NCBI GenBank assembly: GCA_963772715.1
Contig: CAVYYM010000020.1
Coordinates: 19,918-83,917 of the forward strand
Reading direction: 5' to 3'
Source: an uncultured Bacteroidota bacterium
Lineage (GTDB): Bacteria; Bacteroidota; Bacteroidia; Bacteroidales; VadinHA17
DNA length: 64,000 nt
Part shown: positions 1-64,000 of the stretch, one piece after another
Numbering within the stretch: position 1 is the first letter of the stretch
Layout of the letters: the number at the start of each line of letters is the position of its first letter
Notes under the pieces: generated by a model
What the model saw: the letters and a program-made list of their open reading frames with translations, nothing else
Told to the model about the DNA's origin: nothing
Database searches by the model: none
Translations under genes and position numbers: made by a program

Positions 1-166
1 TTTCAAATCTGAAATCCAGACGGGCTATCTCATACCATTTCCCGAGGTATCTTGTCTTGTCAAAAGGATGAACGGCAACTGCTCCTTTCGGAATAGTCGA
101 ACATGAGCAAAAAGTGAAAGCCATAACTGCTGCAACCATGGTTCGGATAAGGTATTTATTCATCAT
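1..166 (-). CDS. blc: Bacterial lipocalin (Blc-like outer-membrane lipoprotein), N-terminal part; gene runs off the window start
   Basis: Reverse translation from the ATG at 166-164 gives MMNKYLIRTMVAAVMAFTFCSCSTIPKGAVAVHPFDKTRYLGKWYEIARLDFRFE. It has a lipoprotein-type signal with Cys and the YLGKWYEIARLD.RFE lipocalin motif. It is absent from the ORF track because it is truncated by the window edge. Confidence 0.75.
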   Translation of the reverse strand, partial: MMNKYLIRTMVAAVMAFTFCSCSTIPKGAVAVHPFDKTRYLGKWYEIARLDFRFE

Positions 167-273
167 ATGATAATCTTTCAGACAAAGTTAAAACAATTTT
201 ATGTTCAATGATTTAAGCACTGCATAAACGATGGCTGCCATCCAGGTCTATTCTCACCCCTCACCCTCTCCTT

Positions 274-325
274 CTTCGGTCTTCAGTCTTCAGTCTTCGG
301 TCTTCGGTCTTTTATCTTTTGTCTT
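274..325. repeat. Tandem heptamer array (CTTCGGT/CTTCAGT, about 7 units; GTCTTC-containing)
   Basis: Read directly: cttcggt cttcagt cttcagt cttcggt cttcggt cttttat cttttgt. It lies in the spacer between the stop of ORF 327..1331 and the blc start. The same family occurs in reverse complement at 20963-21011 and in both orientations at 56292-56366. Confidence 0.85.
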
Positions 326-326
326 A

Positions 327-1331
327 TTAAAACCACCCCCTCTTCCTGTTGGGCAGGTCATTAAGAATATCGATCGTAAGGTTTATATCATTTATCATCT
401 GGAAGTCCAGCATTCCGGCATTGACAAAATCAGCTCCGTTCTCGAATGCCCACCTGATACCGTCCTTTGGAGGGATAGCCCCTGCCGCCATAGTCTTGAA
501 TCCCATGACAGGAACAGTCGTTTTATTTACAAACTCAACTGTGCGGTCCGGGAAGGTGCAGAAACAGTTGTCATGCCATTTATTGTGATCAGCCTGCTTT
601 GTACCTATCGATTCATATGCCACTCTGTTCTCAATGGGATGAGCCGACCAGTAATTGCTGTGATGCATCGTAACCATGTAATAATCAGGGATGATGCCTT
701 TTTCAGCACACACTATCTGCGAATCCACCATATGGGCTCCCATGCCTGCCACCATGCCCTGCTTTCTGACATAATCGAGCAGCTTCGCAACGTCGTCGAA
801 CCTTTTTTCGACGACCAGGCGGTCACACCACTCACCATGAAGCTGTATCATATCGACTCCAAATCCTATAGCCTGGTCGAACTGCTCGAAAATGTTCGTG
901 GTATTCCTGTTTAGTCCCACCTGCCCTATGATAAGTATCTTGCTGCCGGTCTCCTTTTTATATTTTGCAAGAAGGGCCAGCGATGCAAAACCAGATCCGA
1001 TGCAATTGATACCTGCCTGCTCCGCCATCATCAGGGTTTCAAATACTTTCTTCTCGGTGTTATAGGCTTTGAAGAGAGAGCCTACATAGGCAAGGTCGCG
1101 CGAATGTGCAAAGCCGTTTATCGGATTGCTGCCGATGATCAGCCTGCTGATCTCATGCTTCCCGAGCCTGGCTTTCGGCAGCACTCCTTTCAGTTGCTGG
1201 AGAGCTGTAGATGATACCTGCGAAGAGGCATCCATTTCAGTGAACATTCCCTTGCCTGCGACTCCGATAAGCGGTAGTACGGCAATATTCTTCAATACCT
1301 GACGGCGTGAACAGATTTTATCCTTTTTCAT
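327..1331 (-). CDS. Hypothetical exported protein with twin-arginine-like signal (SRRQVLKNIAVLPLIGVAG)
   Basis: 334-aa ORF. The N-terminus MKKDKICSRRQVLKNIAVLPLIGVAGKG looks like a Tat signal. I recognise no family. The antisense ORF 231..914 is low-complexity and was rejected. Confidence 0.6.
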   Translation of the reverse strand: MKKDKICSRRQVLKNIAVLPLIGVAGKGMFTEMDASSQVSSTALQQLKGVLPKARLGKHEISRLIIGSNPINGFAHSRDLAYVGSLFKAYNTEKKVFETLMMAEQAGINCIGSGFASLALLAKYKKETGSKILIIGQVGLNRNTTNIFEQFDQAIGFGVDMIQLHGEWCDRLVVEKRFDDVAKLLDYVRKQGMVAGMGAHMVDSQIVCAEKGIIPDYYMVTMHHSNYWSAHPIENRVAYESIGTKQADHNKWHDNCFCTFPDRTVEFVNKTTVPVMGFKTMAAGAIPPKDGIRWAFENGADFVNAGMLDFQMINDINLTIDILNDLPNRKRGWF

Positions 1332-1352
1332 AATACAATCCTTATGTTTCTT

Positions 1353-4300
1353 TTATCTTGTATCAATGATCATGATCCTTGTAAGTCCTATACCTGCCAG
1401 CTCCGGATAATACTGGTAAGTTTCCTCGCGGGTATAGAAGCCTCCTATGATTATATAATAATAGCCCCATCGCTCAACGATTTCGGATTCGAGGCCAAGC
1501 TTCTTGCTTACCTTTCGCTGTGCCTTCAATGCCTGAGATTTCTTGATGAATTCTCCAACTCTCATTGAAACGGGAGGAATTTCTGCGGCTTTTTGCTCCG
1601 GCTTAACCTCCGGTGCTATCTCAAGCACCACAACAGGAGCATTTCTTATGGTATCGGCAGGAGGCACTTCGACCTTTGTCCTTGCCGTATCGGCAGGTAC
1701 GACAACAGGTTTTGCAACCGGCTCAGGCGTCTTTACGGGAGGCACCCACAGATCCCTCAGCCCCATCATGCCAAGTGAAGGAAGAAGCCGCTCCATGTCG
1801 AGCCTGTTGGTAAAACCTGTGATCCTGACTTTATAATATCCGTCTTCGACGATTATCTCGACAGGATTGTTTATCAGGGAAGCCATCCTGTTCCTGAGTG
1901 CAATTGCATAGTTGTTCGACCTGAAAGCTCCTATCTGTATCGACATCAGTGCCGGCACCGGCTGAACACCGGTAGTGTCTATTATATCCCTGATCACGGC
2001 AACCGAGTCAGCCCTGTCAACCAGTATCCTCTGCTGCTGTTTTGCCTTGAGCGTGATCACCCACAGTTCAGTTATGCCGTTCTTCCTCAGGACTTCGATC
2101 TTCTGATCCACTTCAGCCCTGGTCTTAATGTCGTTTATCCTTACCTTATAGAAGTTGTCTGCGACAACTATATCAACTTTCTGACCAAAGATCTGCTCAA
2201 GTTTCCTTCTCATTGCCTCGGCATTTCGTTTCTGCCTGAAAGCTCCGAGCTGAATCGCCCAGCAATCCTCCGAAATTGTAACAAGCTCTTCAACAACCTC
2301 ATGCACAATAAAATATGAAGTGTCTTTCCTGACAACCTGCACAACCGGTACTTCCGGTAAAACTTCCTTTGTGACTTTAACGATCTTTTTAAGATTGAAA
2401 TCGAGTCCGTCGACAATGTCTCCGTCAAGGTTGGCTTTCACCGAAAAAGCGATTGAATCAGGTTCCGATGTCATTTCAAGCCTGCGGAGCTGAGCCGTAT
2501 CGACCATTACGATATAGTCGCCCGGGCTCAATCCGAACAGGCTGAAATAACCATCATTTTCAGTAAGTGTTCGCCCGGCATACTTCAACCTGTCGGTAAA
2601 GAAATTGACAATCACGCGTCCCTGTCCGGTTTTTGCTCCCTTATCATCAAGAGTAACAGTTCCGTTGGCTTCACCTGCAACATTTACAGGCACATACACA
2701 GGTTTAAGCATGTTCGCGTCAACATTGACGCTGACGGTCCGGAAAGCCAGCTGCCATGAGATATTTTCGAAGCTGTTGGGATCGAGCTCGATGAAACAGC
2801 TGGTGTAAGGTTCCAGTCCGACGATGCGTATGGTTGTATCCTTTTCCGACTGGATTATCCGTCCTGCGTTCGCCCTGAGATTCAGTCCCGGAACTTTCTG
2901 TTCACCGTTATCCAGCACCCCGTTCACATTCAGATCGAAAAACGGGATGACCGTCACACCCCCGCGGCCCACATTGGGTCTATTATCTGGCACGATGAAT
3001 CCCTCCTTGCTGTCGCTGACAAGGCTTCCCGAGGCATGTTCTATAAAGGTCGACTTATTACCAGACTGCCTGAAGCTCAACCCTGTCCTTGCAAAGCTGA
3101 AATCGTACCTCATTCCGAGCTCCAGCATATTTATTGAATATGTGAAATTCCTTTCATATGAAACACTCATGAAAGCATGGTCGAGTATATACTTCTCCAC
3201 CTTCAGTTTTGCAGAGAGAATCTTATTCTCTGATATTCCATACTGAGCCTGCGACATTAATACAAACCTCCCGGGAAGCCTGCCTGAAACAGAGATATTG
3301 CTGTAGAAATAAGGCTTGATATCGCCGATGAACATCCCGTAAGTGGTGATATTTGTGTTCACCCCGTATAATGATCCTGAAAACATCCATTCGCCTGTAG
3401 TATACCGCGATTGAGGGAGTATCAGCTGGTTAACGGAGAACCTGTTGAAGGATGAGAATTTCCCGATCCTGAAAGGAACCGAAGCTGAGACCTTCCGCTC
3501 TTCGAGATAATTGAAATTAATGGCAGTCTGATCTTTATGGTACCATATATAATCAAGATCGAACTGGATATTGGAAGGCATTCTGTATGAAAGTGTTCCC
3601 TTCGCCCTGACTCCATAGGTATATTCTCCGAACAGAAGGATGTTGCTGGCAACCCTTACAGATGCTTTCAAAAATGGCATTAAAGGCCCTGAAGTAACAG
3701 ATGACAGGTACTCCACGCCTCCGCCAACGGTTATACCTCGCGTCAGACCATAATTCACGGAAGCCCTCGAGAACCTGCTGAACGATGTGTCTTCAACAAC
3801 TCCTGCACCGACAGTATATTCCAGTGTTTTTTCAGGAAGGAAGGTAAACGGGATATTTATATTCTGCTCTTTCGATCTTTCTTCTCCCCATGGCCCGTAA
3901 AACTTCAGCTTAACCATCGTATTGCCGTAAACCAGAGGCACCTGGAAAGTGAAGAAGCCGGAAGCATCGGCTTTTACATAATCCACAAGGACATTATTTA
4001 CATAGAGCTCAACAATCCAGCCAGGTTCTGTTCTGTCGCTCAGGGTGTATGATCCGAAAGAACGCCTGTAAGTCGCGGGAGTATTGGTAAACTGCACACC
4101 TATGACCGGATTGTATATTGTAGATGTTGCCTGCGTGGATATTTTTCCTGCCATGACCTGGCGAAGAGGCTTAAAGTCGTTGTTCACATATCGCCAGAGG
4201 TAATTTTGCTGTTTCTCGGTAAACGGATCACTGCTGCTGTAATTCAGGGATATGTTGGTCTCTCCCCCCAGTATTACTGAGCCGAGCGTAAGGTTAAGTC

Positions 4301-4979
4301 TTGTCTCGCTCTTGCCGCCGATCTCCTCTGTCCCGATGGCCGACCAGTCTGCCATGCCGAATCTGAATTTCGGGTAAGATCGTCCAATAATCTTATCTGC
4401 AATTACTTCCCCCTTGAGCCTGGTAAGGTTTTTTCGCATTTCTTCCTGTTTCATTTCCCTGATAAGAGGAAGCTCGAGCTCGCTGGTTATAATTGCAGAA
4501 AGACTCCTGAAATTAAAACCACAGTTCAGCCCGAAGATCCTTCCGAAATATGCCGACCTGAGGTAGAGATTTGTTTCTGTCCGGATCAGGTCTCCCTTCT
4601 GAAGATCATACAGCTTCTCCTGGTAAATAATCCTGTTGTTCGTCCTGCTTATATAGAACCTGGCCTCCGGATTAATAAAGAAACCCGATATGGAATCGAG
4701 TCCGTCAGAAGGAACGTTTCTGATATGAAGAAAGTCGAAGAGATCCGTGACCGGAAGGAAAAGCTCTTCTCCTTTTATCACTGCGGGCAGTTCGAGAGAA
4801 CCTATTCCCTTTACTTCTGTCAGAACCGTGATCTCATCGTAACCTGTCTCCTCCTGACCTGCTGAATTTACTGAAAATGAGAATAATACCGCAAAAATAA
4901 ACGAAATACGCCGTGTAATGACCAGAGAAAGTATACCCCGTGAATTACAACCAGCGGGGTATTCTATTCTTTCTGTCAT
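1353..4979 (-). CDS. Usher-like outer-membrane protein with three C-terminal SPOR (peptidoglycan-binding) domains
   Basis: 1208-aa ORF with an N-terminal signal/TM (ISFIFAVLFSFSVNSAGQ). It has a long beta-strand-rich central region and a CarboxypepD_reg-like stretch (GTVTLDDKGAKTGQGRVIVNFF...GYFSLFGLSPGDYIV). Three SPOR-like repeats follow: AIQLGAFRQKRNAEAMRRKL..., SIQIGAFRSNNYAIALRNRM..., MRVGEFIKKSQALKAQRKV... (nt ~1356-2270). It is the last gene of a locus with DUF4402 subunits and a PapD-like chaperone. Usher homology is inferred from context and architecture and was not verified. Confidence 0.6.
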   Translation of the reverse strand: MTERIEYPAGCNSRGILSLVITRRISFIFAVLFSFSVNSAGQEETGYDEITVLTEVKGIGSLELPAVIKGEELFLPVTDLFDFLHIRNVPSDGLDSISGFFINPEARFYISRTNNRIIYQEKLYDLQKGDLIRTETNLYLRSAYFGRIFGLNCGFNFRSLSAIITSELELPLIREMKQEEMRKNLTRLKGEVIADKIIGRSYPKFRFGMADWSAIGTEEIGGKSETRLNLTLGSVILGGETNISLNYSSSDPFTEKQQNYLWRYVNNDFKPLRQVMAGKISTQATSTIYNPVIGVQFTNTPATYRRSFGSYTLSDRTEPGWIVELYVNNVLVDYVKADASGFFTFQVPLVYGNTMVKLKFYGPWGEERSKEQNINIPFTFLPEKTLEYTVGAGVVEDTSFSRFSRASVNYGLTRGITVGGGVEYLSSVTSGPLMPFLKASVRVASNILLFGEYTYGVRAKGTLSYRMPSNIQFDLDYIWYHKDQTAINFNYLEERKVSASVPFRIGKFSSFNRFSVNQLILPQSRYTTGEWMFSGSLYGVNTNITTYGMFIGDIKPYFYSNISVSGRLPGRFVLMSQAQYGISENKILSAKLKVEKYILDHAFMSVSYERNFTYSINMLELGMRYDFSFARTGLSFRQSGNKSTFIEHASGSLVSDSKEGFIVPDNRPNVGRGGVTVIPFFDLNVNGVLDNGEQKVPGLNLRANAGRIIQSEKDTTIRIVGLEPYTSCFIELDPNSFENISWQLAFRTVSVNVDANMLKPVYVPVNVAGEANGTVTLDDKGAKTGQGRVIVNFFTDRLKYAGRTLTENDGYFSLFGLSPGDYIVMVDTAQLRRLEMTSEPDSIAFSVKANLDGDIVDGLDFNLKKIVKVTKEVLPEVPVVQVVRKDTSYFIVHEVVEELVTISEDCWAIQLGAFRQKRNAEAMRRKLEQIFGQKVDIVVADNFYKVRINDIKTRAEVDQKIEVLRKNGITELWVITLKAKQQQRILVDRADSVAVIRDIIDTTGVQPVPALMSIQIGAFRSNNYAIALRNRMASLINNPVEIIVEDGYYKVRITGFTNRLDMERLLPSLGMMGLRDLWVPPVKTPEPVAKPVVVPADTARTKVEVPPADTIRNAPVVVLEIAPEVKPEQKAAEIPPVSMRVGEFIKKSQALKAQRKVSKKLGLESEIVERWGYYYIIIGGFYTREETYQYYPELAGIGLTRIMIIDTR

Positions 4980-5009
4980 AAATAATAAATCAGGGCGATC
5001 TTTAAAATA

Positions 5010-5525
5010 CTATTCCTGGACAAATGTTATGTTGAACGTGCCATTATAGCTTCCCGCAGGATTCGCCAGAATGCTCCCCACATTAAGTGTCCCGCCTATA
5101 TCGAGGGTTGTTCCGTTGGGCGGCGCAGTATTGATCACATATGGCAGAACCGGAAGCGTGGAGTCGATGGTGAACGACATGGTCTGGGTGCCATTAGTCA
5201 ATGTTGATGAAGGCCATCCCAGCAGTGATATAATTGTTCCGGGATTCGCTACCAGTTCGAATCGTGCAGTGGAATGGACCGGATTTAAGCTTAGCGGGAT
5301 AACACTGCCTGAAGCTCCGCGCGTACCGTTGGAATATATGATAACCGTTCCTCCTGCACCTGAAAGCGTAAATGCGCCAAAGCTCAGCTGCTGTGTGGGA
5401 GTGATCTCCAGCGGTTTTGGAGGGGGCTCCTGTCCATAAACAGCAGAGGTGAAAAGGAACATCACTATTGCGATGAAGCCTGCCCTGAAGGCGGTCCTTT
5501 TCAGTCTAGCCTTTTCCCCCATCAT
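5010..5525 (-). CDS. DUF4402-type secreted fibre subunit (paralogue C)
   Basis: 171 aa with a signal peptide (AIVMFLFTSAVYGQ). The C-terminal motif GGTLNVGSILANPAGSYNGTFNITFVQE parallels the other two paralogues. Its start overlaps the upstream adhesin stop by 4 nt (5522-5525). Confidence 0.7.
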   Translation of the reverse strand: MMGEKARLKRTAFRAGFIAIVMFLFTSAVYGQEPPPKPLEITPTQQLSFGAFTLSGAGGTVIIYSNGTRGASGSVIPLSLNPVHSTARFELVANPGTIISLLGWPSSTLTNGTQTMSFTIDSTLPVLPYVINTAPPNGTTLDIGGTLNVGSILANPAGSYNGTFNITFVQE

Positions 5526-8500
5526 CTTGTTATAACGAATTTCTGAACTGTCCTTTTACTGCCTGAGACAAGAGTTATGAAATATACTCCGTCTTTGACT
5601 GGTATACCGAATTCATGATAGCCTGTTTCATAGACTTTCCTTTCAAGCAGTCTCTGTCCTGTCAGGTTTGTCAGATAAACAGTGCCATTATTTCCCTGAA
5701 GTTCAAAAATATCGGTCTTAAGCATTCCGTCCGAAACCCAGGCGAAGAATGGTTTAGCGTTTTCTTCCGGCCCTTCGGTTCCTGTCATAACATTGTTTAC
5801 GTCTAGAAAAAACCTGTTCAGGTATTCTGCAACCGGAAGATAAACACTGTACTGACCACCGTTGGTCAAAGGCTGATTAGTACCTGTTACCGCATCATAG
5901 AGCGATACCGGCAAGCCGGCGAATGATCCTGTCGCCGATCTCATCCTGAAGAGAACCGTTCCCTCCGTATTGGCCTTTAATCCCAGGGGGATCCTGAGCC
6001 AGGGCTCCGTAATCGAGGGCAATGCGTTGATCGAAAGACGTTGATTATCAGAACTGATTGAATATATGTTCGGTACTTTAAGGTCGGTGTTGAAGAGTTT
6101 CAACCCGTCAAACTTGCTGTCGAATAATTCCGTCGACATGTCGTCGATATATACAAGCATCGGATCGGAAGCCGTCAGGTCTGTTGAGAATGCAGCAGTG
6201 AGTCTGATCACTGAATGGTCGCCTTTGGCCTGAGATTTAGAGAATGGCTGACTCATATCATTGATCCTCACGGAGTTATTCAAGCCGAAGGTACCGGTAA
6301 CCGGGAATGATCCGTTTGATACATGAATGAAGAATCCCTGCATCGATGGTATTATATTACTGACAATGCTGTCGCTCGACTCTCCATTCACATAGCTGTT
6401 GTATGTTCCTACATACTGGTCGGTATCGCTCGGACTAAAGAAATATACAGCATCGTCGATGTTCGTTTTTGTCCAGCCTGAGGTCGCATCCCAATCGATG
6501 GCTGAAGGATAAGGATTCCCGACAAGGTTCATTCCCCTGGTATAAGTATAATTGTGATTATACAGGGTTGCCGTGAAAGACCCATTGTTTACCGTATCCG
6601 TGATATCGAAGGTCAGAGGCGCGGCCACAATTCCGAAGTTGACCGCATATCCCTGGAGTGGATTGAGTATCGAGGAGGGATTAACGTAGCTTACCCATCC
6701 CGAGCTTGTACGGTTCTCGTCGTAGCGGTAAACAGGCGGAAATCCTGCGGCTAGATTCACCTCATCTGAAAGTTCATTAACCTGAGCTGTCTGAAACGGT
6801 GATGAAATGTATCTGTAGCCGAATCCTGAAGGAAGATATCTCTGCATTGTCACATTTCCAATCACCTGACCAGAACCCGTACCATCAATATAAGCTGTCT
6901 GGGTTGCAGTTGAAGCAAGAGTCAGGTAGCCGCCGGTAGCCAGATTCCCGCTGCTGGCAAGCACTGACCTCGTAACAGTCAGTGTTCCCTGGAGTGTCAC
7001 ACCTGACGTGTTGTTTATTATCAAGTCGCGTATTGTATTTGTTGAAAAGAGGTTAGCGGCTATCAGCTGTGCCGAAGTGCCGTTAAGTTCAACGGTTCCG
7101 GCAGTGGCATCAAATGTTCCGTTGTTTGTTATCGTGCCCGAGATCCTGATAGTATTATCGGTGATTGTCAATGAGGAACCGATATCTATTGTTAAATTAT
7201 TAACAGTAGCTGCTGCGCCGGAACCAAGTACAGGTTTCGTCGTCACGTTCGGTATTGTAACCTGGTTGCTCTGGTTCGGGATATATCCGCATGACCAGTT
7301 GCCGGTATTATTCCAGTCACTATCAACCGATCCTGTCCACAGGTTGTTATTGATGATGGTGAGTGTTGCTCCTGTGCTGTTGAGAGGTGAAGTTCCGCAA
7401 GTGCTTGTCAATACACATCTGTAAACCCTGCCGCTAAGTGCTGACCCCGGATTTGTGAGGAGAAGCGTTGGCGTATTTACACCGCTGTAGACACCTCCGT
7501 TGGAAAGATTTGCTCCATCTTCCTGCCACTGGTAGGAAATGTTGTAGCCTGATGCCGCGATGGTGAAGGTGGCATTGTTGCCAGCGCAAATTGAAGCGGA
7601 TGAAGGCTGTGTTACAATTGAAAGAAGCGGATGGATTGTCAGACTCACAGTTGTGGCAGTGCTCTCACAATCATTCACTGTTTGTGTGACATAGTATGTA
7701 TATGTTCCTGCAGCTGTCTGTCCGGTTGCGAACGGAGTGCCGTTACCCTCAAGGACGGTGAGTCCGGCATCAGAATACCATTTAAGATTTGTTCCTGTTG
7801 CCGCCAGGTCAGCGATATTAGTTATGCAGCATTCCACGTTTGAACCTGAAGGTGCAGAAGGAACAGGAGTTACTATAATATTCTTTACATCGCTTTTATT
7901 GCAACCCAGAATATTATATAAATAGGTAATCGGATGTGTTCCTACACCGGCTGTGGAGGCGTTGAAATTAGTTCCTGAAACACCTGTACCGGAATATGCT
8001 CCGCCTGTTGGAGAGCCCTGATTCAGTGTATAAGTTGTTGAGCAGACTCCTACAGCACCGAGCAGAGTGTTGGCACCTTCACTGCCGAGAGTGATGAAGC
8101 TGCCAGGATCATTCTGGTTAAGGTATTCCGTCATGATCCATCCGGCACTTCTCGGGCTCATGCAGAAACGAGGTTCATCGAGGTTTGCGGCCAGGTATTC
8201 GCCGTCGTTGTATCTTCCAATATCGCCTTCGGTAGGTCTGTAGGTCTGAGGGGCCACCTTCGAGGAACCTTTCAGCACGCCGTCAATATAAATGTAGCTG
8301 GTTGTTCCGTCAAACACGTAAACATAGTAATGCCATGTATTTGTCGATGGAGCCGGGCCGCCATCGGCAAGTATTGTCCCTCCCCATTTCCATGCGACAG
8401 CATTGCCGCCACGGAATCCCATCTGTATGGCAGATAATTGTGCGGCGTTCTGAAATGAGATCAGGTTTCTGTTTCCAGCCGGTGTGGCCGAATAATTTCC

Positions 8501-8968
8501 CCAGATGCTTATTGTCTGGTTATTATCGTTATCGACAAAACCGTTATTCGGAGTCATTATATAAGATGTAGTGCCGTTGAATCCCCTTCCCCCTGCTATT
8601 CTGCCGGTCACATCGGTCGTGACATTGTTTGTTCCGTTATTGAGGTTGCTTGTTGCATCATCGGTAAATCCTGTCCCGTTGAGATGCCATACACCCTTAT
8701 AGGTGCTGGTCCAGATTGAAGTTGTTGATGGATTTACGGAAACAGATGGATTGCCGTACAGCATTTTAATAGTCGTGCCTGATGTATATGACAGGACAGG
8801 TATTCTGACCCAAGCAATATACTGACCGGTCGTTGCATCATAATATTCGATCTGGTGATTGAGTCTGCTCCCGTTCAGGTCAGTGAAAATAATATCATAG
8901 CCATTGGCATTGTTCGTATGGCCGCCATTTGCCGTTGTCTTCAGCAGAGATGGAGGTAAAGCTGACAA
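5522..8968 (-). CDS. T9SS-sorted giant adhesin, C-terminal 1148-aa portion (DUF2341/LamG-like, Ig-like, T9SS CTD)
   Basis: DUF2341-like region YDIIFTD..G..LNHQIEYYDATTGQYIAWVRIP followed by a LamG-like region. Ig-like module SYQWQEDGANLSNGGVYSGVNTPTLLLTNP..GRVYRCVL. The C-terminal ~80 aa (...GTVYLTNLTGQRLLERKVYETGYHEFGIPVKDGVYFITLVSGSKRTVQKFVITR) is typical of a T9SS type-A sorting domain. The upstream fragments belong to the same gene. Confidence 0.8.
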   Translation of the reverse strand: MSALPPSLLKTTANGGHTNNANGYDIIFTDLNGSRLNHQIEYYDATTGQYIAWVRIPVLSYTSGTTIKMLYGNPSVSVNPSTTSIWTSTYKGVWHLNGTGFTDDATSNLNNGTNNVTTDVTGRIAGGRGFNGTTSYIMTPNNGFVDNDNNQTISIWGNYSATPAGNRNLISFQNAAQLSAIQMGFRGGNAVAWKWGGTILADGGPAPSTNTWHYYVYVFDGTTSYIYIDGVLKGSSKVAPQTYRPTEGDIGRYNDGEYLAANLDEPRFCMSPRSAGWIMTEYLNQNDPGSFITLGSEGANTLLGAVGVCSTTYTLNQGSPTGGAYSGTGVSGTNFNASTAGVGTHPITYLYNILGCNKSDVKNIIVTPVPSAPSGSNVECCITNIADLAATGTNLKWYSDAGLTVLEGNGTPFATGQTAAGTYTYYVTQTVNDCESTATTVSLTIHPLLSIVTQPSSASICAGNNATFTIAASGYNISYQWQEDGANLSNGGVYSGVNTPTLLLTNPGSALSGRVYRCVLTSTCGTSPLNSTGATLTIINNNLWTGSVDSDWNNTGNWSCGYIPNQSNQVTIPNVTTKPVLGSGAAATVNNLTIDIGSSLTITDNTIRISGTITNNGTFDATAGTVELNGTSAQLIAANLFSTNTIRDLIINNTSGVTLQGTLTVTRSVLASSGNLATGGYLTLASTATQTAYIDGTGSGQVIGNVTMQRYLPSGFGYRYISSPFQTAQVNELSDEVNLAAGFPPVYRYDENRTSSGWVSYVNPSSILNPLQGYAVNFGIVAAPLTFDITDTVNNGSFTATLYNHNYTYTRGMNLVGNPYPSAIDWDATSGWTKTNIDDAVYFFSPSDTDQYVGTYNSYVNGESSDSIVSNIIPSMQGFFIHVSNGSFPVTGTFGLNNSVRINDMSQPFSKSQAKGDHSVIRLTAAFSTDLTASDPMLVYIDDMSTELFDSKFDGLKLFNTDLKVPNIYSISSDNQRLSINALPSITEPWLRIPLGLKANTEGTVLFRMRSATGSFAGLPVSLYDAVTGTNQPLTNGGQYSVYLPVAEYLNRFFLDVNNVMTGTEGPEENAKPFFAWVSDGMLKTDIFELQGNNGTVYLTNLTGQRLLERKVYETGYHEFGIPVKDGVYFITLVSGSKRTVQKFVITR

Positions 8969-9845
8969 GCGCCGGAAAATCAGTCAGATCAGCAGTTCCT
9001 GATGCAGGATCAAGGGTTACATCCATTGTATATTTATAACCAAGAGTAGCAACGGGGACCGTAAGCGTTGCGGCATTGCTTGTCGCGGAGTAGCTGAACG
9101 CATCCGTAACCACACATCTGTACCGGTATCCGCTCATGGATTCTGCAGCGCCAGTGATCGAGAGGGTGCTGGTTCCTGTACCGGAATAAACTCCGCCATC
9201 TGACAGATTGGTAAATCCGCCGCCGTTGTCTTCCTGCCACCTGTAAGTAAAAGGGGTGCTTCCGCTAACCACCACGCTGAATGAGGCGTTGCATCCTGTA
9301 TAGTCAGAGGGCTGCGTCGTAATTCGCGGATGCGGTTTGCCTATAGCCAGGTCTGTGGTTGTGGCTGATATCCCGCTCATCCCGGTTCTGGTTATCTCCG
9401 GGCTTGCCACAGTTCCATGAGTGCCATCGAGTGTCAGGTTTCCGCCGTTAGTTCTCTTCAGGATCCTGGCGCGTGAATCAACATCTGAAAAGCCATTATA
9501 GTTCAGGTTGACACTGTAATTTGTCGATGCTATTGTTCCGGCTGTCATTATCCAGTAGCCTGTTGTCTGACGGTTATAAATCCAGTTTCCTGAATCATTA
9601 AGGGGAAGTCCCGCAGTTCCAATATCAGCGGTTTGAAAATTGACTGTAAGTGTTCCTGCTGTAAGGTTTGTACAGGTGATTTTCAGGGGATTATAAGACA
9701 GGGCTGTACCGACCGGGAACAGGTATTCCGTTCCCGCTGCGGTCAGGTTCCTTCGCAATTTTCCAATTACGGTCCCTGCTGCATATGAAAGGCTTCCGGT
9801 AACTGCCAGGGTGTTTGCGCCGGCATCGATATTGCCCAGTGTCAT
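8895..9845 (-). CDS. Adhesin middle fragment (same gene as 5522..8968, separated by a frameshift)
   Basis: 316-aa ORF with an Ig-like module (ITTQPSDYTGCNASFSVVVSGSTPFTYRWQEDNGGGFTNLSDGGVYSGTGTSTLSITGAAESMSGYRYRCVV) paralogous to the one in 5522..8968. It overlaps that ORF by 74 nt in another frame. Confidence 0.7.
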   Translation of the reverse strand: MTLGNIDAGANTLAVTGSLSYAAGTVIGKLRRNLTAAGTEYLFPVGTALSYNPLKITCTNLTAGTLTVNFQTADIGTAGLPLNDSGNWIYNRQTTGYWIMTAGTIASTNYSVNLNYNGFSDVDSRARILKRTNGGNLTLDGTHGTVASPEITRTGMSGISATTTDLAIGKPHPRITTQPSDYTGCNASFSVVVSGSTPFTYRWQEDNGGGFTNLSDGGVYSGTGTSTLSITGAAESMSGYRYRCVVTDAFSYSATSNAATLTVPVATLGYKYTMDVTLDPASGTADLTDFPALVSFTSISAEDNGKWRPYEQCQWL

Positions 9846-10622
9846 AGTCAGGGTATTATTTACAGTTATGTTTCCGGGAAGCGTGACACCAGCCGAATTA
9901 TTGACACTGAGATTATAATAGGTATAGTTCCCAAGAGTTTGTGCTGCACCACCATTATATATAACAGTTCCTGAAGTCGGTGCGGCAGCTCCTCCTGCTT
10001 GCTGTACTTGTTATATTCCCTCCTGTGATGCTGCCGCCAATATTTAATGATCCTGCACCTGTAAACAGTATATAAGTCCTCAGATTGCTTGAATTCAAAG
10101 CAATATTGCCGGTACCGTAACAGTACCTGTTGATATCCTGATAAATGCATCCCTGAATCCCCATTGGAATTGGCGCTAACAGAGCCGGTGCGTGAAAATG
10201 CCGGCATCAACCAGCACAGCTTTCGAAGTATTATTATTATCCGGAATTAAGAAAAGTCTGACCCGTACTGTCAGCGAAAAGTTGCCGTTGAAAGAGACAT
10301 AGGAATTATCGTTGCCAGCGCCAATACTTAATGCACCAATACTGTTGGGAACATTTGCTGATAACTGTCACATTGTGGTGTTCAGTATATTTACTGTTCC
10401 TGCCCCGGCATTCTGTCCCGGATAAGTAGTGTTTGTTGCACCAACCCATGTCCCTGCCGTAACACATCGCTGCCAGTTAGCAGCTGTGTTCCAGTTCCAT
10501 GTGCCAGTTGCATTTGTACGGTAATCTCCTACCGCCTGGCCTGATGCAATCAGTGTGGCAGTGATTAATTCTACAGTAATTAAAAATCTCCTTGCTGAAA
10601 TCAGTGGGCTGAAGGTCTTCAT
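9846..10622 (-). pseudogene. Adhesin N-terminal region with signal peptide, broken by one in-frame TGA and several frameshifts
   Basis: ORF 10368..10622 starts MKTFSPLISARRFLITVELITATLIASGQA (signal peptide) and ends at the TGA at 10368-10370. The same frame continues open as QLSANVPNSIGALSIGAGNDNSYVSFNGNFSLTV... Adhesin-like sequence then switches frame, for example GTGNIALNSSNLRTYILFTGAGSLNIGGSITGGNITS in ORF 9955..10164. Confidence 0.6.
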
Positions 10623-10642
10623 ACTGGTTATATTGGTTTCAC

Positions 10643-11518
10643 TTACCTGATTGCCAATTCTGCTTCAGCATATCTTTCAGGCTTGACATCGGAGGGTGCA
10701 GAATATATCACGCGCAATGTTCCCGACCTGAGGTTCGTTCCTTTCGGGGGATTGAGGTTAAGTGCAAAGTTTCTGACAAGATTGGGTGTATAGACCGCAA
10801 TGCCATTTGCAATTCCAACCCGGGTCACTTTACCCTGGGGTGAAATATGATCAACGGTAAGGTCACCGTAAACTGACATGTTTCCGGTACGATTGAACTT
10901 CATTTTCAGTCGTGGTATCGTATCACTGACATATTCCAGCGCAAGGTCAGTGAATTTTGCCGAGACGGTGGTATTGCCCGATCGGATTATTACAGGTATC
11001 GTTATTCCGAATATCGGTGTAAGTCTTACCGTGAGTGTTGTAGTGTCCCTGATCTCCGGCTCACCCAGCGGATCTTCCTTTGGCACCGCCCTGAAATAGA
11101 GATGAGAGCGGTATTCCCCTTCTGTAAGTTCCCCTGTCCTGATGAGTTGCACCTTTACTACCTGAGCTTCTCCGGGACCCAGTGTAACGCTTCTCGGGAA
11201 AAAGCGTACAAATCTGTCGGCAAACATCTGTCCCGGATCGGGTTCAGTTATCGTTTCGAAACTGCCGTCCTCCTTCATTCTTTCCTGGAGGAAAGAGACA
11301 GCGTATATGGCTGTATCTTTCCCGATGTTTGCAAGGTTAAGGTCGATCGTACGTTTCGATCCCTCGAACACCAGGCGTTTTGGTGTAATGAGAAGGTTAC
11401 CCTGTGCGTTCAAGCCGCCGGATATCAGAATGAAAATACCTGCAGCCAATGCTGCAGAAAAAAACAACCTGCCGGGTTTATGTGCCCGGCCGGTCAACAA
11501 CAAATCGTATGCTGCCAT
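10643..11518 (-). CDS. PapD-like periplasmic pilus chaperone (two Ig-like domains)
   Basis: 291 aa with a signal peptide (AALAAGIFILISGGLNAQ). Then LLITPKRLVFEGSKRTIDLNLANIGKDTAIYAVSF ... RFFPRSVTLGPGEAQVVKVQL, which resembles the chaperone N-domain pattern. It sits between DUF4402 subunit genes and the adhesin. Confidence 0.6.
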   Translation of the reverse strand: MAAYDLLLTGRAHKPGRLFFSAALAAGIFILISGGLNAQGNLLITPKRLVFEGSKRTIDLNLANIGKDTAIYAVSFLQERMKEDGSFETITEPDPGQMFADRFVRFFPRSVTLGPGEAQVVKVQLIRTGELTEGEYRSHLYFRAVPKEDPLGEPEIRDTTTLTVRLTPIFGITIPVIIRSGNTTVSAKFTDLALEYVSDTIPRLKMKFNRTGNMSVYGDLTVDHISPQGKVTRVGIANGIAVYTPNLVRNFALNLNPPKGTNLRSGTLRVIYSAPSDVKPERYAEAELAIR

Positions 11519-11541
11519 TTTACTGTTATGTTTAGACTTTT

Positions 11542-12072
11542 CTAGTTGAAGTCAAATGTAATTGAATATGTACCCGTGTAAATACCCACAGGATTATCAA
11601 TAAGCGTACCAACTTTCAGCGTTGCACCAACGTATACAACCTGAAATCCATTCTGCAGCATACCTGTACCTGTTCCGGATGATGGATGTGACACCCATTG
11701 CTCCACCTTCATCGTCCTGGCATTGGCAGTATTGGTCAGAAGCACCGGCCTGTCAGGCAGATTTATCGAAAAAGCGGCATCCTCGTTTCCCGAGACATAA
11801 AAGCTTGCCGCATTGTGAAGCCCGGTTCCGGCAAACACGCTTCCGAGAACAGAGATAGTGCTTTGAGGTGTCAACACTATCTCACCGCCCTGCGGGCCGG
11901 GAGAAAACTTCCCGAAATTCATCTGGGAAGATTCACTTACCGAAAATACAGGAACGACCTCGGCGGTAATATGACCGGTCACTGTAAATTCCTGGCCGGA
12001 CTGGGCACTCAGATCAAGTGCTTCAATCAATAATATAATAAGGCTGAAAAGTATCTTAACAGTCCTTCTCAT
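11542..12072 (-). CDS. DUF4402-type secreted fibre subunit (paralogue B)
   Basis: 176 aa with a signal peptide (LIILLIEALDLSAQ). The C-terminus is VGATLKVGTLIDNPVGIYTGTYSITFDFN. Confidence 0.7.
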   Translation of the reverse strand: MRRTVKILFSLIILLIEALDLSAQSGQEFTVTGHITAEVVPVFSVSESSQMNFGKFSPGPQGGEIVLTPQSTISVLGSVFAGTGLHNAASFYVSGNEDAAFSINLPDRPVLLTNTANARTMKVEQWVSHPSSGTGTGMLQNGFQVVYVGATLKVGTLIDNPVGIYTGTYSITFDFN

Positions 12073-12101
12073 TATTCCCCCGGAATAGAATCTTATACCT
12101 A

Positions 12102-12611
12102 CTAATTATATTGCACGGTCACCGGGTATGTTCCCGTATATGTGCCGGATGCCTGACCAACTGCCACTGTCAGGGTAGCGCCTACGCTAAATGTCTCTGT
12201 TCCGGTACCGGGAGCAACTCCGGGTATAGTGCCTGAAGCATTGGAATTGAATCCGTCTACAGCCATGGTGACTGCTCCGTTGGAAATAGTAACGGTTCCA
12301 TTCGCCGGAAGGGTGGTTGTATAAGTAAGTGCTCTCTCCCCGGTAACGGTAAATGTTCCTGCTGTATGAGCCGGAGCAGCTGCAGACACAGCACAGGTAC
12401 CTGACCGTACACCTGCAGTTGAAACGATCACTGTACCGCCAGTGTTATAAGCGACACCAAAATGAAGTGTTGTACCTGCGGTAAGTGTTATTGGAGCAAT
12501 TATTACCGCTGCAGCATTTCCGTTTGCAGTTGCACTTGTCTGCGAAAATCCTGATAAAGTAAACCCAAGCATTACGGTTACTGCTGCAAAAATTTTAATG
12601 ATTTTTTTCAT
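12102..12611 (-). CDS. DUF4402-type secreted fibre subunit (paralogue A, first gene of locus, likely major subunit)
   Basis: 169 aa with a signal peptide (MKKIIKIFAAVTVMLGFTLSGFSQ). It is Ala/Thr/Gly-rich and ends VGATLTVAVGQASGTYTGTYPVTVQYN, the DUF4402-like terminal motif as I remember it. Confidence 0.7.
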   Translation of the reverse strand: MKKIIKIFAAVTVMLGFTLSGFSQTSATANGNAAAVIIAPITLTAGTTLHFGVAYNTGGTVIVSTAGVRSGTCAVSAAAPAHTAGTFTVTGERALTYTTTLPANGTVTISNGAVTMAVDGFNSNASGTIPGVAPGTGTETFSVGATLTVAVGQASGTYTGTYPVTVQYN

Positions 12612-12889
12612 TTTTCAAGAGATTTTAATTGAGGTTTATTAATAATGATCACTGTTTATTCGGTTTATTTATTTAAAAAAGTCTAAAATTTTTCACAAAA
12701 TAGAACTTCTAATCGTATGTGCAATCGCTCAAATTTTCAACATATCAACACCATTTGAAAATTATTAACAAGTCATATTAAACCTTAATGCTAACCCGGA
12801 ATCTAAGAGCGCTCCGACTACTCCTTTCTCCATCAGCTAATGCTCCCATTCCATTTTTCTTTGTATATTCGTATTACAATTATATTACC

Positions 12890-14005
12890 ATGCAGAAAGG
12901 ATCAATATCGAAGAGCGGAAGATTTATCGTCCTGCTCCTTCTTTCCGGTTTCATTTTCACCAGCTCCCCGGCACAGCAGGTACAGAATGTAAGATTCACT
13001 CAATCCGGAAAACAGATCATCATAGCCTATGAAATTACGGGCGCCCAGCAGGGACAGACATTTGATGTGCAGGTTTACTGCAGTATCGATAATTTCAGCT
13101 CGCCTCTGAAAAGTGTTACAGGTTCAGTAGGTCCGGGAATAACAGGAGGCAGTCCAAGAAGCATAATATGGGATGTTACGTCTGACCGTGAAAGCCTGAA
13201 CGGCAATATCAGCTTCGAGGTCAGGGCAAAACCAAGTACAGTCAAAAGCACATCGACATCGACAACGACAACGACACCGACAACGGCACCAGCAACGGCC
13301 AGGGTCAATCCGGCATCGGACGATTACTGGGTCAGTGTCCCGGGAGGAACATTCAGCATGGGAAGTCCTGCCGATGAACCGCAAAGAGGGTCGAATGAGA
13401 CTCAGCATCAGGTCACACTCAGCTCTTTCAAGATCGGAAAGTACGAAGTTACATTTGAAGAATACGATGCTTTTATTTCAGGTACCAAGAAGAGAAAACC
13501 CGGGGATTTTGGCTGGGGTCGCGGCAAACATCCGGTAGTGGATATAACATATGAAGAGGCCAAAGCCTTTGCCGAATCGAAAGGGTGCCGCCTGCCTACT
13601 GAAGCAGAATGGGAATATGCCTGCAGGGCAGGGACTACGACACCTTTCTTTACTGGCGATAATATTACATCAGGACAGGCAAACTACAACTTTGCCGAAC
13701 CATATAATAATAATGCCAAGGGAAAGCCCCTGGGGAAAACCCAACCGGTTGGCAGCTATGGTCCAAATGCCTGGGGGTTATACGATATGCATGGGAATGC
13801 ATCGGAATGGGTAAGCGATTACTTTGGTAATTATGAGTCTGGAAATCAGAAAGATCCAAAGGGTCCTGCGACAGGGGCCGACAGGATACGCCGGGGCGGG
13901 AGCTGGTATGATAACGGAGCGAGAACAAGATCAGCAGCCCGGATAAAATGGGATCCGGATAAGGCCGACAAGATTCTGGGCTTCCGGCTGGTATCAGACA
14001 ATTAG
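12890..14005 (+). CDS. Secreted FGE-sulfatase/SUMF1-family domain protein (Ig-like N-domain, Thr/Ser linker, FGE domain)
   Basis: I prefer the internal start MQKGSISKSGRFIVLLLLSGFIFTSSPAQQ (signal peptide) over the ORF-track start at 12788. The FGE-type motifs are FKIGKYEVTFEEYDAF, HPVVDITYEEAKAFAESKGCRLPTEAEWEYACRAG, WGLYDMHGNASEWVSD and RIRRGGSW. Confidence 0.8.
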   Translation: MQKGSISKSGRFIVLLLLSGFIFTSSPAQQVQNVRFTQSGKQIIIAYEITGAQQGQTFDVQVYCSIDNFSSPLKSVTGSVGPGITGGSPRSIIWDVTSDRESLNGNISFEVRAKPSTVKSTSTSTTTTTPTTAPATARVNPASDDYWVSVPGGTFSMGSPADEPQRGSNETQHQVTLSSFKIGKYEVTFEEYDAFISGTKKRKPGDFGWGRGKHPVVDITYEEAKAFAESKGCRLPTEAEWEYACRAGTTTPFFTGDNITSGQANYNFAEPYNNNAKGKPLGKTQPVGSYGPNAWGLYDMHGNASEWVSDYFGNYESGNQKDPKGPATGADRIRRGGSWYDNGARTRSAARIKWDPDKADKILGFRLVSDN

Positions 14006-14080
14006 TACGACAACACAATAATTAACAATAAGATAACAGAATATTTCGTATCTTTATAGTTTGTATCCAATCGACCGGTC

Positions 14081-15874
14081 ATGGAAAAATATTTTCTGGC
14101 CATACTGCTTTCCCTCCTGACACTTAATGTGTTCCCTCAGACTATCATTAAGGGAAGGTCGCAACAGGAAAATGTAAGCATTAAGAAGGATGCATCCGGT
14201 GCAATTGCAATGGGAACCGAAATCAGGGGCAAATCGCCTTCAAGCCCTGTAGAAATCGTTCAGGAATCTGCCATCAATCCTCCTCAGCTTCAGGCTGAGA
14301 ATCTCCAGTTTGTTGATGCGGACGGCAACAATTTCATCGACGCAAATGAAAATGCAAGGATTTTCTTTACCGTCAGAAATGCAGGTGAAGGCCCTGCTCT
14401 GAACCTGGAAGCTAAAATAACAGAAAAAAACAGGGTTCAGGGACTTGACTTCAAACCCAAGACTCTCGGAACTTTAAAACCGGGCGAGGTCAGGACTGTA
14501 GAGATTCCTATAACCAGCAATCTAAACACAACGAACTCGACAGCATCATTCAACATTTCCATAACTGAAACGAACGGATTCGGTATCGATGTCGGAAATA
14601 TGCTGGTTCAAACCAGAGCTATTGTTGCACCACTTGTAACTATTGCTGAAATAGATTATGGCAGCCTTCCGGTGAGGAAGAACGAGAAGTTCGATGTCAG
14701 GGTGATTGTTCAGAATACGGGACAGGGAAATGCCGAAAATGTCAATTTATCACTTTCACTCGTGGCCAATGTATTCCTTACTAATGGCAATTCATCTTTA
14801 ATGATCGGGAGCCTTGCCCCCGGTGAAACCAGGGAGGTGAGATACACATTCATCACAAACAATAACTACAACCTCAGCAAAATAGTCATTCCTTTTATTC
14901 TTACGGAGAAGTATGGCAAGTATGCTGAAAACGGAAAAAGCCCTGCAACAATACCGGTGGACCTTCAGCTTACAGCCGTCAAGCAAATGGAAGTCCAGGG
15001 AGAACAAAGGGCAGTTCCTGAAACAAGGCCGGCTGCAACAGCAGTACCGGCTGGTACGGCTGCTGCATCATTCACCTCCGATGTCGACAGGGATATCCCT
15101 GTTATTACTTCTAAGAATGCAGCTAATAAGGTTGCTCTTATTATAGGCAACGAAGATTATTCGAAAGCCTACAACGCCGAGTCAAATGTCGATTTTGCAG
15201 CAAGGGATGCACGGATCTTTGCAGAATATGCAAAGAAGGTACTGGGAATACAGGAAAAGTTTGTACTGCTGTCGGTCGATGCAACCTACATGGTCATGAA
15301 ATCGCAGGTTCAGAGGGCCATTGATATAGCAAAGGTCGTAGGTCCGACAGCTGAAATAGTTTTTTATTATGCAGGACATGGTTTTCCTGATCAGTCTACA
15401 AAAATACCATATCTTATACCGGTTGATGTGAGCGCCTCCAATCTCACGTCAGCCATCAAGCTCGCCGATATTTATGCACAGCTGGGCAGCTCCGGGGCCA
15501 GCCGCGTAACTGTCTTTCTCGACGCTTGCTTCAGCGGCGGCGGACGCGACATGGGACCTGTCAATGCCAGATCTGTAAGGATGGCGCCGAGCACAGAGGA
15601 GGGCATGGTCACAGGCAACATGGTCGTCTTCACGGCCAGCACGGGAGAACAAACAGCGCAGGCACTTAAGAAACAACAGCATGGACTTTTTACATATTAC
15701 CTGCTGAAGAAACTAAAGGATTCTCAGGGAAACGTTACATATGGCGATCTGTTCGACTACATCAACAAGCAGGTTCAGCTCGATGCATTGACTGAAAACA
15801 ACAAGCCTCAGGTTCCGGTTTTTATTTCCAGCGGCCTGATAGGTGATAAATGGAGAACGTGGAAGATCAGATAG
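14081..15874 (+). CDS. Secreted caspase-family (peptidase C14) protein with two CARDB/Ig-like N-terminal repeats
   Basis: Signal peptide MEKYFLAILLSLLTLNVFPQ. Repeats FFTVRNAGEGPALNLEAKI... and VRVIVQNTGQGNAENVNLSL... The caspase domain is KVALIIGNEDY...IVFYYAGHG (His codon 15377-15379)...VTVFLDACFSGGG (Cys codon 15527-15529). Confidence 0.85.
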   Translation: MEKYFLAILLSLLTLNVFPQTIIKGRSQQENVSIKKDASGAIAMGTEIRGKSPSSPVEIVQESAINPPQLQAENLQFVDADGNNFIDANENARIFFTVRNAGEGPALNLEAKITEKNRVQGLDFKPKTLGTLKPGEVRTVEIPITSNLNTTNSTASFNISITETNGFGIDVGNMLVQTRAIVAPLVTIAEIDYGSLPVRKNEKFDVRVIVQNTGQGNAENVNLSLSLVANVFLTNGNSSLMIGSLAPGETREVRYTFITNNNYNLSKIVIPFILTEKYGKYAENGKSPATIPVDLQLTAVKQMEVQGEQRAVPETRPAATAVPAGTAAASFTSDVDRDIPVITSKNAANKVALIIGNEDYSKAYNAESNVDFAARDARIFAEYAKKVLGIQEKFVLLSVDATYMVMKSQVQRAIDIAKVVGPTAEIVFYYAGHGFPDQSTKIPYLIPVDVSASNLTSAIKLADIYAQLGSSGASRVTVFLDACFSGGGRDMGPVNARSVRMAPSTEEGMVTGNMVVFTASTGEQTAQALKKQQHGLFTYYLLKKLKDSQGNVTYGDLFDYINKQVQLDALTENNKPQVPVFISSGLIGDKWRTWKIR

Positions 15875-15907
15875 TAATTAAAGATCAACATAAAACAATA
15901 TCAATAT

Positions 15908-16551
15908 ATGAGGAAGTTCTATCGCGATTTTCATACTATGCCTGATTGCATCATACGCATCATCACAGGAGGCAACATACGGGGAAAAATGCCACCCTCT
16001 CTGAAAAAGCCTCCAAGGAAGCTGCAAAGGAAGCAAAGAAAATGCAGAAGGATGGATGGACAGTTGCTCCCGGATCCGTTCCTCTTGAAAGGATCATTGA
16101 AAATGCCTGGATGAAGCAGGTGATGGTGGATGAAAATGGGAATCCAGTGTATTTATATGCTGATGGCAATGCTGTTGCCGAAACAAAATCGGCTGCACAG
16201 ATGCACGCAATTGAGGTCGCAAAACTTGAGCTGGCCAATATGCTGCAATCAAATATGAGCTCGCTTATTTCAGCAAACATCGGAAACGCACAGCTCTCAA
16301 CCCAGGAGGCCGCTTCAGTGACCGAGGTTGTTTTATCGTCCAAGAACCAGATCGCAGTGAAGCTCGGATATATAGATCCTACATTCAAGCTTTTCAGGGA
16401 TATAGGCAAGAATAATGTCGAAGTGCAAGTGAGGCTCTTTTACGATATTAAGCAGTCGATGGAGATAGCCAAGGGGGTGATCCGTAATGAGCTCCAGACC
16501 AAGCTTAAACTAAACGAGGAGAAACTGGATAAACTGATTGCTAACAGTTAG
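15908..16551 (+). CDS. LPP20-like helical (lipo)protein; 5' end carries two frameshifts that hide its signal peptide
   Basis: The body, in frame 15946..16551, reads ...AVAETKSAAQMHAIEVAKLELANMLQSNMSSLISANIG... The ATG at 15908 gives MRKF. The next frame reads SIAIFILCLIASYASSQEATYGEK (signal peptide). The 15946 frame then continues NATLSEKASKEAAKEAKK. The His-rich start MHHTHHHRRQH in the ORF track is an out-of-frame artefact. Confidence 0.6.
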
Positions 16552-16560
16552 AATCCGGTA

Positions 16561-18240
16561 ATGAAGAGAGTCCTGGTGATATTATCGCTTCTCTCCTGCT
16601 TTCAGCTTTCAGCACAGGAAAACATAGTCAATATGCTTGCCATACGGGGATACGGCAAAAACACCCGTGCAATAATCGTGGCAAATGAGGATTACCAGTC
16701 ATACTCGGGCTCCCCGGTCTATGTCGAAAACGAGGAGCTGGCGATTCTTCAGGCCGAGAAGTTCCAGCAGATGCTGATCAAAAAACTTGGTGTACTGCCG
16801 CAGAACATACAGTTCTATCCTGATGCGCAAACCACTCATATCAAGCTTGCCATAACGAAGCTGCAAAGAGATCTGCCTGGTGATGCCAGGATAATATTCT
16901 ATTACCGCGGCAAGCTGTTCACCGACGACAGGAAAAGAGATACTTGGATAATCCCTGTGGATGTAATCCCAGTTAATATCTCAGATGAGGAAACTTTCTT
17001 TATGCTCGGCATGAGTGATCTCTGCACCCGTCTGAACACCATAAACAAGGGAGGAGTGGCCATTTTCCTCGACGCGCAACCAAACGTATCTGTTGGTTCT
17101 GCAAACATTCTCGAGAATGGATGGCTTGCCGGTGAAATTCCTATTACAGGCACCAGAAATATGGAGCTCTTCATGCTGAAGCTCCCTCCTCCCGCACCAA
17201 AAACGGAACAACCTGTTACTGCCGTTAAGCCTGCCATTACAATAACGGAACCCTCTGCAGATATGATCTCTACACGGGAGGCGACTGTAACGATAAGAGG
17301 CAAGGTGGACTCAAATTGTCCTGTGGAGGTGGTTGCTATCGGCGGACAGGAAGCAAACTTCTCCGAGGATGGCCGGTTCATGGCAAAAATGGTGCTCAGC
17401 GAGGGAGAGAATACCATTTTGGTTGAGGCAAGAAACTGTGCCGGATGGACAAGAAAAATGCTGACCTTTAACCTTATCAGTCCTGAAGCCAATGTCGTGG
17501 ATGATGCAGAATCAGGCACCCTGAAGGAGATGGGAAAGAATTATGCAGTCGTGGTCGGAGTGAGCAAATATTCAGATCCGGTGATGCCCGATCTTTTCTA
17601 CCCTATTCTGGATGCCAGGAAAGTCGCAGGTGCTTTAACTGCAAACTATACATTTGAAAAGAAGGATGTGTTGCTTCTCGAGAATCCGACAAAAGGCCGG
17701 ATAATAAATATTCTTGATTCACTTGAGACTGTAATCACAACCAAGGATAACCTGCTGATTTTCTATGCCGGTCATGGAAACTGGGATGAAAAAAAATCCA
17801 TCGGATACTGGCTGCCTTCGGATGCAGCCGCACGTTCACTCGACAACTGGCTGATGAACAGTATTATAACAGCATTCGTGAGCGAAAGCAAAGCCCTTCA
17901 CACTCTTGTAATTGCTGATGCATGTTTCGGAGGCAGCATTTTCAGGACACGTGCCTTACCGCCGGAGGAGGTAAAGAGCATCACTGAATTGTATCAAAAA
18001 ACAAGCAAGAAGGCGATGACCAGCGGCGACCTGATGGAAGTGCCAGACGAAAGCATATTTGTAAAAACTTTCATTGACCAGCTCACTTCGAACAAGGAGA
18101 ATTACCTTCCGACTGAAAAGCTTTTTTTCAGTATAAAACCAAGTGTTGTAAAGGTGGCTGACCTGATCCCACAATTCGGCACGATAAAAAATTCCGGAGA
18201 CCAAGGAGGAGATTTTATTTTCTTCAGAAAAAATCCATAA
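16561..18240 (+). CDS. Secreted tandem pseudo-caspase + Ig-like + active caspase (peptidase C14) protein
   Basis: Signal peptide MKRVLVILSLLSCFQLSAQ. The N-domain aligns to a caspase fold but has IIFYYRGKLF in place of YYAGHG and IFLDAQPNV in place of LDACFSG, so both catalytic residues are lost. The C-domain keeps LLIFYAGHGNWD and LVIADACFGGSIF. Confidence 0.8.
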   Translation: MKRVLVILSLLSCFQLSAQENIVNMLAIRGYGKNTRAIIVANEDYQSYSGSPVYVENEELAILQAEKFQQMLIKKLGVLPQNIQFYPDAQTTHIKLAITKLQRDLPGDARIIFYYRGKLFTDDRKRDTWIIPVDVIPVNISDEETFFMLGMSDLCTRLNTINKGGVAIFLDAQPNVSVGSANILENGWLAGEIPITGTRNMELFMLKLPPPAPKTEQPVTAVKPAITITEPSADMISTREATVTIRGKVDSNCPVEVVAIGGQEANFSEDGRFMAKMVLSEGENTILVEARNCAGWTRKMLTFNLISPEANVVDDAESGTLKEMGKNYAVVVGVSKYSDPVMPDLFYPILDARKVAGALTANYTFEKKDVLLLENPTKGRIINILDSLETVITTKDNLLIFYAGHGNWDEKKSIGYWLPSDAAARSLDNWLMNSIITAFVSESKALHTLVIADACFGGSIFRTRALPPEEVKSITELYQKTSKKAMTSGDLMEVPDESIFVKTFIDQLTSNKENYLPTEKLFFSIKPSVVKVADLIPQFGTIKNSGDQGGDFIFFRKNP

Positions 18241-18347
18241 CCACAAAGAACACTAAGTATTTCACAAAGGCGCACAAAGAATAGGATTTTAATAATTCTT
18301 CGTGTTCCTTAGTGTGTACTTTGTGAACTTTGTGGTTAACATTAGTT
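18241..18347. repeat. CACAAAG/CTTTGTG-rich imperfect palindrome between convergent genes (probable bidirectional terminator / REP-like)
   Basis: Outer arms are ccacaaag (18241-18248) and ctttgtgg (18328-18335). Inner arms are cacaaagaat (18273-18282) and attcttcgtg (18295-18304, 9/10 complementary). Permuted cactaag / cttagtg modules lie between them. Confidence 0.5.
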
Positions 18348-19283
18348 TTATTTTGAAATTGTTATATCAATATAATCCACTTCCACATTTGCTTTTTCGT
18401 AGCTCCGGTATTTGTTGAGCCAGCGCTGGAAATCCTCTGACTCAAGTGATTTAGGCAGAATATACGGATATTCAGTTTCCTTAACATCATTTAATGACGG
18501 CTTATTTAATGGCTGCTTGGAAAAGACTATGAAGAGCCTGTTTATGGAGCGTGGAGCGTCGGTGTACATAAAGCAATCCAATTTGAGAAAATTCTTTCCC
18601 GGGAAATAATCAAACTTCGGATTATTTGAAAAGATAATGTATTTTTTATCGGCAGAGACCGGAACACCGCCTTCATATTCAGATGGCATTGTATGGTACG
18701 GATACAGGCATTGTGTCTTGCCATCCTCATCGAGAAAGATGGAAATATATCCGGTCGATGGTGAAGAGAAGTACAAATAAAGCTTTTCATTCAGCTTGAA
18801 GTCTGTGGTCTTGCATCCTTCATTCTCGCAGTTCAAAGTGAAAGCGGTGAAATTCACCGGCGGCGTGGTAACCTCCCTGGCTTCGATCTCAATATCGCAT
18901 TTTATTTCAATGTAAGTTTGCTTTTTGCCTTCAATGGTCCTGGTGCCCTGTATATCGCTGAATTGCGGCGTGCCTATCACTCTCACTACCTCACCTTTCA
19001 CGGATGTGTTGGCTATGGTGTTGAAAGCAGATTTGGTCTCTGTCTGTTTGCCAGTCTGAATGTTTGAGATGTAAGTTGTGTTACCCTGGATTACAATCCT
19101 GCCAAATGCCCTCTCGAGAGCATCAATGGTTGCCTGCTCCTCAGCTTGCCTCTTTACCTCCTCCTTTGTAAGATTGTCGGGGAACTCGACCTGAGCAGTA
19201 CCCTTTACCTTCACTGTTTTTTGTGAGAATAAGAATACAGGGCAGAAGGCAATGAAAAGACAAAAACAGATAAACTTTCGCAT
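18348..19283 (-). CDS. Secreted LPP20-like + DUF4384-like domain protein
   Basis: Signal peptide MRKFICFCLFIAFCPVFLFSQ. The N-part is KEEVKRQAEEQATIDALERAFGRIVIQ... The C-part, KLYLYFSSPSTGYISIFLDEDGKTQCLYPY...KKYIIFS, resembles DUF4384, a domain I recall as frequently associated with caspase domains. Confidence 0.6.
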   Translation of the reverse strand: MRKFICFCLFIAFCPVFLFSQKTVKVKGTAQVEFPDNLTKEEVKRQAEEQATIDALERAFGRIVIQGNTTYISNIQTGKQTETKSAFNTIANTSVKGEVVRVIGTPQFSDIQGTRTIEGKKQTYIEIKCDIEIEAREVTTPPVNFTAFTLNCENEGCKTTDFKLNEKLYLYFSSPSTGYISIFLDEDGKTQCLYPYHTMPSEYEGGVPVSADKKYIIFSNNPKFDYFPGKNFLKLDCFMYTDAPRSINRLFIVFSKQPLNKPSLNDVKETEYPYILPKSLESEDFQRWLNKYRSYEKANVEVDYIDITISK

Positions 19284-19332
19284 AATCGAAGAGATTATTA
19301 ATTATCTGCATTAAAAAGTAAAGGTACGAAAT

Positions 19333-19438
19333 AATCGTGCAATCGTGCAATCCCACCTACGCTAAAGCATCGGAGGGCAAAGCGTGCTTCGTCAGCCGTA
19401 GCCTTGGCGGAGGCTGGCAATCGTGCAATCGTGCAATC
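19333..19438. repeat. GC-rich ~63-bp core flanked on both sides by direct tandem CGTGCAAT octamer arrays
   Basis: The left array is aatcgtgcaatcgtgcaatc (19333-19352) and the right array is ggcaatcgtgcaatcgtgcaatc (19416-19438). The core is ccacctacgctaaagcatcggagggcaaagcgtgcttcgtcagccgtagccttggcggaggct. Confidence 0.8.
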
Positions 19439-19447
19439 TCCTTCTCA

Positions 19448-20863
19448 TTAATATTTCAGTCCTGCCTTCTTCATTATTTTTGCCAGGTCATATTGGGGAT
19501 CCTGGGCAGTGCGGTACATCATTTTGTCAGCCTCCTTGTCCTTCACGAACTTTTCTTTCCGGGCATCCCATGTAAGCTTGCGGCCGAGCTTCATACCTAT
19601 CCATGCGGCTGCGCATGCTTCCAGGCTTCTGGCTGAATGGTCAACGGGAGCTATGGGATCCTTCCTGCTCTTTATGCTTTCAAGCCAGTTGCGATAATGG
19701 TCAGGACTTGGCATCCATACTTTTCCTTCCGGTCCGACACGCGGCATTAATATCTTTGGATCCGATGCCCAGAGGGGGCCTTTCCCGGTTGTGGTTATCT
19801 CAGGATCGCTGGCTGTCACCCTGGCGGCGCCTCTTGCGCAAAAGAGAGTTCCTTCTGTGCCTTCGAAAAGACAGCCGTTAGTGAAGGTGTTATCGAGAAT
19901 AACCTGTATATCACCGGGATACATCATCTCAACATGATATTTGGTATGGACGGTCCATACATCATCCTTCATGAATTCTGCTTTTGCCTCAATGGTTACA
20001 GGTCCGCCAAGTTCTTGTCCTATGGCCCATTGCATGATATCAATATGATGAGCGCCCCAGTTGGTGATCATTCCGAGTCCGAAATCCTCGGTGGTGATCC
20101 ATCCCGGCCTGCCTGATATGCTGTTCTGCGGGTGAACCCTGGCTTCCATGTACGGCTGTTTTGCAACAGGACCGAGCCAGCGGTCATAGTCGAGGTTGGC
20201 AGGAACCTGCTCAGGAGCCGGCTTCTGTCCTTTTATTCTGTCGATACCGATGCCAATCTTCACGCTCTTCACTTTCCCGATGCGGCCATTGCGGACTGCT
20301 TCGCTGGCGATGCGGAAGGTCTCCCATGGACTTTGTGAACGCTGCTGACTCCCTGTCTGCAATATTCTGCTCTTTGCCCTTACGGCAGTGCGGAGCGCCT
20401 TTGCCTCAGCAATTGCGTAGGTGAGAGGTTTCTGCACATAGACATCCTTGCCGGCCAGAACAGCCTGTACTGCCACAAGAGCATGCTGATGGTCAGGAAC
20501 GCTGACGATAACCGCGTCGATATCGGATCGGGCAATAAGCTCCTGGAAATCATGGTACATCTTCACCTCAACATTTGTTTCGCCCTTTGTTTTGTAAAAC
20601 TCTTCGATTGTGTTTTTAGCTATTTCGCGGCGTTTGGAATCGAGGTCGCAGACAGCCACCAGCCTGCAGAGGTCGGTGTGCTTCATAGTACCCTTATAGT
20701 CTTCAGTGCCCTGACGGCCGCAGCCTATCTGGGCAAAACGGATCAGGTCATTGGCAGATCCCTTTGAATAGAGTGATCCCTTATAGATTGACGGAACTGC
20801 AATCAGACCCACTCCTGTAAGAAATGATTTCCTGATGAAATCACGACGGCTGTTGTTTCCCAT
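19448..20863 (-). CDS. Gfo/Idh/MocA-family oxidoreductase with Tat signal
   Basis: Preferred start MGNNSRRDFIRKSFLTGVGLIAVPS (twin-arginine signal). The Rossmann N-domain is IRFAQIGCGRQGTEDY...VAVCDLD, with a typical C-terminal Gfo/Idh/MocA alpha/beta domain. The ORF-track start at 20914 adds 17 unlikely residues. Confidence 0.8.
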   Translation of the reverse strand: MGNNSRRDFIRKSFLTGVGLIAVPSIYKGSLYSKGSANDLIRFAQIGCGRQGTEDYKGTMKHTDLCRLVAVCDLDSKRREIAKNTIEEFYKTKGETNVEVKMYHDFQELIARSDIDAVIVSVPDHQHALVAVQAVLAGKDVYVQKPLTYAIAEAKALRTAVRAKSRILQTGSQQRSQSPWETFRIASEAVRNGRIGKVKSVKIGIGIDRIKGQKPAPEQVPANLDYDRWLGPVAKQPYMEARVHPQNSISGRPGWITTEDFGLGMITNWGAHHIDIMQWAIGQELGGPVTIEAKAEFMKDDVWTVHTKYHVEMMYPGDIQVILDNTFTNGCLFEGTEGTLFCARGAARVTASDPEITTTGKGPLWASDPKILMPRVGPEGKVWMPSPDHYRNWLESIKSRKDPIAPVDHSARSLEACAAAWIGMKLGRKLTWDARKEKFVKDKEADKMMYRTAQDPQYDLAKIMKKAGLKY

Positions 20864-20962
20864 AGCGTATCGTATATTAGAATTTAGGTTTATTATGTAT
20901 GACAAATATATCAAAATAAATATTTAATGGTGCAAGGTACCAGATACTCGGTTATTATAAAA

Positions 20963-21011
20963 GAAGACCTGAAGACCGAAGACCGAAGACAGAAGATCGA
21001 AGACTGAGAAC
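20963..21011. repeat. Tandem heptamer array (GAAGACC/CGAAGAC, 7 units), reverse complement of the 274-325 array
   Basis: Read directly: gaagacc tgaagac cgaagac cgaagac agaagat cgaagac tgagaac. It lies between the oxidoreductase start and the nagB stop. Confidence 0.85.
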
Positions 21012-21015
21012 CAGA

Positions 21016-21743
21016 TTACAATAACGAGGCTGAATCAATATCAAGGTACAGCCATGCTTTTTCGTGATTTCTCAGAATCGATGCCGGGATCAAAGGGGAG
21101 ACCGGTTCCTTTAATGTCTTCCTTACTGCTTCAGCCTTTCGAAGATCGGGGACACTGCAGATGATCGCTTTCGATTTCATTATCTGCCTTATCGACATGC
21201 TGATAGCCTGTAACGGGACATCTTCGATGGAGGCGAACCATCCCTCCCCCAGCTGCTGCCTCCGGCAGGCTTCGTCAAGATTCACAACCAGATACGGCTC
21301 TTCCGTTTCGAAGTCGGCAGGCGGATCATTGAATGCCAGGTGACCATTTTCCCCGATACCAACAAATGCAATATCAATCGGACATTGTATGATTAACTCT
21401 CCAAGCCGTCTGCACTCTTTCCCGGGATCGGTTTCGCCATTCACATAATTGAATTTCTTCAGTGGAACAAGGCTGGCAAACCTCTCCCTGAGATATTTTC
21501 TGAATGATGCAGGATGAGATTCAGGAAGACCGATATATTCATCGAGATGAAAGGCAGTGACTTTTCGTCCAATCGATATTTTCCCTAACAAGCGCTGAAA
21601 GCATCTCAAATTGGGAAGCACCCGTGGCAACGATAATGTTTGCTTCTCCCCTTTCTGCAATGGCTTTCCTGATCAGAGTCAGCACCTGTTGCTGCGGCTT
21701 TCAGTCCAAGCTCCTTCTTATTTACTGATATTATTGTTTCCAT
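21016..21743 (-). pseudogene. nagB: Glucosamine-6-phosphate deaminase (NagB) with at least two frameshifts in the 5' third
   Basis: ORF 21016..21660 carries [13 protein letters not shown]...[22 protein letters not shown]. The missing N-terminus can be read in other frames: METIISVNKKELGLKAAA (ATG at 21743-21741), then [42 protein letters not shown]. The shifts fall near gcagca/acag and in an A-run (acgaaaagtc). Confidence 0.75.
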
Positions 21744-23049
21744 ATTTCTTTAAATAATTTAAGTTATCATCCATGGGTGTCATTTTTGGCATAAGCAAGA
21801 TGAACGAAACCAATATCACCAGGTAAAGGAACCCTGCAATAATAAATGCCCAGAAATATCCCGAGTTGTTTGCTTTGTCAAGAACTGAACCAAGAGCAAG
21901 ATCAGCGATGATCGAGACACCTACCCCAACCATTTTTCCGACGCCAATGACCGAGGCTGTCGCCTTTTTCGGGAACACGTCAGGCACAAGTGTATAGCTG
22001 TTTATCGACCATGCCTGATGTCCTGCAGCGCCTAGAGCTATCAATGCTACTGCAATCCATTTGCTTGTCACCATGGGTACAATGGTCAAAGGCAAAATGA
22101 TGACAGCACAAACAAGCAACGTTATCTTTCTGGCTTTGTTTATCGGCCATCCCCTTTTTATCAATGCCCCTGAAGCCCAGCCTCCGATAAGACTTCCTGC
22201 ATCTGCCATGATAAAGATTACCAGGAAAGGAAGTCCGATGTTCTTTATATCAACGCCATACTGTTCACCAAGGAATTTGGCACCCCAGAAAAGGTAGAAC
22301 CACCATACTGCATCTGTCATTGTGGTAAGTGCAAAAGCCCACGTTTCTCTTTTTGGCAGGATCTTCACCCAGGGGATCCTTTCTTTTGATTCGACCTCTG
22401 AATCGCTGTTGATGTATTCGAGCTCTTTTCCAGATAGTTTTGGATGTAGTTCAGGTTTCCGGTAAGTTTTCAGCCATAGGAATACCCAAAGTGCGCTCAA
22501 CGCGCCTGTAATCAGAAACGGTATCTGCCAGTTCTTCCCTTCAACTGTAACAATTGCCCCGACAATGAATGGTGCCAGAATCGCCCCTACACTGGTCGAA
22601 GCATCAAAGATTCCGGTGGCAAACGCACGGTCCTTTTTCGGGAACCACTCAGCGACAGTTTTAATCGCGGCCGGAAAGTTTCCCGACTCACCGATACCAA
22701 GTCCAAACCGGGCCGCCATAAATCCGACCAGACTGAATGATTGCCTGATCACTGCATGCAGCATGCCGAAAATACTCCACGTTACGATTGAGATAGTATA
22801 TCCTATTTTTGTTCCAAACCTGTCAATGAAGCCGCCCATGAAGAATAATCCGATCCCATAGGCAATCTTGAAAGACACTGTAATTGATGCATAATCTTTG
22901 TTGGTCCATCCGAAAAGGTTCTGCAGTGTCGGAGCCAGAACCCCTAGTATGCTCCTGTCAAAATAGTTGATTGTTGTGGCCATGAAGACCAGGGCCAGTA
23001 TCCTGTACCTGTAATGCCCCACCCTCTCATTTAAATTCTTATCACTCAT
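21718..23049 (-). CDS. MFS transporter (ACS/hexuronate-transporter-like)
   Basis: 443 aa and intact. The N-terminus YRYRILALVFMATTINYFDRSILGVLAPTLQ is typical of ExuT-like MFS transporters. Multiple TM segments. Confidence 0.8.
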   Translation of the reverse strand: MSDKNLNERVGHYRYRILALVFMATTINYFDRSILGVLAPTLQNLFGWTNKDYASITVSFKIAYGIGLFFMGGFIDRFGTKIGYTISIVTWSIFGMLHAVIRQSFSLVGFMAARFGLGIGESGNFPAAIKTVAEWFPKKDRAFATGIFDASTSVGAILAPFIVGAIVTVEGKNWQIPFLITGALSALWVFLWLKTYRKPELHPKLSGKELEYINSDSEVESKERIPWVKILPKRETWAFALTTMTDAVWWFYLFWGAKFLGEQYGVDIKNIGLPFLVIFIMADAGSLIGGWASGALIKRGWPINKARKITLLVCAVIILPLTIVPMVTSKWIAVALIALGAAGHQAWSINSYTLVPDVFPKKATASVIGVGKMVGVGVSIIADLALGSVLDKANNSGYFWAFIIAGFLYLVILVSFILLMPKMTPMDDNLNYLKKYGNNNISK

Positions 23050-23098
23050 TAATCTATCTTTTCAACATTCTCAGATTAATTCTACTAATCACTATTCA

Positions 23099-26000
23099 CT
23101 AATCACCATCATTTTTAACCACTGGTTTTATTTTAATGGTAAAATCATATCGTACAGGCATTACCTGATATTGTGTGAATACCGATAATGCAGTGCATCC
23201 TACTCCGCTGGTGGCATAATCGAAATTGAATGTTATTCCGTCGAAAGGATTAAGCTGGTAAGTATAAAGAGCTTTTGTAAGGTTATCGGCAGAATATGGC
23301 TGAGCACTGAAGTTGAAAAGCTTATCACCTGAGAATTCGAGCCCGGTGCCATCCTTATCGGTAATCCTTACCCAGCGGTTATCGGTCCGCAATCCATAAT
23401 CCTGAGGAATAAGGTATGGCTCATACATATCTTTTACAGTCGATTTGTACTGACCTATTCTGTAACCGCTTTTCCTGTCGGGATAATTCTCCTGCGGTCC
23501 TCTTCCATACCATTCGACATTTTCAAGTGATTTGCTGAGAATCATCCCGAGACCTACCCTGGGAAGCCATGAGGGCATGTCGCCGTCGGGGATCACTGAA
23601 TGCATTATCGTTATTTCGCCTGCTCCTGAAACTGTGTACCTGTAATTATTTATGAAGGCACCCCTGCCTGTCGGAAGTGATGCAACACTCACCACCGACA
23701 CTTCAGCGTATTCCATCATCATTGGTCCTTACATTGAAAGAAATTGATTTTCATCTGAAGATTGTCGAGTCCTGTATTAAACCATTCCGATGATGCCCAT
23801 TTTCCATTAAAATCGGATAAATGTTTGTTATTTGAACTCCAGAAACCCCATTCATCGATTTCATTCGCAAGCGGCGCCCGCCATACATTCAGCTGTGCGC
23901 CCTTCTTTATCATTTCCCTGCCTGATACTATCATTGAGATCAGCATTCCTGAACTTTTACTGAAAGTATATGAGAAATTATTCCCGCCAATTTTAACTGT
24001 CCCGTTTTCTTCTGTAACCGGACAGGTTCAATAAAGCCTTTACCATTTTTTTGTATTGGTTTGTACCAGGAGAGATCAAACTGATCCCAGGCAATCTCGA
24101 ATCCCTGCTCAGCCCACATTGTCTTCTCCTTCTGATGAAACTCAATGTCAAACGATACTCTGCTCCCTCCTTCAATGCAGGCTTATGAAAAGGCACAGTT
24201 ACGATTTCCGATTCAAGAGGTTTGATATCAAGTTTCAGTTCTCCTTTTTCAATTATCTCACCATCAGCCTGCAGCATCCATTCTGTTCGAAGGTCAGAAA
24301 GGTTCGTAAAGAGATATTTGTTGGTAATCCTGACTTTGCCATCCTCTTCCGATATCAGTTCAGCCCTGACAGGCTGACCCATCTTCTTAAACTGCCACAT
24401 TTCAGGCTGAGGACGTCGGTCGGGCCAGATAGAGCCGTAAGTCCTGGCTCCAATCCCATAACTGAAAAACTCTCCGCCTGTTGCAATTTCTTCAAAGTCG
24501 AGCCATAGGGCAGCCTCTTTCTTAAGCTCCGGAGAAGGTGATCTTAAAAGCTCCTGTTTAATGTTCTTACTGAAGATACCAACCTGATCGATTATTGCAT
24601 CACAGATATATGTACCGTTTCCTGACCATGGATCTCTGCATTTCTTCCGATATTGACCGGAAATGGGGTGTTCCTGATATTGCCGGAAACAGGCTGCCTG
24701 GCACTCTCCTTTCCGTCGATGGTCAGATACATCTCCTTTCCATCGTAATTGGCTGAAACCAGGTGCCAGTTGTTCTCCCAGTTTTCAGGAAGAGGAATTC
24801 TTACCGTTTGTCTGCTGCGTGTGGTCAAATAAAACTCCAGTGACTCTTTTCCAATCTGGTGAACCCCGAACTGGTTATTGCCCTTGGTTATCAGTGTGCC
24901 GGCAGAACTGCTCAGAGCCCTTGGGTACACCCATAATGAAAGTGTGAGCTGATCGCCGTCGATCTCAAGGGCTTCATCCCCATAAACCTCTACCCACTGG
25001 TCGTGTCCGTTCAGGTCTATCCCTTTTCCATGGAGACCCGGAACGAGCTTTGCCCTGCCCATTATATTCACCTGTACATTGTTAGGTGATGCATCTTTGA
25101 GAGTCTGACCTTTTCGGTTATACCCGTGCTTACAAAGTCCCAGATGGCGCCGCCCATGCTTCTCGGGTATTTATAAAAGATCTCCCAGTATTCATCAAGT
25201 CCTCCGCCGCCGTTACCGGTAACTGCAACATATTCATCGAGAAAAGAGGGTCTTGGATCATCAGCCGGCGGGAACAGGACATTACGTTTGTCAGAAGTTC
25301 CCGTATCGAAGGATACCTGGGGCCGATAATATCCTCGCATTTCTGTGCAAATGCATTTCCTCCGTACATCCAGTATCGGGTTCTGTCATAGTTTCTTTCC
25401 CTCATCAATAACTGCACAGATATTATCTCCTTCCCCGCTCTCATTGCCTGCGCTCCAGAAAAGGATGCAGGGATGATTCCTGTCGCGAAGCACCATTTTT
25501 CTGGCTCTTTCCCGATACATTCCCTCCCACTCCTTCCTGGTCGAAACATATTCCGTGCCATGTGATTCGTCGCCGGTTTCATCGATAATGTATATTCCAT
25601 ATTCATCTGCCAGCTCCAGGTATCTGATTACAGGAGGATAATGTGAAGTCCTTACACAATTGATATTGAACTGTTTAAGAATTGACAGGTCCTTTCTTAT
25701 CGTTGCCTCATCCATTGTATGCCCAAGCAGAGGATGCTGCATATGGCTGTTTATGCCATTGAGCTTCACCGGTTTTCCATTAAGATAGAAAACCTGATTG
25801 CGTGATCTCTGTCTCTTTAAAGCCAATCCTGCCTGTGATTGACCTCAATGAGTCTTACCCGACTGATCAATCAGTTCAATAGTCAGGGTGTAAAGATTTG
25901 GCTATCTCTGCCGACCATTTTTCAGGATTATTGATTTCAGCAGAAAGTTGATTGTTGTTGTCCCTGATGCGGCAGTAACGGAGAATTTTTCTGAATTCAT

Positions 26001-26751
26001 TGTTGTAATGATCTTCTTTTCCCGGTCATAGAGCACGGCGCGAACAGAAAGATCCCCTGAAGTTTCCTGTGAATAATTTCTCAACATAACATCAAGGGAA
26101 AGATGTGCATCGGTATAAGTATCATCGAGATCGGTAACGGCATACCAGTCGAAGATCCGTGTCTTCGGGGCGGCATACAGCCATACATCATCAAAAATCC
26201 CGGCCAGTCTCCAGTAATCCTGGTCCTCCAGGTAATAGCCGTCGGAATATTTATTCACAATCACGGCCAGGGTATTTTTGCCGGGTTTAAGATACTTTGT
26301 AATATTATATTCAGCAGGTTCCTGGGCGCCTTCATTATATCCAACCTCTTTTCCATTGATCCATACAAATGATGCTGAAGCTGTTTTCTCCATCCTGCAG
26401 GAAGATCTCTTTCCCTTTCCATGAAGCTGGCAGGGTAAAGCTCCTTCTGTACGAACCTGTCGGGTTATATTCACGCGGCACAAACGGAGGATTGGCTTTA
26501 AAAGGAGTCCTGACATTTCTGAAAAGGGATCACCAAATCCCTGCATCTCCCAGTTCGATGGCACATGAATCGTATCCCATTTTTTGTCATTGAAATCCTG
26601 AATAAAGAAATCCGCCGGAACTCCTTCAGGAGTATCTGAATAATGAAATTTCCATGTTCCGTTAAGTGAGAGGAAAGACTGATGCTTTGATTCTGTCGTT
26701 ATTTAATGCCTCACTGAACAGACAAATACGGAACAAATGGAACATGACCAT
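23099..26751 (-). pseudogene. GH2 beta-galactosidase (LacZ-like, with LamG-type insertion) shattered by many frameshifts
   Basis: The fragments are 25902..26564 (sugar-binding N-domain, VPSNWEMQGFGDP), 25386..25826 (TIM barrel, NCVRTSHYPP...NHPCILFWSAGNESG), 25068..25340, 24592..25071 (LamG-like), 23993..24400, 23719..23946 and 23099..23722 (Bgal_small_N-like C-domain). There is also a compensated double shift at about 26400-26522. The N-terminal limit is approximate. Confidence 0.75.
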
Positions 26752-27031
26752 CTTCCTGGTTCAGTTCAAAAACCGTGTGTTTTCAATGTAATTGATAGAT
26801 ATCCGACAGGAAAGGTCTTCTGCTGGGCATTGCAGGCAAATGCAATGTCAGCAGGAAAACAGATGGATAATAAGTTTCTTTTCATTGCGGTCAGGTTTAA
26901 TTGGAAGTGAAATATACGACAAATTGATTATTCCGCCATGTGTCATAAATTTTCATCGAATTTGTCGTCATGAATTACATATTATATTAATTTTCAGTTC
27001 ACATGAAACAATCATCTAAAATACTTTAAAA

Positions 27032-29863
27032 ATGAACAAATTCCGTATTTCAAGCATCCTGGTTGCCATTGCGATCATCATGCTTTCAGTCGCATCATGC
27101 AAGAAAGCTCCTGCAGAAGGACAAACGTACTGTAAATCACCTACGAAAAGTATACAATGCCCAACGGATTGCAGGTGATCCTCCATGACAGATCATTCGA
27201 ACCCAATGATGGCATATGCAATAATGTATCATGTTGGATCAAGCAGGGAAATTCCCGGCAAGACAGGTTTTGCACACCTCTTCGAACATCTTCTTTTCGG
27301 AGGCTCGGAGAATGTTGAGCCCGGCAGGTTTGACAAGATAATTGAAGGTGTCGGAGGATCGAATAACGGATGTACCAGCCGCGATATAACAACGTATTAT
27401 GAGATGTTCCCGAAAAATGCCTTTGAAAAGATTCTCTGGCTGGAATCCGACAGGATGGGTTTCTTCATCAATTCAATAACTCCCCGCTTGATGGCCATAC
27501 AGCAGAATGTCGTCCAGAATGAAAAAAGACAAAGTGTGGATAATTCACCTTATGGTTTCACGCAGGAAGTTATTTACAAAAACCTCTACCCTGCAGGACA
27601 TCCCTACAGCTGGGACGTGATCGGTGAAATGGAAGATCTCAAGAATGCAAACCTGGATGATGTGAGGAACTTCTATTCAAATTTCTACGGACCAAATAAT
27701 GCCACACTGGTTATTGCAGGCGATTTTGCACCCGATTCGGTTAAAATGCTTATCGACAAGTATTTCGGGGAAATAAAGTCACACGGTGAAGTTGCTCCGC
27801 GAAGTGCCATGCCGGCTGTCATTGACAGAAACCAAAAAGCTGTATCATGAAGACAATTTCGCCAATGTTCCTGAGATAAACATGGTTTGGCCTGTTCCGG
27901 AATCGTATCAGCAAGGACATGTATCCACTTGATTTCCTGGCAAAAATACTTGCCGATGGCAAAGAAAGCTCCACTGTATAAAGTTCTGGTGAAGGAAAAA
28001 GAGCTTACAGCTTCAGCCGATGCCTATAACAGCTCCAGCGAACTTACCGGAGAGTTTACAATCTCAATCAGGGCCAATGAGGGTAAAACACTCAAGGAAA
28101 TTGAAGAAGCGGTTTTTGAAGCTTTTGCGCGCTTCGAGAAAGATGGAATAACCGATAAGGATGTTGAAAGGATCAAGGCTTCAAGCGAAATGAATTTCTA
28201 CCAGGGACTTAACAGCGTGCTCTACAAAGCTTTCAACCTGGCATTTTACAATACATTCCTGAATGATCCGGGATTTATCGAAAAGGATATTGAAAATATC
28301 AAAGCAGTTACCAAGGATGATATTATAAGGGTTTACAACCAGTACATCAAGGAAAAACCGCATCTGGTAACAAGCTTTGTACCGAAAGGAAGCATGGAGA
28401 TGGTAGCTGAAAATTCCGTTCCTGCGGGAATAAAGGAAGAGAATATAAATGAAGCAAGCCAGGTGGCGATAGCCGAAGAGGGAAAAGATGAGATAGTCAA
28501 GACACCATCTTCGCTCGACCGTACAGTTGAACCTCCTGCAGGTCCGGAACCGGTCGTAAAAATACCCACAGTATGGAATGCAGAGCTTTCAAACGGACTT
28601 AAAGTTTACGGCATTGAGAACAAAGAGCTTCCTCTCGTCAACATAAGCCTGGTGTTCACAGGAGGTGTTTACCAGGACAAAATTGACTTACCCGGAGTGG
28701 CAAGCCTCGTAGCGAACGTTCTTCCCCAGGGAACCAAAAACAAGACCCCTGAAGAGCTTGAAGAGGAGATCGAGCTTCTTGGCTCAAACATCTATATGGG
28801 TGCCGGAAGGGAAGAGATGTACCTCGATGCTGCTTCACTGTCAAGAAATTTCGGCAAGACTGTATCTCTCATGAAGGAGATTCTCCTTGAACCAAGATGG
28901 GATTCTGCAGAATTCTCCATTGCACGAACCAGGGCAAAGAACTATATTCTTCAGTCGGAAGCCCAGCCCAGGAGTGTTGCCAGTCAGACATTCAACAGAC
29001 TGATCTATGGCGAAAATAATATTTTCGGATATGACACCAGAGGAACAAAAGAATCCGTTGACAGGATCACCATTGAAGATCTTAAATCATATTATGACAA
29101 TAATTTCTCCCCTTCAGTGCCAAAGTCCTCGTAGCCGGAAACGTCTCGAAGGAAAAGGTTCTTGAAGCCCTGAAGCCGCTGGAAACCGAATGGAAAGCAA
29201 AAGAGGTGAAATTCAACAATTATCCGTCACCGGTAATTCCGGAAAAATCCACACTCTATTTTGTCGATATTCCCGGTTCACGCCAGTCGGTCATTTATAT
29301 AGGTTACCCTTCAATTACCAGGGATAATCCCGACTATCCAAAGGTTGATTTCATAAACTACAGACTTGGGGGAGCTTTCACCAGCATCTTCAATCAGATC
29401 CTCCGCGAGCAAAAAGGATTCACATACGGGGCATCAAGCTATTTCCAGCAGATGAAGACTCTTGCGCCTTTTATTGCTGCAACCAGTGTAAGGTCTGATG
29501 CCACGTTGGAATCAGTAATGATATTCAGGGAGGAGATGGAGAAATACCGTAAAGGTGTTTCAGAAGAGGATATTCAGTTTATCAAGAACTGCATGATCAG
29601 GTCAAACGCGCTTAATTATGAAACAAACAACGACCTTGTGGGCATGCTCTCAACAATGACCAAATACGGATTTCCGAATGATTATATGCAGGAAGGAAGA
29701 GGAGATTATCAGGAGTATGACTGTTGAAGCACATAAAGCCATCACCAACAAGTATATAGTACCTGATAAGATGTACTATGTGGTTGTCGGAGACGCTGCC
29801 ACACAGCTTAAACCGCTTGAAAAAATCGGGCTCGGGAAGCCGGTGCTGCTGGAGAAGAAATAA
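27032..29863 (+). pseudogene. M16 (insulinase/pitrilysin-family) lipoprotein peptidase, ~940 aa, disrupted by at least six frameshifts
   Basis: The ATG at 27032 gives MNKFRISSILVAIAIIMLSVASC (lipobox). The zinc motif HxxEH (FAHLFEHLLFGGS) is in ORF 27185..27850. The remainder runs through ORFs 27887..29134, 29206..29727 and 29678..29863, with readable continuity across the frame jumps. Confidence 0.75.
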
Positions 29864-29872
29864 ATTATTTTT

Positions 29873-31093
29873 TTATTTGCCGGCAGCAGCTATGTCGTAT
29901 ACCATAAGGTATGCGCCGTGCCTTACATAGAGCCTCTTGTTGTTTATCACCAGATGCGCCCAGTGTGTTCCTGCGCCAAGAGGCACGGGAAAGCTGCTTA
30001 TTATGTTGAAGCTGTCAGATTTAGGTTCCACCAGATTGACGGTTCCCTTTTCGCTGTAAATGTACAACAGTCCGTCGTCTGCAATGATGTTGCAGGGAGC
30101 AAGCTGTGGTGATGAATAGATCTCCTGTCCTGTTTTCCAGTCTATGCAGAACAGTTTCCTGTTCCTGTCGCCGCCTCCATAGATCCTGCCATTCAGAACA
30201 ACCACTCCCCCGATTTTGGGATCGAGGAATGCATTTTTCCATACCTCGGTAACACTGCTTCCGTTGGGTGACAGCTTCAGCATAACGCCTCCGAGCCCGT
30301 AACCGGATGTGCAGTAAAGATATCCGTCGATATAGACGGGGACATTTGGACTCACATTCGGATCGATGGAGTGCCTGAAGCTCCAGAGCATAGTTCCTGT
30401 TGAAGCATCAAAGCCATGGATTGAGGTCTCCATCATAGTCACAAGCAGTTTCCTGCCGGGCAGACTAATGAGAAGGGGTGAACAGTAAGCCGATTTTTCA
30501 CCGTTCCCCTTGCTCTTCCAGATCAGCTTTCCGGTATTCCTGTTGACTGCAATAACACTTGCACCATGGCCGCCTGGAGAACAATAGAGCACATCACCGT
30601 CATAGAGCAGGTTCTCGGTCACTCCCCATGAAATATTTCTCCCGCCATAATCCTTGAATGTGTCCACTGTCCAGATAATATCTCCATTGCTGGTTTTCAT
30701 ACAGAACAGATTTCCAAATGAGCTCATGAAATAGAGCTTGTCCTTAATTACAAGCGGTGTTGAACGGACTCCAAAATGACTTTCGGTCCATTCGGGGCCA
30801 TACTCTTTCTTCCACTTTAGTTTGCCATTCAGGTCGAGTGCGAAAATGTTGCCTTTGCCTTCGATCATGCCAGTGATATAAATGCCTGTGCTGGTAACCG
30901 CCGCGGAGGTGTGGCCCTCTCCGAGCCCTTCAAAGCTCCAGAGCATTTTTGGTCCGCCGTCGGGCCATGCCTTCATCAGACCTGTTTCATTATATATGCC
31001 GTTCCGGTACGGTCCCCGCCACTGAGCGACGTCCTGGGCACTAACGTTGATATATAAAAGTGTATGAAGAATTATGAGAATTGATCTTGTCAT
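29873..31093 (-). CDS. PQQ-like beta-propeller repeat protein (BamB/YfgL-like fold), secreted
   Basis: Start MTRSILIILHTLLYINVSAQ (signal peptide). Repeated W/G-rich propeller blades (LWSFEG..., IIWTVDT..., LIWKSKG..., MLWSFRH...). Confidence 0.7.
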   Translation of the reverse strand: MTRSILIILHTLLYINVSAQDVAQWRGPYRNGIYNETGLMKAWPDGGPKMLWSFEGLGEGHTSAAVTSTGIYITGMIEGKGNIFALDLNGKLKWKKEYGPEWTESHFGVRSTPLVIKDKLYFMSSFGNLFCMKTSNGDIIWTVDTFKDYGGRNISWGVTENLLYDGDVLYCSPGGHGASVIAVNRNTGKLIWKSKGNGEKSAYCSPLLISLPGRKLLVTMMETSIHGFDASTGTMLWSFRHSIDPNVSPNVPVYIDGYLYCTSGYGLGGVMLKLSPNGSSVTEVWKNAFLDPKIGGVVVLNGRIYGGGDRNRKLFCIDWKTGQEIYSSPQLAPCNIIADDGLLYIYSEKGTVNLVEPKSDSFNIISSFPVPLGAGTHWAHLVINNKRLYVRHGAYLMVYDIAAAGK

Positions 31094-31264
31094 ATCTTGA
31101 TTTTTAAAAATAAAATTTGCCAAATATAGTTTAAAAGATGAATCATAATAATCCGAATGATTTTTACAAGGTCAAGAATAATGCCAAAAATGGTTAAAAG
31201 TGTAAACGTCTTCAATCCACTCACTTTGGACTGATGTAAACACTACCCTGCTTCTTTCTGGTCA

Positions 31265-31843
31265 CATGTACTCACCCCCCCAGCCCCCCTCTCTGCTAAA
31301 GCAACGAGGGGGGGGTAATTGTGTAATGTATTAAATATCTGTGATTTATTATAAGGAATCTAGGAAGATTAATAATCTTGAGAGGGCTTTTTCCATGTTC
31401 TTAAGATCTTCGTTATTGATCCTAAAGATGTGTAATCCAAGGTCTTTCATTTCCTCGTCTCTGAAGGCATCGTACTCCTGGTTTGCTTCGTGAACAGGTC
31501 CATCAAGCTCTATGACTGTTTTCTTTTCAAAGCAAAAGAAATCAGCAATGAAATAATTATACCTTCTCAGGTTTCCCTTGTAGAGAATAGGATGCTGTCT
31601 CAGAAATTTATATCCATTCAGTTTTCTCCCTTTCAGCTCAATCCATAGCAATCTCTCTGAATCAGTAGGATTCTTTCTAAACTCCCTGACATGGTTTGTA
31701 ATTTTAGCAAAGTCGAATTTCCTGGCGCGAGACATACATTCGAGTAGCAAAAATCACATAAAGTTATAAATTTCAGACATTTATTCCAAACACCGCCCCC
31801 CTCTTTTGCTTGCAAGAGAGGGGGGCCGGGGGGGTGAGTACGT
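31265..31843. mobile_element. Candidate selfish unit: DUF559 endonuclease gene bracketed by ~50-bp inverted GC-rich hairpin repeats
   Basis: The left end is catgtactcacccccccagcccccctctctgctaaagcaacgagggggggg (31265-31316). The reverse complement of the right end (31793-31843) is cacgtactcacccccccggcccccctctcttgcaagcaaaagagggggg. The same element occurs as a cargo-less inverted pair at 52709-52830. Mobility is an inference. Confidence 0.35.
31349..31750 (-). CDS. DUF559 (Vsr/PD-(D/E)xK-like endonuclease) domain protein
   Basis: 133 aa, ...REFRKNPTDSERLLWIELKGRKLNGYKFLRQHPI...FIADFFCFEKKTVIELDGPVH.... This is the DUF559 pattern. The likely start is the internal MSRARKF (31735). Confidence 0.8.
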   Translation of the reverse strand: MLLECMSRARKFDFAKITNHVREFRKNPTDSERLLWIELKGRKLNGYKFLRQHPILYKGNLRRYNYFIADFFCFEKKTVIELDGPVHEANQEYDAFRDEEMKDLGLHIFRINNEDLKNMEKALSRLLIFLDSL

Positions 31844-31844
31844 G

Positions 31845-33512
31845 TTATTTTCCCGTCATATTCATCGCCGCCACATAGTAGTTCGGATCGACGACAATTA
31901 CAGCATTATCCCTGCCAAGGTCGATTGCGGTGAACCTCGCAGTGGGTGTAACAATTTTTGATTCACCCGAGACAAATATTCTGAGAGGCATATTGAATCC
32001 TGAAACACAGTTATTCCAGCGGAAATTCAGTTTGTCGTCTTTTACGAAATACTCGAAAACCGGTATTCTGATATCCCTAAGATACTGATCAAAGAATGGC
32101 TTCAGGTTCATTCCCATTTTTTCACTTATGTAATTCTCTATTTGCGAGCCTTTAACAACCTGATGATAAAAATCCTTGCTAAGACCACGCAGTATCCCTC
32201 TCCATTTCTCATCGTCGTTGACTATCTGACGCAGGGTGTGAAGCATAGCTCCTCCCTTCGGATACATGTCTCCAGACCCGCTGAAATTGACATTATACAA
32301 GCCTGTTATCGGCCTGTCGTTCCTGATGTTGCGGCGGGTGCCAAGTACATATTCTGTTCCGGCCTCCTTGCCATAATGGTATTCCACATAGAGGTTCTCG
32401 GAATAGTTGATGAAGCTTTCATGTATCCACATGTCTGCCACATCCTCATAAGTGATGCTGTTGGCGAACCACTCATGGCCTGATTCATGAATGATGATAA
32501 AGTCGAACTTGTTGCCCCAGCCTGATCCGCTCTGATCGTTTCCATTGTAGCCGTTCCTGTATCCGTTGCCGTAAGTGATACAGCTCTGATGCTCCATACC
32601 CAGGTAAGGTGCCTCGACAAGCTTGTAGCCATCCTCATAGAAAGGGTATGGTCCCATCCAGTGTTCAAATGCTGCAAGCATCATTGGCGCCTGTTTGAAC
32701 TGGACTTTCGCTTTTTCAAGGTTATCACGCAGGACGTAATAGTCGCAATCGAGATTGCCTTTCTCACCCTTGAAAATTTCTGAAAAATGGACATAATCGC
32801 CTATATTTATATTTACGCCATAATTACTAATCGGGTTTGCTACAAACCAGTTGTATGTTGTTGTCTTCTCTTTCCGGTTTTTAACAACACTTCTCAGCCT
32901 CCCATTGGACACATCCATCAGGTTTGACGGCACCGTAACCGTTATCAGCATACTGTCGGGTTCGTCATACATATGATCCTTGCATGGCCACCAGAGGCTT
33001 GCACCGTCGCCCTGACAAGAACTTGCGACGAAAGGCAATCCGTTTATATCCTTCTTCCAGGTTATGCCTCCGTCCCATGGCGGTCTTCTTGCGACATGCG
33101 GCTTCCCGCCGTAGCCAAGAATAATGGAATAGACCTTCCCGGCTTCCTGATTCTCCGGCATGGTAATCCAGTAAACATTGCCTTCCCTCCTGAAGCTTAA
33201 CTGCCTGCCATCCTGTTCTGCTTTAAGCAGATCGAGCGGAGGCTGCAAATCGATCTGCATGATATCTGAACTGTTCAATACCCTGTACATTACAGTATTA
33301 GTTCCATATATTGTTGAATCTGAAGGATTTACCTTTATGTTTAAATGATAGTAAGTCAGATCCCACCATGCTCTCTCAGGAGTGACAGAACCGCGAAGCG
33401 TATCCTGCCGGGTAAAGACCCTGGTCGCCGGTGGCGCAAACTGTGCATTCAGTATTTCACTGAAGATTATTAAGACTGAGGAGATAAATGCAAGGATAAA
33501 TCTGGTTTTCAT
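31845..33512 (-). CDS. M1-family metallopeptidase (aminopeptidase N-like), secreted
   Basis: Signal peptide MKTRFILAFISSVLIIFSEILNAQ. HEXXH motif IIHESGHEWFAN, with a downstream WIHESF glutamate. Confidence 0.8.
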   Translation of the reverse strand: MKTRFILAFISSVLIIFSEILNAQFAPPATRVFTRQDTLRGSVTPERAWWDLTYYHLNIKVNPSDSTIYGTNTVMYRVLNSSDIMQIDLQPPLDLLKAEQDGRQLSFRREGNVYWITMPENQEAGKVYSIILGYGGKPHVARRPPWDGGITWKKDINGLPFVASSCQGDGASLWWPCKDHMYDEPDSMLITVTVPSNLMDVSNGRLRSVVKNRKEKTTTYNWFVANPISNYGVNINIGDYVHFSEIFKGEKGNLDCDYYVLRDNLEKAKVQFKQAPMMLAAFEHWMGPYPFYEDGYKLVEAPYLGMEHQSCITYGNGYRNGYNGNDQSGSGWGNKFDFIIIHESGHEWFANSITYEDVADMWIHESFINYSENLYVEYHYGKEAGTEYVLGTRRNIRNDRPITGLYNVNFSGSGDMYPKGGAMLHTLRQIVNDDEKWRGILRGLSKDFYHQVVKGSQIENYISEKMGMNLKPFFDQYLRDIRIPVFEYFVKDDKLNFRWNNCVSGFNMPLRIFVSGESKIVTPTARFTAIDLGRDNAVIVVDPNYYVAAMNMTGK

Positions 33513-33591
33513 TATATCAGGTTATAATAAAATAATGGGGGGGTATGTGATTTTAGTTTATTTGTTACTTTTAGACAAAAATAGAAGAAAA

Positions 33592-36138
33592 ATGAAGAGA
33601 CTTACAGCTGTATCACTGATTATTCTTGCTTTTATGGCAGGCTTTCCGGGAATACTTAATTCACAGGTATCACTCCGTTCCCGTGAATCGTTCAATGAAA
33701 ACTGGAAATTCATAAAGTATTTCAACGCTTCCAATGAAGCCGCAACTTTCGATAAAGAGCCTGCAGGATTGGAATCGCCTTCGTTCAACGACAATGCATG
33801 GCGCGCTCTCGACCTTCCCCACGACTGGGCGATAGAAGGTCCATTCAGCGATACGCTTGAAAACAACACCGGCCTTCTTCCATGGAAAGGTATCGGATGG
33901 TACAGAAAGCATTTTACTGTAAGCGATTCGGATAAGGAAAAGCGAATATACATTGATTTTGACGGAGCCATGGCTTATTCCGAGGTGTGGCTGAACGGCA
34001 AGCATGTAGGAGGATGGCCCTACGGATATACATCATTCAGGCTCGATCTTACACCTTATATTAAATTCGGAAAGGAGAATATTATTGCAGTCAGGCTCGA
34101 CACCAAGAAATGGGATTCAAGATGGTACCCGGGGGCAGGCATCTACCGTAACGTATGGCTGGTGAAGACATCACCGGTCCATATATCATATAATGGAGTT
34201 TTCTGCACAACACCGGAAATAAAGAAGGATAAAGCTGTCCTCAGCGTGAATGCCGAGGTTGAGAGTCATCTGAATGAAGTTGTTCAGATGAGCGTGAAGG
34301 CTGCTGTTTACAAGCTTGACAAAAATCTGGCAAAAGGGGCATCTCCTGTTGCAGAATCATTTGAAACGACAGCAGAAGTTCCTGCTCTGAAAACACATAA
34401 GTTCAGGCTCGACATTAATGTCCCTGAACCGGTTCTCTGGGATCTCGAGAATCCCGAACTGTATTGTGTAGTAGTAACTGTGTCGAAAGCAGGGAATACA
34501 ACGGATGTATATGAAACCACTATGGGTTTCAGAACACTTGAATTCACTGCACGCAACGGATTTTTCCTGAACGGCAAGAGAGTTGAAGTCAAGGGTGTTT
34601 GCAACCATCACGATCTTGGTGCACTGGGTGCTGCCATCAACATACGTGCACTGGAACGCCAGCTGGAAATACTCAAGGAGATGGGATGCAATGCCATCAG
34701 GACCAGCCACAACCCACCGGCTCCCGAATTGCTGGACTTGTGCGACAGGATGGGGTTTCTTGTTGAGGATGAAGCATTTGATGTATGGAAAACACCAAAA
34801 AAGCGTGGCGATTATAATAAGCTTTTCTATTCATGGCATGTTGAGGATCTGAAAGCTATGGTGCGCCGCGACAGGAACCATCCTTCTGTCTTCATCTGGA
34901 GCACAGGCAACGAAGTCAACGATCAGAATAATCCAGCCCTTTCCGAAAGCCTCAAAGCAATAATTAAATCCGAAGACATCACACGGCCGGTGACATCCGG
35001 ATGCAACTGGGATGAGTCAGGCACTAACGGATTCCAGAAAACTCTCGACGTATTCGGCATCAATTACCGTCTGTACAGATATGATGCCTTTTTTGCTCTC
35101 AAGGATAACGATAACCTGCCTTTTCATTCAAGCGAATCGGCATCAACGATAAGCTCCAGGGGTGAATATTTCTTCCCCGTCGTTCAGGGTGACCTTAATA
35201 ACAATCTGCCCGGAAAGGGTATATTCCAGATATCTTCCTATGACCTGGCATATCCGGGATGGGCAACAACGCCGGACCAGCAATGGGAGATGCAGGATAA
35301 ATATCCGGGAGTGTTCGGTGAATTCGTATGGACAGGCTTCGACTACATTGGTGAACCGACTCCCTATGGCGGCGATCTTACCGGGCTGAGACCGGGAACC
35401 AGAGCCTATGACAGGGCTAAGGAATTACTTGACAAACAAAATGTTGCAGAGGTTCCATCAAGAAGCAGCTACTTCGGGATCCTCGACCTTGCCGGATTCA
35501 AGAAAGACAGGTTCTGGCTCTACCAGTCGAAATGGAAGCCAGATATGCCGATGGCTCATATCCTTCCTCACTGGAACTGGCCTGAAAGAAAAGGTCTCGT
35601 AACACCGGTCCATGTTTATACGTCAGGTGACGAAGCCGAGCTTTTCCTCAACGGCAAATCTCTCGGCAAGAAGAAAAAAGGCCAGTACGAATACCGTCTC
35701 AGATGGGATGATGTCGTGTATCAGCCCGGAGAGCTGAAAGTAGTTGCATATAAGAACGGCCAGAAATGGGCTGAGGATGTCATGAAAACAACAGGCAAGG
35801 CATACCAGCTGGCAATGTTGCCCGACCAGTCTGAAATAACAGCCGACGGAAAAGATCTTGTTTTTATAACGATAAAAATTGAGGATAAAAATAATCTGCT
35901 GGTCCCACGGACCAATAACCAGATCAATTTCAGCATTGCAGGTCCCGGCAGGATTGTGGCAACCGATAACGGAGATGCAGCGAGCCATGAATCATTTCAG
36001 GCAAAATCGAAAAAAGCATTTAACGGAATGTGCCTTGTGATAGTAGCTGCGGAAAAGGGAGCCACAGGATCCTTTAAAGTTACAGCAGAATCAAAAGGAT
36101 TGCAGAGAAATACGGTTACTATAAATATTCAGAAATAA
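33592..36138 (+). CDS. Glycoside hydrolase family 2 (beta-galactosidase/beta-glucuronidase-like), secreted, intact
   Basis: Preferred start MKRLTAVSLIILAFMAGFPGILNS (signal peptide). The ORF-track start at 33382 overlaps the M1 gene. Motifs are WRALDLPHDWAIEGPF, CNAIRTSHNPPAPELLDLCD and RNHPSVFIWSTGNE. Confidence 0.85.
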   Translation: MKRLTAVSLIILAFMAGFPGILNSQVSLRSRESFNENWKFIKYFNASNEAATFDKEPAGLESPSFNDNAWRALDLPHDWAIEGPFSDTLENNTGLLPWKGIGWYRKHFTVSDSDKEKRIYIDFDGAMAYSEVWLNGKHVGGWPYGYTSFRLDLTPYIKFGKENIIAVRLDTKKWDSRWYPGAGIYRNVWLVKTSPVHISYNGVFCTTPEIKKDKAVLSVNAEVESHLNEVVQMSVKAAVYKLDKNLAKGASPVAESFETTAEVPALKTHKFRLDINVPEPVLWDLENPELYCVVVTVSKAGNTTDVYETTMGFRTLEFTARNGFFLNGKRVEVKGVCNHHDLGALGAAINIRALERQLEILKEMGCNAIRTSHNPPAPELLDLCDRMGFLVEDEAFDVWKTPKKRGDYNKLFYSWHVEDLKAMVRRDRNHPSVFIWSTGNEVNDQNNPALSESLKAIIKSEDITRPVTSGCNWDESGTNGFQKTLDVFGINYRLYRYDAFFALKDNDNLPFHSSESASTISSRGEYFFPVVQGDLNNNLPGKGIFQISSYDLAYPGWATTPDQQWEMQDKYPGVFGEFVWTGFDYIGEPTPYGGDLTGLRPGTRAYDRAKELLDKQNVAEVPSRSSYFGILDLAGFKKDRFWLYQSKWKPDMPMAHILPHWNWPERKGLVTPVHVYTSGDEAELFLNGKSLGKKKKGQYEYRLRWDDVVYQPGELKVVAYKNGQKWAEDVMKTTGKAYQLAMLPDQSEITADGKDLVFITIKIEDKNNLLVPRTNNQINFSIAGPGRIVATDNGDAASHESFQAKSKKAFNGMCLVIVAAEKGATGSFKVTAESKGLQRNTVTINIQK

Positions 36139-36310
36139 ATAACCACTGCATCCATGCATAGATCTGCCATACATGAATAATGGTCTGAGGCATGGCTTTG
36201 CGCCGTGTTAATTATTCTTAAAATAGCTGTCCCAACCTGTCGTGGATTGCTTTTTTTCATAATTTCACGCCGGAAAATAATCATTCGAATAATTATTTGT
36301 TATAAGGAAG

Positions 36311-37552
36311 ATGAAGAAGACAATAATCATAACGGGAATAGTTATTGTTATTGCATTGGCTGCCCTTTACGCCTTCAACTGGATGACATCGAAGGATGAT
36401 ACAGAAGGAATGTTTGCTGAAGTCAGCAGGGGAAAATTTGAAGTTGTGGTATCTGCCACCGGTGAACTGATAGCTGAAAATTCGATAGAAATCAAAGGAC
36501 CGGCCTTCGGGCAGGGTAATGATGTAAGGTCAACCAGTGTCAGGATCACTGACCTGATTCCTGAAGGAACCGAAGTTAAAAAGGGTGATTATGTGGGAAG
36601 TCTCGACAAGACGGAGCTTGACAATGAGGTCAAGAATATCCGGGAGAGGATCACAACGATGGAACAGGAGATGGAAATGCAGATCCTTGATACCGCGGTC
36701 CAGTTGAACAGCTACAGAGATCAGATATCCAATCAGATACATACTGTTGAGGAAGCTGAACTCAGGGTCCGGAATTCAAAATATGAATCCCCGATGACCC
36801 AGAGAGATGCTGAGATTGACCTGGAACAGTCGAAAATGGTGCTTAATCAGCTTTACAGATCTTATGAGCTGAGAAAAGCCCAGACACGGGTAAATATCCA
36901 GAACAGGAAAATGTGGCTGGGCCGAATGAATCGAAGGTTGGCTGACTATGAGAACACCCTTGCTGATTTCACTATCACCTCACCTTCCGATGGTATGATA
37001 ATCTATTACCGCAACAGATTCGGCACAAAGAGAAAAGTAGGCCAGATGATAAATGTTATTGACCGTACTGTTGCCACTATACCCGACCTGAGATCGATGC
37101 TTTCCAAGGTATATATCAGCGAAGTTGAAATCCACAAATTAAAGACCGGTTTGCCTGTGACGATAACTATTGACGCCTTCCCGGATAAATCCTATACCGG
37201 GAAAGTTATCTCGGTTGCAAATATCGGGGAGAAACTGCCAAATACCGACAGTAAAGTATTTGAGGTCATAATCAGGATTGACGGAACGGACATGAACATG
37301 AGACCATCCATGACTACAAACAACAAGATACTTATCAACGAACATGCGGATGTAAACTACATTCCGCTTGAATGCGTTCATACCGGACCAGACAGCATCC
37401 CGGTTGTATACACTAAAAACGGTGTAAGGCAGCCAGTTACGCTGGGAGAAGCTAATGACAAATATGTCATCATTGATGATGGACTTAAACCGGGCACATC
37501 CATTTACGTGGAAGTGCCTGCGGACGCTCATAAATTCAAATCTTCAAAATAA
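36311..37552 (+). CDS. HlyD/MFP-family periplasmic adaptor (MacA-like), no cognate pump gene adjacent
   Basis: N-terminal TM (IIITGIVIVIALAALYAF), a coiled-coil central part, and a beta-barrel C-part (VYISEVEIHKLKTGLPVTITIDAFPDKSYTGKVISVANIGE). Confidence 0.75.
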   Translation: MKKTIIITGIVIVIALAALYAFNWMTSKDDTEGMFAEVSRGKFEVVVSATGELIAENSIEIKGPAFGQGNDVRSTSVRITDLIPEGTEVKKGDYVGSLDKTELDNEVKNIRERITTMEQEMEMQILDTAVQLNSYRDQISNQIHTVEEAELRVRNSKYESPMTQRDAEIDLEQSKMVLNQLYRSYELRKAQTRVNIQNRKMWLGRMNRRLADYENTLADFTITSPSDGMIIYYRNRFGTKRKVGQMINVIDRTVATIPDLRSMLSKVYISEVEIHKLKTGLPVTITIDAFPDKSYTGKVISVANIGEKLPNTDSKVFEVIIRIDGTDMNMRPSMTTNNKILINEHADVNYIPLECVHTGPDSIPVVYTKNGVRQPVTLGEANDKYVIIDDGLKPGTSIYVEVPADAHKFKSSK

Positions 37553-37564
37553 AAAGAAGAGGCT

Positions 37565-37603
37565 GCCCTTTTGAGACAGCCTCTTCTCTTTTAATCCACC
37601 CAA
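37565..37603. terminator. Rho-independent terminator hairpin between convergent genes
   Basis: Perfect 11-bp stem agaagaggctg (37565-37575) / cagcctcttct (37587-37597) with an 11-nt loop, followed by cttttaat. It starts 13 nt after the HlyD stop. Confidence 0.75.
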
Positions 37604-37640
37604 CCCTACCGACAGAAATCGTGAGCGGGTGTTTAGCTCC

Positions 37641-38207
37641 TTACTTCTTATCGTAAACTAAAGTGGATACTCTGTCGCCATTTGGTGATGTCCTTGTTGA
37701 CTTGATGGAAAGTAATGTAGGACTGGTAAGTGTATATTCTTCAGTAGTCTTCATTGTTGTCGTCTGGCCATCGCGTTCAAATGTCCTGTTCGATACAATT
37801 ATGAGAGTCTTACCGTCAGCTGACCATGTTGCGACCGATTTGGTTTCACCCATTCCGGAGGTGTTAACACTTTCTTTTCCGTCAAGTGTGTATTTTGCAG
37901 TAGTGGTCGTTGGCTGACCATCCTGACCTGTCCTCGTCCTTTCGACAGTCAGAAGGTTGGCTTCCTGTTTTACAACGAAGTTTCCTCCGCCGAAGCCTCT
38001 CTGTCCCTGACCTTGTCCCTGAGGTTGCTGGCCTTGTCCCTGCGGAGGCTGACCCTGGTTCGGCTGGCTCTTCTCGGCATTGTAAACCCAGCTGCCACTG
38101 AAGTTAGCTTTACCTGCCTGTGCATATGTCGTGAACGGCATTGCCAGGAAAGCAAGAATTATCATTGCTGATAATGCGATCTGTAAATTTTTGAATTTTC
38201 TTTCCAT
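37641..38207 (-). CDS. Small secreted protein with Gln/Gly/Pro-rich low-complexity insert, unknown function
   Basis: Signal peptide (ALSAMIILAFLAMPFTTYAQA). Then NQGQPPQGQGQQPQGQGQGQRGFGGG, followed by a beta-rich ~120-aa domain. Confidence 0.6.
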   Translation of the reverse strand: MERKFKNLQIALSAMIILAFLAMPFTTYAQAGKANFSGSWVYNAEKSQPNQGQPPQGQGQQPQGQGQGQRGFGGGNFVVKQEANLLTVERTRTGQDGQPTTTTAKYTLDGKESVNTSGMGETKSVATWSADGKTLIIVSNRTFERDGQTTTMKTTEEYTLTSPTLLSIKSTRTSPNGDRVSTLVYDKK

Positions 38208-38355
38208 TTTCCAGTTTTTTGTGGTTGATTAATAAGATAGACAAAGTATCAAAGGTATTTATTCCATGATATACTTGTCATCCTTTAATGTTTTTTAAGA
38301 ATTAAGAGTTATCCAAAATCCGTGCCGCTCTTTTCAGCTATCTGAAAAAAATTAC

Positions 38356-38363
38356 TATTTTTG
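38356..38363 (+). promoter_or_regulatory. Candidate Bacteroidota -7 promoter box (TAnnTTTG)
   Basis: TATTTTTG lies 45 nt upstream of the ATG at 38408 in an AT-rich spacer. I saw no clean -33 TTTG. Confidence 0.3.
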
Positions 38364-38407
38364 CATCCTTACAGTTAACAAAAATCAAAACTAAAAAGTA
38401 TAAAGCT

Positions 38408-38935
38408 ATGATCAAAAGAATAATACCTATCGTAATTGCAGCTCTGCTGGTGTCATCATGCGGAAACAAAAAAGGCAAGGAAATCTCAGCTGGCGATAAG
38501 GCAGTGAAGGTCGAGTTTGCATCACTGGTTTCAAATCCTGCTGACTATATTGACAAGAATATATCAGTAGAGGGAAAAGTTGTTCATGTATGCAGGGAAA
38601 CAGGCAAGAAATTGTTCATAGTTGGTGAGAATCCCGATGTCAGATTGTTTATATCAGCCGGCGAGAATATGCCTAAGTTCCCGATGGAGCTGCTTGGAAG
38701 CACGGTATCTGTCGAAGGTCGTCTCGAAAGAATTGTAACTGCCAACAAACCATCTGAGGAAAAGATGGTTGCCAGTCTTGAAGTTGCAGCAAGCAATGAT
38801 ACAACAAAGAAAGAAGGAATGGCATCTGCGGATCCTGCAGCAGCAGCCGAGTGTGAGACAGAAGCCGCTGTTGCACAACAGAGTTCCCTGGGTGACCTTA
38901 TGATGGTATATAACAAGCATGAGGTTGTTAAATAA
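38408..38935 (+). CDS. Hypothetical lipoprotein
   Basis: Lipobox LLVSSCGNKK. 175 aa with no recognised family. Confidence 0.6.
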   Translation: MIKRIIPIVIAALLVSSCGNKKGKEISAGDKAVKVEFASLVSNPADYIDKNISVEGKVVHVCRETGKKLFIVGENPDVRLFISAGENMPKFPMELLGSTVSVEGRLERIVTANKPSEEKMVASLEVAASNDTTKKEGMASADPAAAAECETEAAVAQQSSLGDLMMVYNKHEVVK

Positions 38936-38955
38936 TTAACAGATGACTTAATATA

Positions 38956-38985
38956 AAAGAGGCTGTCTTAAAAGCCTCTTTTTTA
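38956..38985 (+). terminator. Rho-independent terminator
   Basis: 9-bp stem aaagaggct (38956-38964) / agcctcttt (38973-38981) followed by a T-run, 21 nt after the stop. Confidence 0.7.
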
Positions 38986-38996
38986 ATTTTCCTAAA

Positions 38997-39545
38997 ATGA
39001 ACTTTTCAAAACTTAACCGGATTACCCACCGCGATATCGGATATCTGATAACGGGAATGACTATTATATATGCGCTCTCCGGTATTGCCCTGAATCACAA
39101 GAATAACTGGAATCCCAATTATGTAGTCGACAGCTATGAATTTACAACAAACCTGGACCTGTCAAGGGAGACATTTACCGACGAGACTGCAAAAGCGATC
39201 CTTAAAACAATTCCGGGAAATCCGCAATACAAGACATCACACTATCCTACAGGCAACAAAGTGAATATCTTCATTGACGGAGGTTTTGTTCAGATAAATA
39301 CAAAAACCGGACAGGGGGTCGTTGAAAAGATCAGCAGGAGACCCCTGTTCTTCCAGATCAACTTCCTTCATTACAATCCCGGCAAGTGGTGGAAATGGTT
39401 CAGCGATATTTTCTGTGTTTCTCTGATAGTGGTTGCTATCACCGGATTATTCATCATCAAGGGCAAAAACGGAATAACACGTCGTGGTGCAGTCCTGACG
39501 ATCATCGGGATAATCTTACCGCTGATATTTCTGTTTATATACTAA
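38997..39545 (+). CDS. PepSY-associated TM-helix-like membrane protein
   Basis: 182 aa. It has an N-terminal TM (HRDIGYLITGMTIIYALSGIALNHK) and C-terminal TMs, an architecture resembling PepSY_TM-like proteins. Confidence 0.5.
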   Translation: MNFSKLNRITHRDIGYLITGMTIIYALSGIALNHKNNWNPNYVVDSYEFTTNLDLSRETFTDETAKAILKTIPGNPQYKTSHYPTGNKVNIFIDGGFVQINTKTGQGVVEKISRRPLFFQINFLHYNPGKWWKWFSDIFCVSLIVVAITGLFIIKGKNGITRRGAVLTIIGIILPLIFLFIY

Positions 39546-39552
39546 TTGTCCT

Positions 39553-39640
39553 GCCAGTCATGCAAGTCGTGCCAGTCATGCAAGTCGTTTAAGACCTGCA
39601 AGACTTGCAAGACCTGCAAGACCTGCAAGACTTGCAAGAC
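39553..39640. repeat. Two tandem arrays: 18-mer x2 (gccagtcatgcaagtcgt) then 9-mer x5.5 (aagacctgc/aagacttgc, containing palindrome CTTGCAAG)
   Basis: Read directly. It fills the whole spacer between convergent genes (stops at 39545 and 39640). Confidence 0.85.
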
Positions 39641-41793
39641 TATACTTTCTTGATTGCTTCCAGCACTCTTTCCGGGGTCATCGGTGTGCGGTAGAGTCTT
39701 GCACCGGTGGCGTCATAGATTGCATTCGCAACTGCAGCTCCAACTGCAATTATTGCAGGCTCCCCTCCTCCCTTCGGCGGCTTGTCCATACGGTCGAGAA
39801 TTACACAATCGATCTTTGGCAGCCATGACAATTTTGGTATCTGGTAAGTATCAAATCCCCGATCCAGAATATTGCCGCCTTCAAAATGGACCTCCTCGGT
39901 GAAAGTATATCCCAGAGCCATGGAAATGCATCCCTCCATCTGAATCAGTGCACCTTCAGGATTAACGCACTGTCCCATATCCTGAGAACAAGCTACTCTC
40001 ACAACCTGAACCTTGCCGGTTGCCGTGTCGACTTTCACTTCGGCAATCTCCGCTACCCAGGTTCCTGCGTCATGCCCGCAGGCAATTCCGATACCCCTTT
40101 TGCTTGGACCCTTCGCCGGTACATAGCCGAATTTATCCGCAACTGATTTGAGGCATGCGATCATTTTCTCATCCTTGAGGTTCTTAAGCCGGAAATCAAG
40201 AGGATCTATCCCGGCTGCCGAGGCCATAATATCGATCTGCACTTCGCGTGCAAAAGTGTTGGAATTATTGTTCGGCGCGCGCCATGGACCCGTGCTGAAC
40301 GGATGAACACGGAATGCGGTCCTGTTCTCGCTGTAGCTGGTTGTTTTGAAATTAGGAACATCATATATTATATCGGCGCCCCTGGTACCTGCAAACCAGA
40401 CATGGTAGTCCCAGAAAGTAATCATTCCCGACTTGTCGATACCTGAATTCACCTTTATCACGTTGGCACTGTGGAAAGTATCGTAGAAAAACTCCTCGTC
40501 GCGTGTCCATACCAGCATCACAGGCTTGCCTGTAAGCTTTGCAAGTCTGGCTGCCTCAACTCCCTGCTGATATGCAGCTTTGCCGCCAAATCCTCCGCCG
40601 ACGAATGGCGTTCTCACGCGGACAGTTTCCCTTGTCATTTTAAGCTCATTCACGATTGCATCCTGCAATCCGAATGGTGATTGTGTGGAAGCCCAGACAT
40701 TCATCTTTCCGTTTTCCATTTGAGCGAGCGCGGTGTGTGTCTCAATGGCAGCATGAGCCACATACGGATCATGGTATTCTGATTGGAAGACTTTGTCAGA
40801 CTGCTTCTTCCCTGCTTCGAGATCGCCGCCTTCCCTTGCAATACTTGACCTCGATTCAGCTTTTACCATCCAGTCAAAGACAGTTTTATCATTGACAGCC
40901 AACTCATTGAAGTCATATTCGGCTTTAATTTTGACGATCGCCTCATCAGCCTTATCCTTGTTTTCGCTTACGACAGCAATAAAGTCGTCCTCCCTGACAA
41001 CCGTAACACCGGGTATTTTTTCTGCACCAGACACGTCAGCAGATTTCAATTTAGCCCCGTGTGAAGGAGGACGCAGTATCCTGGCGAACACCATTCCCGG
41101 TATTTTAAGATCTCCCGTATATTTGGCCCTTCCTGTCACCTTATCTCTGGCATCAACTCTTTTATAGGGTTTCCCGACATATGTAAATTTGGTAAACTCT
41201 TCAGAAGCAGGCTTCGTATCAAGGTACTTCTCAAGCTTTTTGCCCTTTGCCAGCGCAGCATAACTTACTGCTTTCTTCGGATCAGAACTGTCAGCCACAA
41301 TTCCGTCTTTCACTTCAAGCCGGCTTACAGGCACACCAAGCTGTGATGACGCCATGTCGAGCATGACTGCTTTTGCCTCCGCGGCGGCAGCTCTCATTGC
41401 AGGGCCGAATGTCTGAGTAGTTTGCGAACCCCAGGTTCCTGCATCATAGGGACACAGTTCAGTATCTCCCATTACCATTTTAACCTTTTCAAAAGGTACG
41501 TTTAGCTCCTCGGCCATCATCATGGCCAGTCCCGTTATAATACCCTGCCCCATTTCTATTTTCCCGGTATAACAGGAGATAGTCCCATCTTCTGCAACAT
41601 GAAGGAACGCGTTATAATCCTTGGTCAGACTCCTCCGTTGCTGCTGCTGAGGAAGAGCAAGAATATCGAGGACATTCCAGGGCTGGAAGAAGATGAATAT
41701 ACCGCCTCCAAGAAGCTTGACGAAGCTTCTCCTTTTGATTCCGGAAACATTTGTGGTCCCGGCCTTTTTTGTTGTTTTTTCGCTCTTTTTCAT
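39640..41793 (-). CDS. Xanthine-dehydrogenase-family molybdopterin-binding large subunit (IorB/aldehyde-oxidoreductase-like) with Tat signal
   Basis: 717 aa. The N-terminus is IKRRSFVKLLGGGIFIF (twin-arginine signal). Typical Mo-hydroxylase motifs are present (GQGIITGLAMMMAEEL, TPFVGGGFGGK, GGGEPAIIAVGAAVANAI). Confidence 0.85.
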   Translation of the reverse strand: MKKSEKTTKKAGTTNVSGIKRRSFVKLLGGGIFIFFQPWNVLDILALPQQQQRRSLTKDYNAFLHVAEDGTISCYTGKIEMGQGIITGLAMMMAEELNVPFEKVKMVMGDTELCPYDAGTWGSQTTQTFGPAMRAAAAEAKAVMLDMASSQLGVPVSRLEVKDGIVADSSDPKKAVSYAALAKGKKLEKYLDTKPASEEFTKFTYVGKPYKRVDARDKVTGRAKYTGDLKIPGMVFARILRPPSHGAKLKSADVSGAEKIPGVTVVREDDFIAVVSENKDKADEAIVKIKAEYDFNELAVNDKTVFDWMVKAESRSSIAREGGDLEAGKKQSDKVFQSEYHDPYVAHAAIETHTALAQMENGKMNVWASTQSPFGLQDAIVNELKMTRETVRVRTPFVGGGFGGKAAYQQGVEAARLAKLTGKPVMLVWTRDEEFFYDTFHSANVIKVNSGIDKSGMITFWDYHVWFAGTRGADIIYDVPNFKTTSYSENRTAFRVHPFSTGPWRAPNNNSNTFAREVQIDIMASAAGIDPLDFRLKNLKDEKMIACLKSVADKFGYVPAKGPSKRGIGIACGHDAGTWVAEIAEVKVDTATGKVQVVRVACSQDMGQCVNPEGALIQMEGCISMALGYTFTEEVHFEGGNILDRGFDTYQIPKLSWLPKIDCVILDRMDKPPKGGGEPAIIAVGAAVANAIYDATGARLYRTPMTPERVLEAIKKV

Positions 41794-41795
41794 GG

Positions 41796-42272
41796 TTACT
41801 TCCCTCCTTTCATTTCTTCTGCTGCATCCCTAACAGCATCGAGAATCCTGACATGTGCCGTACATCTGCACAGGTTTTCATCCAGTCCTGCAATAATATC
41901 CTGACGCGTCGGTGAAGGATTCTTCTTCAGGAGCGCAACGGCAGTCAGGATCATGCCCGGTGTGCAGAATCCGCACTGCAGGGCGTCATGATCAATGAAA
42001 GCCTGCTGTACAGGATGCAGCTTGCCATTCTGTTCCAGTCCCTCGATAGTGATAACCTTTTTGCCGGCGATATCGCTCACGGGAATCTGGCATGATCTTA
42101 CCGGTTCATAATCGACAAGCACGGTGCAGGCACCACAGAACCCTGTGCCGCAGCCCCATTTGGTACCTGTCAGGCCCAGCTGGTTCCGGAGAACCCAGAC
42201 AAGAGTCTGGCTGGGATCTGTCCGCAGCTCGGTCTTCTTGCCATTCAGTGTAAATTGAATCGTTTCTTCCAT
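41796..42272 (-). CDS. (2Fe-2S)-binding small subunit of the Mo-hydroxylase
   Basis: 158 aa. It has the plant-type cluster CGTGFCGACTV and a second cluster, QCGFCTPGMI...CRCT. Confidence 0.9.
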   Translation of the reverse strand: MEETIQFTLNGKKTELRTDPSQTLVWVLRNQLGLTGTKWGCGTGFCGACTVLVDYEPVRSCQIPVSDIAGKKVITIEGLEQNGKLHPVQQAFIDHDALQCGFCTPGMILTAVALLKKNPSPTRQDIIAGLDENLCRCTAHVRILDAVRDAAEEMKGGK

Positions 42273-42273
42273 A

Positions 42274-42867
42274 TCAATTTTTCATTTTAAGTTCATTCAA
42301 ATAATCTTCCTTATCATCGATGTCTTTCAGAATAAGAGGTGTGCCGGCTTCGACTTCAAGCACATCACCTGAAAATCTCTGTGCGAGAGTCCTTAATCCT
42401 TCACCCGGATCCAGCAACATCACATCCTCCCTGTATCTGCTGCTAATCAGCAGGGGATGCCCGCGCTTCTTTTCGTAAACAGGCAGTACAATGCCCTTGC
42501 CTGACGTCCTGAAGGCTGAAATGAGCATATCGGTCACCTCAGGTCTTATGAGGGGCTGATCGCCGGGAAAAACAAGAGCTGCTTCAAAATCATGCGGTAT
42601 AAACCTGAATCCGCATTTGACCGATGAGAGCATGCCTTCCCTGTAAACTTCATTATGACAATGCCTTACAGGCCAGTTCCCAATCACCTTCAGGATCTCA
42701 TCCCTGTCACAGCCAAGTACCACAACAGTTTCATCAACCTGTGAATTTATCACATTTTCTATTACCTGCTCAATTATCGTTGTTCCCCTGAATGGCAGAA
42801 GCATCTTGGGGAATCCCATTCTCTTAGATTCACCGGCTGCAAGTATTATGGCCCAGATATTTTTCAT
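42274..42867 (-). CDS. MobA/MocA-like nucleotidyltransferase (molybdenum cofactor cytidylyl/guanylyl-transferase family)
   Basis: The start MKNIWAIILAAGESKRMGFPKMLLPF has the typical NTP_transf_3 N-terminus. The ORF-track start at 42882 adds 5 residues. Confidence 0.75.
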   Translation of the reverse strand: MKNIWAIILAAGESKRMGFPKMLLPFRGTTIIEQVIENVINSQVDETVVVLGCDRDEILKVIGNWPVRHCHNEVYREGMLSSVKCGFRFIPHDFEAALVFPGDQPLIRPEVTDMLISAFRTSGKGIVLPVYEKKRGHPLLISSRYREDVMLLDPGEGLRTLAQRFSGDVLEVEAGTPLILKDIDDKEDYLNELKMKN

Positions 42868-42913
42868 CAGAACACTCCCCACCCCCTCTCAAGGGGGGAT
42901 TTTCTTGGATCTT

Positions 42914-44023
42914 TTATCTTCTATCTTTATTTCTTACTTGTATCAGTTCTGCCGCAATACTGATGGCAATTTCTTCCACAGTCTTAGATTTAATTTCGAG
43001 CCCGATGGGAGTATGAATTCTGTTCCACTGCACTTCGCTGGCCCATTTATTTTCTATGAATTCAGCCTTCATTCTCGCGACTTTCCCCTTGCTGCCGATC
43101 ATTCCGACATATGCTGCTCCGGAACCTATACATGGCTTCAGTGCTTTCGCATCATCGTTATGACCACGGGTTACGATAACGAAATAAGTATCTGAACTCT
43201 TGTCTGCTTCAGTCATTGCCTCTCCTATGTCCTTCACTATAATATGATCTGCATCGGGCAGGTTCAGGGGATTGGCAAAATCTGGCCGGTCATCTATTAC
43301 GGTAACTTCAAAATCAAGCATCCTTCCAAGATGCGAAAGAGCCTTTCCAATATGTCCGGCACCCGCAATTACCAGCCTTGGCCTGGGGAATACCGGTTCG
43401 ATGAAGAATTGTGATGAAGTATCCTCTCCAGGCAGGGAGAGTTCCATATGCATATAACTATCAGAGTCTCCGGAGGCAATGATGCGTTGTGCAACCGGTT
43501 CGATCTTTTCAAGGAATCCCTGAGGAACCGTAAGCCTGGATTTGGCAGTCATCCAGTACCGGTTTACAAGAACATGATCTTCAGCACATTGTGTGACCAT
43601 TGTAATGAGAACTCCGGGTTCTCTTTTTTCCAGCGATTGCCGGAGATCCGTTAATACAGGTAAATGAATGCCGGGATCCGCATCTATCAGGATATATATT
43701 TCACCTCCGCAAATAGCCTCTTCTTTTTGTGAAATATCGTTGTTTAGCAAGAAATGAAGCACCTGAGATCTGTGCGTTGAAGAGCAGCTCTCTGCAACCT
43801 TCTGGACTTTTCCCTCGACGACGCCACCACCGACAGTGCCAGCCAACAACTTTCCGTTTTCAAATAAAGCAGAACTTCCTGGTTTTTGAGGTGTTGATCC
43901 AATAGTCCTGATCACAGTTGCCAGCACAAGTCCTGGCCCTGTCAGCTGCATTTCAATGAATTTCAGATGATTGTTTGGCATAAATCTGAAATGTAGCTTT
44001 GTTGAAACATGTAAAGAGGCCAT
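42914..44023 (-). CDS. XdhC/CoxI-family Mo-enzyme maturation protein
   Basis: ...LVLATVIRTIGSTPQKPGSSALF... (XdhC N-domain) and a Rossmann-like C-domain, RLVIAGAGHIGKALSHLGRMLDFEVTVIDDRP. The true start is probably internal (MQLTGPG at 43951 or MPNNH at 43981). Confidence 0.8.
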   Translation of the reverse strand: MASLHVSTKLHFRFMPNNHLKFIEMQLTGPGLVLATVIRTIGSTPQKPGSSALFENGKLLAGTVGGGVVEGKVQKVAESCSSTHRSQVLHFLLNNDISQKEEAICGGEIYILIDADPGIHLPVLTDLRQSLEKREPGVLITMVTQCAEDHVLVNRYWMTAKSRLTVPQGFLEKIEPVAQRIIASGDSDSYMHMELSLPGEDTSSQFFIEPVFPRPRLVIAGAGHIGKALSHLGRMLDFEVTVIDDRPDFANPLNLPDADHIIVKDIGEAMTEADKSSDTYFVIVTRGHNDDAKALKPCIGSGAAYVGMIGSKGKVARMKAEFIENKWASEVQWNRIHTPIGLEIKSKTVEEIAISIAAELIQVRNKDRR

Positions 44024-44051
44024 GTAAAAACAGGGCTTCTTTAACCTGATC

Positions 44052-44225
44052 CTAATTATCCTCTGCGCTCAGCTTTGTCGAACTCTCTTCAACCTTCGAT
44101 GACTTCTTGAACTCTTTAATACCTGTTCCGATGCCCTTCATCAGCTCGGGTATCTTTCTCGCACCAAAAAGAAGCACGACGACAGCCAGTATGAGCAGGA
44201 TCTCTGTAACTCCGAAATTTGCCAT
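44052..44225 (-). CDS. tatA: Twin-arginine translocase subunit TatA/E (57 aa; below ORF-track cutoff)
   Basis: Hand translation gives [57 protein letters not shown]. This is one TM, the FG hinge and an amphipathic helix, the canonical TatA layout. ATG at 44225-44223, TAG at 44054-44052. Confidence 0.85.
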
Positions 44226-44258
44226 CTTCCCTTATTGTTTGAATTGTTTAGAAATGCA

Positions 44259-45564
44259 TTAAACCTCATCCGGCACCACAAACGGCTTGCGCGGCGGACG
44301 TGTAAGATATTTATCAGCTTCCTTGTCTTTCACAAACTTCTCCCTGACAGGGTCGAAATAAAGGGTGCGCCCGGTACGATATGCAATATTCCCGAGATGA
44401 GCAAGACCTGATGAGAGGTGGGCTGTTTCAACCGGTGCATTCAGTATCGATTTATCGTGAGCACGTACCGCCTTGATGAAGTTGGCGTAATGATCGCCGC
44501 CCTCTCTTTTTGACGGACCGGGTTTCTTATTCCTGCCCAGGAATGATTCATACCTGTCATAGTTGTAAACAACAAGGTAGCCTTCGCTGCCATAGAATAT
44601 ATTACCTACCTCGGCGCCGTTTTCCCCGTTTGTGATCCATGGACGAACCTCAAATTCAATTATCTTCTTCTCCTTCGGATAGTAATAAGTCGTTGCAAGC
44701 AATTCGGGTGTTTCCTTGGCATCATCGAAGAGGAACTTTCCTCCGCCTGCCGTAATAACTTCCGGAAGGCCGACATTAAGGCCCCACATGCAGAGGTCTG
44801 TTTCATGTATTCCTTGGTTTCCTACATCACCGCAGCCATAGTTCCACTGCCAGTGCCAATTGTAATGAACCCAGTCCTCAGAAAATGGCAGCATTGCTGC
44901 CGGGCCCGTCCAAAGGTCATAATCCAGACCTTCAGGAATTGTACCGGGACCTTTCTTCCCTATATCATCCCTCCAGCGGAAAACAAGTCCCCTGGCCATA
45001 TATACATTTCCGATCAGTCCGTTGCGAAGGTGCTGTATGGCTTCCTGGACAGCCACAGAGCTTCGAAGCTGAACTCCATGCTGGACTATGCGGTCGTATT
45101 TTGCTGCAGCTTCCACCATTTTGCGTCCTTCATAGATATTGTGTGAGCCTGGTTTCTCGACATATACATCCTTGCCTGCCTGGCAAGCCCAGATGGTCGC
45201 AAGGGAATGCCAGTGGTTCGGTGTGGCCACACTCACGGCATCGATCGATTTATCCTCGAACACTTTTCTAAGATCCTGCACCTGTGCCACTTTTTTGCCA
45301 TATTTCTTTTCAAATTCTGCTGCCCGCTTTCCAAGAATATTCAGATCAGGGTCGCAAAGACAAACAACCTCAGCATCAGGCTGTCCCATAAAACCTCCGA
45401 TGTGGCTTGTTCCCCTGCCCATTTACGCCAAGCACGGCAACCCTTACCTTGTCGGCTGAGCCAAGTGAACTGGCTGAAATTATCGTTGGCATTGACAAGA
45501 GTGCAGCTGCACCCGCAGACTTCTTTATAAAAGTCCTTCTCGTTTCTTTTCTTTCTTCTTTCAT
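44259..45564 (-). pseudogene. Gfo/Idh/MocA-family oxidoreductase with Tat signal, single frameshift near 45400-45425
   Basis: ORF 45376..45564, MKEERKETRRTFIKKSAGAAALLSMPTIISA...VRVAVLGVNGQG, joins ORF 44259..45422, (G)RGTSHIGGFMGQPDAEVVCLCDPD.... Together they form one typical protein. Confidence 0.75.
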
Positions 45565-45751
45565 AGGTTATTTTATTAAACTATTATCCCTCAGAATGAC
45601 GAGGTAAGATAATAAATTATTCATCCTGTTCTGTTTCGACTTTTTTGTTAAATAAATTATTAAGCTTTTTTAACTGTTCCAATAGGTATTTGAACTGATA
45701 ATCCTGGCATCTTTTTCATGTACCTTTGATGTTTTAAAATCGAAGAGCCTG

Positions 45752-46552
45752 ATGGGTACTGAAACCTCTGACAATCCGGCTGGCAGATCTGCCGCTAAAA
45801 CCATGTTCTGGTTTTTCGCCGGAGGGGAAACAAGGGATAATAAATTCAATGTTTTCACCGGATCATTTATCAGGCTCATGAAGGAAATCATGGAAGATAA
45901 ATTCGATTTCATAAAAGGGGTATATTTTAAAACCAACCTGATGAATGTTGTCTGGGCTTTGAATCATGCTCAGAAGCCGATCAGTGATCCTGCCAGTAAC
46001 CGGCTCATCGACAAAGCTTTAAGTCAATTACTCTCCAATGGGTATACACCTGAAACACAGCTGATTATCGTTTCATCGAGCACCGGAAGCGTGGTTGCAG
46101 CGCAGACGGCTTGCTACCTGGCAGAGAAAAACCGCGAGAGACTTTTATTCAGGAAGCCTTTTCACCTGGCACTTGGAGCCAGCATGGTCTCGACAGAATC
46201 AGATCTCTTCAGGCAGCTTCAGTCATATCAGAAAAAAGGTCATCTTGGCAAGCTGATCCATGATGAGCTCCAGGATGAAGGAGACAACACCACGGGAGTA
46301 GGAAGCACTTCGAGGTTCAGAGCATGGAGAAATGCGGTTGGACTGATGCTTCCATGCCTATCAGGGAGATACAAGAGTCCGTCATTCCTTAACATACATC
46401 CTGTAAAAGGGCATCTTCATCGCAGGAGATCGCAGACTGTCAGGAAAGCGCTTGATTTTATAGATGTGTTGCTTGTAGAGAAGAACCTTGCAGGTGATTT
46501 CTACAGGGAAAAGGCAATAAGGATTATAGCAGAAGAAACCAAGCCTACTTGA
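45752..46552 (+). CDS. Hypothetical protein (possible alpha/beta-fold; IIVSSSTGSVVAAQ resembles a nucleophile elbow)
   Basis: 266-aa ORF. The start is uncertain (an alternative is MFWFFAGGE at 45803). No family recognised. Confidence 0.45.
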   Translation: MGTETSDNPAGRSAAKTMFWFFAGGETRDNKFNVFTGSFIRLMKEIMEDKFDFIKGVYFKTNLMNVVWALNHAQKPISDPASNRLIDKALSQLLSNGYTPETQLIIVSSSTGSVVAAQTACYLAEKNRERLLFRKPFHLALGASMVSTESDLFRQLQSYQKKGHLGKLIHDELQDEGDNTTGVGSTSRFRAWRNAVGLMLPCLSGRYKSPSFLNIHPVKGHLHRRRSQTVRKALDFIDVLLVEKNLAGDFYREKAIRIIAEETKPT

Positions 46553-47156
46553 TCATCATATCAAGAAGAGCTTCCTCACCCAGATAAGCCACCAGGTTAT
46601 CATTCTTCTTAAGCGGTCCGACGCCGGCGGGCGTTCCTGTAAAGATCAGATCGCCGGTCTTCAGGGTGAAAAACCGGGAAACGTAAGCCACTATCTCATT
46701 TATACTAAAGATCATATCTGAAGTATTTCCCTGTTGTACGATAATGTCATTAATTTCGAGCCTGAAATCGATATTTCGGATATCCTTAACAGATGCCGTG
46801 GAGATGAATCTTCCAAGGGGTGCCGCACCGTCGAAGCACTTGGATAATTCCCAGGGCAGGCCTGCAGAGGAATTACGGTTCTGGATATCGCGCGCGGTGA
46901 TATCAATCCCCAGAGTCAGTTCATCATAGTAACGATGGGCGAACTTTTCCGAGATTCCCTTGCCCAGTTTGCTGATCCTGATCACCACCTCCACCTCATA
47001 ATGGATCATCGATGAGAATCCCGGGATGAAAAAAGGTTTGTTATTCTTAAGTATCGAAGAATCAGGCTTCAGGAATACAACAGGCTCCTTCGGAAGAGGC
47101 CTCCCAAGCTCCATTGCATGCATCCGGTAATTGAGACCTATGCAGATAATCTTCAT
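46545..47156 (-). CDS. Fumarylacetoacetate hydrolase (FAH)-family protein
   Basis: MKIICIGLNYRMHAMELGRPLPKEPVVFLKPDSSIL...GDLIFTGTPAGVG, the typical FAH-family pattern. Confidence 0.85.
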   Translation of the reverse strand: MKIICIGLNYRMHAMELGRPLPKEPVVFLKPDSSILKNNKPFFIPGFSSMIHYEVEVVIRISKLGKGISEKFAHRYYDELTLGIDITARDIQNRNSSAGLPWELSKCFDGAAPLGRFISTASVKDIRNIDFRLEINDIIVQQGNTSDMIFSINEIVAYVSRFFTLKTGDLIFTGTPAGVGPLKKNDNLVAYLGEEALLDMMIK

Positions 47157-47157
47157 G

Positions 47158-47934
47158 TCACCCTTTTTTATTGCCGAAGGTTCTCAGCTTTATCTCAGTG
47201 AGGACTTTTTTGGTATACAGAGGGAAATCGCCGTTCATCATCCATGAATAATAGGATGGTTCTTCCCGGAATACCTGTTCAACATGCTTTCCCTTATGCT
47301 TGCCGAAGTTGAAAGTCTCAACTCCGTTCTCATCAAGGATTATCCTTCCGGCAAAATCAGCGTTATTATTAAAGGCGCTGAAGTCAGCCAGTTTTTCGAC
47401 ATCATTCTCCAGGTCGGGATAAATGTCGAGCTGAGATTTCAGGACTTCGTATGTGGCAGCAGTGTCGGCTTCCGCTGAATGTGCATTTTTAAGGTCTTTT
47501 TTGCAATAGAACTGATATGCGGCTGCCAGTGTGCGCTGTTCCTTTTTATGGAAAATCACCTGTACATCGACATATCTTCTCTTCCTGAAATTAAAATCGT
47601 TGCTGGTGCGCAGGAACTCTTCCGCGAGAACCGGAATATCGAATTTAATTGCGTTATATCCTGCCAGGTCGCATCCCTCCAGGAAAACCGCAAGGTTCTT
47701 TGCTATATCCTTGAATTTCGGAGCATTAGCCACATCGGCATCCGAAATGCCATGTAATGCCGTGACCTTTGGAGGAATGGGCATTTCCGGATTGACCAGG
47801 GTGGTCATCCATTGCTCTTTGCCATTTGGAGTGATCTTCAGAAGCGAGATCTCAACAATACGGTCGGCAGCAACATTGATGCCTGTTGTTTCGAGATCGA
47901 GGAATACAATCGGACGTTTTAGCTTAAGTTCCAA
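47158..47934 (-). CDS. DEDDh 3'-5' exonuclease (DnaQ/epsilon-like)
   Basis: ExoI VFLDLETTG, ExoII GYNAIKFDIPVL, ExoIII HSAEADTAATYEV. Confidence 0.85.
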   Translation of the reverse strand: MELKLKRPIVFLDLETTGINVAADRIVEISLLKITPNGKEQWMTTLVNPEMPIPPKVTALHGISDADVANAPKFKDIAKNLAVFLEGCDLAGYNAIKFDIPVLAEEFLRTSNDFNFRKRRYVDVQVIFHKKEQRTLAAAYQFYCKKDLKNAHSAEADTAATYEVLKSQLDIYPDLENDVEKLADFSAFNNNADFAGRIILDENGVETFNFGKHKGKHVEQVFREEPSYYSWMMNGDFPLYTKKVLTEIKLRTFGNKKG

Positions 47935-47936
47935 TG

Positions 47937-49068
47937 TCAGGCATTTATCATCATCGGCATAAGGAGCATTAGCAGGTCCTCGGCTTCATTTTCTGTTTCT
48001 GCGGGCAGGAACAGTCCAGCTCTCGTAGGATCAGCCAGCTCTATCATCACATCCTGTGAGGCGATATTTGCCAGAATCTCCAGCAGAAAGACCGATTTGA
48101 ACCCTATTTCGATCTCTTCGCCCTCATACTGGCATTTTATCCTCTCATAGGCTGAAATGGAGAAATCGATATCCTGAGCCGAGACCATCACCTGGTTTCC
48201 TTTCAACTGAAGCTTAACCAGGTTGCTTGCCTGGTTGGAGAAATACGGATACTCTTTTAAGCGTATTGTAGAACTCAACCCTGTCGATGGTGATCTTCCG
48301 CGGATTATTCTTAGGAATAACTGAATTGTAGTTCGGATAATTGCCTTCAACGAGCCGGCAGACTACCTTATAGTCGTTCAGGTTGAAGAAAGCATTCTTA
48401 TCATCGAATTCGACCTTGAAAGGCCCTTCCTCCCTGGGAAGAATGTTTCTTAAAAGCGATGCTGGCTTTTTCGGAAGGATGAATGATGCATTATCGTCGG
48501 CATGAGCGTCGCTCCTCTGGTATCTGACAAGCTTATGTGCATCGGAGGCAACGAAAGTTATTTTGTCGGTCGATGCTTCGATAAATATCCCTCCCATCAC
48601 CGGACGCAGCTCATCATCAGCTGTGGCGAACAGAGTCTTGCTTATTCCCGCAAGCATGATATCGGCGTTGATGCTGAAGGAGAATTTCTTATCCTTCTTG
48701 ATTGCCGGCAGTGCCGGGAAATCAATACCATTCTGCCCCATGACATTGAATTTGCCGTTTTCGGAGCTGATAACCACTGCCATCGTATCGATATTGATAT
48801 CGAATGTCAAAGGCTGAGCTGAAAACTCTTTCAGAGTGTCGAGCAGTATCCTTGCCGGAAGGGCAATCATGCCATCGCCCTGGGTATTCTCCAGCTTCAT
48901 CCTGGTTATGAGTGTCGACTCGAGATCGGATGCAGTGATTTCGAGATCGTTTCCGCTGAGATTGAACAAGAAGTTATCAAGAATAGGGAGTGTATTCTTC
49001 GAGCTGATTACCCTGCTGATGGCCTGCAGATGACCAAGAAGCTCAGTGCTGGAAACTACAAATTTCAT
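47937..49068 (-). CDS. dnaN: DNA polymerase III beta sliding clamp, interrupted by a 1-nt frameshift near 48235-48245
   Basis: ORF 48214..49068 (MKFVVSSTELLGHLQAISRVISSKNTLPILDNFLF...) joins ORF 47937..48350 (...SNQASNLVKLQLKGNQVMVSAQDIDFS...LLMPMMINA). The junction ...RVSVF|SNQASN... is restored by removing one base in gtatttctccaac. Confidence 0.85.
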
Positions 49069-49204
49069 ATTGTTTTCAGTTTAAGTTGAATTCCAAGTTA
49101 AGTCCTTTTATCTATTTCATTAATTATTAACAAATTGAGCCATTTTCTGCGCTCAATTCTCAATTATCAATATTACAAAAAAAATATATTCCCTCAAACA
49201 AAAA

Positions 49205-50182
49205 TTATTGGGCATAGAAATAGGATCTCTTTTTAAGCAGCGGGTCAATATCATAATATCTCATAATAAAGATTTCATCCCTTAAATTTGTCATTCCCCA
49301 GAGCCTGTCACTGTCCTTTTCTCCTGTTTCCCAGTTGGTTTTTTCCCAGAGTGTAAGCAAAATGTTTGTGCCATCTGACTTTTTCACCGTGATCCTGCAC
49401 AGAGGACTTTCTGATTTAATACTGTCAGCTTCAGCTTGTGAAAGATCAAGCGCCCAGCTTTCAAAAGGGATCAGCGTAAAATAGGATATGTAACGACTGA
49501 CACGCGATGAATCCCATCCTAAACGAGTGGTATTCCCATAAGAAAGAGTGTAAACATTATTCCTTCCGTCTATTATGAATGAGGAGGACGGGTCTGCAAC
49601 ATTCTCAAATGAAACGAAAGAGATCTCCGATGGAAGAAGATTAAAAACCGTATACGGCAGCCAGAAGAGTTCGTTCATTGTGAATCCTGAGCCTATATCC
49701 CCTTCATATCCCGGAACAAAAACGATAAAAGGCTTCGACTTCTCCTTTATCTTCATGAAATTCCCGTAAATGTTCGATCCGGTCTTGTACACAAGGAAAG
49801 AAGACAGGAGCTTGCTGTTCTCGAACACCCTTACCCTTACAGGATCGATGTGTTTACTTGCAACCTCCTGCTGAAACAAGTCAGGAGATACAGGTGACTT
49901 GATCTTTATCTCAGTCAGAATTCTTTCGATGAATGAAATTGCGCTTCGCCTTGCCTCATTCCTTCCGTTTACCATCCATGTATCGCCTTTCTTTTCAAGG
50001 GAAAGCTTTTGGTCTTCCCCTGAAAGCTCTATACGGGTTATTTCCTTCTGTGGCACTGAAGCGAACGAGGCCTGGTCTTTCCCGAAAGGCGTTCTGTTCC
50101 GTAAAAGAAGAACAATTGCCAGGGCAATGATCAGAAGGATGATCAGAGAAATATTCCTGGAGGCTAATTTATCCAATATCAA
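49205..50182 (-). CDS. DUF4340-like membrane-anchored protein downstream of gldG
   Basis: TM segment ISLIILLIIALAIVLLL. The ORF-track start at 50275 overlaps gldG by ~100 nt, so I prefer a TTG start near 50182/50176. The family assignment is from memory of gldFG-DUF4340 synteny. Confidence 0.5.
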   Translation of the reverse strand: MILDKLASRNISLIILLIIALAIVLLLRNRTPFGKDQASFASVPQKEITRIELSGEDQKLSLEKKGDTWMVNGRNEARRSAISFIERILTEIKIKSPVSPDLFQQEVASKHIDPVRVRVFENSKLLSSFLVYKTGSNIYGNFMKIKEKSKPFIVFVPGYEGDIGSGFTMNELFWLPYTVFNLLPSEISFVSFENVADPSSSFIIDGRNNVYTLSYGNTTRLGWDSSRVSRYISYFTLIPFESWALDLSQAEADSIKSESPLCRITVKKSDGTNILLTLWEKTNWETGEKDSDRLWGMTNLRDEIFIMRYYDIDPLLKKRSYFYAQ

Positions 50183-51894
50183 TACCTTGTATATTTCCTT
50201 TTCCTGAAAAAGCCATAGATGAGACCGGCAAGTATAACAATAAGGACTGGCCCGGCGACATTTATCAACTGCCACATGCTCTTCCCGGCCTTGATCCTTG
50301 GCCTGTCCAGAAGCCTCATTTTCACCTCCCGTGATCTCAGCTGCATAAGACCGTTATCGTCTACCAGATAATTAATGCAATTGACAATAAAATCCCTGTT
50401 GCCTATTATCTGGCCGGTATACCTGTCATTGCTCAGCGGGAAGAATCCGGAAGAGGTTCCTGATCTTGAAATTTCATTTCTGATAATATCGCCATCGGCA
50501 ACGACGATCATCTTCGTTTTGCTGCTTTGATTCTTTAATTTAAAATCTGTCCCTGACACCAGGTTTCCGGTCATCCTGTTCTTATAAGCCGACGGGAAAA
50601 CTCCCTCAAGCAGGACTGAAACGGGTATATTCGACTTTTGGTAATTCTTTTCATCAGGAGTCAGCTCAGCTTCCCTGAGGCTTATCCGCATTGGTGGTGA
50701 AACTGTGGAGGAATACCTGGAAGTGGAAAGCAGCACACTCTTTTTTATAAGAGGATCAAGTCCCACGGTATCAATTGTATTCACAAATTTTCCGGCAACC
50801 CTGTTCAGGTTCCTTGTGACAGGATGATCGTTCCTGGGATAAAGCAGAGGATAGTAGATCCACGGAGCAGGTACGATCTGTTTGTTTTCCGGTCCGGTCA
50901 GTACAGTCAGGGGTATTACCATGCAATCCATATCCTGAACAATTTCGGGATTAATCCTTGCACCATATCTGAAAAGCTGATCTTCTATATTCAGCGGGGA
51001 ATAAATGCCCACTGTTTCGCCCTGAGCAAGAGAATCCGAATTGACAAACACCTCTTCAAAAAGCCATAATACCTTTCCTCCGTTCATGATATACTGATCG
51101 ATTACCAGCTTGTCTGCTTCACTGAATTCCCTAGTGGGACCGGCAATTATTATTGCAGAATAATTGTCAAGAATGCCCTGTTTTCCGCCAATAGTTCCCC
51201 TGTCGACCGTAAAGTACTTGGCAAGGTTTCTGGTGACATCCGCAACTTCGATCTCCTGATACTCACCATGTCCTTCCAGAAAGGCCACCTTGTAAATGGT
51301 ATCAGAGGTTATCGTTTCAATAATCTGGATCATCTCATATTCAAGACTTTCCTGTGAGTGGAGAATATTCTGCTCAGATGAGACTGACTGATCATTCTTA
51401 AGGAAGTCGAGAGGCACCTCTGCTCCATTATAATTAAAGATCATGCCCGGGAAGACCATTTTCTGACTTGAACCTCCTTCCTCGTCGCTCGCAATTATTT
51501 TCATCGGACTTAGTCCTTTGTCGATCAAAGCCATATACTGGTCTTCCCTCTGTTTTGCATTTCCCGATCCGGCAGGATTAATGAACTCGTAATCGATTTT
51601 TCGTCCCGATTCGATCCTGAATTCCTCAAGCATCTCCTGAACGGTTCTTCTGAGCCTCTTCAGAGGGATCGGCATTTCACCATCCAGATAGACCTGGATA
51701 TAAACATCATTTTCCAGTCCGTTCAGGACCTCCCTCGCAGGTTCGGAAAGCGTATATCTTCTGTCTTCGGTCAGATCGAGTCTTACGCGTACCAGGCTTG
51801 TGGCTGCAGCAATGAGGATAACGGCACCAGCCGTTACAGCAAACTGTATCCAGCTTCTGAGCCTTATATTTCCCGGTGCTTTGTTTTCAGCCAT
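50179..51894 (-). CDS. gldG: Gliding-motility-associated ABC transporter auxiliary protein GldG
   Basis: 571 aa. It has an N-terminal TM, then RVRLDLTEDRRYTLSEPAREVL, and a C-terminal TM (LINVAGPVLIVILAGLIYGF). It lies immediately downstream of gldF. Confidence 0.8.
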   Translation of the reverse strand: MAENKAPGNIRLRSWIQFAVTAGAVILIAAATSLVRVRLDLTEDRRYTLSEPAREVLNGLENDVYIQVYLDGEMPIPLKRLRRTVQEMLEEFRIESGRKIDYEFINPAGSGNAKQREDQYMALIDKGLSPMKIIASDEEGGSSQKMVFPGMIFNYNGAEVPLDFLKNDQSVSSEQNILHSQESLEYEMIQIIETITSDTIYKVAFLEGHGEYQEIEVADVTRNLAKYFTVDRGTIGGKQGILDNYSAIIIAGPTREFSEADKLVIDQYIMNGGKVLWLFEEVFVNSDSLAQGETVGIYSPLNIEDQLFRYGARINPEIVQDMDCMVIPLTVLTGPENKQIVPAPWIYYPLLYPRNDHPVTRNLNRVAGKFVNTIDTVGLDPLIKKSVLLSTSRYSSTVSPPMRISLREAELTPDEKNYQKSNIPVSVLLEGVFPSAYKNRMTGNLVSGTDFKLKNQSSKTKMIVVADGDIIRNEISRSGTSSGFFPLSNDRYTGQIIGNRDFIVNCINYLVDDNGLMQLRSREVKMRLLDRPRIKAGKSMWQLINVAGPVLIVILAGLIYGFFRKRKYTRY

Positions 51895-51897
51895 TAC

Positions 51898-52641
51898 TCA
51901 ACCTGTTTTTTTCCATTTGCGTGAAAGAAGCACAAGCCGTGTCGCTTCATTGAAAATGACCGATACAGCAATGAAATATACTATATCCCTCAGGTCGATG
52001 ACACCTCTGCTCAATGATTTGTAATGTTCGTTTATCCCAAGGCCGATCACAAGCTCATCGAGTTTTTTAAGTCCGGGCAGGTAGGCGAAAGAATCGAAGC
52101 CCATGAACATCACTAAACATATGAGGACAGCAAAAATGAATGCAATTACCTGGTTATCGGTAAGTGACGAGGCAAAAATGCCGGCAGAGGCATATATGGC
52201 TGCAAGAAAGAAGAGACCTGCAAATGCCCCCCAGGTACCTCCCCTGTCAAGATTGCCGGGAGTTTCTCCAAGAGCATAAACCGAAAGATAATATACAAGG
52301 CAGGGAAGAAGTGAAAGCAGAACGAGCGCCACTGAAGCAAGGTATTTGCCCCAGATGATCTCTCTCTCTGTAACAGGTTTCGAGTACAAAAGCTCTATCG
52401 TTCCGAGTCGTTTCTCCTCTGCGATCATTTTCATCGTAACTGCAGGAACCAGGAAAAGGAATACCCATGGAGACAGGAAAAAAAGCGTGTCGAGACCGGC
52501 ATATCCGCTGTCGATAATATTTAGCTCGCCCGGGAAAACCCACATGAAAAGCGAGTTGGCCAGCAGGAAAACAATGATCACTATATAACCTGTCAGGCTG
52601 CTGAAAAATCCGCTTATTTCTTTCCTGAAAATCGCAAGCAT
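51898..52641 (-). CDS. gldF: Gliding-motility-associated ABC transporter permease GldF (ABC-2 type)
   Basis: MLAIFRKEISGFFSSLTGYIVIIVFLL...MKMIAEEKRLGTIELLYSKPV.... Six TM segments. Confidence 0.8.
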   Translation of the reverse strand: MLAIFRKEISGFFSSLTGYIVIIVFLLANSLFMWVFPGELNIIDSGYAGLDTLFFLSPWVFLFLVPAVTMKMIAEEKRLGTIELLYSKPVTEREIIWGKYLASVALVLLSLLPCLVYYLSVYALGETPGNLDRGGTWGAFAGLFFLAAIYASAGIFASSLTDNQVIAFIFAVLICLVMFMGFDSFAYLPGLKKLDELVIGLGINEHYKSLSRGVIDLRDIVYFIAVSVIFNEATRLVLLSRKWKKTG

Positions 52642-52708
52642 ATTAGAAGTTGACTGGCAAAAATAATGAAATTAGAGATTGGTTTAGATATTTGTTCCTC
52701 ATTGAACC

Positions 52709-52830
52709 ACATGTACTCACCCCCTTAATCCCCCTCTCTGCTGAAGCAAAGAGGGAAGCTATTCATTATTAATTTATTAAGCCCCCTGCCATGCTTCAGC
52801 AGGGAAGGGGGTTTGGGGGAAGGGTACATG
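52709..52830. repeat. Inverted pair of the GC-rich REP-like element (same family as 31265-31316 / 31793-31843) with a 23-bp AT spacer and no cargo
   Basis: The left copy is catgtactcacccccttaatccccctctctgctgaagcaaagagggaag. The reverse complement of the right copy is catgtacccttcccccaaacccccttccctgctgaagcatggcaggggg. Confidence 0.8.
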
Positions 52831-52833
52831 AAA

Positions 52834-53967
52834 TTAAAAAGAATTCAGAAGTCTATCCTTACACCCGTATAGTAAGAATCCTATTATCTGCCTGTAATTG
52901 AATCCCTTTGCCGCCATCTCCATCGCCCCTTCCTGGCATAAGCCTACACCATGTCCATATCCTCTTCCCCTGAACATGGCTGAATCTCCGACTATGGCAA
53001 CGGAAAAGAAAGTCGATCGCAGATTGAGATCACTTCTGATCTGACGAAGTGGTATTGAGAATTCGCCTGCCTTGTAATTCGTTGATCTTGTTAACTGTGA
53101 AAAATTTAACAGTGACGTATTACCCGTACTGCCCGTGTAGCCTGATTTCCGGAGGTAAGCGATCCACCCTTCGAGACTTATAGATATATTCCATCTGGCG
53201 TTCCGGGATGCGAGGCAGTAAGGATCCTTCACTTTCCTGAGGTAAGGCTGCGAGGCAAGCCATACATCTTCCGAAGGAGATGTCTCTCCTCCGCAGTTGG
53301 AATGAAAAGCAGAAATTATCGGAAGCGTGTCGGGACCGAGTATCACCTCTCCCATGGTTTCGATGGCTGCCCTGATTATAATAGTATCGCTGGTCAGTCC
53401 GTTGAAAGACTGGCAGTGAGTATTGTCGCAAAGATTAAAATGGTCTGCGACATGCTTGTCAATATACCTGTACAAATAAGTGCGTGCTATGACAGCCTGC
53501 GTCTTGAAATACTCCCTATTCTTTCCTGAGCCTCCTTCCGATTTAACGACGCCGGCGATATAAGATTCGACATCGCAAATGTTTATGAACAGAAGGGTGC
53601 TGAGGTCAGGAAGACACTTAAGATCACCTGAATAGCTTTGTCTCAACTGAGTTTTTCCATATGTTCTGACAGAGAAGATATCCGTGCCGGTCCTGCCTGA
53701 AAGCAGGACAGAATCGCAGATGATACCTGTATCGTTCATCACCTTTACGGCCAGCCTGTCCTTGAATTTCGAGATTGCTACCAGGGTTCCTGGTTTTATA
53801 ATCCAGTTGTCACCTGAATAAGTATTGAGTTCGTATTCGCCGGCAATAACAGAGAATACTGCTGATTCCGGTGTCTGATCCGCAAAGATCCGGATCTTCA
53901 CCTGAGCTGAAACAGCTGATTTTACGATAAATAATAAAATAAATAAGATTGAAAGTCTTAATCTCAT
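52834..53967 (-). CDS. SpoIID/LytB-domain protein
   Basis: Signal peptide MRLRLSILFILLFIVKSAVSAQ. The motifs ...AVIARTYLYRY...HFNLCDNTHCQSFNG...HSNCGGET...RGRGYGHGVGLCQEGA are typical of SpoIID. Confidence 0.8.
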   Translation of the reverse strand: MRLRLSILFILLFIVKSAVSAQVKIRIFADQTPESAVFSVIAGEYELNTYSGDNWIIKPGTLVAISKFKDRLAVKVMNDTGIICDSVLLSGRTGTDIFSVRTYGKTQLRQSYSGDLKCLPDLSTLLFINICDVESYIAGVVKSEGGSGKNREYFKTQAVIARTYLYRYIDKHVADHFNLCDNTHCQSFNGLTSDTIIIRAAIETMGEVILGPDTLPIISAFHSNCGGETSPSEDVWLASQPYLRKVKDPYCLASRNARWNISISLEGWIAYLRKSGYTGSTGNTSLLNFSQLTRSTNYKAGEFSIPLRQIRSDLNLRSTFFSVAIVGDSAMFRGRGYGHGVGLCQEGAMEMAAKGFNYRQIIGFLLYGCKDRLLNSF

Positions 53968-53978
53968 AAACCCATTCC

Positions 53979-54025
53979 TTTCACACTTTCACACTTTCTC
54001 CCATTCTCTATTCTCCTATTCTCCC
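53979..54025. repeat. Short tandem arrays (ttcacact x2; attctc-type x3-4) spanning the lpxB stop
   Basis: Read directly: ttcacactttcacactttctcccattctctattctcctattctcc. Confidence 0.6.
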
Positions 54026-55143
54026 CTTCTCATTTCACTGATCATTTCAGCGGCGATCCTTGCCGATGCTCCCGAAGGACCGAGCTTTTCACTTAATGTC
54101 TTGTAATCATCGATCATTTTCGCCCTGTTTTCACCGCCGGGTAAAATTGATTTCAGTTCTTTAACCAGATTTTTTTCATTGACTTTGTACTGTAAAAGCT
54201 CTTTAACAACTTCGGAATCCATAATGAGGTTCACAAGTGAGATATATTTTACTTTAATAAGAGCCCAGCTTATCAGCATCGAGAAGAAATCTCCTTTATA
54301 GCATACCACCTGTGGTATCCCCAGAAGCGCTGTTTCCAGCGTTGCTGTACCAGACTTCACGAGGGCTGCATCAGCGATATTCAGGATCTCGTATGTTTTT
54401 TCCCTGAAAAGCTTTACTGGTTCTTCATTCAGAATCCTTGAGTAAAGCTCATCCGGCAGGTTCTTTACTCCTGCCAGAACAAACTGGTATTCAGGGAAAT
54501 GCTTCGCCGCTTTTATCATCTGGGGAAGGATGCTTTCCACTTCATGCTTTCTGCTTCCTGCCAGCATGGCAATCACCGGTTTCTCATCGAGGCCGAGCGA
54601 ACTAATAATCTCCTTCCGTGAAGGTAATGAGGCCCTCTTTTTTTCTATTTCGTCAACCAGCGGATTTCCACCGTATTTTACAGGTATACCGTATTTGCCG
54701 TAAAATCCGGTCTCAAACGGGAAGATAATGAACATCCTGTCCACATACTTCTTTACCTTTTTAACTCTTCCCTCGTTCCAGGCCCAGAATTTCGGGGATA
54801 TATAATAGAATACCCTTAATCCTTTCTTTTTCGCGAACTTTGCTATCCTGAGGTTGAATGCAGGAAAATCGATAAGGATAATGACATCGGGACTGAATTC
54901 AATGATCTGTTTTTTGCACAATGACAGATGGCGAGATATCGTCCCCAGGTTCTTCACGATCACAGTAAAACCCATGAAAGCGGTTTTCCTGTAATGCATA
55001 AGAAGCCTGGCTCCGGCATTTTCCATCAGATCGCCTCCCCAGCATACTGCCTCCGCATCTTTATCTGAAGCCTTAAGCTCCCTTACCAGGTTCGATCCGT
55101 GCAGATCGCCCGATTGCTCGCCTGCTACCAAGAAGTATTTCAT
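54016..55143 (-). CDS. lpxB: Lipid-A-disaccharide synthase
   Basis: Preferred start MKYFLVAGEQSGDLHGSNLVRELK (canonical LpxB N-terminus), then ...VKSGTATLETALLGIPQVVCYK. The ORF-track start at 55320 adds 59 implausible residues that overlap the upstream gene. Confidence 0.85.
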   Translation of the reverse strand: MKYFLVAGEQSGDLHGSNLVRELKASDKDAEAVCWGGDLMENAGARLLMHYRKTAFMGFTVIVKNLGTISRHLSLCKKQIIEFSPDVIILIDFPAFNLRIAKFAKKKGLRVFYYISPKFWAWNEGRVKKVKKYVDRMFIIFPFETGFYGKYGIPVKYGGNPLVDEIEKKRASLPSRKEIISSLGLDEKPVIAMLAGSRKHEVESILPQMIKAAKHFPEYQFVLAGVKNLPDELYSRILNEEPVKLFREKTYEILNIADAALVKSGTATLETALLGIPQVVCYKGDFFSMLISWALIKVKYISLVNLIMDSEVVKELLQYKVNEKNLVKELKSILPGGENRAKMIDDYKTLSEKLGPSGASARIAAEMISEMRRGE

Positions 55144-55439
55144 GCCAGGAACTTTACCAAAAGAACAATTAAGGCCCAGAATATTGTTATTCCCAGAACT
55201 CCGCGTGATGCCCTCAGCATGTCGAAGTGATTGAAGAGAAGAAAGATAAGCACATTCGGAAAAACACAGAGGCTTATGATGTTTGTCTCCATCCCCGCCG
55301 TCGAGATCTTTTGAAACCACTGGGTAAGTGTTGGGTCCCCCTTTGCAAAAATAAAAATGAAAAATGCGACTATCAGGGGGAGGAGGACTCCTGAAACTAT
55401 ACCTGTAGACATCCTGTCATATTTCTCAGCTATTGTCAT
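55140..55439 (-). CDS. Small 3-TM membrane protein between surE and lpxB
   Basis: 99 aa and hydrophobic. It has 4-nt overlaps with both neighbours, which suggests translational coupling. Confidence 0.55.
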   Translation of the reverse strand: MTIAEKYDRMSTGIVSGVLLPLIVAFFIFIFAKGDPTLTQWFQKISTAGMETNIISLCVFPNVLIFLLFNHFDMLRASRGVLGITIFWALIVLLVKFLA

Positions 55440-56236
55440 TTGACAAATCTCTCTTTCAGTTTATCGAGGTACCAGTGTGCAGTCATATCTACAGATACCG
55501 GCACTACCGAAACAAAGTTGTGGTCCAGTGCCCATTCATCAGTATCATCAGCATCAGGCTCATGATTCTGGAAAACCCCGGTAAGCCAATAATATGTTTT
55601 GCCCATCGGATCCTTCCTTTTTTCAAATTCCTCTTTCCAGTTGCCTCTCGATTGCCTGCAAATCTTTATTCCTTTAATCTTGTCCGCTTCCACGGCGGGC
55701 ACATTGACATTCAGGCATATTCCCGGAGGCAGCGGCTCTGAATCAAGCTTCTTCATTACGATTCTGATATAATCCTTACAGACAGAAAAATCGGCAGCCG
55801 GAGAAAAGCTGTTGAGTGAAAAACCGACAGCGCATATTCCGTATAGACACCCTTCAAGGGCAGCAGCCATTGTACCCGAATAGAGAACGCTCACTGACGC
55901 ATTGGCGCCATGATTTATGCCAGCCACAACATAGTCAGGAGCCCGCTCGAGCAGCTGGTTTATAGCCAGTTTTACACTGTCGGTGGGTGTCCCGTTGCAT
56001 GCATAGATCCTGTGCTTGTCATTTTCTTCGAGCAGCTTGACGCGCAAAGGCGTTTTTACCGTAAGGGCCTGCGACATGCCTGACTGACTCTCCATTGTGG
56101 AAATGAGAACAATTTTGCCGAACTCCTCCATGACTTCAAGGAGTGTCTTCAAACCGGCAGCATACAGGCCATCGTCATTCGTTAACAGGATAAGCTTGTC
56201 ATTTTTTTCAATAACCATAAATAAACGTTTGTTCAC
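55436..56236 (-). CDS. surE: 5'/3'-nucleotidase SurE
   Basis: ILLTNDDGLYAAGLKTL...VAGINHGANASVSVLYSGTMAAALEG. The start is at 56236 or at the internal MVIEK (56218). Confidence 0.9.
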   Translation of the reverse strand: MNKRLFMVIEKNDKLILLTNDDGLYAAGLKTLLEVMEEFGKIVLISTMESQSGMSQALTVKTPLRVKLLEENDKHRIYACNGTPTDSVKLAINQLLERAPDYVVAGINHGANASVSVLYSGTMAAALEGCLYGICAVGFSLNSFSPAADFSVCKDYIRIVMKKLDSEPLPPGICLNVNVPAVEADKIKGIKICRQSRGNWKEEFEKRKDPMGKTYYWLTGVFQNHEPDADDTDEWALDHNFVSVVPVSVDMTAHWYLDKLKERFVK

Positions 56237-56267
56237 AAAGATAGATAATTACCTTTCTTAAAATTCT

Positions 56268-56275
56268 TACTTTTG
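56268..56275 (+). promoter_or_regulatory. Candidate Bacteroidota -7 promoter box (TACTTTTG) upstream of pheT
   Basis: It matches TAnnTTTG and lies 107 nt upstream of the pheT ATG. The heptamer hairpin sits between the box and the start codon. Confidence 0.3.
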
Positions 56276-56291
56276 CGTTTTGTTGTTTATA

Positions 56292-56366
56292 AAGACGGAA
56301 GAAGAAGTCAGAAGACGGAAAAAAATACTTCGGACTTCGGTCTTCTGACTTTTGACTTTTGAATTT
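56292..56366. repeat. Heptamer-array element present in both orientations, forming a 12-bp perfect hairpin
   Basis: The stem is aagtcagaagac (56305-56316) / gtcttctgactt (56340-56351). The flanking units are aagacgg aagaaga ... acttcgg acttcgg tcttctg acttttg acttttg. Confidence 0.8.
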
Positions 56367-56381
56367 TAATATAACTCTGAA

Positions 56382-58835
56382 ATGAAGATCTCTTACAACT
56401 GGTTAAAGGATTACCTGGATATTGATATCGATCCCCATAAGCTGTCTGTCATACTGACTGGAATAGGCCTGGAAGTGGAGGCAATGGAGGAATGGGAATC
56501 GGTAAAGGGTGGCTTGAAGGGTGTTATCATTGGTGAAGTTCTTACATGTAAAAAACATCCTGATGCCGACAAATTATCTGTCACAACCGTTAATATCGGC
56601 GGTCCGGAACCGTTGCACATCGTATGCGGGGCTCCCAACGTTGCCGCAGGTCAGAAGGTGCCGGTAGCAACCGTCGGGACAGTGGTTTTTAAAGGTGACG
56701 AAAGCCTTGAAATCAAAAAATCGAAGATAAGGGGTGAACTCTCGGAAGGGATGATCTGTGCCGAGGATGAGCTAGGACTGGGAACTCTTCACGAGGGTAT
56801 CATGGTTCTTGACAAGGATGCTGTGCCAGGTACACCGGCATCAGAGTACTTCAGAATTACCAGGGATACCATATTCGAGATCGGCCTCACGCCCAACAGG
56901 ATCGACAGCGGTTCTCAATATGGCGTTGCCCGTGATCTTGCTGCTTACCTTAATATTAATGAAGGTATTGCAAAGAAAGCTGTTAAACCCCCGGTGGAAG
57001 AATTCAAGCCTGACAATAACAACAACCCATATGAAGTAATAATTGAAAACAAGGTTGATTGCCCAAGGTATACGGGCATAACAATCAGCGGCGTAAAGGT
57101 AGGAGAATCACCCGAATGGCTTAGAAATAAGTTGAAAGCGATAGGCCTCAACCCGATAAACAATATCGTCGACATAACGAATTTTGTCCAGCATGAAATA
57201 GGACAGCCTCTTCATGCTTTCGATGCAGACATGATAGAAGGCAAGAAGGTCATTATCAGGAATCTTCCTGATAATTCGAAGTTCGTCACTCTTGACGGAA
57301 CAGAGCGAAGCCTATCCTCAAGAGACCTGATGATTTGCAATACAAGGGAGGGTATGTGCATAGCAGGTGTATTCGGAGGGATAAAGTCAGGTGTTACCGA
57401 GTCGACGAAGAACATATTCCTCGAAAGCGCATATTTCAATCCGGTCGCGATCAGAAAAACAGCCAGGCGCCATGGACTTAACACCGATGCGTCGTTCAGA
57501 TTTGAGAGGGGTGCTGATCCCGAGATTACAACATGGGCTCTCAAAAGGGCGATATTGCTAATCAAAGAGATTGCCGGAGGAAAGATTTCATCTGACATCG
57601 TCGATATATATCCTGAAAAGGTCAGCCGCAGACAGGTTAGGGTAACATATCCCAATATCGACAGGCTGATAGGCAAAAAGATTGATCCTCAGATAATTAA
57701 AAAGATACTGGGGCTGCTGGATATAGGAATTATAAGTGAAAATGATGACGAGCTGATGCTTGAGATCCCGGCCTACAGGGTCGATGTTCAGTGCGAGGCT
57801 GATGTAATTGAAGAGTTGCTGAGGATCTATGGCTACAATAATATTGAAATAGATAATCATGTAAATTCAACTCTCTATCACCCGGAAAAGCCGGATAAGG
57901 AAAAAATAGTGAACATCATTTCCGACATGCTTGCCGCCAATGGTTTTTCGGAGATAATGTGCAATTCACTGAATCCGGCATTATTCTATGAGAACGGCGA
58001 CTTTGACAGGGAACAGCTTGTGATGCTTGCAAATCCTCTCAGCTCAGACCTCAATGCCATGAGACAGTCGCTGCTGTTCGGAGGACTCAGCTCTGTGGCG
58101 TGGAATATAAACAGGCAGAACCCTGACCTCAGGCTTTATGAATTCGGCAATTGCTATTTCTGCAAAAAATCGGGGAAACCTGTTCCCTCTGTTAACGATT
58201 ACACGGAGAAAAAATCGCTTGACATTTTCATTTCAGGGAAAGCCGGACATCAGCGCTGGAACAACAAGCCAGAGGCCACCAGCTTCTTCAATATAAAATC
58301 CACAACGGAAATGATCCTCACCCGTCTTGGACTTGATCCTGAAAATCTTCCGAAAGGCGAGAGTGTCAGGAAATATTTTGCCGAATCAGTCACATGGTCT
58401 TTCAGGAACAAGCTTATTGCCGAAGCAGGCAGGATTTCCAAAGAGTACCTGGCAAAATTCGATATCCTGCAGAATGTCTGGTATGCACATCTCGAATGGG
58501 ATCTCCTCCTGACTGCAATCAGGGATCATAAAGTTTCATACAGCGAGCTTCCAAAATACCCGTGGGTAAGAAGGGACCTTGCCCTCCTCATAGATAAGAG
58601 CGTGAAATTCGAACAGATAAGGGATATTGCATTCAGGACCGAGAAGCATATTCTGAAGTCAGTCGACCTTTTCGATGTTTATGAAAGCGATTCTCTGGGA
58701 GATAACAAGAAGTCATATGCCGTCAGCTTTATTCTGAGAGACGACCTTAAAACTCTTACAGACAAGAATATAGAAAAAACAATGAACACTCTTGTCAACG
58801 CTTTCGGAAAGGAACTAAATGCCAAAATAAGGTGA
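56382..58835 (+). CDS. pheT: Phenylalanine--tRNA ligase beta subunit
   Basis: 817 aa, starting [34 protein letters not shown]..., with tRNA-binding, B3/4, B5 and FDX-ACB regions in the typical order. Confidence 0.95.
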
Positions 58836-59344
58836 TGAAGAAAAACAGGATTGAACTGTTGAAAGGGGATATTACCAGCCTTAATGTTGATGCTATTGTG
58901 AATGCCGCCAACAGCTCTCTCCGGGGAGGAGGAGGTGTAGATGGTGCGATACACAAAGCTGCAGGACCTGAGCTCCTTGCAGAATGCGAGCAGTTGAATG
59001 GTTGCAAAACTGGGGAAGCAAAAATTACAAAGGGTTACAGGCTTAATGCAAAGCATGTAATTCACACTGTAGGCCCGGTCTGGTACGGGGGTTATCATGA
59101 TGAACCCGAAATGCTGGCTTCCTGCTATCAATCGAGCCTGAAGCTTGCCAAAGGCAAAAGAATAAAAACAATTGCCTTCCCTGGCATCTCCACAGGTATT
59201 TACGGATTCCCGAAAGATCTTGCTGCAACCATAGCTGTCAATGAAATCAAGCGATTCCTGATCAGTAACCCCTGGCCTGAAAAAGTCATTTTAGTCGCAT
59301 TTGATAATGACAGTTACGAATCATACAGCAAGCTTCTTAAATGA
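58832..59344 (+). CDS. Macro-domain protein (O-acetyl-ADP-ribose deacetylase, YmdB-like)
   Basis: [34 protein letters not shown]...[14 protein letters not shown]. It overlaps pheT by 4 nt. Confidence 0.9.
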
Positions 59345-60309
59345 AAAATTCTTTACTCAGAACAGTCAGAAACTATTTGTCGCTGGTGAAGTTCAGCCAT
59401 ACGGTCTTTGCAATGCCGTTTGCACTTATCGGGTTTTCACTGGCTGTCTGGGGGGATGAAAATATTTTCAGCCTGAAGCTTCTGCTCCTGATAATCCTGT
59501 GCATGATCTTTGCACGCAATGCGGCAATGGGATTCAACAGGGTCGCTGACAACAGGATCGATGCAATCAATCCGAGGACGAAAGACAGGGAACTGCCTTC
59601 AGGCAGAATCAGTAAAAAGGCAGCTATGGTTTTTGTAACTTTAAATGCCGTCCTGTTTATCGTTACAGCAGGTTTTATTAACAGGCTGACACTATACCTG
59701 GCTCCTGTCGCACTGCTTGTAATCCTTGGCTACAGCCTGACAAAACGGTTCACATACCTGTGCCACTTTATACTGGGACTCGGATTAAGCCTTGCCCCAA
59801 TCGGTGCATATATCTCTGTAACAGGATCATTTGCCATCCTTCCTGTAATCTATTCACTGATAGTCATCACATGGGTAAGCGGATTTGATATCATATATGC
59901 TTTGCAGGATGAAGAGTTTGACAGGTCGAACCGGCTTCATTCACTTCCCTCCGCTGCGGGAAAAAAGAAAGCACTCATCATATCGATAGTGGTTCATGCC
60001 GTCACTTTCCTTCTCGTGCTCATTGCGGGATATCTTGCGAAAGGAGGCATTTTGTTCTGGATTGGCGCATTTATTTTCACTTCACTGCTTATTTATCAGC
60101 ACTCCATCGTAAAACATGATGATCTCAGAAAGGTGACACTTGCTTTCGGAACCACGAACGGAATTGCCAGTATTTTGTTTGCAGTTTTTGTAATTCTGGA
60201 TCTGTGGATCAGGATCCGCGTGATGGCTAATTTTACACCATCATGTGTAATACATATTTTTATTTTTTGTTACTTGGCACAACATAAAGGATCCAAATGG
60301 AAGACATAA
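59341..60309 (+). CDS. UbiA-family aromatic prenyltransferase
   Basis: It carries the first Asp-rich motif region ([23 protein letters not shown]), a second motif (YALQDEEFD) and about 8 TM segments. The C-terminal ~30 aa look like a non-conserved tail. Confidence 0.8.
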
Positions 60310-61419
60310 TCGTGAAAGAGGTTGCCACAGCCGGAGAGCTGCGCGATTTCATTTACCTGCCTGAGAAAGTCCACAGGGATGAACCCAACTGGCTCCCGCC
60401 TCTTTATATGGATGAAAGACTCTTATTCAACAAGGAGAAGAATAAATCCTATAAATATGCCGACGCAATACTTCTTATTGCCTATCAGCGAAGCAAAACC
60501 CGTCGGAAGGATAATGGCACTTGTCAATAACAGGTACAACGAGATCCACAAGGAAAATCACGGACGTTTCTGTTTCATGGAATGCTATGACGATAAGGAG
60601 GTTTTCCATGCTCTCATTTCTGAGGCTGAAGAGTGGGCAAGGAAAAAAGGGATGTCAAGAATGATCGGACCCCTGGGATTTTCAGACAAGGACCCGCAGG
60701 GATTTCAGATTGAAGGATTTGAATACCCCATGATAATGACTTCAGCAAACAATTCATCTTATATGGTAAGCCTGATAGAATCGGAAGGCTACGGGAAAAA
60801 GGTCGATCTGGTAAATTATCTGGGCAAAATACCGGAAGACTTGCCAGAGATCTATAAAAAAGTTCTTGCCAGGGTTGAAAAGACTGAAAGCTACCAGATA
60901 AGGGAATTTGAAACCAAGGGAGAGCTTAAGAAAGTGATCGTTCCTGCCCTTGAGCTGATGAATGAGACTTTCATGGAAATTTACGGATTTGTCCCTCTCA
61001 CCGATAAGGAGAAAGTTGAATTTGTAAATCGTTATCTTCTGATACTTGACCCCAAATTCATCAAAGTTGTTGAAGTAAATGGTCAGCTGATAGGATTTGC
61101 AGTTGGAATACCTGATCCCAGCCCCGGAATACTGGCGTGCAAGGGCAGATTATGGCCTTTCGGCTTTCTTAAAGTACTAAATGAAATGAAACGAACCAGG
61201 AAACTGATGATGATGCTGGGTGGAGTAAAAAAGGAATACAGGGGCAAAGGGATAGATGTACTTATGGGAGTCAAGATACTTGAATCGGCGATAAAACAAA
61301 AAATGGAACTCATTGACAGCCACCTGGTGCTGGAAGACAATACTAAAATGCGCGCCGAATATGAGAGAATCGGCTGTAAAGTTGTCAAGAAATTCCGCAT
61401 CTACCAGAAGGACCTGTAA
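60297..61419 (+). CDS. GNAT-like N-acetyltransferase-fold protein, single frameshift near 60480-60530
   Basis: ORF 60297..60530 ([49 protein letters not shown]...) continues in ORF 60322..61419 from about ...AKPVGRIMALVNNRYNEIHKENHGRFCFMEC.... The family call is tentative. Confidence 0.55.
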
Positions 61420-61421
61420 AA

Positions 61422-63147
61422 TCAGAACCTGAAAATAAACGAGAATCCAAGCAGCTCCTTGAACTGAACCCTTGCCGTTTTCCTGGAATTGGGGTCGTCA
61501 GGATCTATGGGAGATTTTGTATCATCATCAAAGATCAGATGAGTGTTGAGCCTGACATCAGTAAACCAGTTGATGTTTGCAGTGACTATCATCTCCCAGT
61601 CTACATCAATATTCTGAGGATTATTAATATAATTGGTAAAAAGCTGCAACCTGTTGGTCATTGTGACAGTCCTGAAAGGCTTGTACTCGTTTGTTATCAT
61701 GAAGCTTGCTCCAGGTTCATTCTTTGCCTTCTTTCCGACAGGAATGCCATATTTGGTCTGATCGACAGCATTTACTCCTTTTGTTCCCGTCGTATCCGTT
61801 ACGAAAGTTCCCTTGTACGAGAATGGTGAAAAGTTAATTGAAGTTTTCTTACCCGGCTTATAATCAAGACCTAATCCTGCTGTCAGGATCCCGGGACTCA
61901 TGAACTTTGAAACAAGTGTTTTGGAACCGTCGGTGGCATAGTTGTATCCACTTGTGAGTTGTGTCTTGAACAACAAAATGGCACTGAAATCAAATTTGCC
62001 GAAGGCCTTGTGGTTCAGCTTGGAGTTCGTCTCCAGCAGGTCGAGATTCTTTCTGAAGCCATTTTTGTCAGTCCAGACAAGCCCGTATTTCAGTCGGCCA
62101 AAATTATTCGAGGTGATCTTGAGCGCCTTGTTATTATAATCGGCATATCCGGTAATATCGAGCGAGGATGAAACGCTGCTCTCTCCTCCCTTGACCCAGT
62201 TCGTCAGCGAAGCCTGGTTAAGTGCGAAGGAAGCTTCCGTCCGATATTTCCAGTACTGTATCCTTACTGGTATCTTCTTGACTTCCTGCAATTTGGATCT
62301 GTCAATCTGCTGAACATCGACCCTGGCATCCGTGTAATACCTGTTGTTTAGCCGGTCTTATAAAGCTGATGCCATTCTCAAGATATAAGGCAATCGTGTT
62401 TCTTGACTGACCTCCTATCCATACTGTTGCTGAATCATAAAGGTTGGTCTTGAGCCAGTGCCTTTGCATCATATCCGATTTTGAATTGAGCCATACAGGG
62501 GTTACGGTATTCCCTGCTCCGGTAAAGAGTATGAGGCTCGAGTCGCGTTCCTGAACGTAATCCTTGAGTAAGCTTACCGCTGCCTTGATGGAATCGGCCT
62601 GGTATGGATAATCGTAATATGTAAACGGGAAGCCTGGAAAATCCGAAGTAACCTCGTGAATAGTATCTATAACAACCAGGATAGTGGTATCTTTAAGACC
62701 AGATACTGGCAGACTATCCCTGGAAATGAGAGGCTTAGGATATGAAATTACAGGGATTTTGATCCGTAATGGTTCCCAGATATAGAATTTATCCCAGCTT
62801 ACAGCCAAAGAATCGAACGGATATTTGCTGAGATACACTTCAGCCGAATCGTAAGGCTTATGCGAAGCCTCAAAGACAAGCTGTCCGATAGCCACCCTGA
62901 GAGGGTCAGCTGGATCTTTCCAGTACTGAAGCCTTAATCGCTTCTGAAGAAACCTGATCGCCTGGGTTGTATTAAGATCGACTGAATCGGTCTCCTGCCG
63001 TTCTCTGAAGATATATCCGCTTTTAATCAGCGAGTCAATTATTGGTCCCGGTAAACCTTTCGCATTTTGAATATCCTGTGATGACAATGACATCCAGATG
63101 CCTGAAAATAAAAGAATTGCCAATGACCGGAAAGTTACTGTACGCAT
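61422..63147 (-). CDS. DUF3078-like outer-membrane beta-barrel protein with N-terminal extension, single frameshift near 62290-62345
   Basis: ORF 62302..63147 (signal peptide MRTVTFRSLAILLFSGIWMSLSSQ) ends ...GISFIRPAKQQ. Shifting one base reads YYTDARVDVQQIDRSKLQEVKKIPVRIQYWK, which runs into ORF 61422..62291 (...NWVKGGESS...FSFIFRF, an OMP-type C-terminal Phe). Confidence 0.6.
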
Positions 63148-63342
63148 TATTAATTGTTTTTCTTTAGAAATTGACAGGTTGAATATATCATAAAATACTA
63201 TTAATTTTACGTATTGTTAAAATCCAATCAGGATGTACTCCCTTTTTATAACGGAAAACTGGCCTGTCAATATATACAGGAATATCAAAAACAGGGATTC
63301 TTATTCCTCATAGTTTCCACGTCATTTTATTTATTCCACAAA

Positions 63343-63413
63343 ATTGCGATTGCGATTGCGGATTGCGAATTTCGGAATCCGAAATCCGAAATCAAAAATC
63401 CGAAATCAAAAAT
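63343..63413. repeat. Tandem arrays ATTGCG x4 followed by AATCCGA/AATCAAA x5 directly upstream of the lyase gene
   Basis: Read directly: attgcgattgcgattgcggattgcgaatttcggaatccgaaatccgaaatcaaaaatccgaaatcaaaaatt. Confidence 0.8.
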
Positions 63414-63420
63414 TATAACT

Positions 63421-64000
63421 ATGGAACTCCCATTCATCGAACCGTACAAAATAAAAATGGTCGAACCTGTATATACAAGCACAAGGGACCAGAGAGAAAA
63501 GTGGATCAGGGAATCTCATTTTAACTTGTTCAATCTGAGGTCGGAACAGGTTACAATTGATCTCCTCACCGATTCAGGTACAGGTGCAATGAGCGACAGG
63601 CAATGGTCGGCTCTGATGCTCGGAGATGAAAGCTATGCCGGTGCCTCATCTTATTACAATCTCAAAAAAGCAATAGCCGAAATAACAGGATTCAGGTATT
63701 TCCTTCCCACGCATCAGGGAAGGGCGGCCGAAAATGTTCTTTTTTCTGTGCTCGTGAAGGAAGGCGATCTTGTTCCGGGAAACTCTCACTTTGACACCAC
63801 CAAGGGTCATATCGAGTTCAGAAAAGCAATCCCCGTTGATTGCACTGTAGATATAGCTTCAGACTTCACAAAGATGGATCCCTTCAAAGGCAATGTAGAC
63901 CTTGTCAAACTTGAAGATGTGCTTAAGAAGAACCCGCGTGAAAAGATCTCCTGCATCATTGTCACGATAACCAACAACACAGCCGGGGGACAGCCTGTAA
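63421..64000 (+). CDS. Beta-eliminating lyase (tryptophanase / tyrosine phenol-lyase family), N-terminal part; runs off window end
   Basis: Hand translation gives MELPFIEPYKIKMVEPVYTSTRDQREKWIRESHFNLFNLRSEQVTIDLLTDSGTGAMSDRQWSALMLGDESYAGASSYY...PTHQGRAAEN...TNNTAGGQPV. It is collinear with TnaA/TPL as I remember them. Confidence 0.85.
   Translation, partial: MELPFIEPYKIKMVEPVYTSTRDQREKWIRESHFNLFNLRSEQVTIDLLTDSGTGAMSDRQWSALMLGDESYAGASSYYNLKKAIAEITGFRYFLPTHQGRAAENVLFSVLVKEGDLVPGNSHFDTTKGHIEFRKAIPVDCTVDIASDFTKMDPFKGNVDLVKLEDVLKKNPREKISCIIVTITNNTAGGQPV

Follow-up and report, generated by a model that had tools for sequence, protein, structure and literature searches.

Chaperone-usher (CU) systems are the closest described counterparts of the gene string considered here. 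The archaic Csu system of Acinetobacter baumannii and CupE of Pseudomonas aeruginosa likewise combine several small pilins with a chaperone and an usher, and archaic pili are likewise built from thin, Ig-like subunits that carry an extension at the N-terminus. Archaic systems extend past Beta- and Gammaproteobacteria (PMC9452303), as does the type of locus described here. Other counterparts are the classical FimC/FimD and PapD/PapC systems of E. coli and Caf1 of Yersinia pestis (Caf1M/Caf1A). The type V pili (FimA/Mfa1) come from the same phylum as our organism and are surface fibres presumably also built by strand exchange; their pilins are lipoprotein precursors that are polymerised after proteolysis, without a chaperone or usher. 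The subunits here instead have ordinary cysteine-free signal peptides and are encoded together with a chaperone and an usher. We consider it likely that the locus is a deeply divergent CU fibre-assembly system, known from sequences alone, that uses DUF4402 proteins as pilins. An earlier note had read the locus in this way, as a CU-like rather than a type V system, and the usher, chaperone and subunit lines of evidence agree with it.

The locus lies in a 64,000-nt window, the whole stretch of DNA analysed, from an uncultured Bacteroidota bacterium (Bacteroidia; Bacteroidales; VadinHA17; GCA_963772715.1, CAVYYM010000020.1, positions 19,918 to 83,917, forward strand). Six minus-strand genes follow one another in the order subunit A, subunit B, chaperone, adhesin, subunit C and usher-like protein (Table 1), and because the intergenic gaps are 20–30 nt the string looks like an operon. 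The adhesin stop overlaps the subunit C start by 4 nt, as the earlier note had seen; a 4- or 1-nt version of this overlap occurs in 67 of 74 related loci, and the adhesin is apparently translationally coupled to the CU-type operon. Five of the six genes are intact ORFs at exactly the coordinates first assigned to them, whereas the adhesin is not the single ORF it had been taken for. A search at the AT-rich region upstream of subunit A revealed no convincing invertible-promoter repeats.

Table 1. Features of the DUF4402 chaperone-usher-type locus (window coordinates; residue numbers are those of the encoded protein unless marked as model residues).
Feature	Position	Strand	Basis or remark
Presumed promoter region, AT-rich, upstream of subunit A	12612..12787	-	From position only
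Subunit A, DUF4402	12102..12611	-	169 aa, intact ORF
Subunit B, DUF4402	11542..12072	-	176 aa, intact ORF
Periplasmic chaperone-like protein	10643..11518	-	291 aa, intact ORF
Giant adhesin gene, disrupted	5522..10622	-	Domains by profile search
In-frame TGA stop, adhesin gene	10368..10370	-	Aligned to Val of L005 ortholog
Indel-rich adhesin stretch, several +1/-1, five in-frame stops	9997..10267	-	Alignment to L005
Uncompensated adhesin frameshift joining frames 8895-9845 and 5522-8968	8953..8975	-	tblastn frame switch
T9SS type A sorting domain, adhesin C-terminus	5531..5707	-	TIGR04183, 24.3 bits, cut-off 23
Subunit C, DUF4402	5010..5525	-	171 aa, intact ORF
Usher-like outer-membrane protein with C-terminal SPOR tail	1353..4979	-	1208 aa, intact ORF
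Usher N-terminal periplasmic domain, residues ~48-166	4482..4838	-	AF2 model residues 9-127, pLDDT 78-88
24-strand beta-barrel, residues ~209-656	3012..4355	-	AF2/DSSP, Foldseek, hhalign
Plug-like insert, barrel strands 6/7, residues ~308-373	3861..4058	-	AF2 model residues 269-334
Two C-terminal beta-sandwich domains, residues ~661-865	2385..2999	-	AF2
SPOR repeat 1, residues 907-969	2073..2261	-	PF05036, 47.6 bits, E 2.1e-12
SPOR repeat 2, residues ~1013-1070	1770..1943	-	PF05036, 31.6 bits, cut-off 21
SPOR-like repeat 3, residues ~1140-1194	1398..1562	-	PF05036, 17.7 bits, below cut-off 21, E 0.0046

The profile searches that the earlier note had proposed gave a divided result: DUF4402 (PF14352) was found in all three subunits, whereas no protein of the window reached the Pfam or NCBIfam threshold for Usher, PapD_N, PapD_C or SCPU. 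When PDB sequences were searched by HMM, no pilin, chaperone or usher was matched significantly, and the PapD-like and usher-like identities come only from structure prediction and profile-profile comparison.

Subunits A, B and C match PF14352 well over its cut-off, with E-values of 2.5e-25, 5.7e-23 and 2.1e-18, respectively. All have a cysteine-free signal peptide and, as had been recognised at the outset, a common C-terminal motif, which reads GTYTGTYPVTV, GIYTGTYSITF and GSYNGTFNITF in the three small proteins. The signal peptide of subunit A is followed by the N-terminal extension ATANGNAAAVIIAP. Subunit B, which is 27% identical to A and 58–80% identical to its orthologs in related loci, carries the extension TGHITAEVVPVF, and the consensus over 107 family members is ATAxAxAxI(I/V)xP. 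Subunit C has no such extension, its mature end being QEPPPKPLEIT; the orthologs listed from the 74 loci analysed have a Pro-rich N-terminus and no extension, and the same holds for the subunit that precedes the usher in locus L086, in Polaromonas d2 and in Pedobacter. A subunit of this kind is found again in multi-subunit loci from Bacteroidia, Sphingobacteriia and Betaproteobacteria.

The AF2 model of subunit A (pLDDT 94.7, pTM 0.84), a monomer model in which residues 1–18 do not form a strand, was compared with the PDB by Foldseek, and matches 1–39 all belong to CU pilus entries: CsuA/B (in first place, at 21% identity), Caf1, FimG, FimA, PapA and CfaB. These matches are weak, with E-values of 0.04 or worse and TM-scores of 0.26–0.48. 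The highest TM-scores (0.45–0.48) and probabilities (0.90–0.98) belong to Caf1, whose N-terminal extension and C-terminal strand motifs we take to resemble those of the DUF4402 subunits; no sequence-profile similarity between the two was detected, and the phyla differ. The single-subunit proteobacterial loci described below would resemble the one-pilin polyadhesin that Caf1 forms.

The first rank of CsuA/B raises the alternative that the locus is an ordinary archaic (sigma, Csu-like) system with drifted sequences, DUF4402 being a renamed SCPU pilin. It would also accord with a JGI label of 'spore coat protein U-like' on one DUF4402 protein and with the reported presence of archaic systems in many phyla (PMC9452303). 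Against it, SCPU (PF05229) matched none of 55 DUF4402 proteins at E-values up to 10, and DUF4402 proteins have no conserved cysteines, whereas those of archaic pilin domains are invariant (PMC4654587). Together with the evidence from the chaperone, usher and adhesin given below, this makes an archaic origin of that ordinary kind improbable.

The usher-like reading of the 1208-aa protein is borne out by its predicted fold. The AF2 model, which covers residues 40–880 at a mean pLDDT of 73.9, begins with an N-terminal domain and continues into a barrel of 24 strands, interrupted by an insert, and two C-terminal beta-sandwich domains; the barrel falls within the stretch of residues ~200–700 where the earlier note had proposed to look for one. 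By DSSP there are 6 long strands, an insert of six short strands and 18 further long strands, which is the architecture of FimD and PapC, with the plug between strands 6 and 7. The insert is modelled at low confidence (pLDDT 41–55) and aligns by hhalign to the plug region of E. coli ushers. The best 17 PDB matches in Foldseek are all FimD/PapC (E 2.8e-23 to 1.4e-12), in alignments of up to about 900 columns to the full-length proteins that include the N-terminal domain, and the barrel superposes on the translocation domains 3ohn and 2vqi with TM-scores of 0.54–0.61. Profile comparison of the diverse family with five E. coli ushers gave an hhalign probability of 96.9% (E 1.9e-10) over 526 colinear columns, from the plug through the second C-terminal domain, and the motif LEPYTSCFIELDPNSF in the C-terminal domains aligned to the usher motif TPYRENRVALDTNTL. 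Identity to classical ushers of the FimD/PapC type is only 9–13%, and the protein stays below the Pfam thresholds.

Could this protein be some other barrel, such as a TonB-dependent (SusC-like) transporter, an LptD-like protein or a porin, with unrelated Ig-like surface proteins as neighbours? Its second C-terminal domain does resemble SdrD_B and CarboxypepD_reg (Pfam SdrD_B sub-threshold, residues 779–830), the latter as in SusC-type transporters; PGAP labels proteobacterial homologs 'carboxypeptidase regulatory-like domain-containing protein'; and LptD, Occ porins and a BtuB model are among the weaker Foldseek matches. However, the best of these, LptD at about 1e-6, and its companions stand about 17 orders of magnitude below FimD/PapC, and their alignments take in a smaller part of the model. 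The CarboxypepD_reg-like domain follows the barrel, in the place of the second C-terminal domain of ushers, and the strand count, the insert position and the hhalign match all fit ushers. We regard a barrel of another kind as very improbable.

Unlike archaic ushers, this one continues into a tail of three SPOR repeats, a region whose profile also matches the SPOR structures of CwlC and FtsN. The L086 usher has OmpA plus SPOR.

The chaperone has a PapD-like N domain, apparently followed by a second beta domain. The PapD-like character of the N domain, suggested earlier from the sequence, is upheld by hhalign, which matched the family profile (A8) to seven E. coli fimbrial chaperones with a probability of 96.3% (E 1.7e-9) over 129 columns spanning the entire N domain. 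Among 125 family members, 63 gave a PapD_N match below the threshold, the best at E 3e-7, and the window chaperone itself had no PapD match in Pfam or NCBIfam. Against PDB sequences the family profile gave only two matches, both pilus chaperones, at non-significant E-values. As in classical chaperones, there is an equivalent of FimC R8 (R48), and P108 aligns to the Pro that is invariant throughout the CU superfamily (PMC4654587). At the K112-equivalent position there is, in contrast to classical chaperones, a conserved Pro; this part of the alignment is of low confidence, and the second domain aligns at a permissive setting only. The RTGNxSxYG motif of this domain resembles the NTGN motif of EcpB/EcpE, and the conserved Y243 may be the equivalent of the non-classical carboxylate-anchor Tyr, which would suit an archaic system. 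On the other hand, the R8-aligned Arg is reportedly missing from archaic chaperones (PMC4654587). The usher and chaperone of the window both fall under the Pfam thresholds, which also speaks against an archaic class member. A Csu-type usher and chaperone would be expected to pass them. JGI and PGAP label homologs of this protein as pilus chaperones.

The adhesin carries a Gly-rich N-terminal region, Ig-like, DUF2341, Laminin_G_3 and Ig_7 domains and a T9SS C-terminal domain. The gene, once read as a single giant ORF, is interrupted by an in-frame stop and several frameshifts, leaving reading-frame pieces at 10368–10622, 8895–9845 and 5522–8968. The five stops of the indel-rich stretch lie at 10178, 10097, 10082, 10046 and 10013; the indels there are placed only approximately, since the nucleotide sequence is about 65% identical to that of L005. 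At the uncompensated frameshift, comparison with L005 shows a +1 indel near 8953. Orthologs in L005 (1698 aa) and L001 (1606 aa) are intact. The lesions are local, since the other large window genes checked are intact, and reflect either mutations or local assembly errors. Because this gene is disrupted, the locus may be less than fully functional in this organism.

The T9SS sorting domain occupies residues 1088–1146 of the 1148-aa adhesin ORF and was found in all ten orthologs tested, seven of them at or over the 23-bit cut-off, so that export of the adhesin through the usher is improbable. A search of three intact orthologs (L005, L001 and L086) found no DUF4402 domain. Given the sorting domain, the missing DUF4402 or pilin domain and the disruption here, the adhesin does not belong with the classical tip adhesins, lectin-plus-pilin proteins that leave through the usher. 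Its type A C-terminal domain, Ig_7 (CHU_C-associated) domain and Gly-rich N-terminal region instead recall the giant T9SS adhesins of the SprB/CHU type, from which it differs in being embedded in a CU-type operon. Where archaic systems have a two-domain CsuE-type tip adhesin, this locus has a single-domain extension-less subunit and a separate T9SS adhesin.

Our survey covered 300 matching species-level genomes and 81 related loci. The six-gene order was present in all 23 loci for which the fetched flank was long enough, so that the gene set is conserved together elsewhere, a point on which the earlier note had staked its reading. The Bacteroidota examples found are all metagenome-assembled genomes. 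Novosphingobium, Sphingopyxis and Polaromonas have a minimal trio: a DUF4402 protein, a chaperone (36% identical) and an usher (21% identity across 500 aa). Some chaperones already bear the label 'fimbria/pilus periplasmic chaperone' from automatic annotation, which makes the pilus idea latent in databases; the literature searched held no mention of DUF4402.

These arrangements also bear on whether a long fibre is made at all. The product might be a short surface coat, or an anchor between outer membrane and peptidoglycan that organises the T9SS giant adhesin. The spore-coat-U pathway of Myxococcus, whose product is a coat and not pili, would be comparable. Three distinct gene arrangements in Bacteroidota have a T9SS adhesin gene as neighbour, the adhesin stop overlaps the subunit C start in most loci, and SPOR repeats on the usher, or OmpA plus SPOR in L086, fit a load-bearing anchor. 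But the proteobacterial trio has neither an adhesin nor a peptidoglycan-binding tail, and therefore the core machinery works alone; moreover, the extension on subunits A and B resembles a donor strand, as is typical of polymerising pilins. We give a coat or anchor little chance and favour a CU fibre.

For such a fibre we propose that A, B and C, whose signal peptides have no lipobox, would reach the periplasm via Sec. The two-domain chaperone, homologous to known ones in its N domain, would bind the subunits and keep them assembly-competent. Based on its predicted fold and profile homology, the 1208-aa protein would act as the usher, with a docking domain, a plug-gated barrel and C-terminal domains. 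Polymerisation is expected to proceed by donor-strand exchange with the ATAxAxAxI(I/V)xP extension of A and B. Subunit A, first in the operon, is a candidate major pilin and B a candidate second or minor pilin. Because C is extension-less and would accept a strand only, we predict that it is assembled first, at the distal tip, a candidate role suggested by likeness to classical CU systems. Through its SPOR repeats, which lie at the periplasmic end, the usher may tether the platform to peptidoglycan. The adhesin, judging from its sorting domain, would leave separately by type IX secretion and might work together with the fibre on the cell surface. The DUF4402 chaperone-usher system is not specific to Bacteroidota, and it apparently represents a divergent, so far undescribed branch of the chaperone-usher machinery.

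The genes for the three DUF4402 (PF14352) subunits A, B and C, a 291-aa chaperone-like protein and a 1208-aa usher-like protein lie on the minus strand where the earlier note had placed them, and all five are intact in an ORF listing. Intergenic gaps in the string are 20-30 nt, and the giant adhesin gene between the chaperone and subunit C genes overlaps the latter by the 4 nt that had been described. A PF14352 search confirms that A, B and C are DUF4402 proteins with a common C-terminal motif, G-x-Y-(T/N)-G-T-(Y/F)-x-(V/I)-T-(V/F), pairwise identity among them being just 27-29%. Their signal peptides contain no Cys, and they are therefore not lipoproteins. Profile searches against all window ORFs returned no second copy of any component.

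Features of the fibre locus and neighbouring elements (window positions, or residues of the 1208-aa protein where stated)
Feature	Position	Strand	Observation
Subunit A	12102-12611	-	intact ORF, DUF4402 E 2.5e-25 (Pfam)
Subunit B	11542-12072	-	intact ORF, DUF4402 E 5.7e-23 (Pfam)
291-aa chaperone-like protein	10643-11518	-	intact ORF
Adhesin gene	5522-10622	-	stop and frameshifts
Subunit C	5010-5525	-	intact ORF, DUF4402 E 2.1e-18 (Pfam)
1208-aa usher-like protein	1353-4979	-	intact ORF
SPOR repeat 1	residues 907-969		PF05036 47.6 bits, cut-off 21
SPOR repeat 2	residues ~1013-1070		PF05036 31.6 bits, cut-off 21
SPOR-like repeat 3	residues ~1140-1194		PF05036 17.7 bits, below cut-off 21
Two divergent genes	12788-15874	+	405-aa and 597-aa proteins
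334-aa protein	327-1331	-	21 nt downstream of usher gene
Tandem repeat	273-325		7-nt unit TCTTCGG, ~5.6 copies, 3' end of 327-1331 gene region
GldG-like protein	50179-51894	-	ABC_transp_aux + DUF7088

Pfam finds only SPOR and a weak SdrD_B/CarboxypepD_reg-like segment in the 1208-aa protein, and its homologs are labelled 'SPOR domain-containing protein' or 'cell division protein FtsN' by NCBI and JGI. The HMM check that the earlier note had proposed, with Usher PF00577, gave no match at E up to 0.1 for either the window protein or its Novosphingobium homolog. In Pfam and NCBIfam scans, no window protein matches Usher, PapD or SCPU. Structure prediction nevertheless supports the usher-like protein of the note and the beta-barrel with plug that it had set as a check. 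In an AF2 model of residues 40-880 (55 sequences, mean pLDDT 73.9), DSSP assigns, in order, an N-terminal domain, a helix, 6 long strands, an insert, 18 long strands and two beta-sandwich domains. The protein is thus predicted to form a 24-strand barrel with N- and C-terminal domains and, between strands 6 and 7, a plug-like insert that is itself six-stranded and modelled at low pLDDT. PapC and FimD have a 24-strand barrel, a plug between strands 6 and 7, an N-terminal domain and two C-terminal domains. When the model was searched against the PDB with Foldseek, ranks 1-17 were all FimD or PapC (E 2.8e-23 to 1.4e-12), in alignments spanning up to ~900 columns and with target-normalised TM-scores of 0.54-0.61 against isolated FimD/PapC translocation domains; the best other barrel was LptD (E ~1e-6). 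Homology is also detected by hhalign: against five E. coli ushers, a diversified usher profile scores 96.9% (E 1.9e-10), and the 526 colinear columns of this alignment run from the plug through the second C-terminal domain. A narrow profile reached only 6.7%, and for usher and chaperone alike the profile-profile matches are convincing only once distant members are added. Single-sequence and narrow-profile HMM searches of PDB sequences detected SPOR alone, with no usher, chaperone or pilin among the matches.

The usher ends in two SPOR repeats and a third, weaker SPOR-like repeat. Its homolog in the related locus L086 (11392-14892) has an OmpA domain besides SPOR and the Pedobacter homolog (L095, 7095-9887) has neither, so this putative peptidoglycan-binding tail is modular. 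To our knowledge, ushers with peptidoglycan-binding tails have no prior description, and a literature search on usher and SPOR found nothing relevant.

Profile comparison likewise points to a PapD-like chaperone in the 291-aa protein, at any rate for its N domain, in keeping with the original proposal. The family is large: at E up to 1e-3, a 50%-identity library yields 2726 representative clusters. When 125 diverse members were combined into a profile, hhalign matched it to seven E. coli fimbrial chaperones at 96.3% (E 1.7e-9), and the 129 aligned columns cover the whole N domain; the narrow profile, built from a low-diversity alignment, gave 55%. The suggested searches with PapD_N and PapD_C failed on the window protein itself, which has no match to PapD_N (PF00345) at E up to 0.1, no Pfam match to PapD_C and only a weak one to fn3_5. 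Sub-threshold PapD_N matches occur in 63 of the 125 family members (best E 3.1e-7). Against PDB sequences, the narrow profile found no match, and the sole matches of the chaperone profile were two pilus chaperones, at non-significant E values of 0.18 and 1.3.

Conserved positions in the chaperone are consistent with this assignment. P108, which at least 90% of members share, pairs in the alignment with FimC precursor P88, the strand D1 Pro that is the only invariant residue of the chaperone-usher (CU) chaperone superfamily (PMC4654587). R48 and N64 align with FimC R8 and N60, and E135 with the conserved Glu of strand F1. This Glu opens an invariant or near-invariant motif, E135-Y136-R137-S138-H139, in which R137 appears to sit two residues before the position of EcpB Arg89, the non-classical carboxylate-anchoring residue. 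The second half of the protein (~110 aa) is beta-rich and becomes colinear with E. coli chaperones, at low confidence, only when the alignment is run permissively. Y243 and R249 are conserved there, and its RTGNxSxYG motif seems to resemble the NTGN motif of EcpB/EcpE. Some proteobacterial members are already labelled 'fimbria/pilus periplasmic chaperone' by PGAP, and many are labelled 'PapD' by JGI, unlike the usher homologs, which are labelled after incidental domains.

The DUF4402 subunits are predicted to have a pilin-type Ig-like fold. An AF2 model of mature subunit A (107 sequences) has a pLDDT of 94.7 and a pTM of 0.84, and Foldseek ranks 1-39 for this model are all chains of CU pilus entries. 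The top match is CsuA/B of the archaic Csu pilus (21% identity), followed by Caf1 (TM 0.45-0.48), FimG, HdaB, the PapG pilin domain, CfaB, FimA and PapA. Because every one of these matches is individually weak (E 0.04 or worse, TM 0.26-0.48), the argument is one of enrichment and not of a single significant match. A4, the DUF4402 family profile built from subunit A and its relatives, matches levivirus coat proteins among PDB sequences (MS2 tandem dimer 2vtu_J, E 2e-6; GA, E 1e-3). We reject kinship with these coat proteins, none of which ranks among the 50 best structural matches to the model of subunit A, and the profile matches probably reflect the compositional likeness of Thr/Gly/Ser/Val-rich strands.

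In most DUF4402 members the mature protein begins with ATAxAxAxI(I/V)xP, followed by the first core strand, and the first 18 residues do not form a strand in the subunit A monomer model. An extension of this kind serves as the donor strand in known systems. It is present in A and B and absent from C, whose mature form starts with QEPPP(R/K)P, as do the orthologs listed among the 74 analysed; this pattern fits a donor-strand mechanism, though only indirectly. In L086 an extension-less DUF4402 protein of this class precedes the usher, in the Pedobacter MAG one follows the adhesin, and Polaromonas has one as well. Classical systems suggest by analogy that a subunit such as C could accept a strand and not donate one, and that it would therefore be assembled first, at the tip; we thus regard subunit C as the putative tip subunit. 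On plasmid 2 of Polaromonas sp. JS666, two DUF4402 genes flank the gene of a 206-aa 'hypothetical protein' (L094, 4660-5280). This protein matches the DUF4402 profile weakly (E 4e-5), has ATGAVSATVIG as a donor-strand-like start and could represent a further, divergent subunit.

The giant adhesin is not a single ORF in the window. Its gene is interrupted by an in-frame TGA (10368-10370), by five stops and several +1/-1 indels at ~9997-10267, and by an uncompensated frameshift near 8953-8975. In the closest relative (L005, a MAG labelled Rikenellaceae), the ortholog is intact at 1698 aa, and the window gene aligns over all of it at 64-74% identity. Recoding of the TGA is rejected on the basis of the Val opposite it in this ortholog and of the accompanying frameshifts. 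Generally poor sequence quality is rejected too, since other long genes (the 1208-aa gene, a 918-aa GH2 and the 571-aa GldG-like gene) are intact, which makes the lesions local; they may be either mutation or local mis-assembly. In at least two further MAGs (L019, 2170-9037; L025, 4712-9322) the adhesin gene is likewise broken into several ORFs, through either a recurrent assembly or sequencing problem in a long repeat-rich gene or recurrent inactivation.

The adhesin carries DUF2341, Laminin_G_3, Ig_7 and Ig_3 domains and ends in a T9SS type A sorting domain (TIGR04183, 24.3 bits, cut-off 23). This domain was found in all 10 orthologs tested, 7 of them at or above the cut-off, and the adhesins of L086 and L095 carry PF18962. 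Neither a DUF4402 nor a pilin-like domain turned up in searches of three intact orthologs (L005, L001 and L086). Export of the adhesin to the surface is most likely via the T9SS and not via the usher. In 67 of 74 loci its stop overlaps the start of subunit C, the overlap being 4 or 1 nt, and its invariable presence together with this apparent translational coupling suggests a joint function. We know of no prior description of a CU operon that has a T9SS cargo gene within it.

Subunit, chaperone and usher genes are clustered both in the window and in related loci. In a scan of one genome per GTDB species, usher relatives occur in 300 genomes; 79 of 80 fetched loci are labelled as uncultured Bacteroidales/Bacteroidota MAGs, some of them Rikenellaceae, and one is labelled Chloroflexota. 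The order A-B-chaperone-adhesin-C-usher is kept in all 23 loci with enough flank, out of 81; in the others a contig end, or an adhesin that can exceed 3000 aa, intervenes. The synteny survey thus upholds a gene set conserved together. More distant loci are rearranged. L086, whose usher is 36% identical, has a T9SS adhesin, three DUF4402 genes, the chaperone, an extension-less DUF4402 gene and an usher with OmpA and SPOR, whereas Pedobacter L095, whose chaperone is 53% identical, has a T9SS adhesin, an extension-less DUF4402 gene, a 930-aa usher without SPOR, an extension-bearing DUF4402 gene and the chaperone. DUF4402, chaperone and ~895-aa usher genes also occur in Novosphingobium, on Sphingopyxis indica plasmid pMC4 and on Polaromonas JS666 plasmid 2, with one or two annotated DUF4402 genes (plus, in Polaromonas, the weakly DUF4402-like hypothetical protein) and with neither an adhesin nor a peptidoglycan-binding tail. 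Identities there are 36% for the chaperone (E 4e-38) and 21% over 500 aa for the usher (E 1e-12). Since the trio stands alone in these three genera, we take it to be the core of the system; among the loci examined, only those of Bacteroidota showed the SPOR/OmpA tail and the T9SS adhesin. The locus around a 122-aa DUF4402 fragment (P0356, L096) was left out, its genome being heavily fragmented.

Several other elements border the operon. Two genes diverge from it, the first for a 405-aa FGE-sulfatase-domain protein whose Thr-rich linker arises from a short tandem repeat (13250-13290), the second for a 597-aa protein with CARDB and a caspase-like Peptidase_C14. Downstream of the usher, the 334-aa protein has a twin-arginine-like signal (SRRQVLKNIAVLPL) and no Pfam match, and its gene is absent beside the locus in the two relatives with downstream genes listed (L001 and L002). 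A response-regulator gene adjoins the locus in two distant relatives, L001 (1846-2274) and L086 (1-652), not in the window, and is possibly a dedicated regulator. A phase-variable invertible promoter at the operon was not supported, and a sigma-70 promoter and terminator scan of the locus was uninformative. Elsewhere in the window, the GldG-like gene fits a gliding/T9SS-type Bacteroidota organism.

A CU fibre system is the best-supported reading of the locus. At the superfamily level it agrees with CU systems in fold, in chaperone N-domain homology and in gene clustering, although it falls short of the Pfam thresholds for Usher and PapD_N. Tested for membership of the archaic Csu class, it fails on subunit family, on Cys and on tip adhesin. 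Archaic systems have SCPU subunits, whereas here the subunits are DUF4402 proteins, and the SCPU similarity for which a check had been suggested is absent: PF05229 matches 0 of 55 DUF4402 proteins, even at E up to 10. Archaic pilin domains have invariant Cys residues (PMC4654587, Figure 1 legend), whereas no Cys is conserved in DUF4402; any alignment column has Cys in at most 10 of 107 sequences, and 79 of the 107 have none after ~residue 25, our proxy for the mature protein. Archaic chaperones anchor the subunit carboxylate by a strand F1 Arg and a domain 2 Tyr and Arg and lack the classical Arg/Lys pair (PMC4654587); here R48 aligns with the classical R8, and R137 together with Y243 and R249 of domain 2 are conserved as putative counterparts of the archaic anchor. 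The CsuE-type two-domain tip adhesin with a C-terminal pilin domain is also absent, the adhesin orthologs ending instead in a T9SS sorting domain. Nor is this a type V pilus, as the earlier note had correctly held: FimA/Mfa1 pili are built from lipoprotein precursors with a lipobox Cys and without chaperone or usher, whereas here the signal peptides are Cys-free and both chaperone and usher are present. In the literature searched, we found no mention of DUF4402 or PF14352 and no relevant report of new CU classes.

In the mechanism that we propose, Sec would carry A, B and C into the periplasm, the chaperone would take them up there, and the usher would polymerise and extrude them. The first to enter would be subunit C, as the tip, and A and B would then join via their N-terminal extensions, while the SPOR repeats would tether the usher to peptidoglycan. 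We have also considered a hybrid organelle, in which a DUF4402 stalk rooted in the SPOR-usher bears the T9SS-exported adhesin at tip subunit C. This combination we think rather unlikely; if it were true, it would be the first T9SS cargo on a CU fibre and the first peptidoglycan-anchored usher.

If the CU reading is correct, a widespread domain of unknown function would gain a function as a pilin, and a CU branch would come to light that escapes the standard models for Usher, PapD and SCPU and that current CU censuses would consequently not count. The branch is large, given its thousands of chaperone clusters and the spread of the Bacteroidales-type usher over hundreds of species-level genomes. 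It raises the questions of why an usher should carry SPOR, or OmpA and SPOR, peptidoglycan-binding domains, and of how a fibre system cooperates with a T9SS adhesin apparently coupled to its putative tip subunit. Because proteobacterial trios are found on plasmids of the cultured Sphingopyxis indica MC4 and Polaromonas sp. JS666, experiments are feasible. Bacteroidota, a phylum noted for its type V pili and its type IX secretion, would then also have usher-assembled fibres.

Follow-up and report, generated by a model that had tools for sequence, protein, structure and literature searches.

A candidate exported orthocaspase module in the cell envelope of an uncultured Bacteroidota bacterium

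Caspase-like proteolysis and DUF4384 domains are brought together in Craspase, which joins a caspase-like protease, the DUF4384-bearing protein Csx30 and RpoE; Csx30 is the substrate of the caspase-like Csx29, and some Csx30 proteins end in a DUF4384 C-terminal domain. DUF4384 has also been described as often fused to proteases, and FGE/FGS domains have been proposed to bind invader molecules in conflict systems. Here we analyze five genes (g1 to g5) in a 64,000-nucleotide stretch of DNA from an uncultured Bacteroidota bacterium (the window). As an earlier sequence-only reading had claimed, no NTPase, TIR or nuclease partner occurs in the window; nor is one conserved across related loci. No known effector was recognized, and full-text literature searches found no published description of an operon with this composition. 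Overall, the observations of that reading were partly confirmed and its interpretation, an extracytoplasmic protease module, partly supported; the activation cascade, surface-protein processing or inter-bacterial role that it suggested is speculative.

Architecture and export of the five gene products

Genes g1 to g4 run in one direction with gaps of 75, 33 and 9 bp, the last separating the g3 stop from the g4 start codon, and g5 converges on g4 across 107 bp; these coordinates agree with the spacing first proposed (Table 1). The divergent region upstream of g1 is as AT-rich as claimed (29.1% GC versus 45.3% for the window) and presumably contains the promoter for g1-g4. It holds no exact match to the Bacteroidetes -7 motif TAnnTTTG, and sigma-70-like matches are no more frequent in it than in shuffled sequence.

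Table 1. Features of the cluster, in nucleotide positions of the window
Feature	Position	Strand	Description
Intergenic region	12612..12889	.	Divergent, DUF4402 fibre gene to g1; 278 bp, AT-rich
g1	12890..14005	+	Exported accessory protein, 371 aa, FGE-sulfatase
g1 FGE-sulfatase domain	13325-13993		PF03781, E 5e-54, 184 bits (Pfam)
g2	14081..15874	+	Exported orthocaspase, 597 aa; signal peptide, CARDB-like beta-sandwich repeats, Peptidase_C14
g2 CARDB repeat	14672-14863		aa 198-261 (Pfam, significant)
g2 Peptidase_C14	15128-15838		E 1.6e-20 (Pfam)
g2 His433	15377-15379		Catalytic dyad
g2 Cys483	15527-15529		Catalytic dyad
g3	15908..16551	+	Core subunit, ~213 aa; family (~215 aa) without Pfam or NCBIfam model
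g4	16561..18240	+	Exported, 559 aa; signal peptide, pseudo-caspase, Ig-like, active-type caspase
g4 pseudo-caspase domain	16648-17205		Lys118 at His position, Gln173 at Cys position
g4 Ig-like domain	17230-17454		Glucodextran_B (Pfam)
g4 Peptidase_C14	17539-18231		C-terminal
g4 His405	17773-17775		Catalytic dyad
g4 Cys455	17923-17925		Catalytic dyad
g5	18348..19283	-	Core subunit, 311 aa, convergent on g4; signal peptide and two domains
g5 N-domain	18864-19223		Novel alpha/beta, long beta-hairpin
g5 C-domain	18351-18863		Beta-sandwich, DUF4384-related; Pfam match 18606-18800

A signal peptide had been claimed for every product, and by a home-made heuristic (not SignalP) all five indeed begin with a basic n-region and a hydrophobic h-region followed by '...[AS]-Q'; cleavage of g1, for example, is predicted between Ala28 and Gln29. 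Signal-peptide-like N-termini followed by Gln also occur in essentially all orthologues of each family at about 20 other loci. These predicted Ala/Ser-Gln junctions fit the 'Q-rule' that Bochtler et al. reportedly described in 2018 for Bacteroidetes signal peptidase I. No T9SS C-terminal domain was found in the five proteins with Pfam. The g4 signal peptide possibly carries a lipobox-like LLSC, and certain related caspases may be tethered to the membrane by an anchor or a lipid instead of being soluble.

Both the caspase and the FGE folds passed Pfam HMM tests. In g1, the signal peptide is followed by a beta-rich, putatively Ig-like N-domain, a Thr/Ser linker and, where the sequence-only reading had placed it, an FGE-sulfatase/C-type-lectin-fold domain. 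The best NCBIfam matches of g1 (PvdO, GldK and EgtB) all score far under cut-off, and neither of the two cysteines on which catalysis depends in genuine formylglycine-generating enzymes is present in its FGE domain; there is no Cys in the tail, RGGSWYDNGARTRSAAR. The proposed caspase with an intact dyad was recovered in g2, and all g2-type orthologues retain YYAGHG and LDACFSG. Of the two CARDB-like repeats ascribed to g2, one is significant in Pfam, but the upstream one produced only weak NCBIfam matches. In g4, the suggested order of pseudo-caspase, Ig-like domain and active caspase is borne out: the C-terminal His and Cys are invariant in 83 of 83 homologues, whereas in the N-terminal caspase-homologous domain Lys replaces His in 82/83 and Cys is never found at the Cys position (0/83), which identifies this domain as a pseudo-caspase. 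The caspases have an Asp two residues ahead of the catalytic Cys and an upstream 'xDAR' Asp, a pattern seen in Arg/Lys-specific metacaspases; by analogy with TbMCA2 and Yca1, these residues would belong to the specificity pocket. On the best reading of the sequences, the g2 and g4 caspase domains are predicted to be active, Arg/Lys-type proteases.

The remaining two proteins are less familiar. An LPP20-like label had been given to g3 and to the g5 N-domain, and neither HMMs nor fold searches back it: among the first 25 of 32 families listed for g3, LPP20 (PF02169) was matched at E≤1 by neither the window protein nor 57 homologues, and among the first 25 of 29 for g5 by neither the window protein nor 62 homologues, the few families beyond those listed matching single members at most. 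AlphaFold2 models of g3 (pLDDT 72) and g5 (pLDDT 78) gave no significant PDB match, and homology between g3 and the g5 N-domain was undetectable (hhalign probability 7% and 0.3%). The proposed DUF4384-like C-domain of g5 falls below threshold in the window protein (21.6 bits versus a gathering score of 27), but the assignment holds at the family level, since 22 of 62 members match DUF4384 (best E 9e-7).

A conserved core of g3, g5 and a caspase

The cluster had been presented as a unit of five genes. Its homologues are syntenic rather than scattered, but the conserved core is smaller: g5, a member of the g3 family and a C14 caspase whose His/Cys dyad is intact. In a non-redundant set of 28 loci flanked by 4 kb or more on each side, 24 have g3, 25 have g5 and 22 have a caspase, whereas the FGE protein was present in only five, and g4 is absent from the more distant loci. 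The latter two are frequent add-ons, both present in the window lineage. Some well-flanked loci are without g3 (L068, L093, L106) or any protease (L078, L094) in the sampled DNA. The trio recurs at about 100 loci with unrelated flanking genes, and it is this recurrence that makes it probable that we are dealing with a real, undescribed cell-envelope protease system. It is also kept at one locus whose neighbors carry Fib_succ_major domains, a setting that hints at a Fibrobacter-like origin. Carriers of the module appear to be sediment or wetland organisms.

At E≤1e-3, the g3 family accounts for 738 clusters out of 1.84 billion representatives in public data, with 181 close homologues at 61-86% identity. 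It was found in all of the first 20 loci and is the slowest-evolving gene of the cluster (59-84% identity, versus 44-85% for caspase domains and 12-72% for N-domains). Nearly everywhere g5 adjoins g3, often with overlapping stop and start codons. The N-terminal binding domain of the caspase, by comparison, is swapped between lineages: CARDB here, WD40 in L001, L019 and L022, and WG_beta_rep in L021 and L023.

A g1-type gene lies directly upstream of a g2-type caspase in 8 of 20 loci; their reading frames share 4 nt in L016, and in L064 they form a single fused protein, followed by f8 (a C39-like family), g3 and g5. In L101, one exported protein, encoded beside g5, carries a g3 domain directly after the signal peptide and N-terminal to a caspase, while other g3 proteins are fused to FGE-sulfatase (P0429) or DUF4476 (P0471). 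Reading frames also overlap or abut within the module in L019, L022, L074, L082 and L104. Together, the fusions (g3 with caspase, g3 with FGE, caspase with FGE) and the overlapping frames argue for a physical complex.

A possible envelope hub and competing explanations

We tentatively favor a reading of the region as an orthocaspase hub module, exported by Sec and most likely located in the periplasm, for targeted cleavage of envelope proteins. In this model, drawn from synteny, fusions and conservation, g3 and g5 would form a non-catalytic periplasmic hub that binds the protease(s) and the lectin-fold protein; the exchangeable Ig, propeller or lectin modules would choose the ligand or substrate; and the caspase domains would cleave one or a few envelope proteins in a limited way, on the C-terminal side of Arg or Lys, in a process of regulated proteolysis and not of bulk digestion. 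Downstream, such a module may serve envelope surveillance, defense, stress signaling or maturation. One target could be g5 itself, at an interdomain boundary where position 136 is Arg or Lys in 56 of 62 homologues. The most conserved g3 and g5 segments coincide with low-confidence AlphaFold2 regions, a pattern that would fit interfaces. The roles given to g3 and g5 are guesses because neither has a recognizable fold, and cysteine proteases are unusual in the oxidizing periplasm, which counts against a periplasmic orthocaspase module.

The same parts could be read as an extracytoplasmic immune or conflict system, in which the WD40, CARDB or lectin-fold modules would sense a foreign molecule that enters the periplasm, such as a component of a phage, predator or toxin, and thereby activate the caspase; the caspase would then cut g5 or g3 as a pro-effector so that the envelope is damaged or sealed. 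The caspase domains are indeed closest to the EACC1-associated conflict-system type, with scores (68 and 61 bits against 140) that fall far under the family cut-offs, and to the PADLOC 'caspase' model, but apart from that generic model PADLOC components are absent. The lineage-to-lineage swapping of sensor-like N-domains, an obligatorily inactive g4 domain that could be a decoy or regulator, the proposed invader-binding role of FGE/FGS domains, the DUF4384 of Csx30, a genomic context that differs in almost every lineage and a tandem caspase-g5-caspase-g5-caspase array in L081 are all compatible with immunity. Against these stand the lack of a recognized NTPase, nuclease, TIR or pore-former, neighbors that are housekeeping genes (such as PFK, MoaC, TrmE, RecA/SbcCD, Mur ligases) rather than defense islands, and the distribution of g3, which was not found on plasmids, has a sole phage-collection match that resembles bacterial DNA, and is conserved to a degree atypical of arms-race genes. 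We regard this explanation as unlikely.

Equally unlikely in our estimate is that the module is decaying and non-functional in the window genome, with real g3 frameshifts and a lost g3 signal peptide. The frameshifts noted earlier are present: relative to an intact 213-aa orthologue, g3 has two 1-nt insertions in the signal-peptide region, the first at ~15920 and the second between ~15965 and ~15990, probably in a G4A5 run at 15981-15989. Reading therefore starts in frame 1 at the ATG (15908), passes to frame 2 for the signal peptide and continues from ~15988 in frame 3 for the body, and a g3 frameshifted twice could leave the module inactive. Two independent insertions within ~65 nt of the 5' end would suit decay, but the second most likely falls in a homopolymer, as a sequencing error would; moreover, the remainder of g3 has no stops and shares 80% identity with its intact orthologue, and the other four genes are intact. 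Frame changes with respect to orthologues also occur in other window genes (about five in GH2, one in NagB and one in the adhesin), and although this might be counted toward decay, their scatter over several unrelated genes points to an assembly prone to errors. The two g3 frameshifts are probably assembly errors.

Somewhat less credible is that g3, instead of being a scaffold, acts in trans on the exported caspases much as a prodomain would, as an inhibitor or chaperone that imposes latency until a trigger removes it, in the manner of gingipain prodomains or staphostatin-type partners. Its size is about that of a protease prodomain, its position in the L101 fusion is that of one, its Lys-rich N-terminal helix offers potential Arg/Lys cleavage sites, and its presence is closely tied to that of cysteine proteases from two different folds, the caspases and the C39-like f8 family. 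Yet g3 is fused to non-protease domains too, is paired with g5 in nearly all loci, which an inhibitor would not need, and showed no similarity to known inhibitors.

A further candidate, which we rate lower again, is an envelope-stress or signaling protease that works like a site-1 protease and feeds an ECF sigma/anti-sigma pair or a SpoIIE-type sensor phosphatase; the tie to RpoE in Craspase is a parallel. In L013 and L014 the caspase gene is directly followed by genes for an ECF sigma factor, a zf-HC2 anti-sigma factor and a Spy/CpxP-like Metal_resist protein; L020, L021 and L026 have an ECF sigma gene in or beside the module; and Y_Y_Y/SpoIIE sensor phosphatases flank the module in L001, L012, L019 and L027. 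Such genes are nevertheless missing at most loci (in the strict survey, sigma/anti-sigma genes were present in 0/28 and SpoIIE in 2/28) and from the Pfam-scanned ORFs flanking the window cluster, where several ORFs at 21016-24400 were matched to L004 neighbors instead of Pfam; with so few loci, the association is minor and could be coincidental.

It is very doubtful that these are nutritional exoproteases secreted for protein scavenging. Bacteroidota do export many proteases, clan CD enzymes such as gingipains and the C11 fragipain among them. Published work has also proposed that Bacteroidetes metacaspases take part in polymer degradation. Beyond the missing T9SS domain, however, no SusC/D-type uptake genes were found, and a system with obligatory non-catalytic partners, overlapping frames, exchangeable binding domains and a conserved pseudo-protease looks suited to specific proteolysis and not to bulk digestion.

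Least probable of all, and largely refuted by synteny, is the once-proposed link to the neighboring DUF4402 fibre/giant adhesin locus as its maturation or processing machinery. The two share the divergent intergenic region in the window and are likewise adjacent in L004, L005, L007, L008, L032 and L033, but of 108 related loci no more than 7 are flanked by DUF4402 genes, and these belong to close relatives (g5 at least 67% identical to the window's where present, L007 ending before g5). Where both flanks measure 2.5 kb or more, the figure is 3 of 28 loci, two of them on one contig, while L009 and L006 keep the five genes, as far as their contigs reach, without fibre genes. The adjacency looks like synteny by descent and not conserved coupling.

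Comparison with known systems

Profile searches with g4 find their nearest solved structures in two metacaspases, Yca1 (E 1.8e-11) and AtMC4 (E 3e-08); MALT1 is a much weaker match (E 0.021). The N-terminal region of g2 resembles the extension of MXAN_5808-type tail-specific peptidases, which is a periplasmic-protease context. Were the immune explanation correct, the module would correspond, in the periplasm, to Craspase or to gasdermin-protease systems.

Gene content and conservation of the module

The five genes, g1 to g5, are tightly packed: intervals of 75, 33 and 9 bp separate g1 to g4, and g5 converges on g4 across a gap of 107 bp. The sequence-only reading had assigned caspase folds to g2 and g4 and an FGE-sulfatase fold to g1, and both folds were recovered above threshold by Pfam (PF00656 and PF03781, respectively). 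The N-terminal region of g2 also showed sub-threshold NCBIfam similarity to the MXAN_5808-type periplasmic serine peptidase, and g3 had no Pfam match. The 278-bp region 5' of g1, common to g1 and the divergent gene, has 29% GC compared to 45% in the window. Rfam returned no regulatory RNA anywhere in the window, no exact TAnnTTTG motif was found, and matches in a sigma-70 promoter/terminator scan were no commoner than in shuffled sequence.

Positions of the module genes, their domains and neighboring or related features (nucleotide positions refer to the window unless a related locus, L015 to L064, is named)
Feature	Position	Strand	Basis
g1	12890-14005	+	ORF listing and translation
g2	14081-15874	+	ORF listing and translation
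g3	15908-16551	+	ORF listing and translation
g4	16561-18240	+	ORF listing and translation
g5	18348-19283	-	ORF listing and translation
g1 FGE-sulfatase (PF03781)	aa 146-368		Pfam E 5e-54, 184 bits, model positions 4-254/255
g2 CARDB	aa 198-261		Pfam E 2.5e-9
g2 Peptidase_C14 (PF00656)	aa 350-586		Pfam E 1.6e-20, 74.3 bits vs gathering score 21.4
g4 Glucodextran_B Ig-like domain	aa 224-298		Pfam
g4 Peptidase_C14 (PF00656)	aa 327-477		Pfam 46.1 bits vs gathering score 21.4
g3 low-confidence conserved segment	~16129-16188		pLDDT <50
g5 low-confidence conserved segment	aa 64-93; ~19005-19094		pLDDT <50
Fibre/adhesin locus	1353-12611	-	
DUF4402 protein	12102-12611	-	
DUF4402 protein	11542-12072	-	
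291-aa protein, possibly chaperone	10643-11518	-	signal peptide, no Pfam family
Giant DUF2341/Laminin_G_3/Ig_7 adhesin, split by frame change	5522-10622	-	
DUF4402 protein	5010-5525	-	
1208-aa SPOR-domain protein	1353-4979	-	
f8 (further exported family)	L015 3473-6079		
f8	L020 1847-3343		
f8	L021 10975-12438		
f8	L025 8665-11271		
f8	L064 4589-7213		

In the window, g3 is spread over three reading frames: 'MRKF' is read from the ATG at 15908, a hydrophobic signal peptide ('IAIFILCLIASYASSQEATYGEK') from the next frame, and the conserved body of the protein ('NATLSEKASKEAAKEAKKMQKDGW...') from the third. Alignment to the intact 213-aa orthologue from a related locus (L004) revealed two 1-nt insertions, the first at ~15920 and the second within a divergent stretch at ~15965-15990; we placed the latter in the G4A5 run at 15981-15989 because reading switches frame there. 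The remainder of g3 is 80% identical to the L004 orthologue and free of stops. Frame changes relative to L004 also occur in a GH2 beta-galactosidase-like gene (~5), a NagB/glucosamine-6-P isomerase-like gene (1) and the giant adhesin (1). These genes fall in window positions 21016-26927 and 8895-8977, and point to either an indel-prone assembly or pseudogenes. Because the body of g3 is intact and other genes also change frame, its frameshifts more likely reflect assembly error than decay.

Homologues of g4 were abundant (>1,700 matches, ~95 with the full g4 architecture), while g3 and g5 had 181 and 161 close homologues; the named sources for all three were Bacteroidales or Bacteroidia MAGs. 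Gene neighborhoods were compared across related loci obtained by exact-protein look-ups, from species-representative genomes (18 loci) and from metagenomes (80 loci). Part of the look-up loci and the species-representative loci were analyzed by BLAST and clustering, and all 108 loci with HMMs built here. In the first 20 loci, g3 was present in 20, a caspase in 19, g5 in 18 and an FGE gene in 8, with gaps falling mostly at contig ends. When the survey was restricted to 28 non-redundant loci flanked on both sides by 4 kb or more, it yielded g3 in 24, g5 in 25, a caspase in 22, either a caspase or the exported family f8 in 25, and FGE in 5.

The genes flanking the module differ almost everywhere, which indicates an association beyond simple synteny by descent. 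In its minimal form (L019, L022, L104) the module comprises g3, g5 and a caspase gene, packed into a tight operon in which stop and start codons overlap, and this trio is kept in a distant locus with Fib_succ_major neighbors in which g3 identity is 36%. The g4 gene was present where g3 identity was at least 59%, and missing from distant loci. The genes originally read as a five-gene cluster are therefore syntenic, not as a fixed unit of five but as a trio plus add-ons. Also as originally read, the window ORFs include no STAND/AAA NTPase; nor did we find a STAND, MoxR-vWA or GTPase core or an EACC1 component among them, and none is conserved in the related loci. Taken together, the loci show a genuine module, found widely among uncultured Bacteroidia and small enough for experiment, though the results demonstrate no new principle.

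A defence-island or mobile-element context was considered and rejected: the neighbors are housekeeping genes, there were no plasmid matches, and the lone 'phage' match is a 4003-bp sequence from human faeces (L109, GenBank MT839828.1) deposited as 'UNVERIFIED: Bacteriophage sp.'. On this sequence lie g3, a g5-like gene of 264 aa, f8 and an apparent phosphotransacetylase fragment, a gene content that makes it probably bacterial DNA.

Two other loci stand apart. One contig binned as 'Chlorobiota' (L018, DAOVJU010000449.1) carries a caspase, g5 and a g3 that is 66% identical to the Bacteroidales version; its assignment could reflect mis-binning or recent transfer. Another (L081, 2-8196) contains a tandem caspase-g5-caspase-g5-caspase array with no g3 within the 8.3-kb contig, a layout suggesting that the caspase/g5 pair duplicated locally and diversified.

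Proteases, partner families and export

All five products had been read as starting with a signal peptide, and this was borne out by a home-made heuristic (basic n-region, hydrophobic stretch of at least 9 aa, and a cleavage-like '...[AS]-Q'). Each of g1 to g5 begins with a signal-peptide-like N-terminus by this measure, as do essentially all members of every family in ~20 further loci. Gln after the signal-peptidase-I site is a Bacteroidota habit (the 'Q-rule'). Pfam detected no T9SS C-terminal domain (Por_Secre_tail/CTD) in g1 to g5, and no family examined has a conserved lipobox Cys, although a possible 'LLSC' occurs in g4 of the closest relatives and an 'ASNC' in one distant caspase. The lack of both features makes the periplasm the predicted default destination of the module products.

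The catalytic dyad of g2 consists of His433 in YYAGHG and Cys483 in LDACFSG, and both motifs are kept in all g2-type orthologues examined. In the C-terminal domain of g4, His405 and Cys455 are invariant in 83/83 full-length homologues. The N-terminal domain of g4 also has caspase homology by BLAST (E ~1e-11 to 1e-12); among the same 83 homologues, the His position is occupied by Lys in 82, and the Cys position by Gln, Leu, Thr, Ile or Ser, never Cys. These substitutions mark the N-terminal domain, as judged from its residues, as an ancient and conserved pseudo-caspase.

When a profile of g4 homologues was compared to PDB sequences, the nearest matches were the metacaspases Yca1 (E 1.8e-11), AtMC4 (E 3e-08), AtMC1 and MC9, with MALT1 much weaker (E 0.021). 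The g2 caspase domain, used as a single sequence, had no PDB match, and metacaspases were reached by the family profile only. Both proteins carry an Asp two residues before the catalytic Cys (LDAC in g2, ADAC in g4), as well as a conserved upstream Asp (RDAR in g2, D351 in g4) that aligns with the Yca1 'INDA' motif. We take these two features, from the TbMCA2 and Yca1 structures, to be the acidic S1 pocket of Arg/Lys-specific metacaspases, and infer from the Asp positions that g2 and g4 may have the same specificity. The best NCBIfam match of both was 'caspase, EACC1-associated type' (NF047832), at 68.1 and 61 bits against a cut-off of 140. PADLOC-DB v2 identified no component of a defined anti-phage system among g1 to g5; its only matches were to the generic 'caspase' model (E 3e-12 and 2e-10) and, weakly, of g5 to Csx19 (E 6.5e-4).

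In g1, the tail of the FGE domain ('RGGSWYDNGARTRSAAR') contains no Cys, and orthologues carry none or one there. The catalytic, copper-binding cysteine pair of true formylglycine-generating enzymes (FGE/SUMF1) lies after the RGGS motif. The g1 domain matches PF03781 but lacks this pair, and is best read, from sequence, as a putative lectin-fold binder without catalytic function, comparable to PvdO or GldK. Sub-threshold NCBIfam similarities were to PvdO, GldK and EgtB. For a PorK/GldK-type T9SS ring lipoprotein the g1 score is too low (TIGR03525, 100 bits against a cut-off of 350), and the g1 signal peptide ends ...SPA|QQ with no lipobox Cys. Nothing pointed to g1 being diversified by a diversity-generating retroelement: the window holds no template-repeat copy of g1, and a YxDD scan gave two matches in ORFs >200 aa that were not taken as reverse transcriptase. 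The FGE gene always lies directly upstream of a g2-type caspase; in L016, this pair has reading frames overlapping by 4 nt and sits 3.4 kb from g3-g4-g5.

Searching 1.84 billion representative proteins with a g3 profile retrieved 738 clusters (at 50% identity) at E<=1e-3, nearly all of them ~215 aa long; none of the ten clusters that we looked up was named. AlphaFold2 models g3 as an alpha/beta protein (pLDDT 72) and g5 as two domains (pLDDT 78), the first a strand-helix domain with a 20-residue beta-hairpin and the second a beta-sandwich. Neither whole model had a significant Foldseek match in the PDB (best E 0.24 with g3, 0.013 with g5), and neither protein matched PDB sequences in profile searches. 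Window g5 scores 21.6 bits against DUF4384 (PF14326), under the gathering score of 27. The family is matched by 22/62 g5 homologues (best E 9e-7); four homologues have a precomputed DUF4384 assignment, and NCBI names one DUF4384. We read the C-terminal domain of g5 as a probable divergent member.

The sequence-only reading was largely right about the cluster, but its labeling of g3 and the g5 N-terminal domain as LPP20-like was not supported. PF02169 is unmatched by window g3 and g5 at E<=0.01. At E<=1, searches of 57 g3 and 62 g5 homologues did not return LPP20 in the tables for member 1 or among the first 25 of 32 (g3) and 25 of 29 (g5) families, the remainder matching single members at most. 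Lpp20, Tip-alpha and FlgP were absent from the top 50 Foldseek PDB matches to the undivided, moderate-confidence models, a comparison that leaves room for a remote likeness. A lipoprotein Cys at +1 is not conserved in g3 or g5 orthologues, in which signal peptides end ...[AS]-Q. Homology between g3 and the g5 N-terminal domain was also rejected: a first hhalign comparison hinted at a 'GN..Y' segment common to both (probability 7%, P 0.005), but the probability dropped to 0.3% once the g3 profile was made more diverse and the g5 N-terminal domain was trimmed.

The lowest-confidence segments of the two models, 'DENGNPVYLYADGNAVAE' in g3 and 'QGNTTYISNIQTGKQTETKSAFNTIANTS' in g5, are also the most conserved in sequence. 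This combination is expected of interface segments that fold only in complex, and makes them candidate interface or conformationally switching segments. Position 136 of g5, at the boundary between its two domains, is Arg or Lys in 56/62 homologues.

Three independent Rosetta-stone fusions join module components. One exported protein (in L101), encoded beside g5, has a caspase C-terminal to its g3 domain (E 2e-43); another (P0429) fuses g3 to an FGE-sulfatase; and in L064-L066 and L069 a single caspase + FGE protein is followed by f8, g3 and g5. The N-terminal module of the g2-type caspase varies, being CARDB in the window, WD40 in L001, L019 and L022, and WG in L021 and L023. By domain-wise identities, g3 evolves slowest, and linkers, signal peptides and N-terminal domains fastest. 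The f8 family (490-970 aa, exported, no Pfam family) joins or replaces the caspase in several distant loci and is not found in the window. Its members share the pattern 'DCEDR...PGHV...CDPT', with a weak Peptidase_C39 match in one member, no solid Pfam match and no PDB match; f8 may be a second cysteine-protease partner of a g3/g5 hub.

Proposed mechanism and rival readings

Comparison of the loci demonstrates a co-inherited set, often with overlapping reading frames, of predicted exported proteins: g3, g5, one or two putatively active C14 proteases, and exchangeable binding domains. In the mechanism that we propose, g3 and g5 would form a periplasmic hub on which the proteases and the lectin-fold g1 dock; the variable domains would choose the ligand or substrate, and cleavage would be limited and directed after Arg or Lys. 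More speculatively, g5 itself could be cut at its interdomain Arg/Lys136, parallel to the cut between the domains of Csx30.

One rival is an envelope-stress signalling protease. It is favored by the genes directly downstream of the caspase in L013 and L014 (e.g. L014 8474-10110), which encode an ECF sigma factor, an anti-sigma factor of zf-HC2 type and a Spy/CpxP-like 'Metal_resist' protein, and by ECF sigma genes in L020 (1230-1850), L021 and L026 (5859-6443), those of L020 and L026 being sigma-70-family genes beside the module. SpoIIE sensors point the same way (L001 5762-8950, L012 18513-19691, L019 2170-3120, L027 3338-7207). The SpoIIE (PP2C) phosphatases adjoin the module or a g3-DUF4476 fusion, and two of them carry Y_Y_Y/Reg_prop periplasmic sensor domains.

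Alternatively, the trio could be a periplasmic immune or surveillance device, in which swappable propeller, Ig or lectin sensors would recognise a foreign molecule once past the outer membrane and activate an exported caspase on a g3-g5 platform, and cleavage of g5 at its interdomain Arg/Lys would release an envelope-acting effector; we regard this as improbable. If true, it would be the first caspase-based defence outside the cytoplasm, and would imply that DUF4384 is generally a protease-released module, as in the Csx30 of Craspase. Two further rivals would make g3 a prodomain-like inhibitor or the module a system for nutritional proteolysis.

Maturation of the fibre by the module, like the functional link to the fibre locus suggested by the sequence-only reading, is rejected on synteny: genes for DUF4402, a domain that appears uncharacterised, flank the module in only 7/108 loci (those with g5 having one at least 67% identical to that of the window, and L007 ending before g5) and in 3/28 well-flanked loci, two of them on one contig.

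Significance and relation to known systems

Bacterial caspase homologues have been discussed almost wholly as cytoplasmic cell-death or defence proteases. Here, a compact exported caspase module occurs in ~100 loci with two dedicated partner families that lack a recognised fold. With three to five genes and no NTPase, it offers a small system for probing caspase-fold enzymes in the bacterial envelope; its fusion proteins predict binding partners, its pseudo-caspase/caspase tandem is obligatory, and it could open a first route to the function of DUF4384 and of FGE-fold proteins that lack catalysis. The apparent g3/g5-like/C39-like variant in faecal DNA (L109) shows a relative of the module in the human gut, so tractable gut Bacteroidales may carry one. 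Full-text searches of open-access literature turned up no description of the operon, the g3 family or the pseudo-caspase/Ig/caspase architecture, and the earlier suggestion of an undescribed envelope protease module was right in spirit.

Several known systems share individual features with the module. As in the Caspase-8/cFLIP pair, a dead caspase domain is kept under selection beside an active one in g4 (83/83 homologues), but here a single exported bacterial protein links the two covalently. Like PorK/GldK, GldJ and PvdO, g1 has an FGE domain without catalytic cysteines, presumably serving as a binding or structural lectin-fold module. Unlike them, g1 is a non-lipoprotein that scores 100 bits against cut-offs of 350-500, and its partner, by pairing or fusion, is a caspase instead of PorN/GldN or pyoverdine genes.

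The gingipains (family C25), PorU, and fragipain/PmC11 (C11) are exported clan CD proteases of Bacteroidota, and gingipain combines inactive and active caspase-like subdomains with an Ig-like domain. In phylum, in caspase fold and as cysteine proteases with a predicted extracytoplasmic site of action, the module enzymes resemble them. The module differs in belonging to family C14, in its domain order, in its g3 and g5 partners, and in lacking a T9SS C-terminal domain and a family-wide lipoprotein signal.

Type III-E Craspase comprises a Cas7-11-Csx29 protease, its substrate Csx30, Csx31 and RpoE; some Csx30 proteins end in a DUF4384 domain, and caspase-like Csx29 cleaves Csx30 between its domains. 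The module likewise has a caspase-like protease with a two-domain partner whose C-terminal domain is possibly DUF4384, and an occasional ECF sigma link. It differs in having no Cas7-11, crRNA or TPR-CHAT protease, in a C14 rather than CHAT caspase, and in a g5 N-terminal domain without relation to anything known. No window ORF or Pfam match corresponded to Cas7-11/gRAMP or TPR-CHAT Csx29, and no RNA family was found by Rfam. Since every part of the module carries a predicted signal peptide, any analogy with Craspase would be extracytoplasmic.

In NTPase-centred conflict systems (Kaur, Burroughs, Iyer & Aravind 2020), caspase and FGS domains surround an NTPase core. These systems share with the module the use of caspases, WD40, a lectin-fold binder of FGE/FGS type, inactive enzyme paralogues, and effector or sensor modules that vary. 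The module lacks a STAND, MoxR-vWA or GTPase core and EACC1 or EAD domains, and its caspases score less than half the family cut-off; its parts are exported, whereas conflict systems are cytoplasmic or at the inner membrane.

In kind, the module belongs with the orthocaspases, surveys of which (Asplund-Samuelsson 2012; Klemencic & Funk) describe WD40, FGE-sulfatase and DUF4384 fusions, pseudo-variants, and a frequent N-terminal hydrophobic helix that is possibly a signal peptide. Like orthocaspases such as Microcystis MaOC1, the window enzymes have a C14 fold, a His/Cys dyad and an Asp preceding the catalytic Cys, a feature of Arg/Lys-specific enzymes; WD40 and FGE-sulfatase fusions occur in related loci. 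Unlike orthocaspases, they lie in a conserved operon with dedicated g3 and g5 families, all parts are exported, and the g4 pseudo-caspase is joined to an active caspase via an Ig domain, an architecture not found in the literature examined. The module is thus an orthocaspase system whose parts are exported, which includes no NTPase and which has two partner families of its own.

What the first reader, a model, noticed from the sequence alone, without database searches (positions are those of the whole stretch)
31265..31843. DUF559 endonuclease gene bracketed by ~50-bp inverted GC-rich hairpin repeats: a REPtron-like or TIR-bounded selfish unit?
The element catgtactcaccccccc-N-cccccctctctgc-taaagca-acgagggggg occurs at 31265-31316. 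Its near-identical reverse complement occurs at 31793-31843. Together they bracket a 133-aa DUF559 (Vsr-like PD-(D/E)xK endonuclease fold) ORF and nothing else.
Each copy contains its own stem (cccctctc / gagggg-type).
The layout, with outward CATGTAC/CACGTAC termini, internal hairpins and a single nuclease gene, parallels REP elements flanking RAYT transposases, but with a different enzyme family.
DUF559 proteins are very abundant and functionally unassigned. Linking them to a repeat family would suggest a mobility or repeat-maintenance role.
I saw no obvious target-site duplication.
Basis: partly seen in the sequence, partly recalled or inferred. Interest (0 to 1): 0.65.

Follow-up and report, generated by a model that had tools for sequence, protein, structure and literature searches.

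The report
Mobile DUF559 nuclease cassette, folded-repeat ends
A 580-base mobile DNA unit carries only a small nuclease gene (DUF559) between two inverted copies of a folded repeat that also forms 26 gene-less pairs just behind stop codons in this genome; the same pairing holds for about 85% of DUF559 genes examined in related bacteria, making this nuclease a testable candidate partner for a long-unexplained class of bacterial repeats.

Summary
Window 31265-31844 is a 580-bp unit: two 50-nt inverted end modules bracket one DUF559 (Vsr-like nuclease) gene with a promoter-like box of its own.

The genome holds one DUF559 gene. It also holds 26 gene-less ~120-bp inverted doublets of the same modules, including window 52710-52830.

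In relatives, 64 of 74 DUF559 genes, and 62 of 75 close homologues from other species, lie between such inverted hairpin repeats. The 99th percentile of 1486 control ORFs lies below these scores.

Cassette copies at unrelated loci are 91-97% identical exactly from CAYGTACTCA to TGAGTACRTG, so the unit moves as a whole.

Doublets and cassettes are lineage-specific insertions 0-15 nt behind stop codons. Several fill junctions of convergent genes whose stop codons abut (0-3 nt) in other species.

Each end module has the three-block layout of E. coli BoxC/TMECO "triplex" repeats, including type A plus type B pairing.

Not shown: that the nuclease moves anything. Repeat families also persist in genomes without a matching DUF559 gene.

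Best reading (about 0.5): an autonomous cassette with MITE/REPIN-like derivatives. I found no published description of this pairing.

The parts
31265..31844 (.). Whole cassette (580 bp), terminus to terminus: CATGTACTCA ... TGAGTACGTG
   Evidence: A profile HMM of the half-site places the two full-length halves at C20:51182-51761, which is window 31265-31844. Related cassettes at other loci end at exactly these termini.
31265..31316 (+). Left end module: terminus CATGTACTCA, C-run, 2-nt spacer, GC-rich hairpin (31284-31313)
   Evidence: Homology to the gene-less doublets extends about 70 nt inward, through the doublet spacer.
31349..31735 (-). DUF559 / Vsr-like PD-(D/E)xK nuclease gene, 128 aa from the ATG at 31735 (the open frame reaches 31750)
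   Evidence: Pfam PF04480, E = 1e-24. D65, E76, D78, H82, D89, R92 and D93 are invariant in 14 homologues. PDB 3HRL E = 2e-17 and I-Bth0305I E = 3e-6. Model pLDDT 86, with fold matches to 3HRL and 3R3P.
31759..31766 (-). Bacteroidota-type -7 promoter-like box (TAACTTTA), 24-31 nt upstream of the ATG and inside the cassette
   Evidence: Read from the sequence. TAnnTTT[GA] lies a median of 25 nt upstream of the start in 47 of 58 related cassettes, against 9.4 expected from shuffles. Promoter function is inferred.
31793..31844 (-). Right end module, an inverted copy of the left one: CACGTACTCA, C-run, spacer, hairpin
   Evidence: It is 88% identical to the left module.
31845..31847 (-). TAA stop codon of the M1-family aminopeptidase gene (31845-33512), directly abutting the cassette
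52710..52830 (.). Gene-less 121-bp doublet of the same end modules (type A half plus type B half), 3 nt behind the stop codon of ORF 52834-53967
   Evidence: It folds as one long hairpin, -33.5 kcal/mol, z = -6.1.

Best explanation
Window 31265-31844 is one copy of a family of small mobile cassettes found in uncultured Bacteroidales and beyond.

SHOWN. The unit has two inverted end modules, an internal promoter-like box and one gene for a 128-aa DUF559 (Vsr-like) nuclease. It moves as a discrete piece bounded by CAYGTACTCA and TGAGTACRTG. The same modules, joined head to head without a gene, form 26 doublets of about 120 bp in this genome. Doublets and cassettes are lineage-specific insertions 0-15 nt behind stop codons, often between convergent genes whose stop codons abut in other species. 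Each module has the three-block layout of E. coli BoxC/TMECO repeats: a pyrimidine arm, a purine arm and a mirror-repeat G-rich third block.

INFERRED. The nuclease, probably as a dimer, recognises these end modules, perhaps in folded hairpin, triplex or cruciform form. It cuts at or near the termini, and host replication or repair completes the move. The doublets would be gene-less derivatives acted on in trans, as MITEs relate to an IS or REPINs to a RAYT.
For: The repeat family is tied to only one gene in this genome. There are 27 inverted pairs, and the only pair that encloses a gene encloses DUF559.

Flanking inverted repeats exceed the 99th percentile of 1486 control ORFs at 64 of 74 DUF559 loci in 40 relatives. 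The same holds at 62 of 75 close homologues from other species genomes.

Protein distance tracks repeat dissimilarity (Mantel r = 0.36, p <= 5e-4).

Homology is limited to the cassette, with exact ends, in several pairs: G024 vs G032 (91.7% over 567 bp), two copies in one genome (97.2% over 570 bp), and others including the cultured Sunxiuqinia dokdonensis DH1. The 14 close-clade loci sit in at least 12 genomic contexts.

Empty sites exist. At the L006 site the spacer is 0-3 nt in 10 genomes and 684 nt with the cassette in G032. At rpe/miaA the spacer is 0-52 nt in 12 genomes and 134 nt with a doublet in this genome.

The close-clade gene co-occurs with the repeat: 11 of 12 genomes with the gene hold at least 3 copies, against 7 of 25 without it (p = 3.6e-4).

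Catalytic residues are invariant, and the fold is shared with the homing endonuclease I-Bth0305I and, more distantly, with TnsA.

The two Y1 (RAYT/IS200-like) genes of this genome carry other repeats.
Against: There is no activity, binding or cut-site data.

Repeats persist without the gene. G006 and G033 have no DUF559 at all and G034 has no close-clade gene, yet they hold 12-22 copies. Those copies are as well conserved (mean identity 0.79-0.90) as in this genome (0.82).

This genome holds 8 copies of a second repeat type with no matching gene.

A PD-(D/E)xK nuclease alone is not known to perform strand transfer (established knowledge of the superfamily).

No target duplication is visible.

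Doublet halves are only about 80% alike, so there has been no recent burst. The cassette ends are no closer to the doublets than the doublets are to each other.

Co-variation needs only co-inheritance of gene and ends. The co-occurrence test is not corrected for phylogeny, and most genomes are draft MAGs.
Confidence: 0.5

Rival explanations
1. A homing-type parasite of pre-existing repeats. The dimeric nuclease cuts the spacer of an intact gene-less doublet, and recombinational repair from an occupied copy pastes the gene between the two halves. The repeats themselves spread by some other means.
For: The gene sits where the doublet spacer would be, and the left end keeps the spacer. The profile and fold match I-Bth0305I, a homodimeric homing endonuclease with a pseudopalindromic target (PMC3239194). 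This reading explains repeats that persist without a gene.
Against: At the L006 site, 10 relatives have a 0-3-nt spacer and no doublet, so the cassette arrived where no doublet is seen. The orthologous site of this window's cassette in G013 also lacks any repeat. Only 1 of 27 potential targets in this genome is occupied. Cassettes and doublets share the same behind-stop-codon placement, which suggests one insertion process.
Confidence: 0.2
2. No enzymatic link. The repeats spread through host processes or an unidentified enzyme. DUF559 has another cellular role, such as repair, defence or toxin, and merely travels or survives between two repeats.
For: Orphan repeat families exist and are equally well conserved. 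Y1 transposase genes are present in all six genomes tested. Other repeat kinds, such as heptamer arrays, invade the same junctions.
Against: About 85% of DUF559 genes are bracketed, against 1% of controls. No other gene is bracketed by this repeat in the genome. Gene plus ends move as one exact unit. The Y1 genes carry different repeats. There is no meaningful match to defence or phage families.
Confidence: 0.2
3. An invertible switch. The inverted repeats serve recombination that flips the gene segment, as in phase variation.
For: DUF559 is enriched (odds ratio 14) among predicted inversion targets in PMC9881135. At one orthologous locus the gene points in opposite directions in two species.
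Against: The promoter-like box lies inside the repeats and would flip with the gene, so inversion would not switch expression. No invertase gene lies next to the cassette. This reading does not explain the 26 gene-less doublets or the movement between loci.
Confidence: 0.05

Closest known systems
BoxC / PIT / TMECO intrastrand-triplex motif repeats of E. coli and other bacteria (Holder et al. 2015, PMC4666352)
   Same: Both have the three-block layout: pyrimidine arm, loop, purine arm, short spacer, and a G-rich third block that mirrors the purine arm. Here the blocks are AGAGAGGGGG / ATTAA / GGGGGTGAGT; in TMECO they are GGGAGAGGG / TTA / GGGTGAGGG. Both are intergenic and multi-copy. In both, inverted doublets pair a type A copy (T/A spacer) with a type B copy (C/G spacer). 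In both, loci that carry the repeat are rearranged. In E. coli MG1655, TMECO #9 lies about 165 bp downstream of the DUF559 gene ycjD.
   Different: It is not the same sequence family: the TMECO consensus has 0 matches in this genome. The modules here carry an extra outer terminus, CAYGTAC. The published work names no partner gene and found no link to mobile elements; here the modules are the ends of a gene-bearing mobile unit.
REPIN-RAYT systems (Bertels and Rainey 2011, PMC3116915)
   Same: Both have inverted doublets of a hairpin repeat dispersed in extragenic space, and a usually single gene flanked by the same repeats. Both have distinct repeat types for distinct gene clades, and repeats that outlive the gene.
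   Different: The enzyme here is a PD-(D/E)xK (Vsr-like) nuclease, not a Y1 HUH transposase. There is no GTAG or CGTC tag. The gene together with its ends changes locus between species, whereas RAYTs are described as vertically kept.
Insertion sequence plus MITE pairs
   Same: Terminal inverted repeats bound a one-gene unit, and many short gene-less units carry the same ends.
   Different: No target-site duplication is seen. There is no transposase of any known family. The unit is only about 570 bp. Its ends are structured hairpin or triplex modules.
EDxHD (Vsr-like) homing endonucleases, prototype I-Bth0305I (PMC3239194)
   Same: They share the catalytic fold and motif and a selfish, nuclease-only gene content.
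   Different: The gene here is free-standing, not in an intron or intein. The protein has 128 aa and lacks the large N-terminal DNA-binding region. The unit carries its own inverted ends and inserts at sites without homology.

Membership tests
DUF559 (Pfam PF04480), Vsr-like PD-(D/E)xK nucleases | Profile match above the curated cut-off | tested here: met
   87 bits against a cut-off of 20.6, E = 1e-24.
DUF559 (Pfam PF04480), Vsr-like PD-(D/E)xK nucleases | Vsr-like fold with a conserved acidic/His catalytic core | tested here: met
   D65, E76, D78 and H82 are invariant. The model (pLDDT 86) matches 3HRL (TM 0.80 normalised by target) and 3R3P (TM 0.74-0.75).
Vsr very-short-patch repair endonuclease | Partnership with a neighbouring cytosine methyltransferase (dcm) | tested here: not met
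   By position the neighbours are an M1-family peptidase-like ORF and a PQQ-repeat-like ORF; no methyltransferase ORF is adjacent. The neighbour names are my reading of the translations.
BoxC / TMECO intrastrand-triplex motif repeats | Three blocks, with the third block mirror-compatible with the purine arm of the hairpin | tested here: met
   8.5 of 10 triplets are compatible across 54 half-sites, against 5.9 for shuffled third blocks (p = 1e-8).
BoxC / TMECO intrastrand-triplex motif repeats | Inverted doublets that pair a type A with a type B copy | tested here: met
   23 of 26 doublets are A+B. The published rule is 5 of 5 in MG1655.
BoxC / TMECO intrastrand-triplex motif repeats | Match to the TMECO consensus sequence | tested here: not met
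   0 matches in the genome. The architecture is the same but the sequence family differs.
BoxC / TMECO intrastrand-triplex motif repeats | Formation of a triplex | not testable with these tools
   Only hairpin folding could be computed.
REPIN-RAYT | Inverted REP doublets that fold as hairpins, dispersed between genes | tested here: met
   26 doublets; z = -6.1 for the whole-doublet fold.
REPIN-RAYT | The associated gene is a Y1 (HUH) transposase | tested here: not met
   The gene is DUF559. The two Y1 genes of the genome are flanked by other repeats.
REPIN-RAYT | The gene is kept vertically at one locus | tested here: not met
   At least 12 contexts among 14 close-clade loci.
IS / MITE | Terminal inverted repeats shared by gene-bearing and gene-less units | tested here: met
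IS / MITE | Target-site duplication | tested here: not met
   None at 27 elements of this genome or at the cassette pairs compared.
IS / MITE | A transposase of a known family (DDE, Y1, serine and so on) | tested here: not met
   The only ORF is DUF559.
Homing endonuclease gene | Residence in an intron or intein, or at a defined homing site that the insertion splits | tested here: inconclusive
   There is no intron or intein. The gene lies between the doublet halves, but empty sites in relatives hold no doublet.

The most novel reading that the evidence does not exclude
DUF559 nucleases are the missing partner enzymes of the BoxC/triplex-motif class of bacterial repeats. Together they would form a nuclease-only mobile system that recognises folded DNA ends, works without any known transposase chemistry, and places itself and its gene-less derivatives directly behind stop codons. 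Different DUF559 clades would be matched to different repeat types.
Probability: 0.3. Interest if true: 0.9.

Novelty: new variant of a known kind. Interest (0 to 1): 0.75.

Why it matters
DUF559 is one of the most common bacterial protein families with no known role. BoxC/triplex-type repeats have been catalogued for decades without an origin, a function or a partner protein (PMC4666352).

This locus is a clean case that ties the two together. It has one gene, 26 gene-less derivatives, exact mobile-unit boundaries and empty sites in sister species.

If the nuclease acts on its own ends, this would be a new way for DNA to move, using a restriction-enzyme-like fold instead of a transposase. It would also explain a widespread source of genome rearrangement and of sequence inserted at gene ends.

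A cultured carrier, Sunxiuqinia dokdonensis DH1, has three copies, which makes the question directly testable.

Tried and rejected
- Rfam: no family matches the repeat.
- PADLOC gives only a marginal hit (E = 0.004) and PHROGs none, so I rejected a defence or phage reading.
- Carriers: there is one partial match in 2.9 million viral contigs, and 24 of 72,556 plasmids carry a homologue, mostly very large replicons. The element is essentially chromosomal.
- Y1/RAYT-like transposases as the mover: both genes in this genome carry unrelated repeats.
Exact-protein look-ups found nothing. Metagenome scans for both the empty and the occupied junction found nothing, so the species is not in that collection.
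- The G013 orthologous spacer has no element, but it is too diverged to align base by base.
- My first hairpin-finding script was unreliable. I replaced it with a profile-HMM scan.
- Fixed polarity of the gene relative to type A and type B ends: 14 against 6, not significant, and my classification was crude.
- Decay of doublets in genomes without the gene: none seen.
- Horizontal transfer as the cause of the 91.7% cassette identity between G024 and G032: not required, because a flanking gene is 86% identical.

Full report
**Observation.** They are 50 nt long and 82% complementary. The terminal 14-mer is found on both strands, where 0.32 matches are expected by chance. Each arm folds into its own GC-rich hairpin. 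The only gene between them is a DUF559 ORF (Pfam PF04480, E = 1e-24). It has 128 aa counted from the ATG at 31735. The right terminus touches the TAA stop codon of the neighbouring peptidase gene.

**The repeat is a genome-wide family.** The window is C20:19918-83917 of a 3.97-Mb, 44-contig assembly. Related contigs are labelled as uncultured Bacteroidales MAGs.
- A tblastn search finds only this one DUF559 gene in the genome.
- A profile HMM of the half-site finds 27 inverted pairs and 4 solo halves.
- 26 of the pairs are gene-less doublets of 112-146 bp with outward CAYGTAC termini. One of them is in the window at 52710-52830. The 27th pair is the DUF559 cassette.
- 23 of the 26 doublets pair a type A half (T-rich spacer, stem CCCCCTCTCT) with a type B half (A/G spacer, stem CCCCCTTCTCT).
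- Halves are about 80% alike. The cassette ends are as similar to them as they are to each other.
- The left end of the cassette stays homologous to the doublets for about 70 nt, through the doublet spacer.

**The association is general.** DUF559 homologues occur in 37 of 61 related genomes. I fetched the flanks of 80 such loci and scored the best inverted repeat bracketing each gene.
- In 1486 control ORFs of this genome the 99th percentile is 13. The two highest controls are the DUF559 ORF itself and a Y1 transposase ORF.
- 64 of the 74 scorable DUF559 loci exceed that value.
- Among the 80 closest homologues from one-per-species genomes, 62 of 75 scorable loci exceed it. The geometry is constant: the median span is 570 bp, the upstream gap about 64 nt and the downstream gap about 37 nt.
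- A Bacteroidota -7-like box, TAnnTTT[GA], lies a median of 25 nt before the start codon in 47 of 58 cassettes, against 9.4 expected. The unit therefore appears to carry its own promoter.
- More distant paralogues are bracketed by other repeats built on the same plan, for example ACCCCTAAATCCCCCAGGGGGGACTTT.
- Protein distance correlates with repeat dissimilarity (Mantel r = 0.36, p <= 5e-4). Co-inheritance of a gene and its ends is enough to produce this result.

**It is a discrete mobile unit.** Among 14 close-clade loci, only two pairs share flanking genes. Several pairs show homology confined to the cassette:
- G024 and G032: 91.7% identity over 567 bp. Homology starts exactly at CACGTACTCA and ends exactly at TGAGTACATG, and the flanks are unrelated. 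A flanking gene is 86% identical between these two genomes.
- Two copies within one genome: 97.2% identity over 570 bp.
- Further cassette-limited pairs, including three copies in the cultured Sunxiuqinia dokdonensis DH1.

**Empty sites and placement.**
- rpe/miaA site: this convergent pair has 0-52 nt between its stop codons in 12 genomes of the genus (0 nt in G013, G022, G008 and G002). This genome has 134 nt there, made of a 123-bp doublet plus 11 nt. G001 has a 69-nt single-hairpin form at the same place, and other species hold other repeats.
- G032 cassette site (the L006 site): it is also a convergent junction. It measures 0-3 nt in 10 genomes, including this one. It measures 684 nt in G032. 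It measures 1170 nt in G018, where a different DUF559 cassette with different repeats sits.
- This window's site: G013 keeps the peptidase-PQQ gene order with a 189-nt spacer and no element.
- Genome-wide: 24 of the 27 neighbours whose 3' end faces an element lie within 15 nt of it. In 10 tandem-gene spacers the element is always at the stop-codon end (combined p = 4e-7; my ORF calls are crude).
- Whether this reflects targeting or selection, for instance for a terminator, is open.

**The protein.**
- D65, E76, D78, H82, D89, R92 and D93 are invariant.
- The profile matches PDB 3HRL (E = 2e-17) and the catalytic domain of the homing endonuclease I-Bth0305I (E = 3e-6).
- The AlphaFold model (pLDDT 86) matches the same two structures and, weakly, TnsA.

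**Comparison with what is known.** On the G-rich strand each module reads pyrimidine arm, loop, purine arm, spacer, GGGGGTGAGT.
- The third block is mirror-compatible with the purine arm at 8.5 of 10 positions, against 5.9 for shuffles (p = 1e-8).
- This is the layout of the E. coli TMECO/BoxC motif (PMC4666352). There too, inverted doublets always pair a type A with a type B copy. That paper reports no partner gene and no link to mobile elements.
- The TMECO consensus itself has 0 matches here, so the architecture is shared but the sequence family is not.
- In MG1655, TMECO #9 lies about 165 bp downstream of ycjD, the E. coli DUF559 gene.
- Full-text searches found no paper that links DUF559 to flanking repeats. 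The nearest is a table row listing DUF559 among predicted inversion targets.
- Earlier notes of this scan gave me the BoxC lead. I tested it as described above.

**Who moves it?**
- For a link between the nuclease and the repeat: the close-clade gene and the repeat co-occur. 11 of 12 genomes with the gene hold at least 3 copies, against 7 of 25 without it (p = 3.6e-4, uncorrected for phylogeny). DUF559 copy number also tracks repeat number (rho = 0.49). The two Y1 transposase genes of this genome carry other repeats.
- Against a link: G006 and G033 have no DUF559 at all and G034 has no close-clade gene, yet they hold 12-22 copies that are no more decayed than those here. This genome holds 8 copies of a second repeat type with no matching gene.
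- Against pure homing into doublets: the empty sites in relatives show abutting stop codons and no doublet.

**Verdict.** I commit, at about 0.5, to an autonomous cassette whose nuclease acts on its folded ends, with the doublets as derivatives moved in trans. The rivals are homing into repeats (0.2), no enzymatic link (0.2) and an inversion switch (0.05). The layout, its generality, the exact unit boundaries and the insertion polymorphism are shown. Every enzymatic step is inferred.

**Limits.** Most genomes are draft MAGs. No same-species sequence was available to test strain-level polymorphism.

Noticed in passing
window 52710-52830: A second member of the family lies in the window: a gene-less 121-bp A+B doublet. 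It sits 3 nt behind the stop codon of ORF 52834-53967 and 68 nt before the start of ORF 51898-52641.
   Followed up: yes
G000 C19:59772, 64616, 67091, 67239; C23:18972; C31:122850; C41:196027; C42:33380: Eight copies of a second three-block repeat type (CCCCYAAAYCCCC..GGGG) occur in this genome, which has no DUF559 gene of the matching kind. The same type numbers up to 149 copies in G018 (9 DUF559 genes) and 36 in G020 (no DUF559 found).
   Followed up: partly
G000 C33:215938-216279 and C30:50386-50730: Two Y1 (IS200/RAYT-like) transposase genes. One is flanked by tandem GGCTAAAGCCGACGGCAATTGA units. The other lies between direct repeats of about 190 nt.
   Followed up: partly
L184 (G001:C1, just after rpe): A 69-nt single-hairpin form of the element: one hairpin with the C-run and terminus on one side and the G-run and terminus on the other. 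It looks like a doublet collapsed onto one hairpin.
   Followed up: no
L009, L010, L158: The terminal motif is amplified in tandem beside the cassettes, for example GGGGGTGAGTTCGTGGGATAYCAA with a 24-nt period and five or more copies.
   Followed up: no
L003:1330-1400 and 1965-2030: Direct repeats of about 60 nt, 88% alike and each holding the hairpin TTCCCGCGAAAGGGAA, flank the G024 cassette. They could be another repeat family or a long duplication.
   Followed up: no
L161, L168, L173 (Sunxiuqinia dokdonensis DH1): Three cassette copies in a cultured strain. Their end modules (hairpin plus GGGGTGGGT) appear to lie in the same sense on both sides, that is direct rather than inverted.
   Followed up: no
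L006:1343-1396 and 1960-2026 (G032): The cassette insertion is accompanied by 55 and 66 extra nucleotides. They are absent from the 0-3-nt empty sites and are not shared with the 91.7%-identical G024 copy.
   Followed up: no
L230 (G024:C21, about 7 kb): The site orthologous to the G032 cassette site carries only a terminal fragment (CATGTACTCACCCCC) 19 nt after the stop codon, and synteny is lost beyond it. The G024 cassette lies 34 kb away on the same contig. A rearrangement at the repeat is possible.
   Followed up: partly
L198 (G014), L221 (G005): The same convergent junctions are filled in other species by simple arrays, (GGCGGAAG)n and (GGGCTGG)n. These are the kind of heptamer and octamer arrays also present in this window at 273-325, 20963-21015, 39548-39640 and 63376-63413.
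   Followed up: no
L101:900-1130 (E. coli MG1655, downstream of ycjD): Between ycjD and TMECO #9 lies a degenerate second copy of the ycjD 3' end. A TM-like hairpin overlaps the ycjD stop codon.
   Followed up: no
L002 vs L012 (G001, G022): The flanking genes are orthologous and in the same orientation, but the DUF559 gene points in opposite directions. This means either an inversion between the end repeats or two separate insertions.
   Followed up: partly
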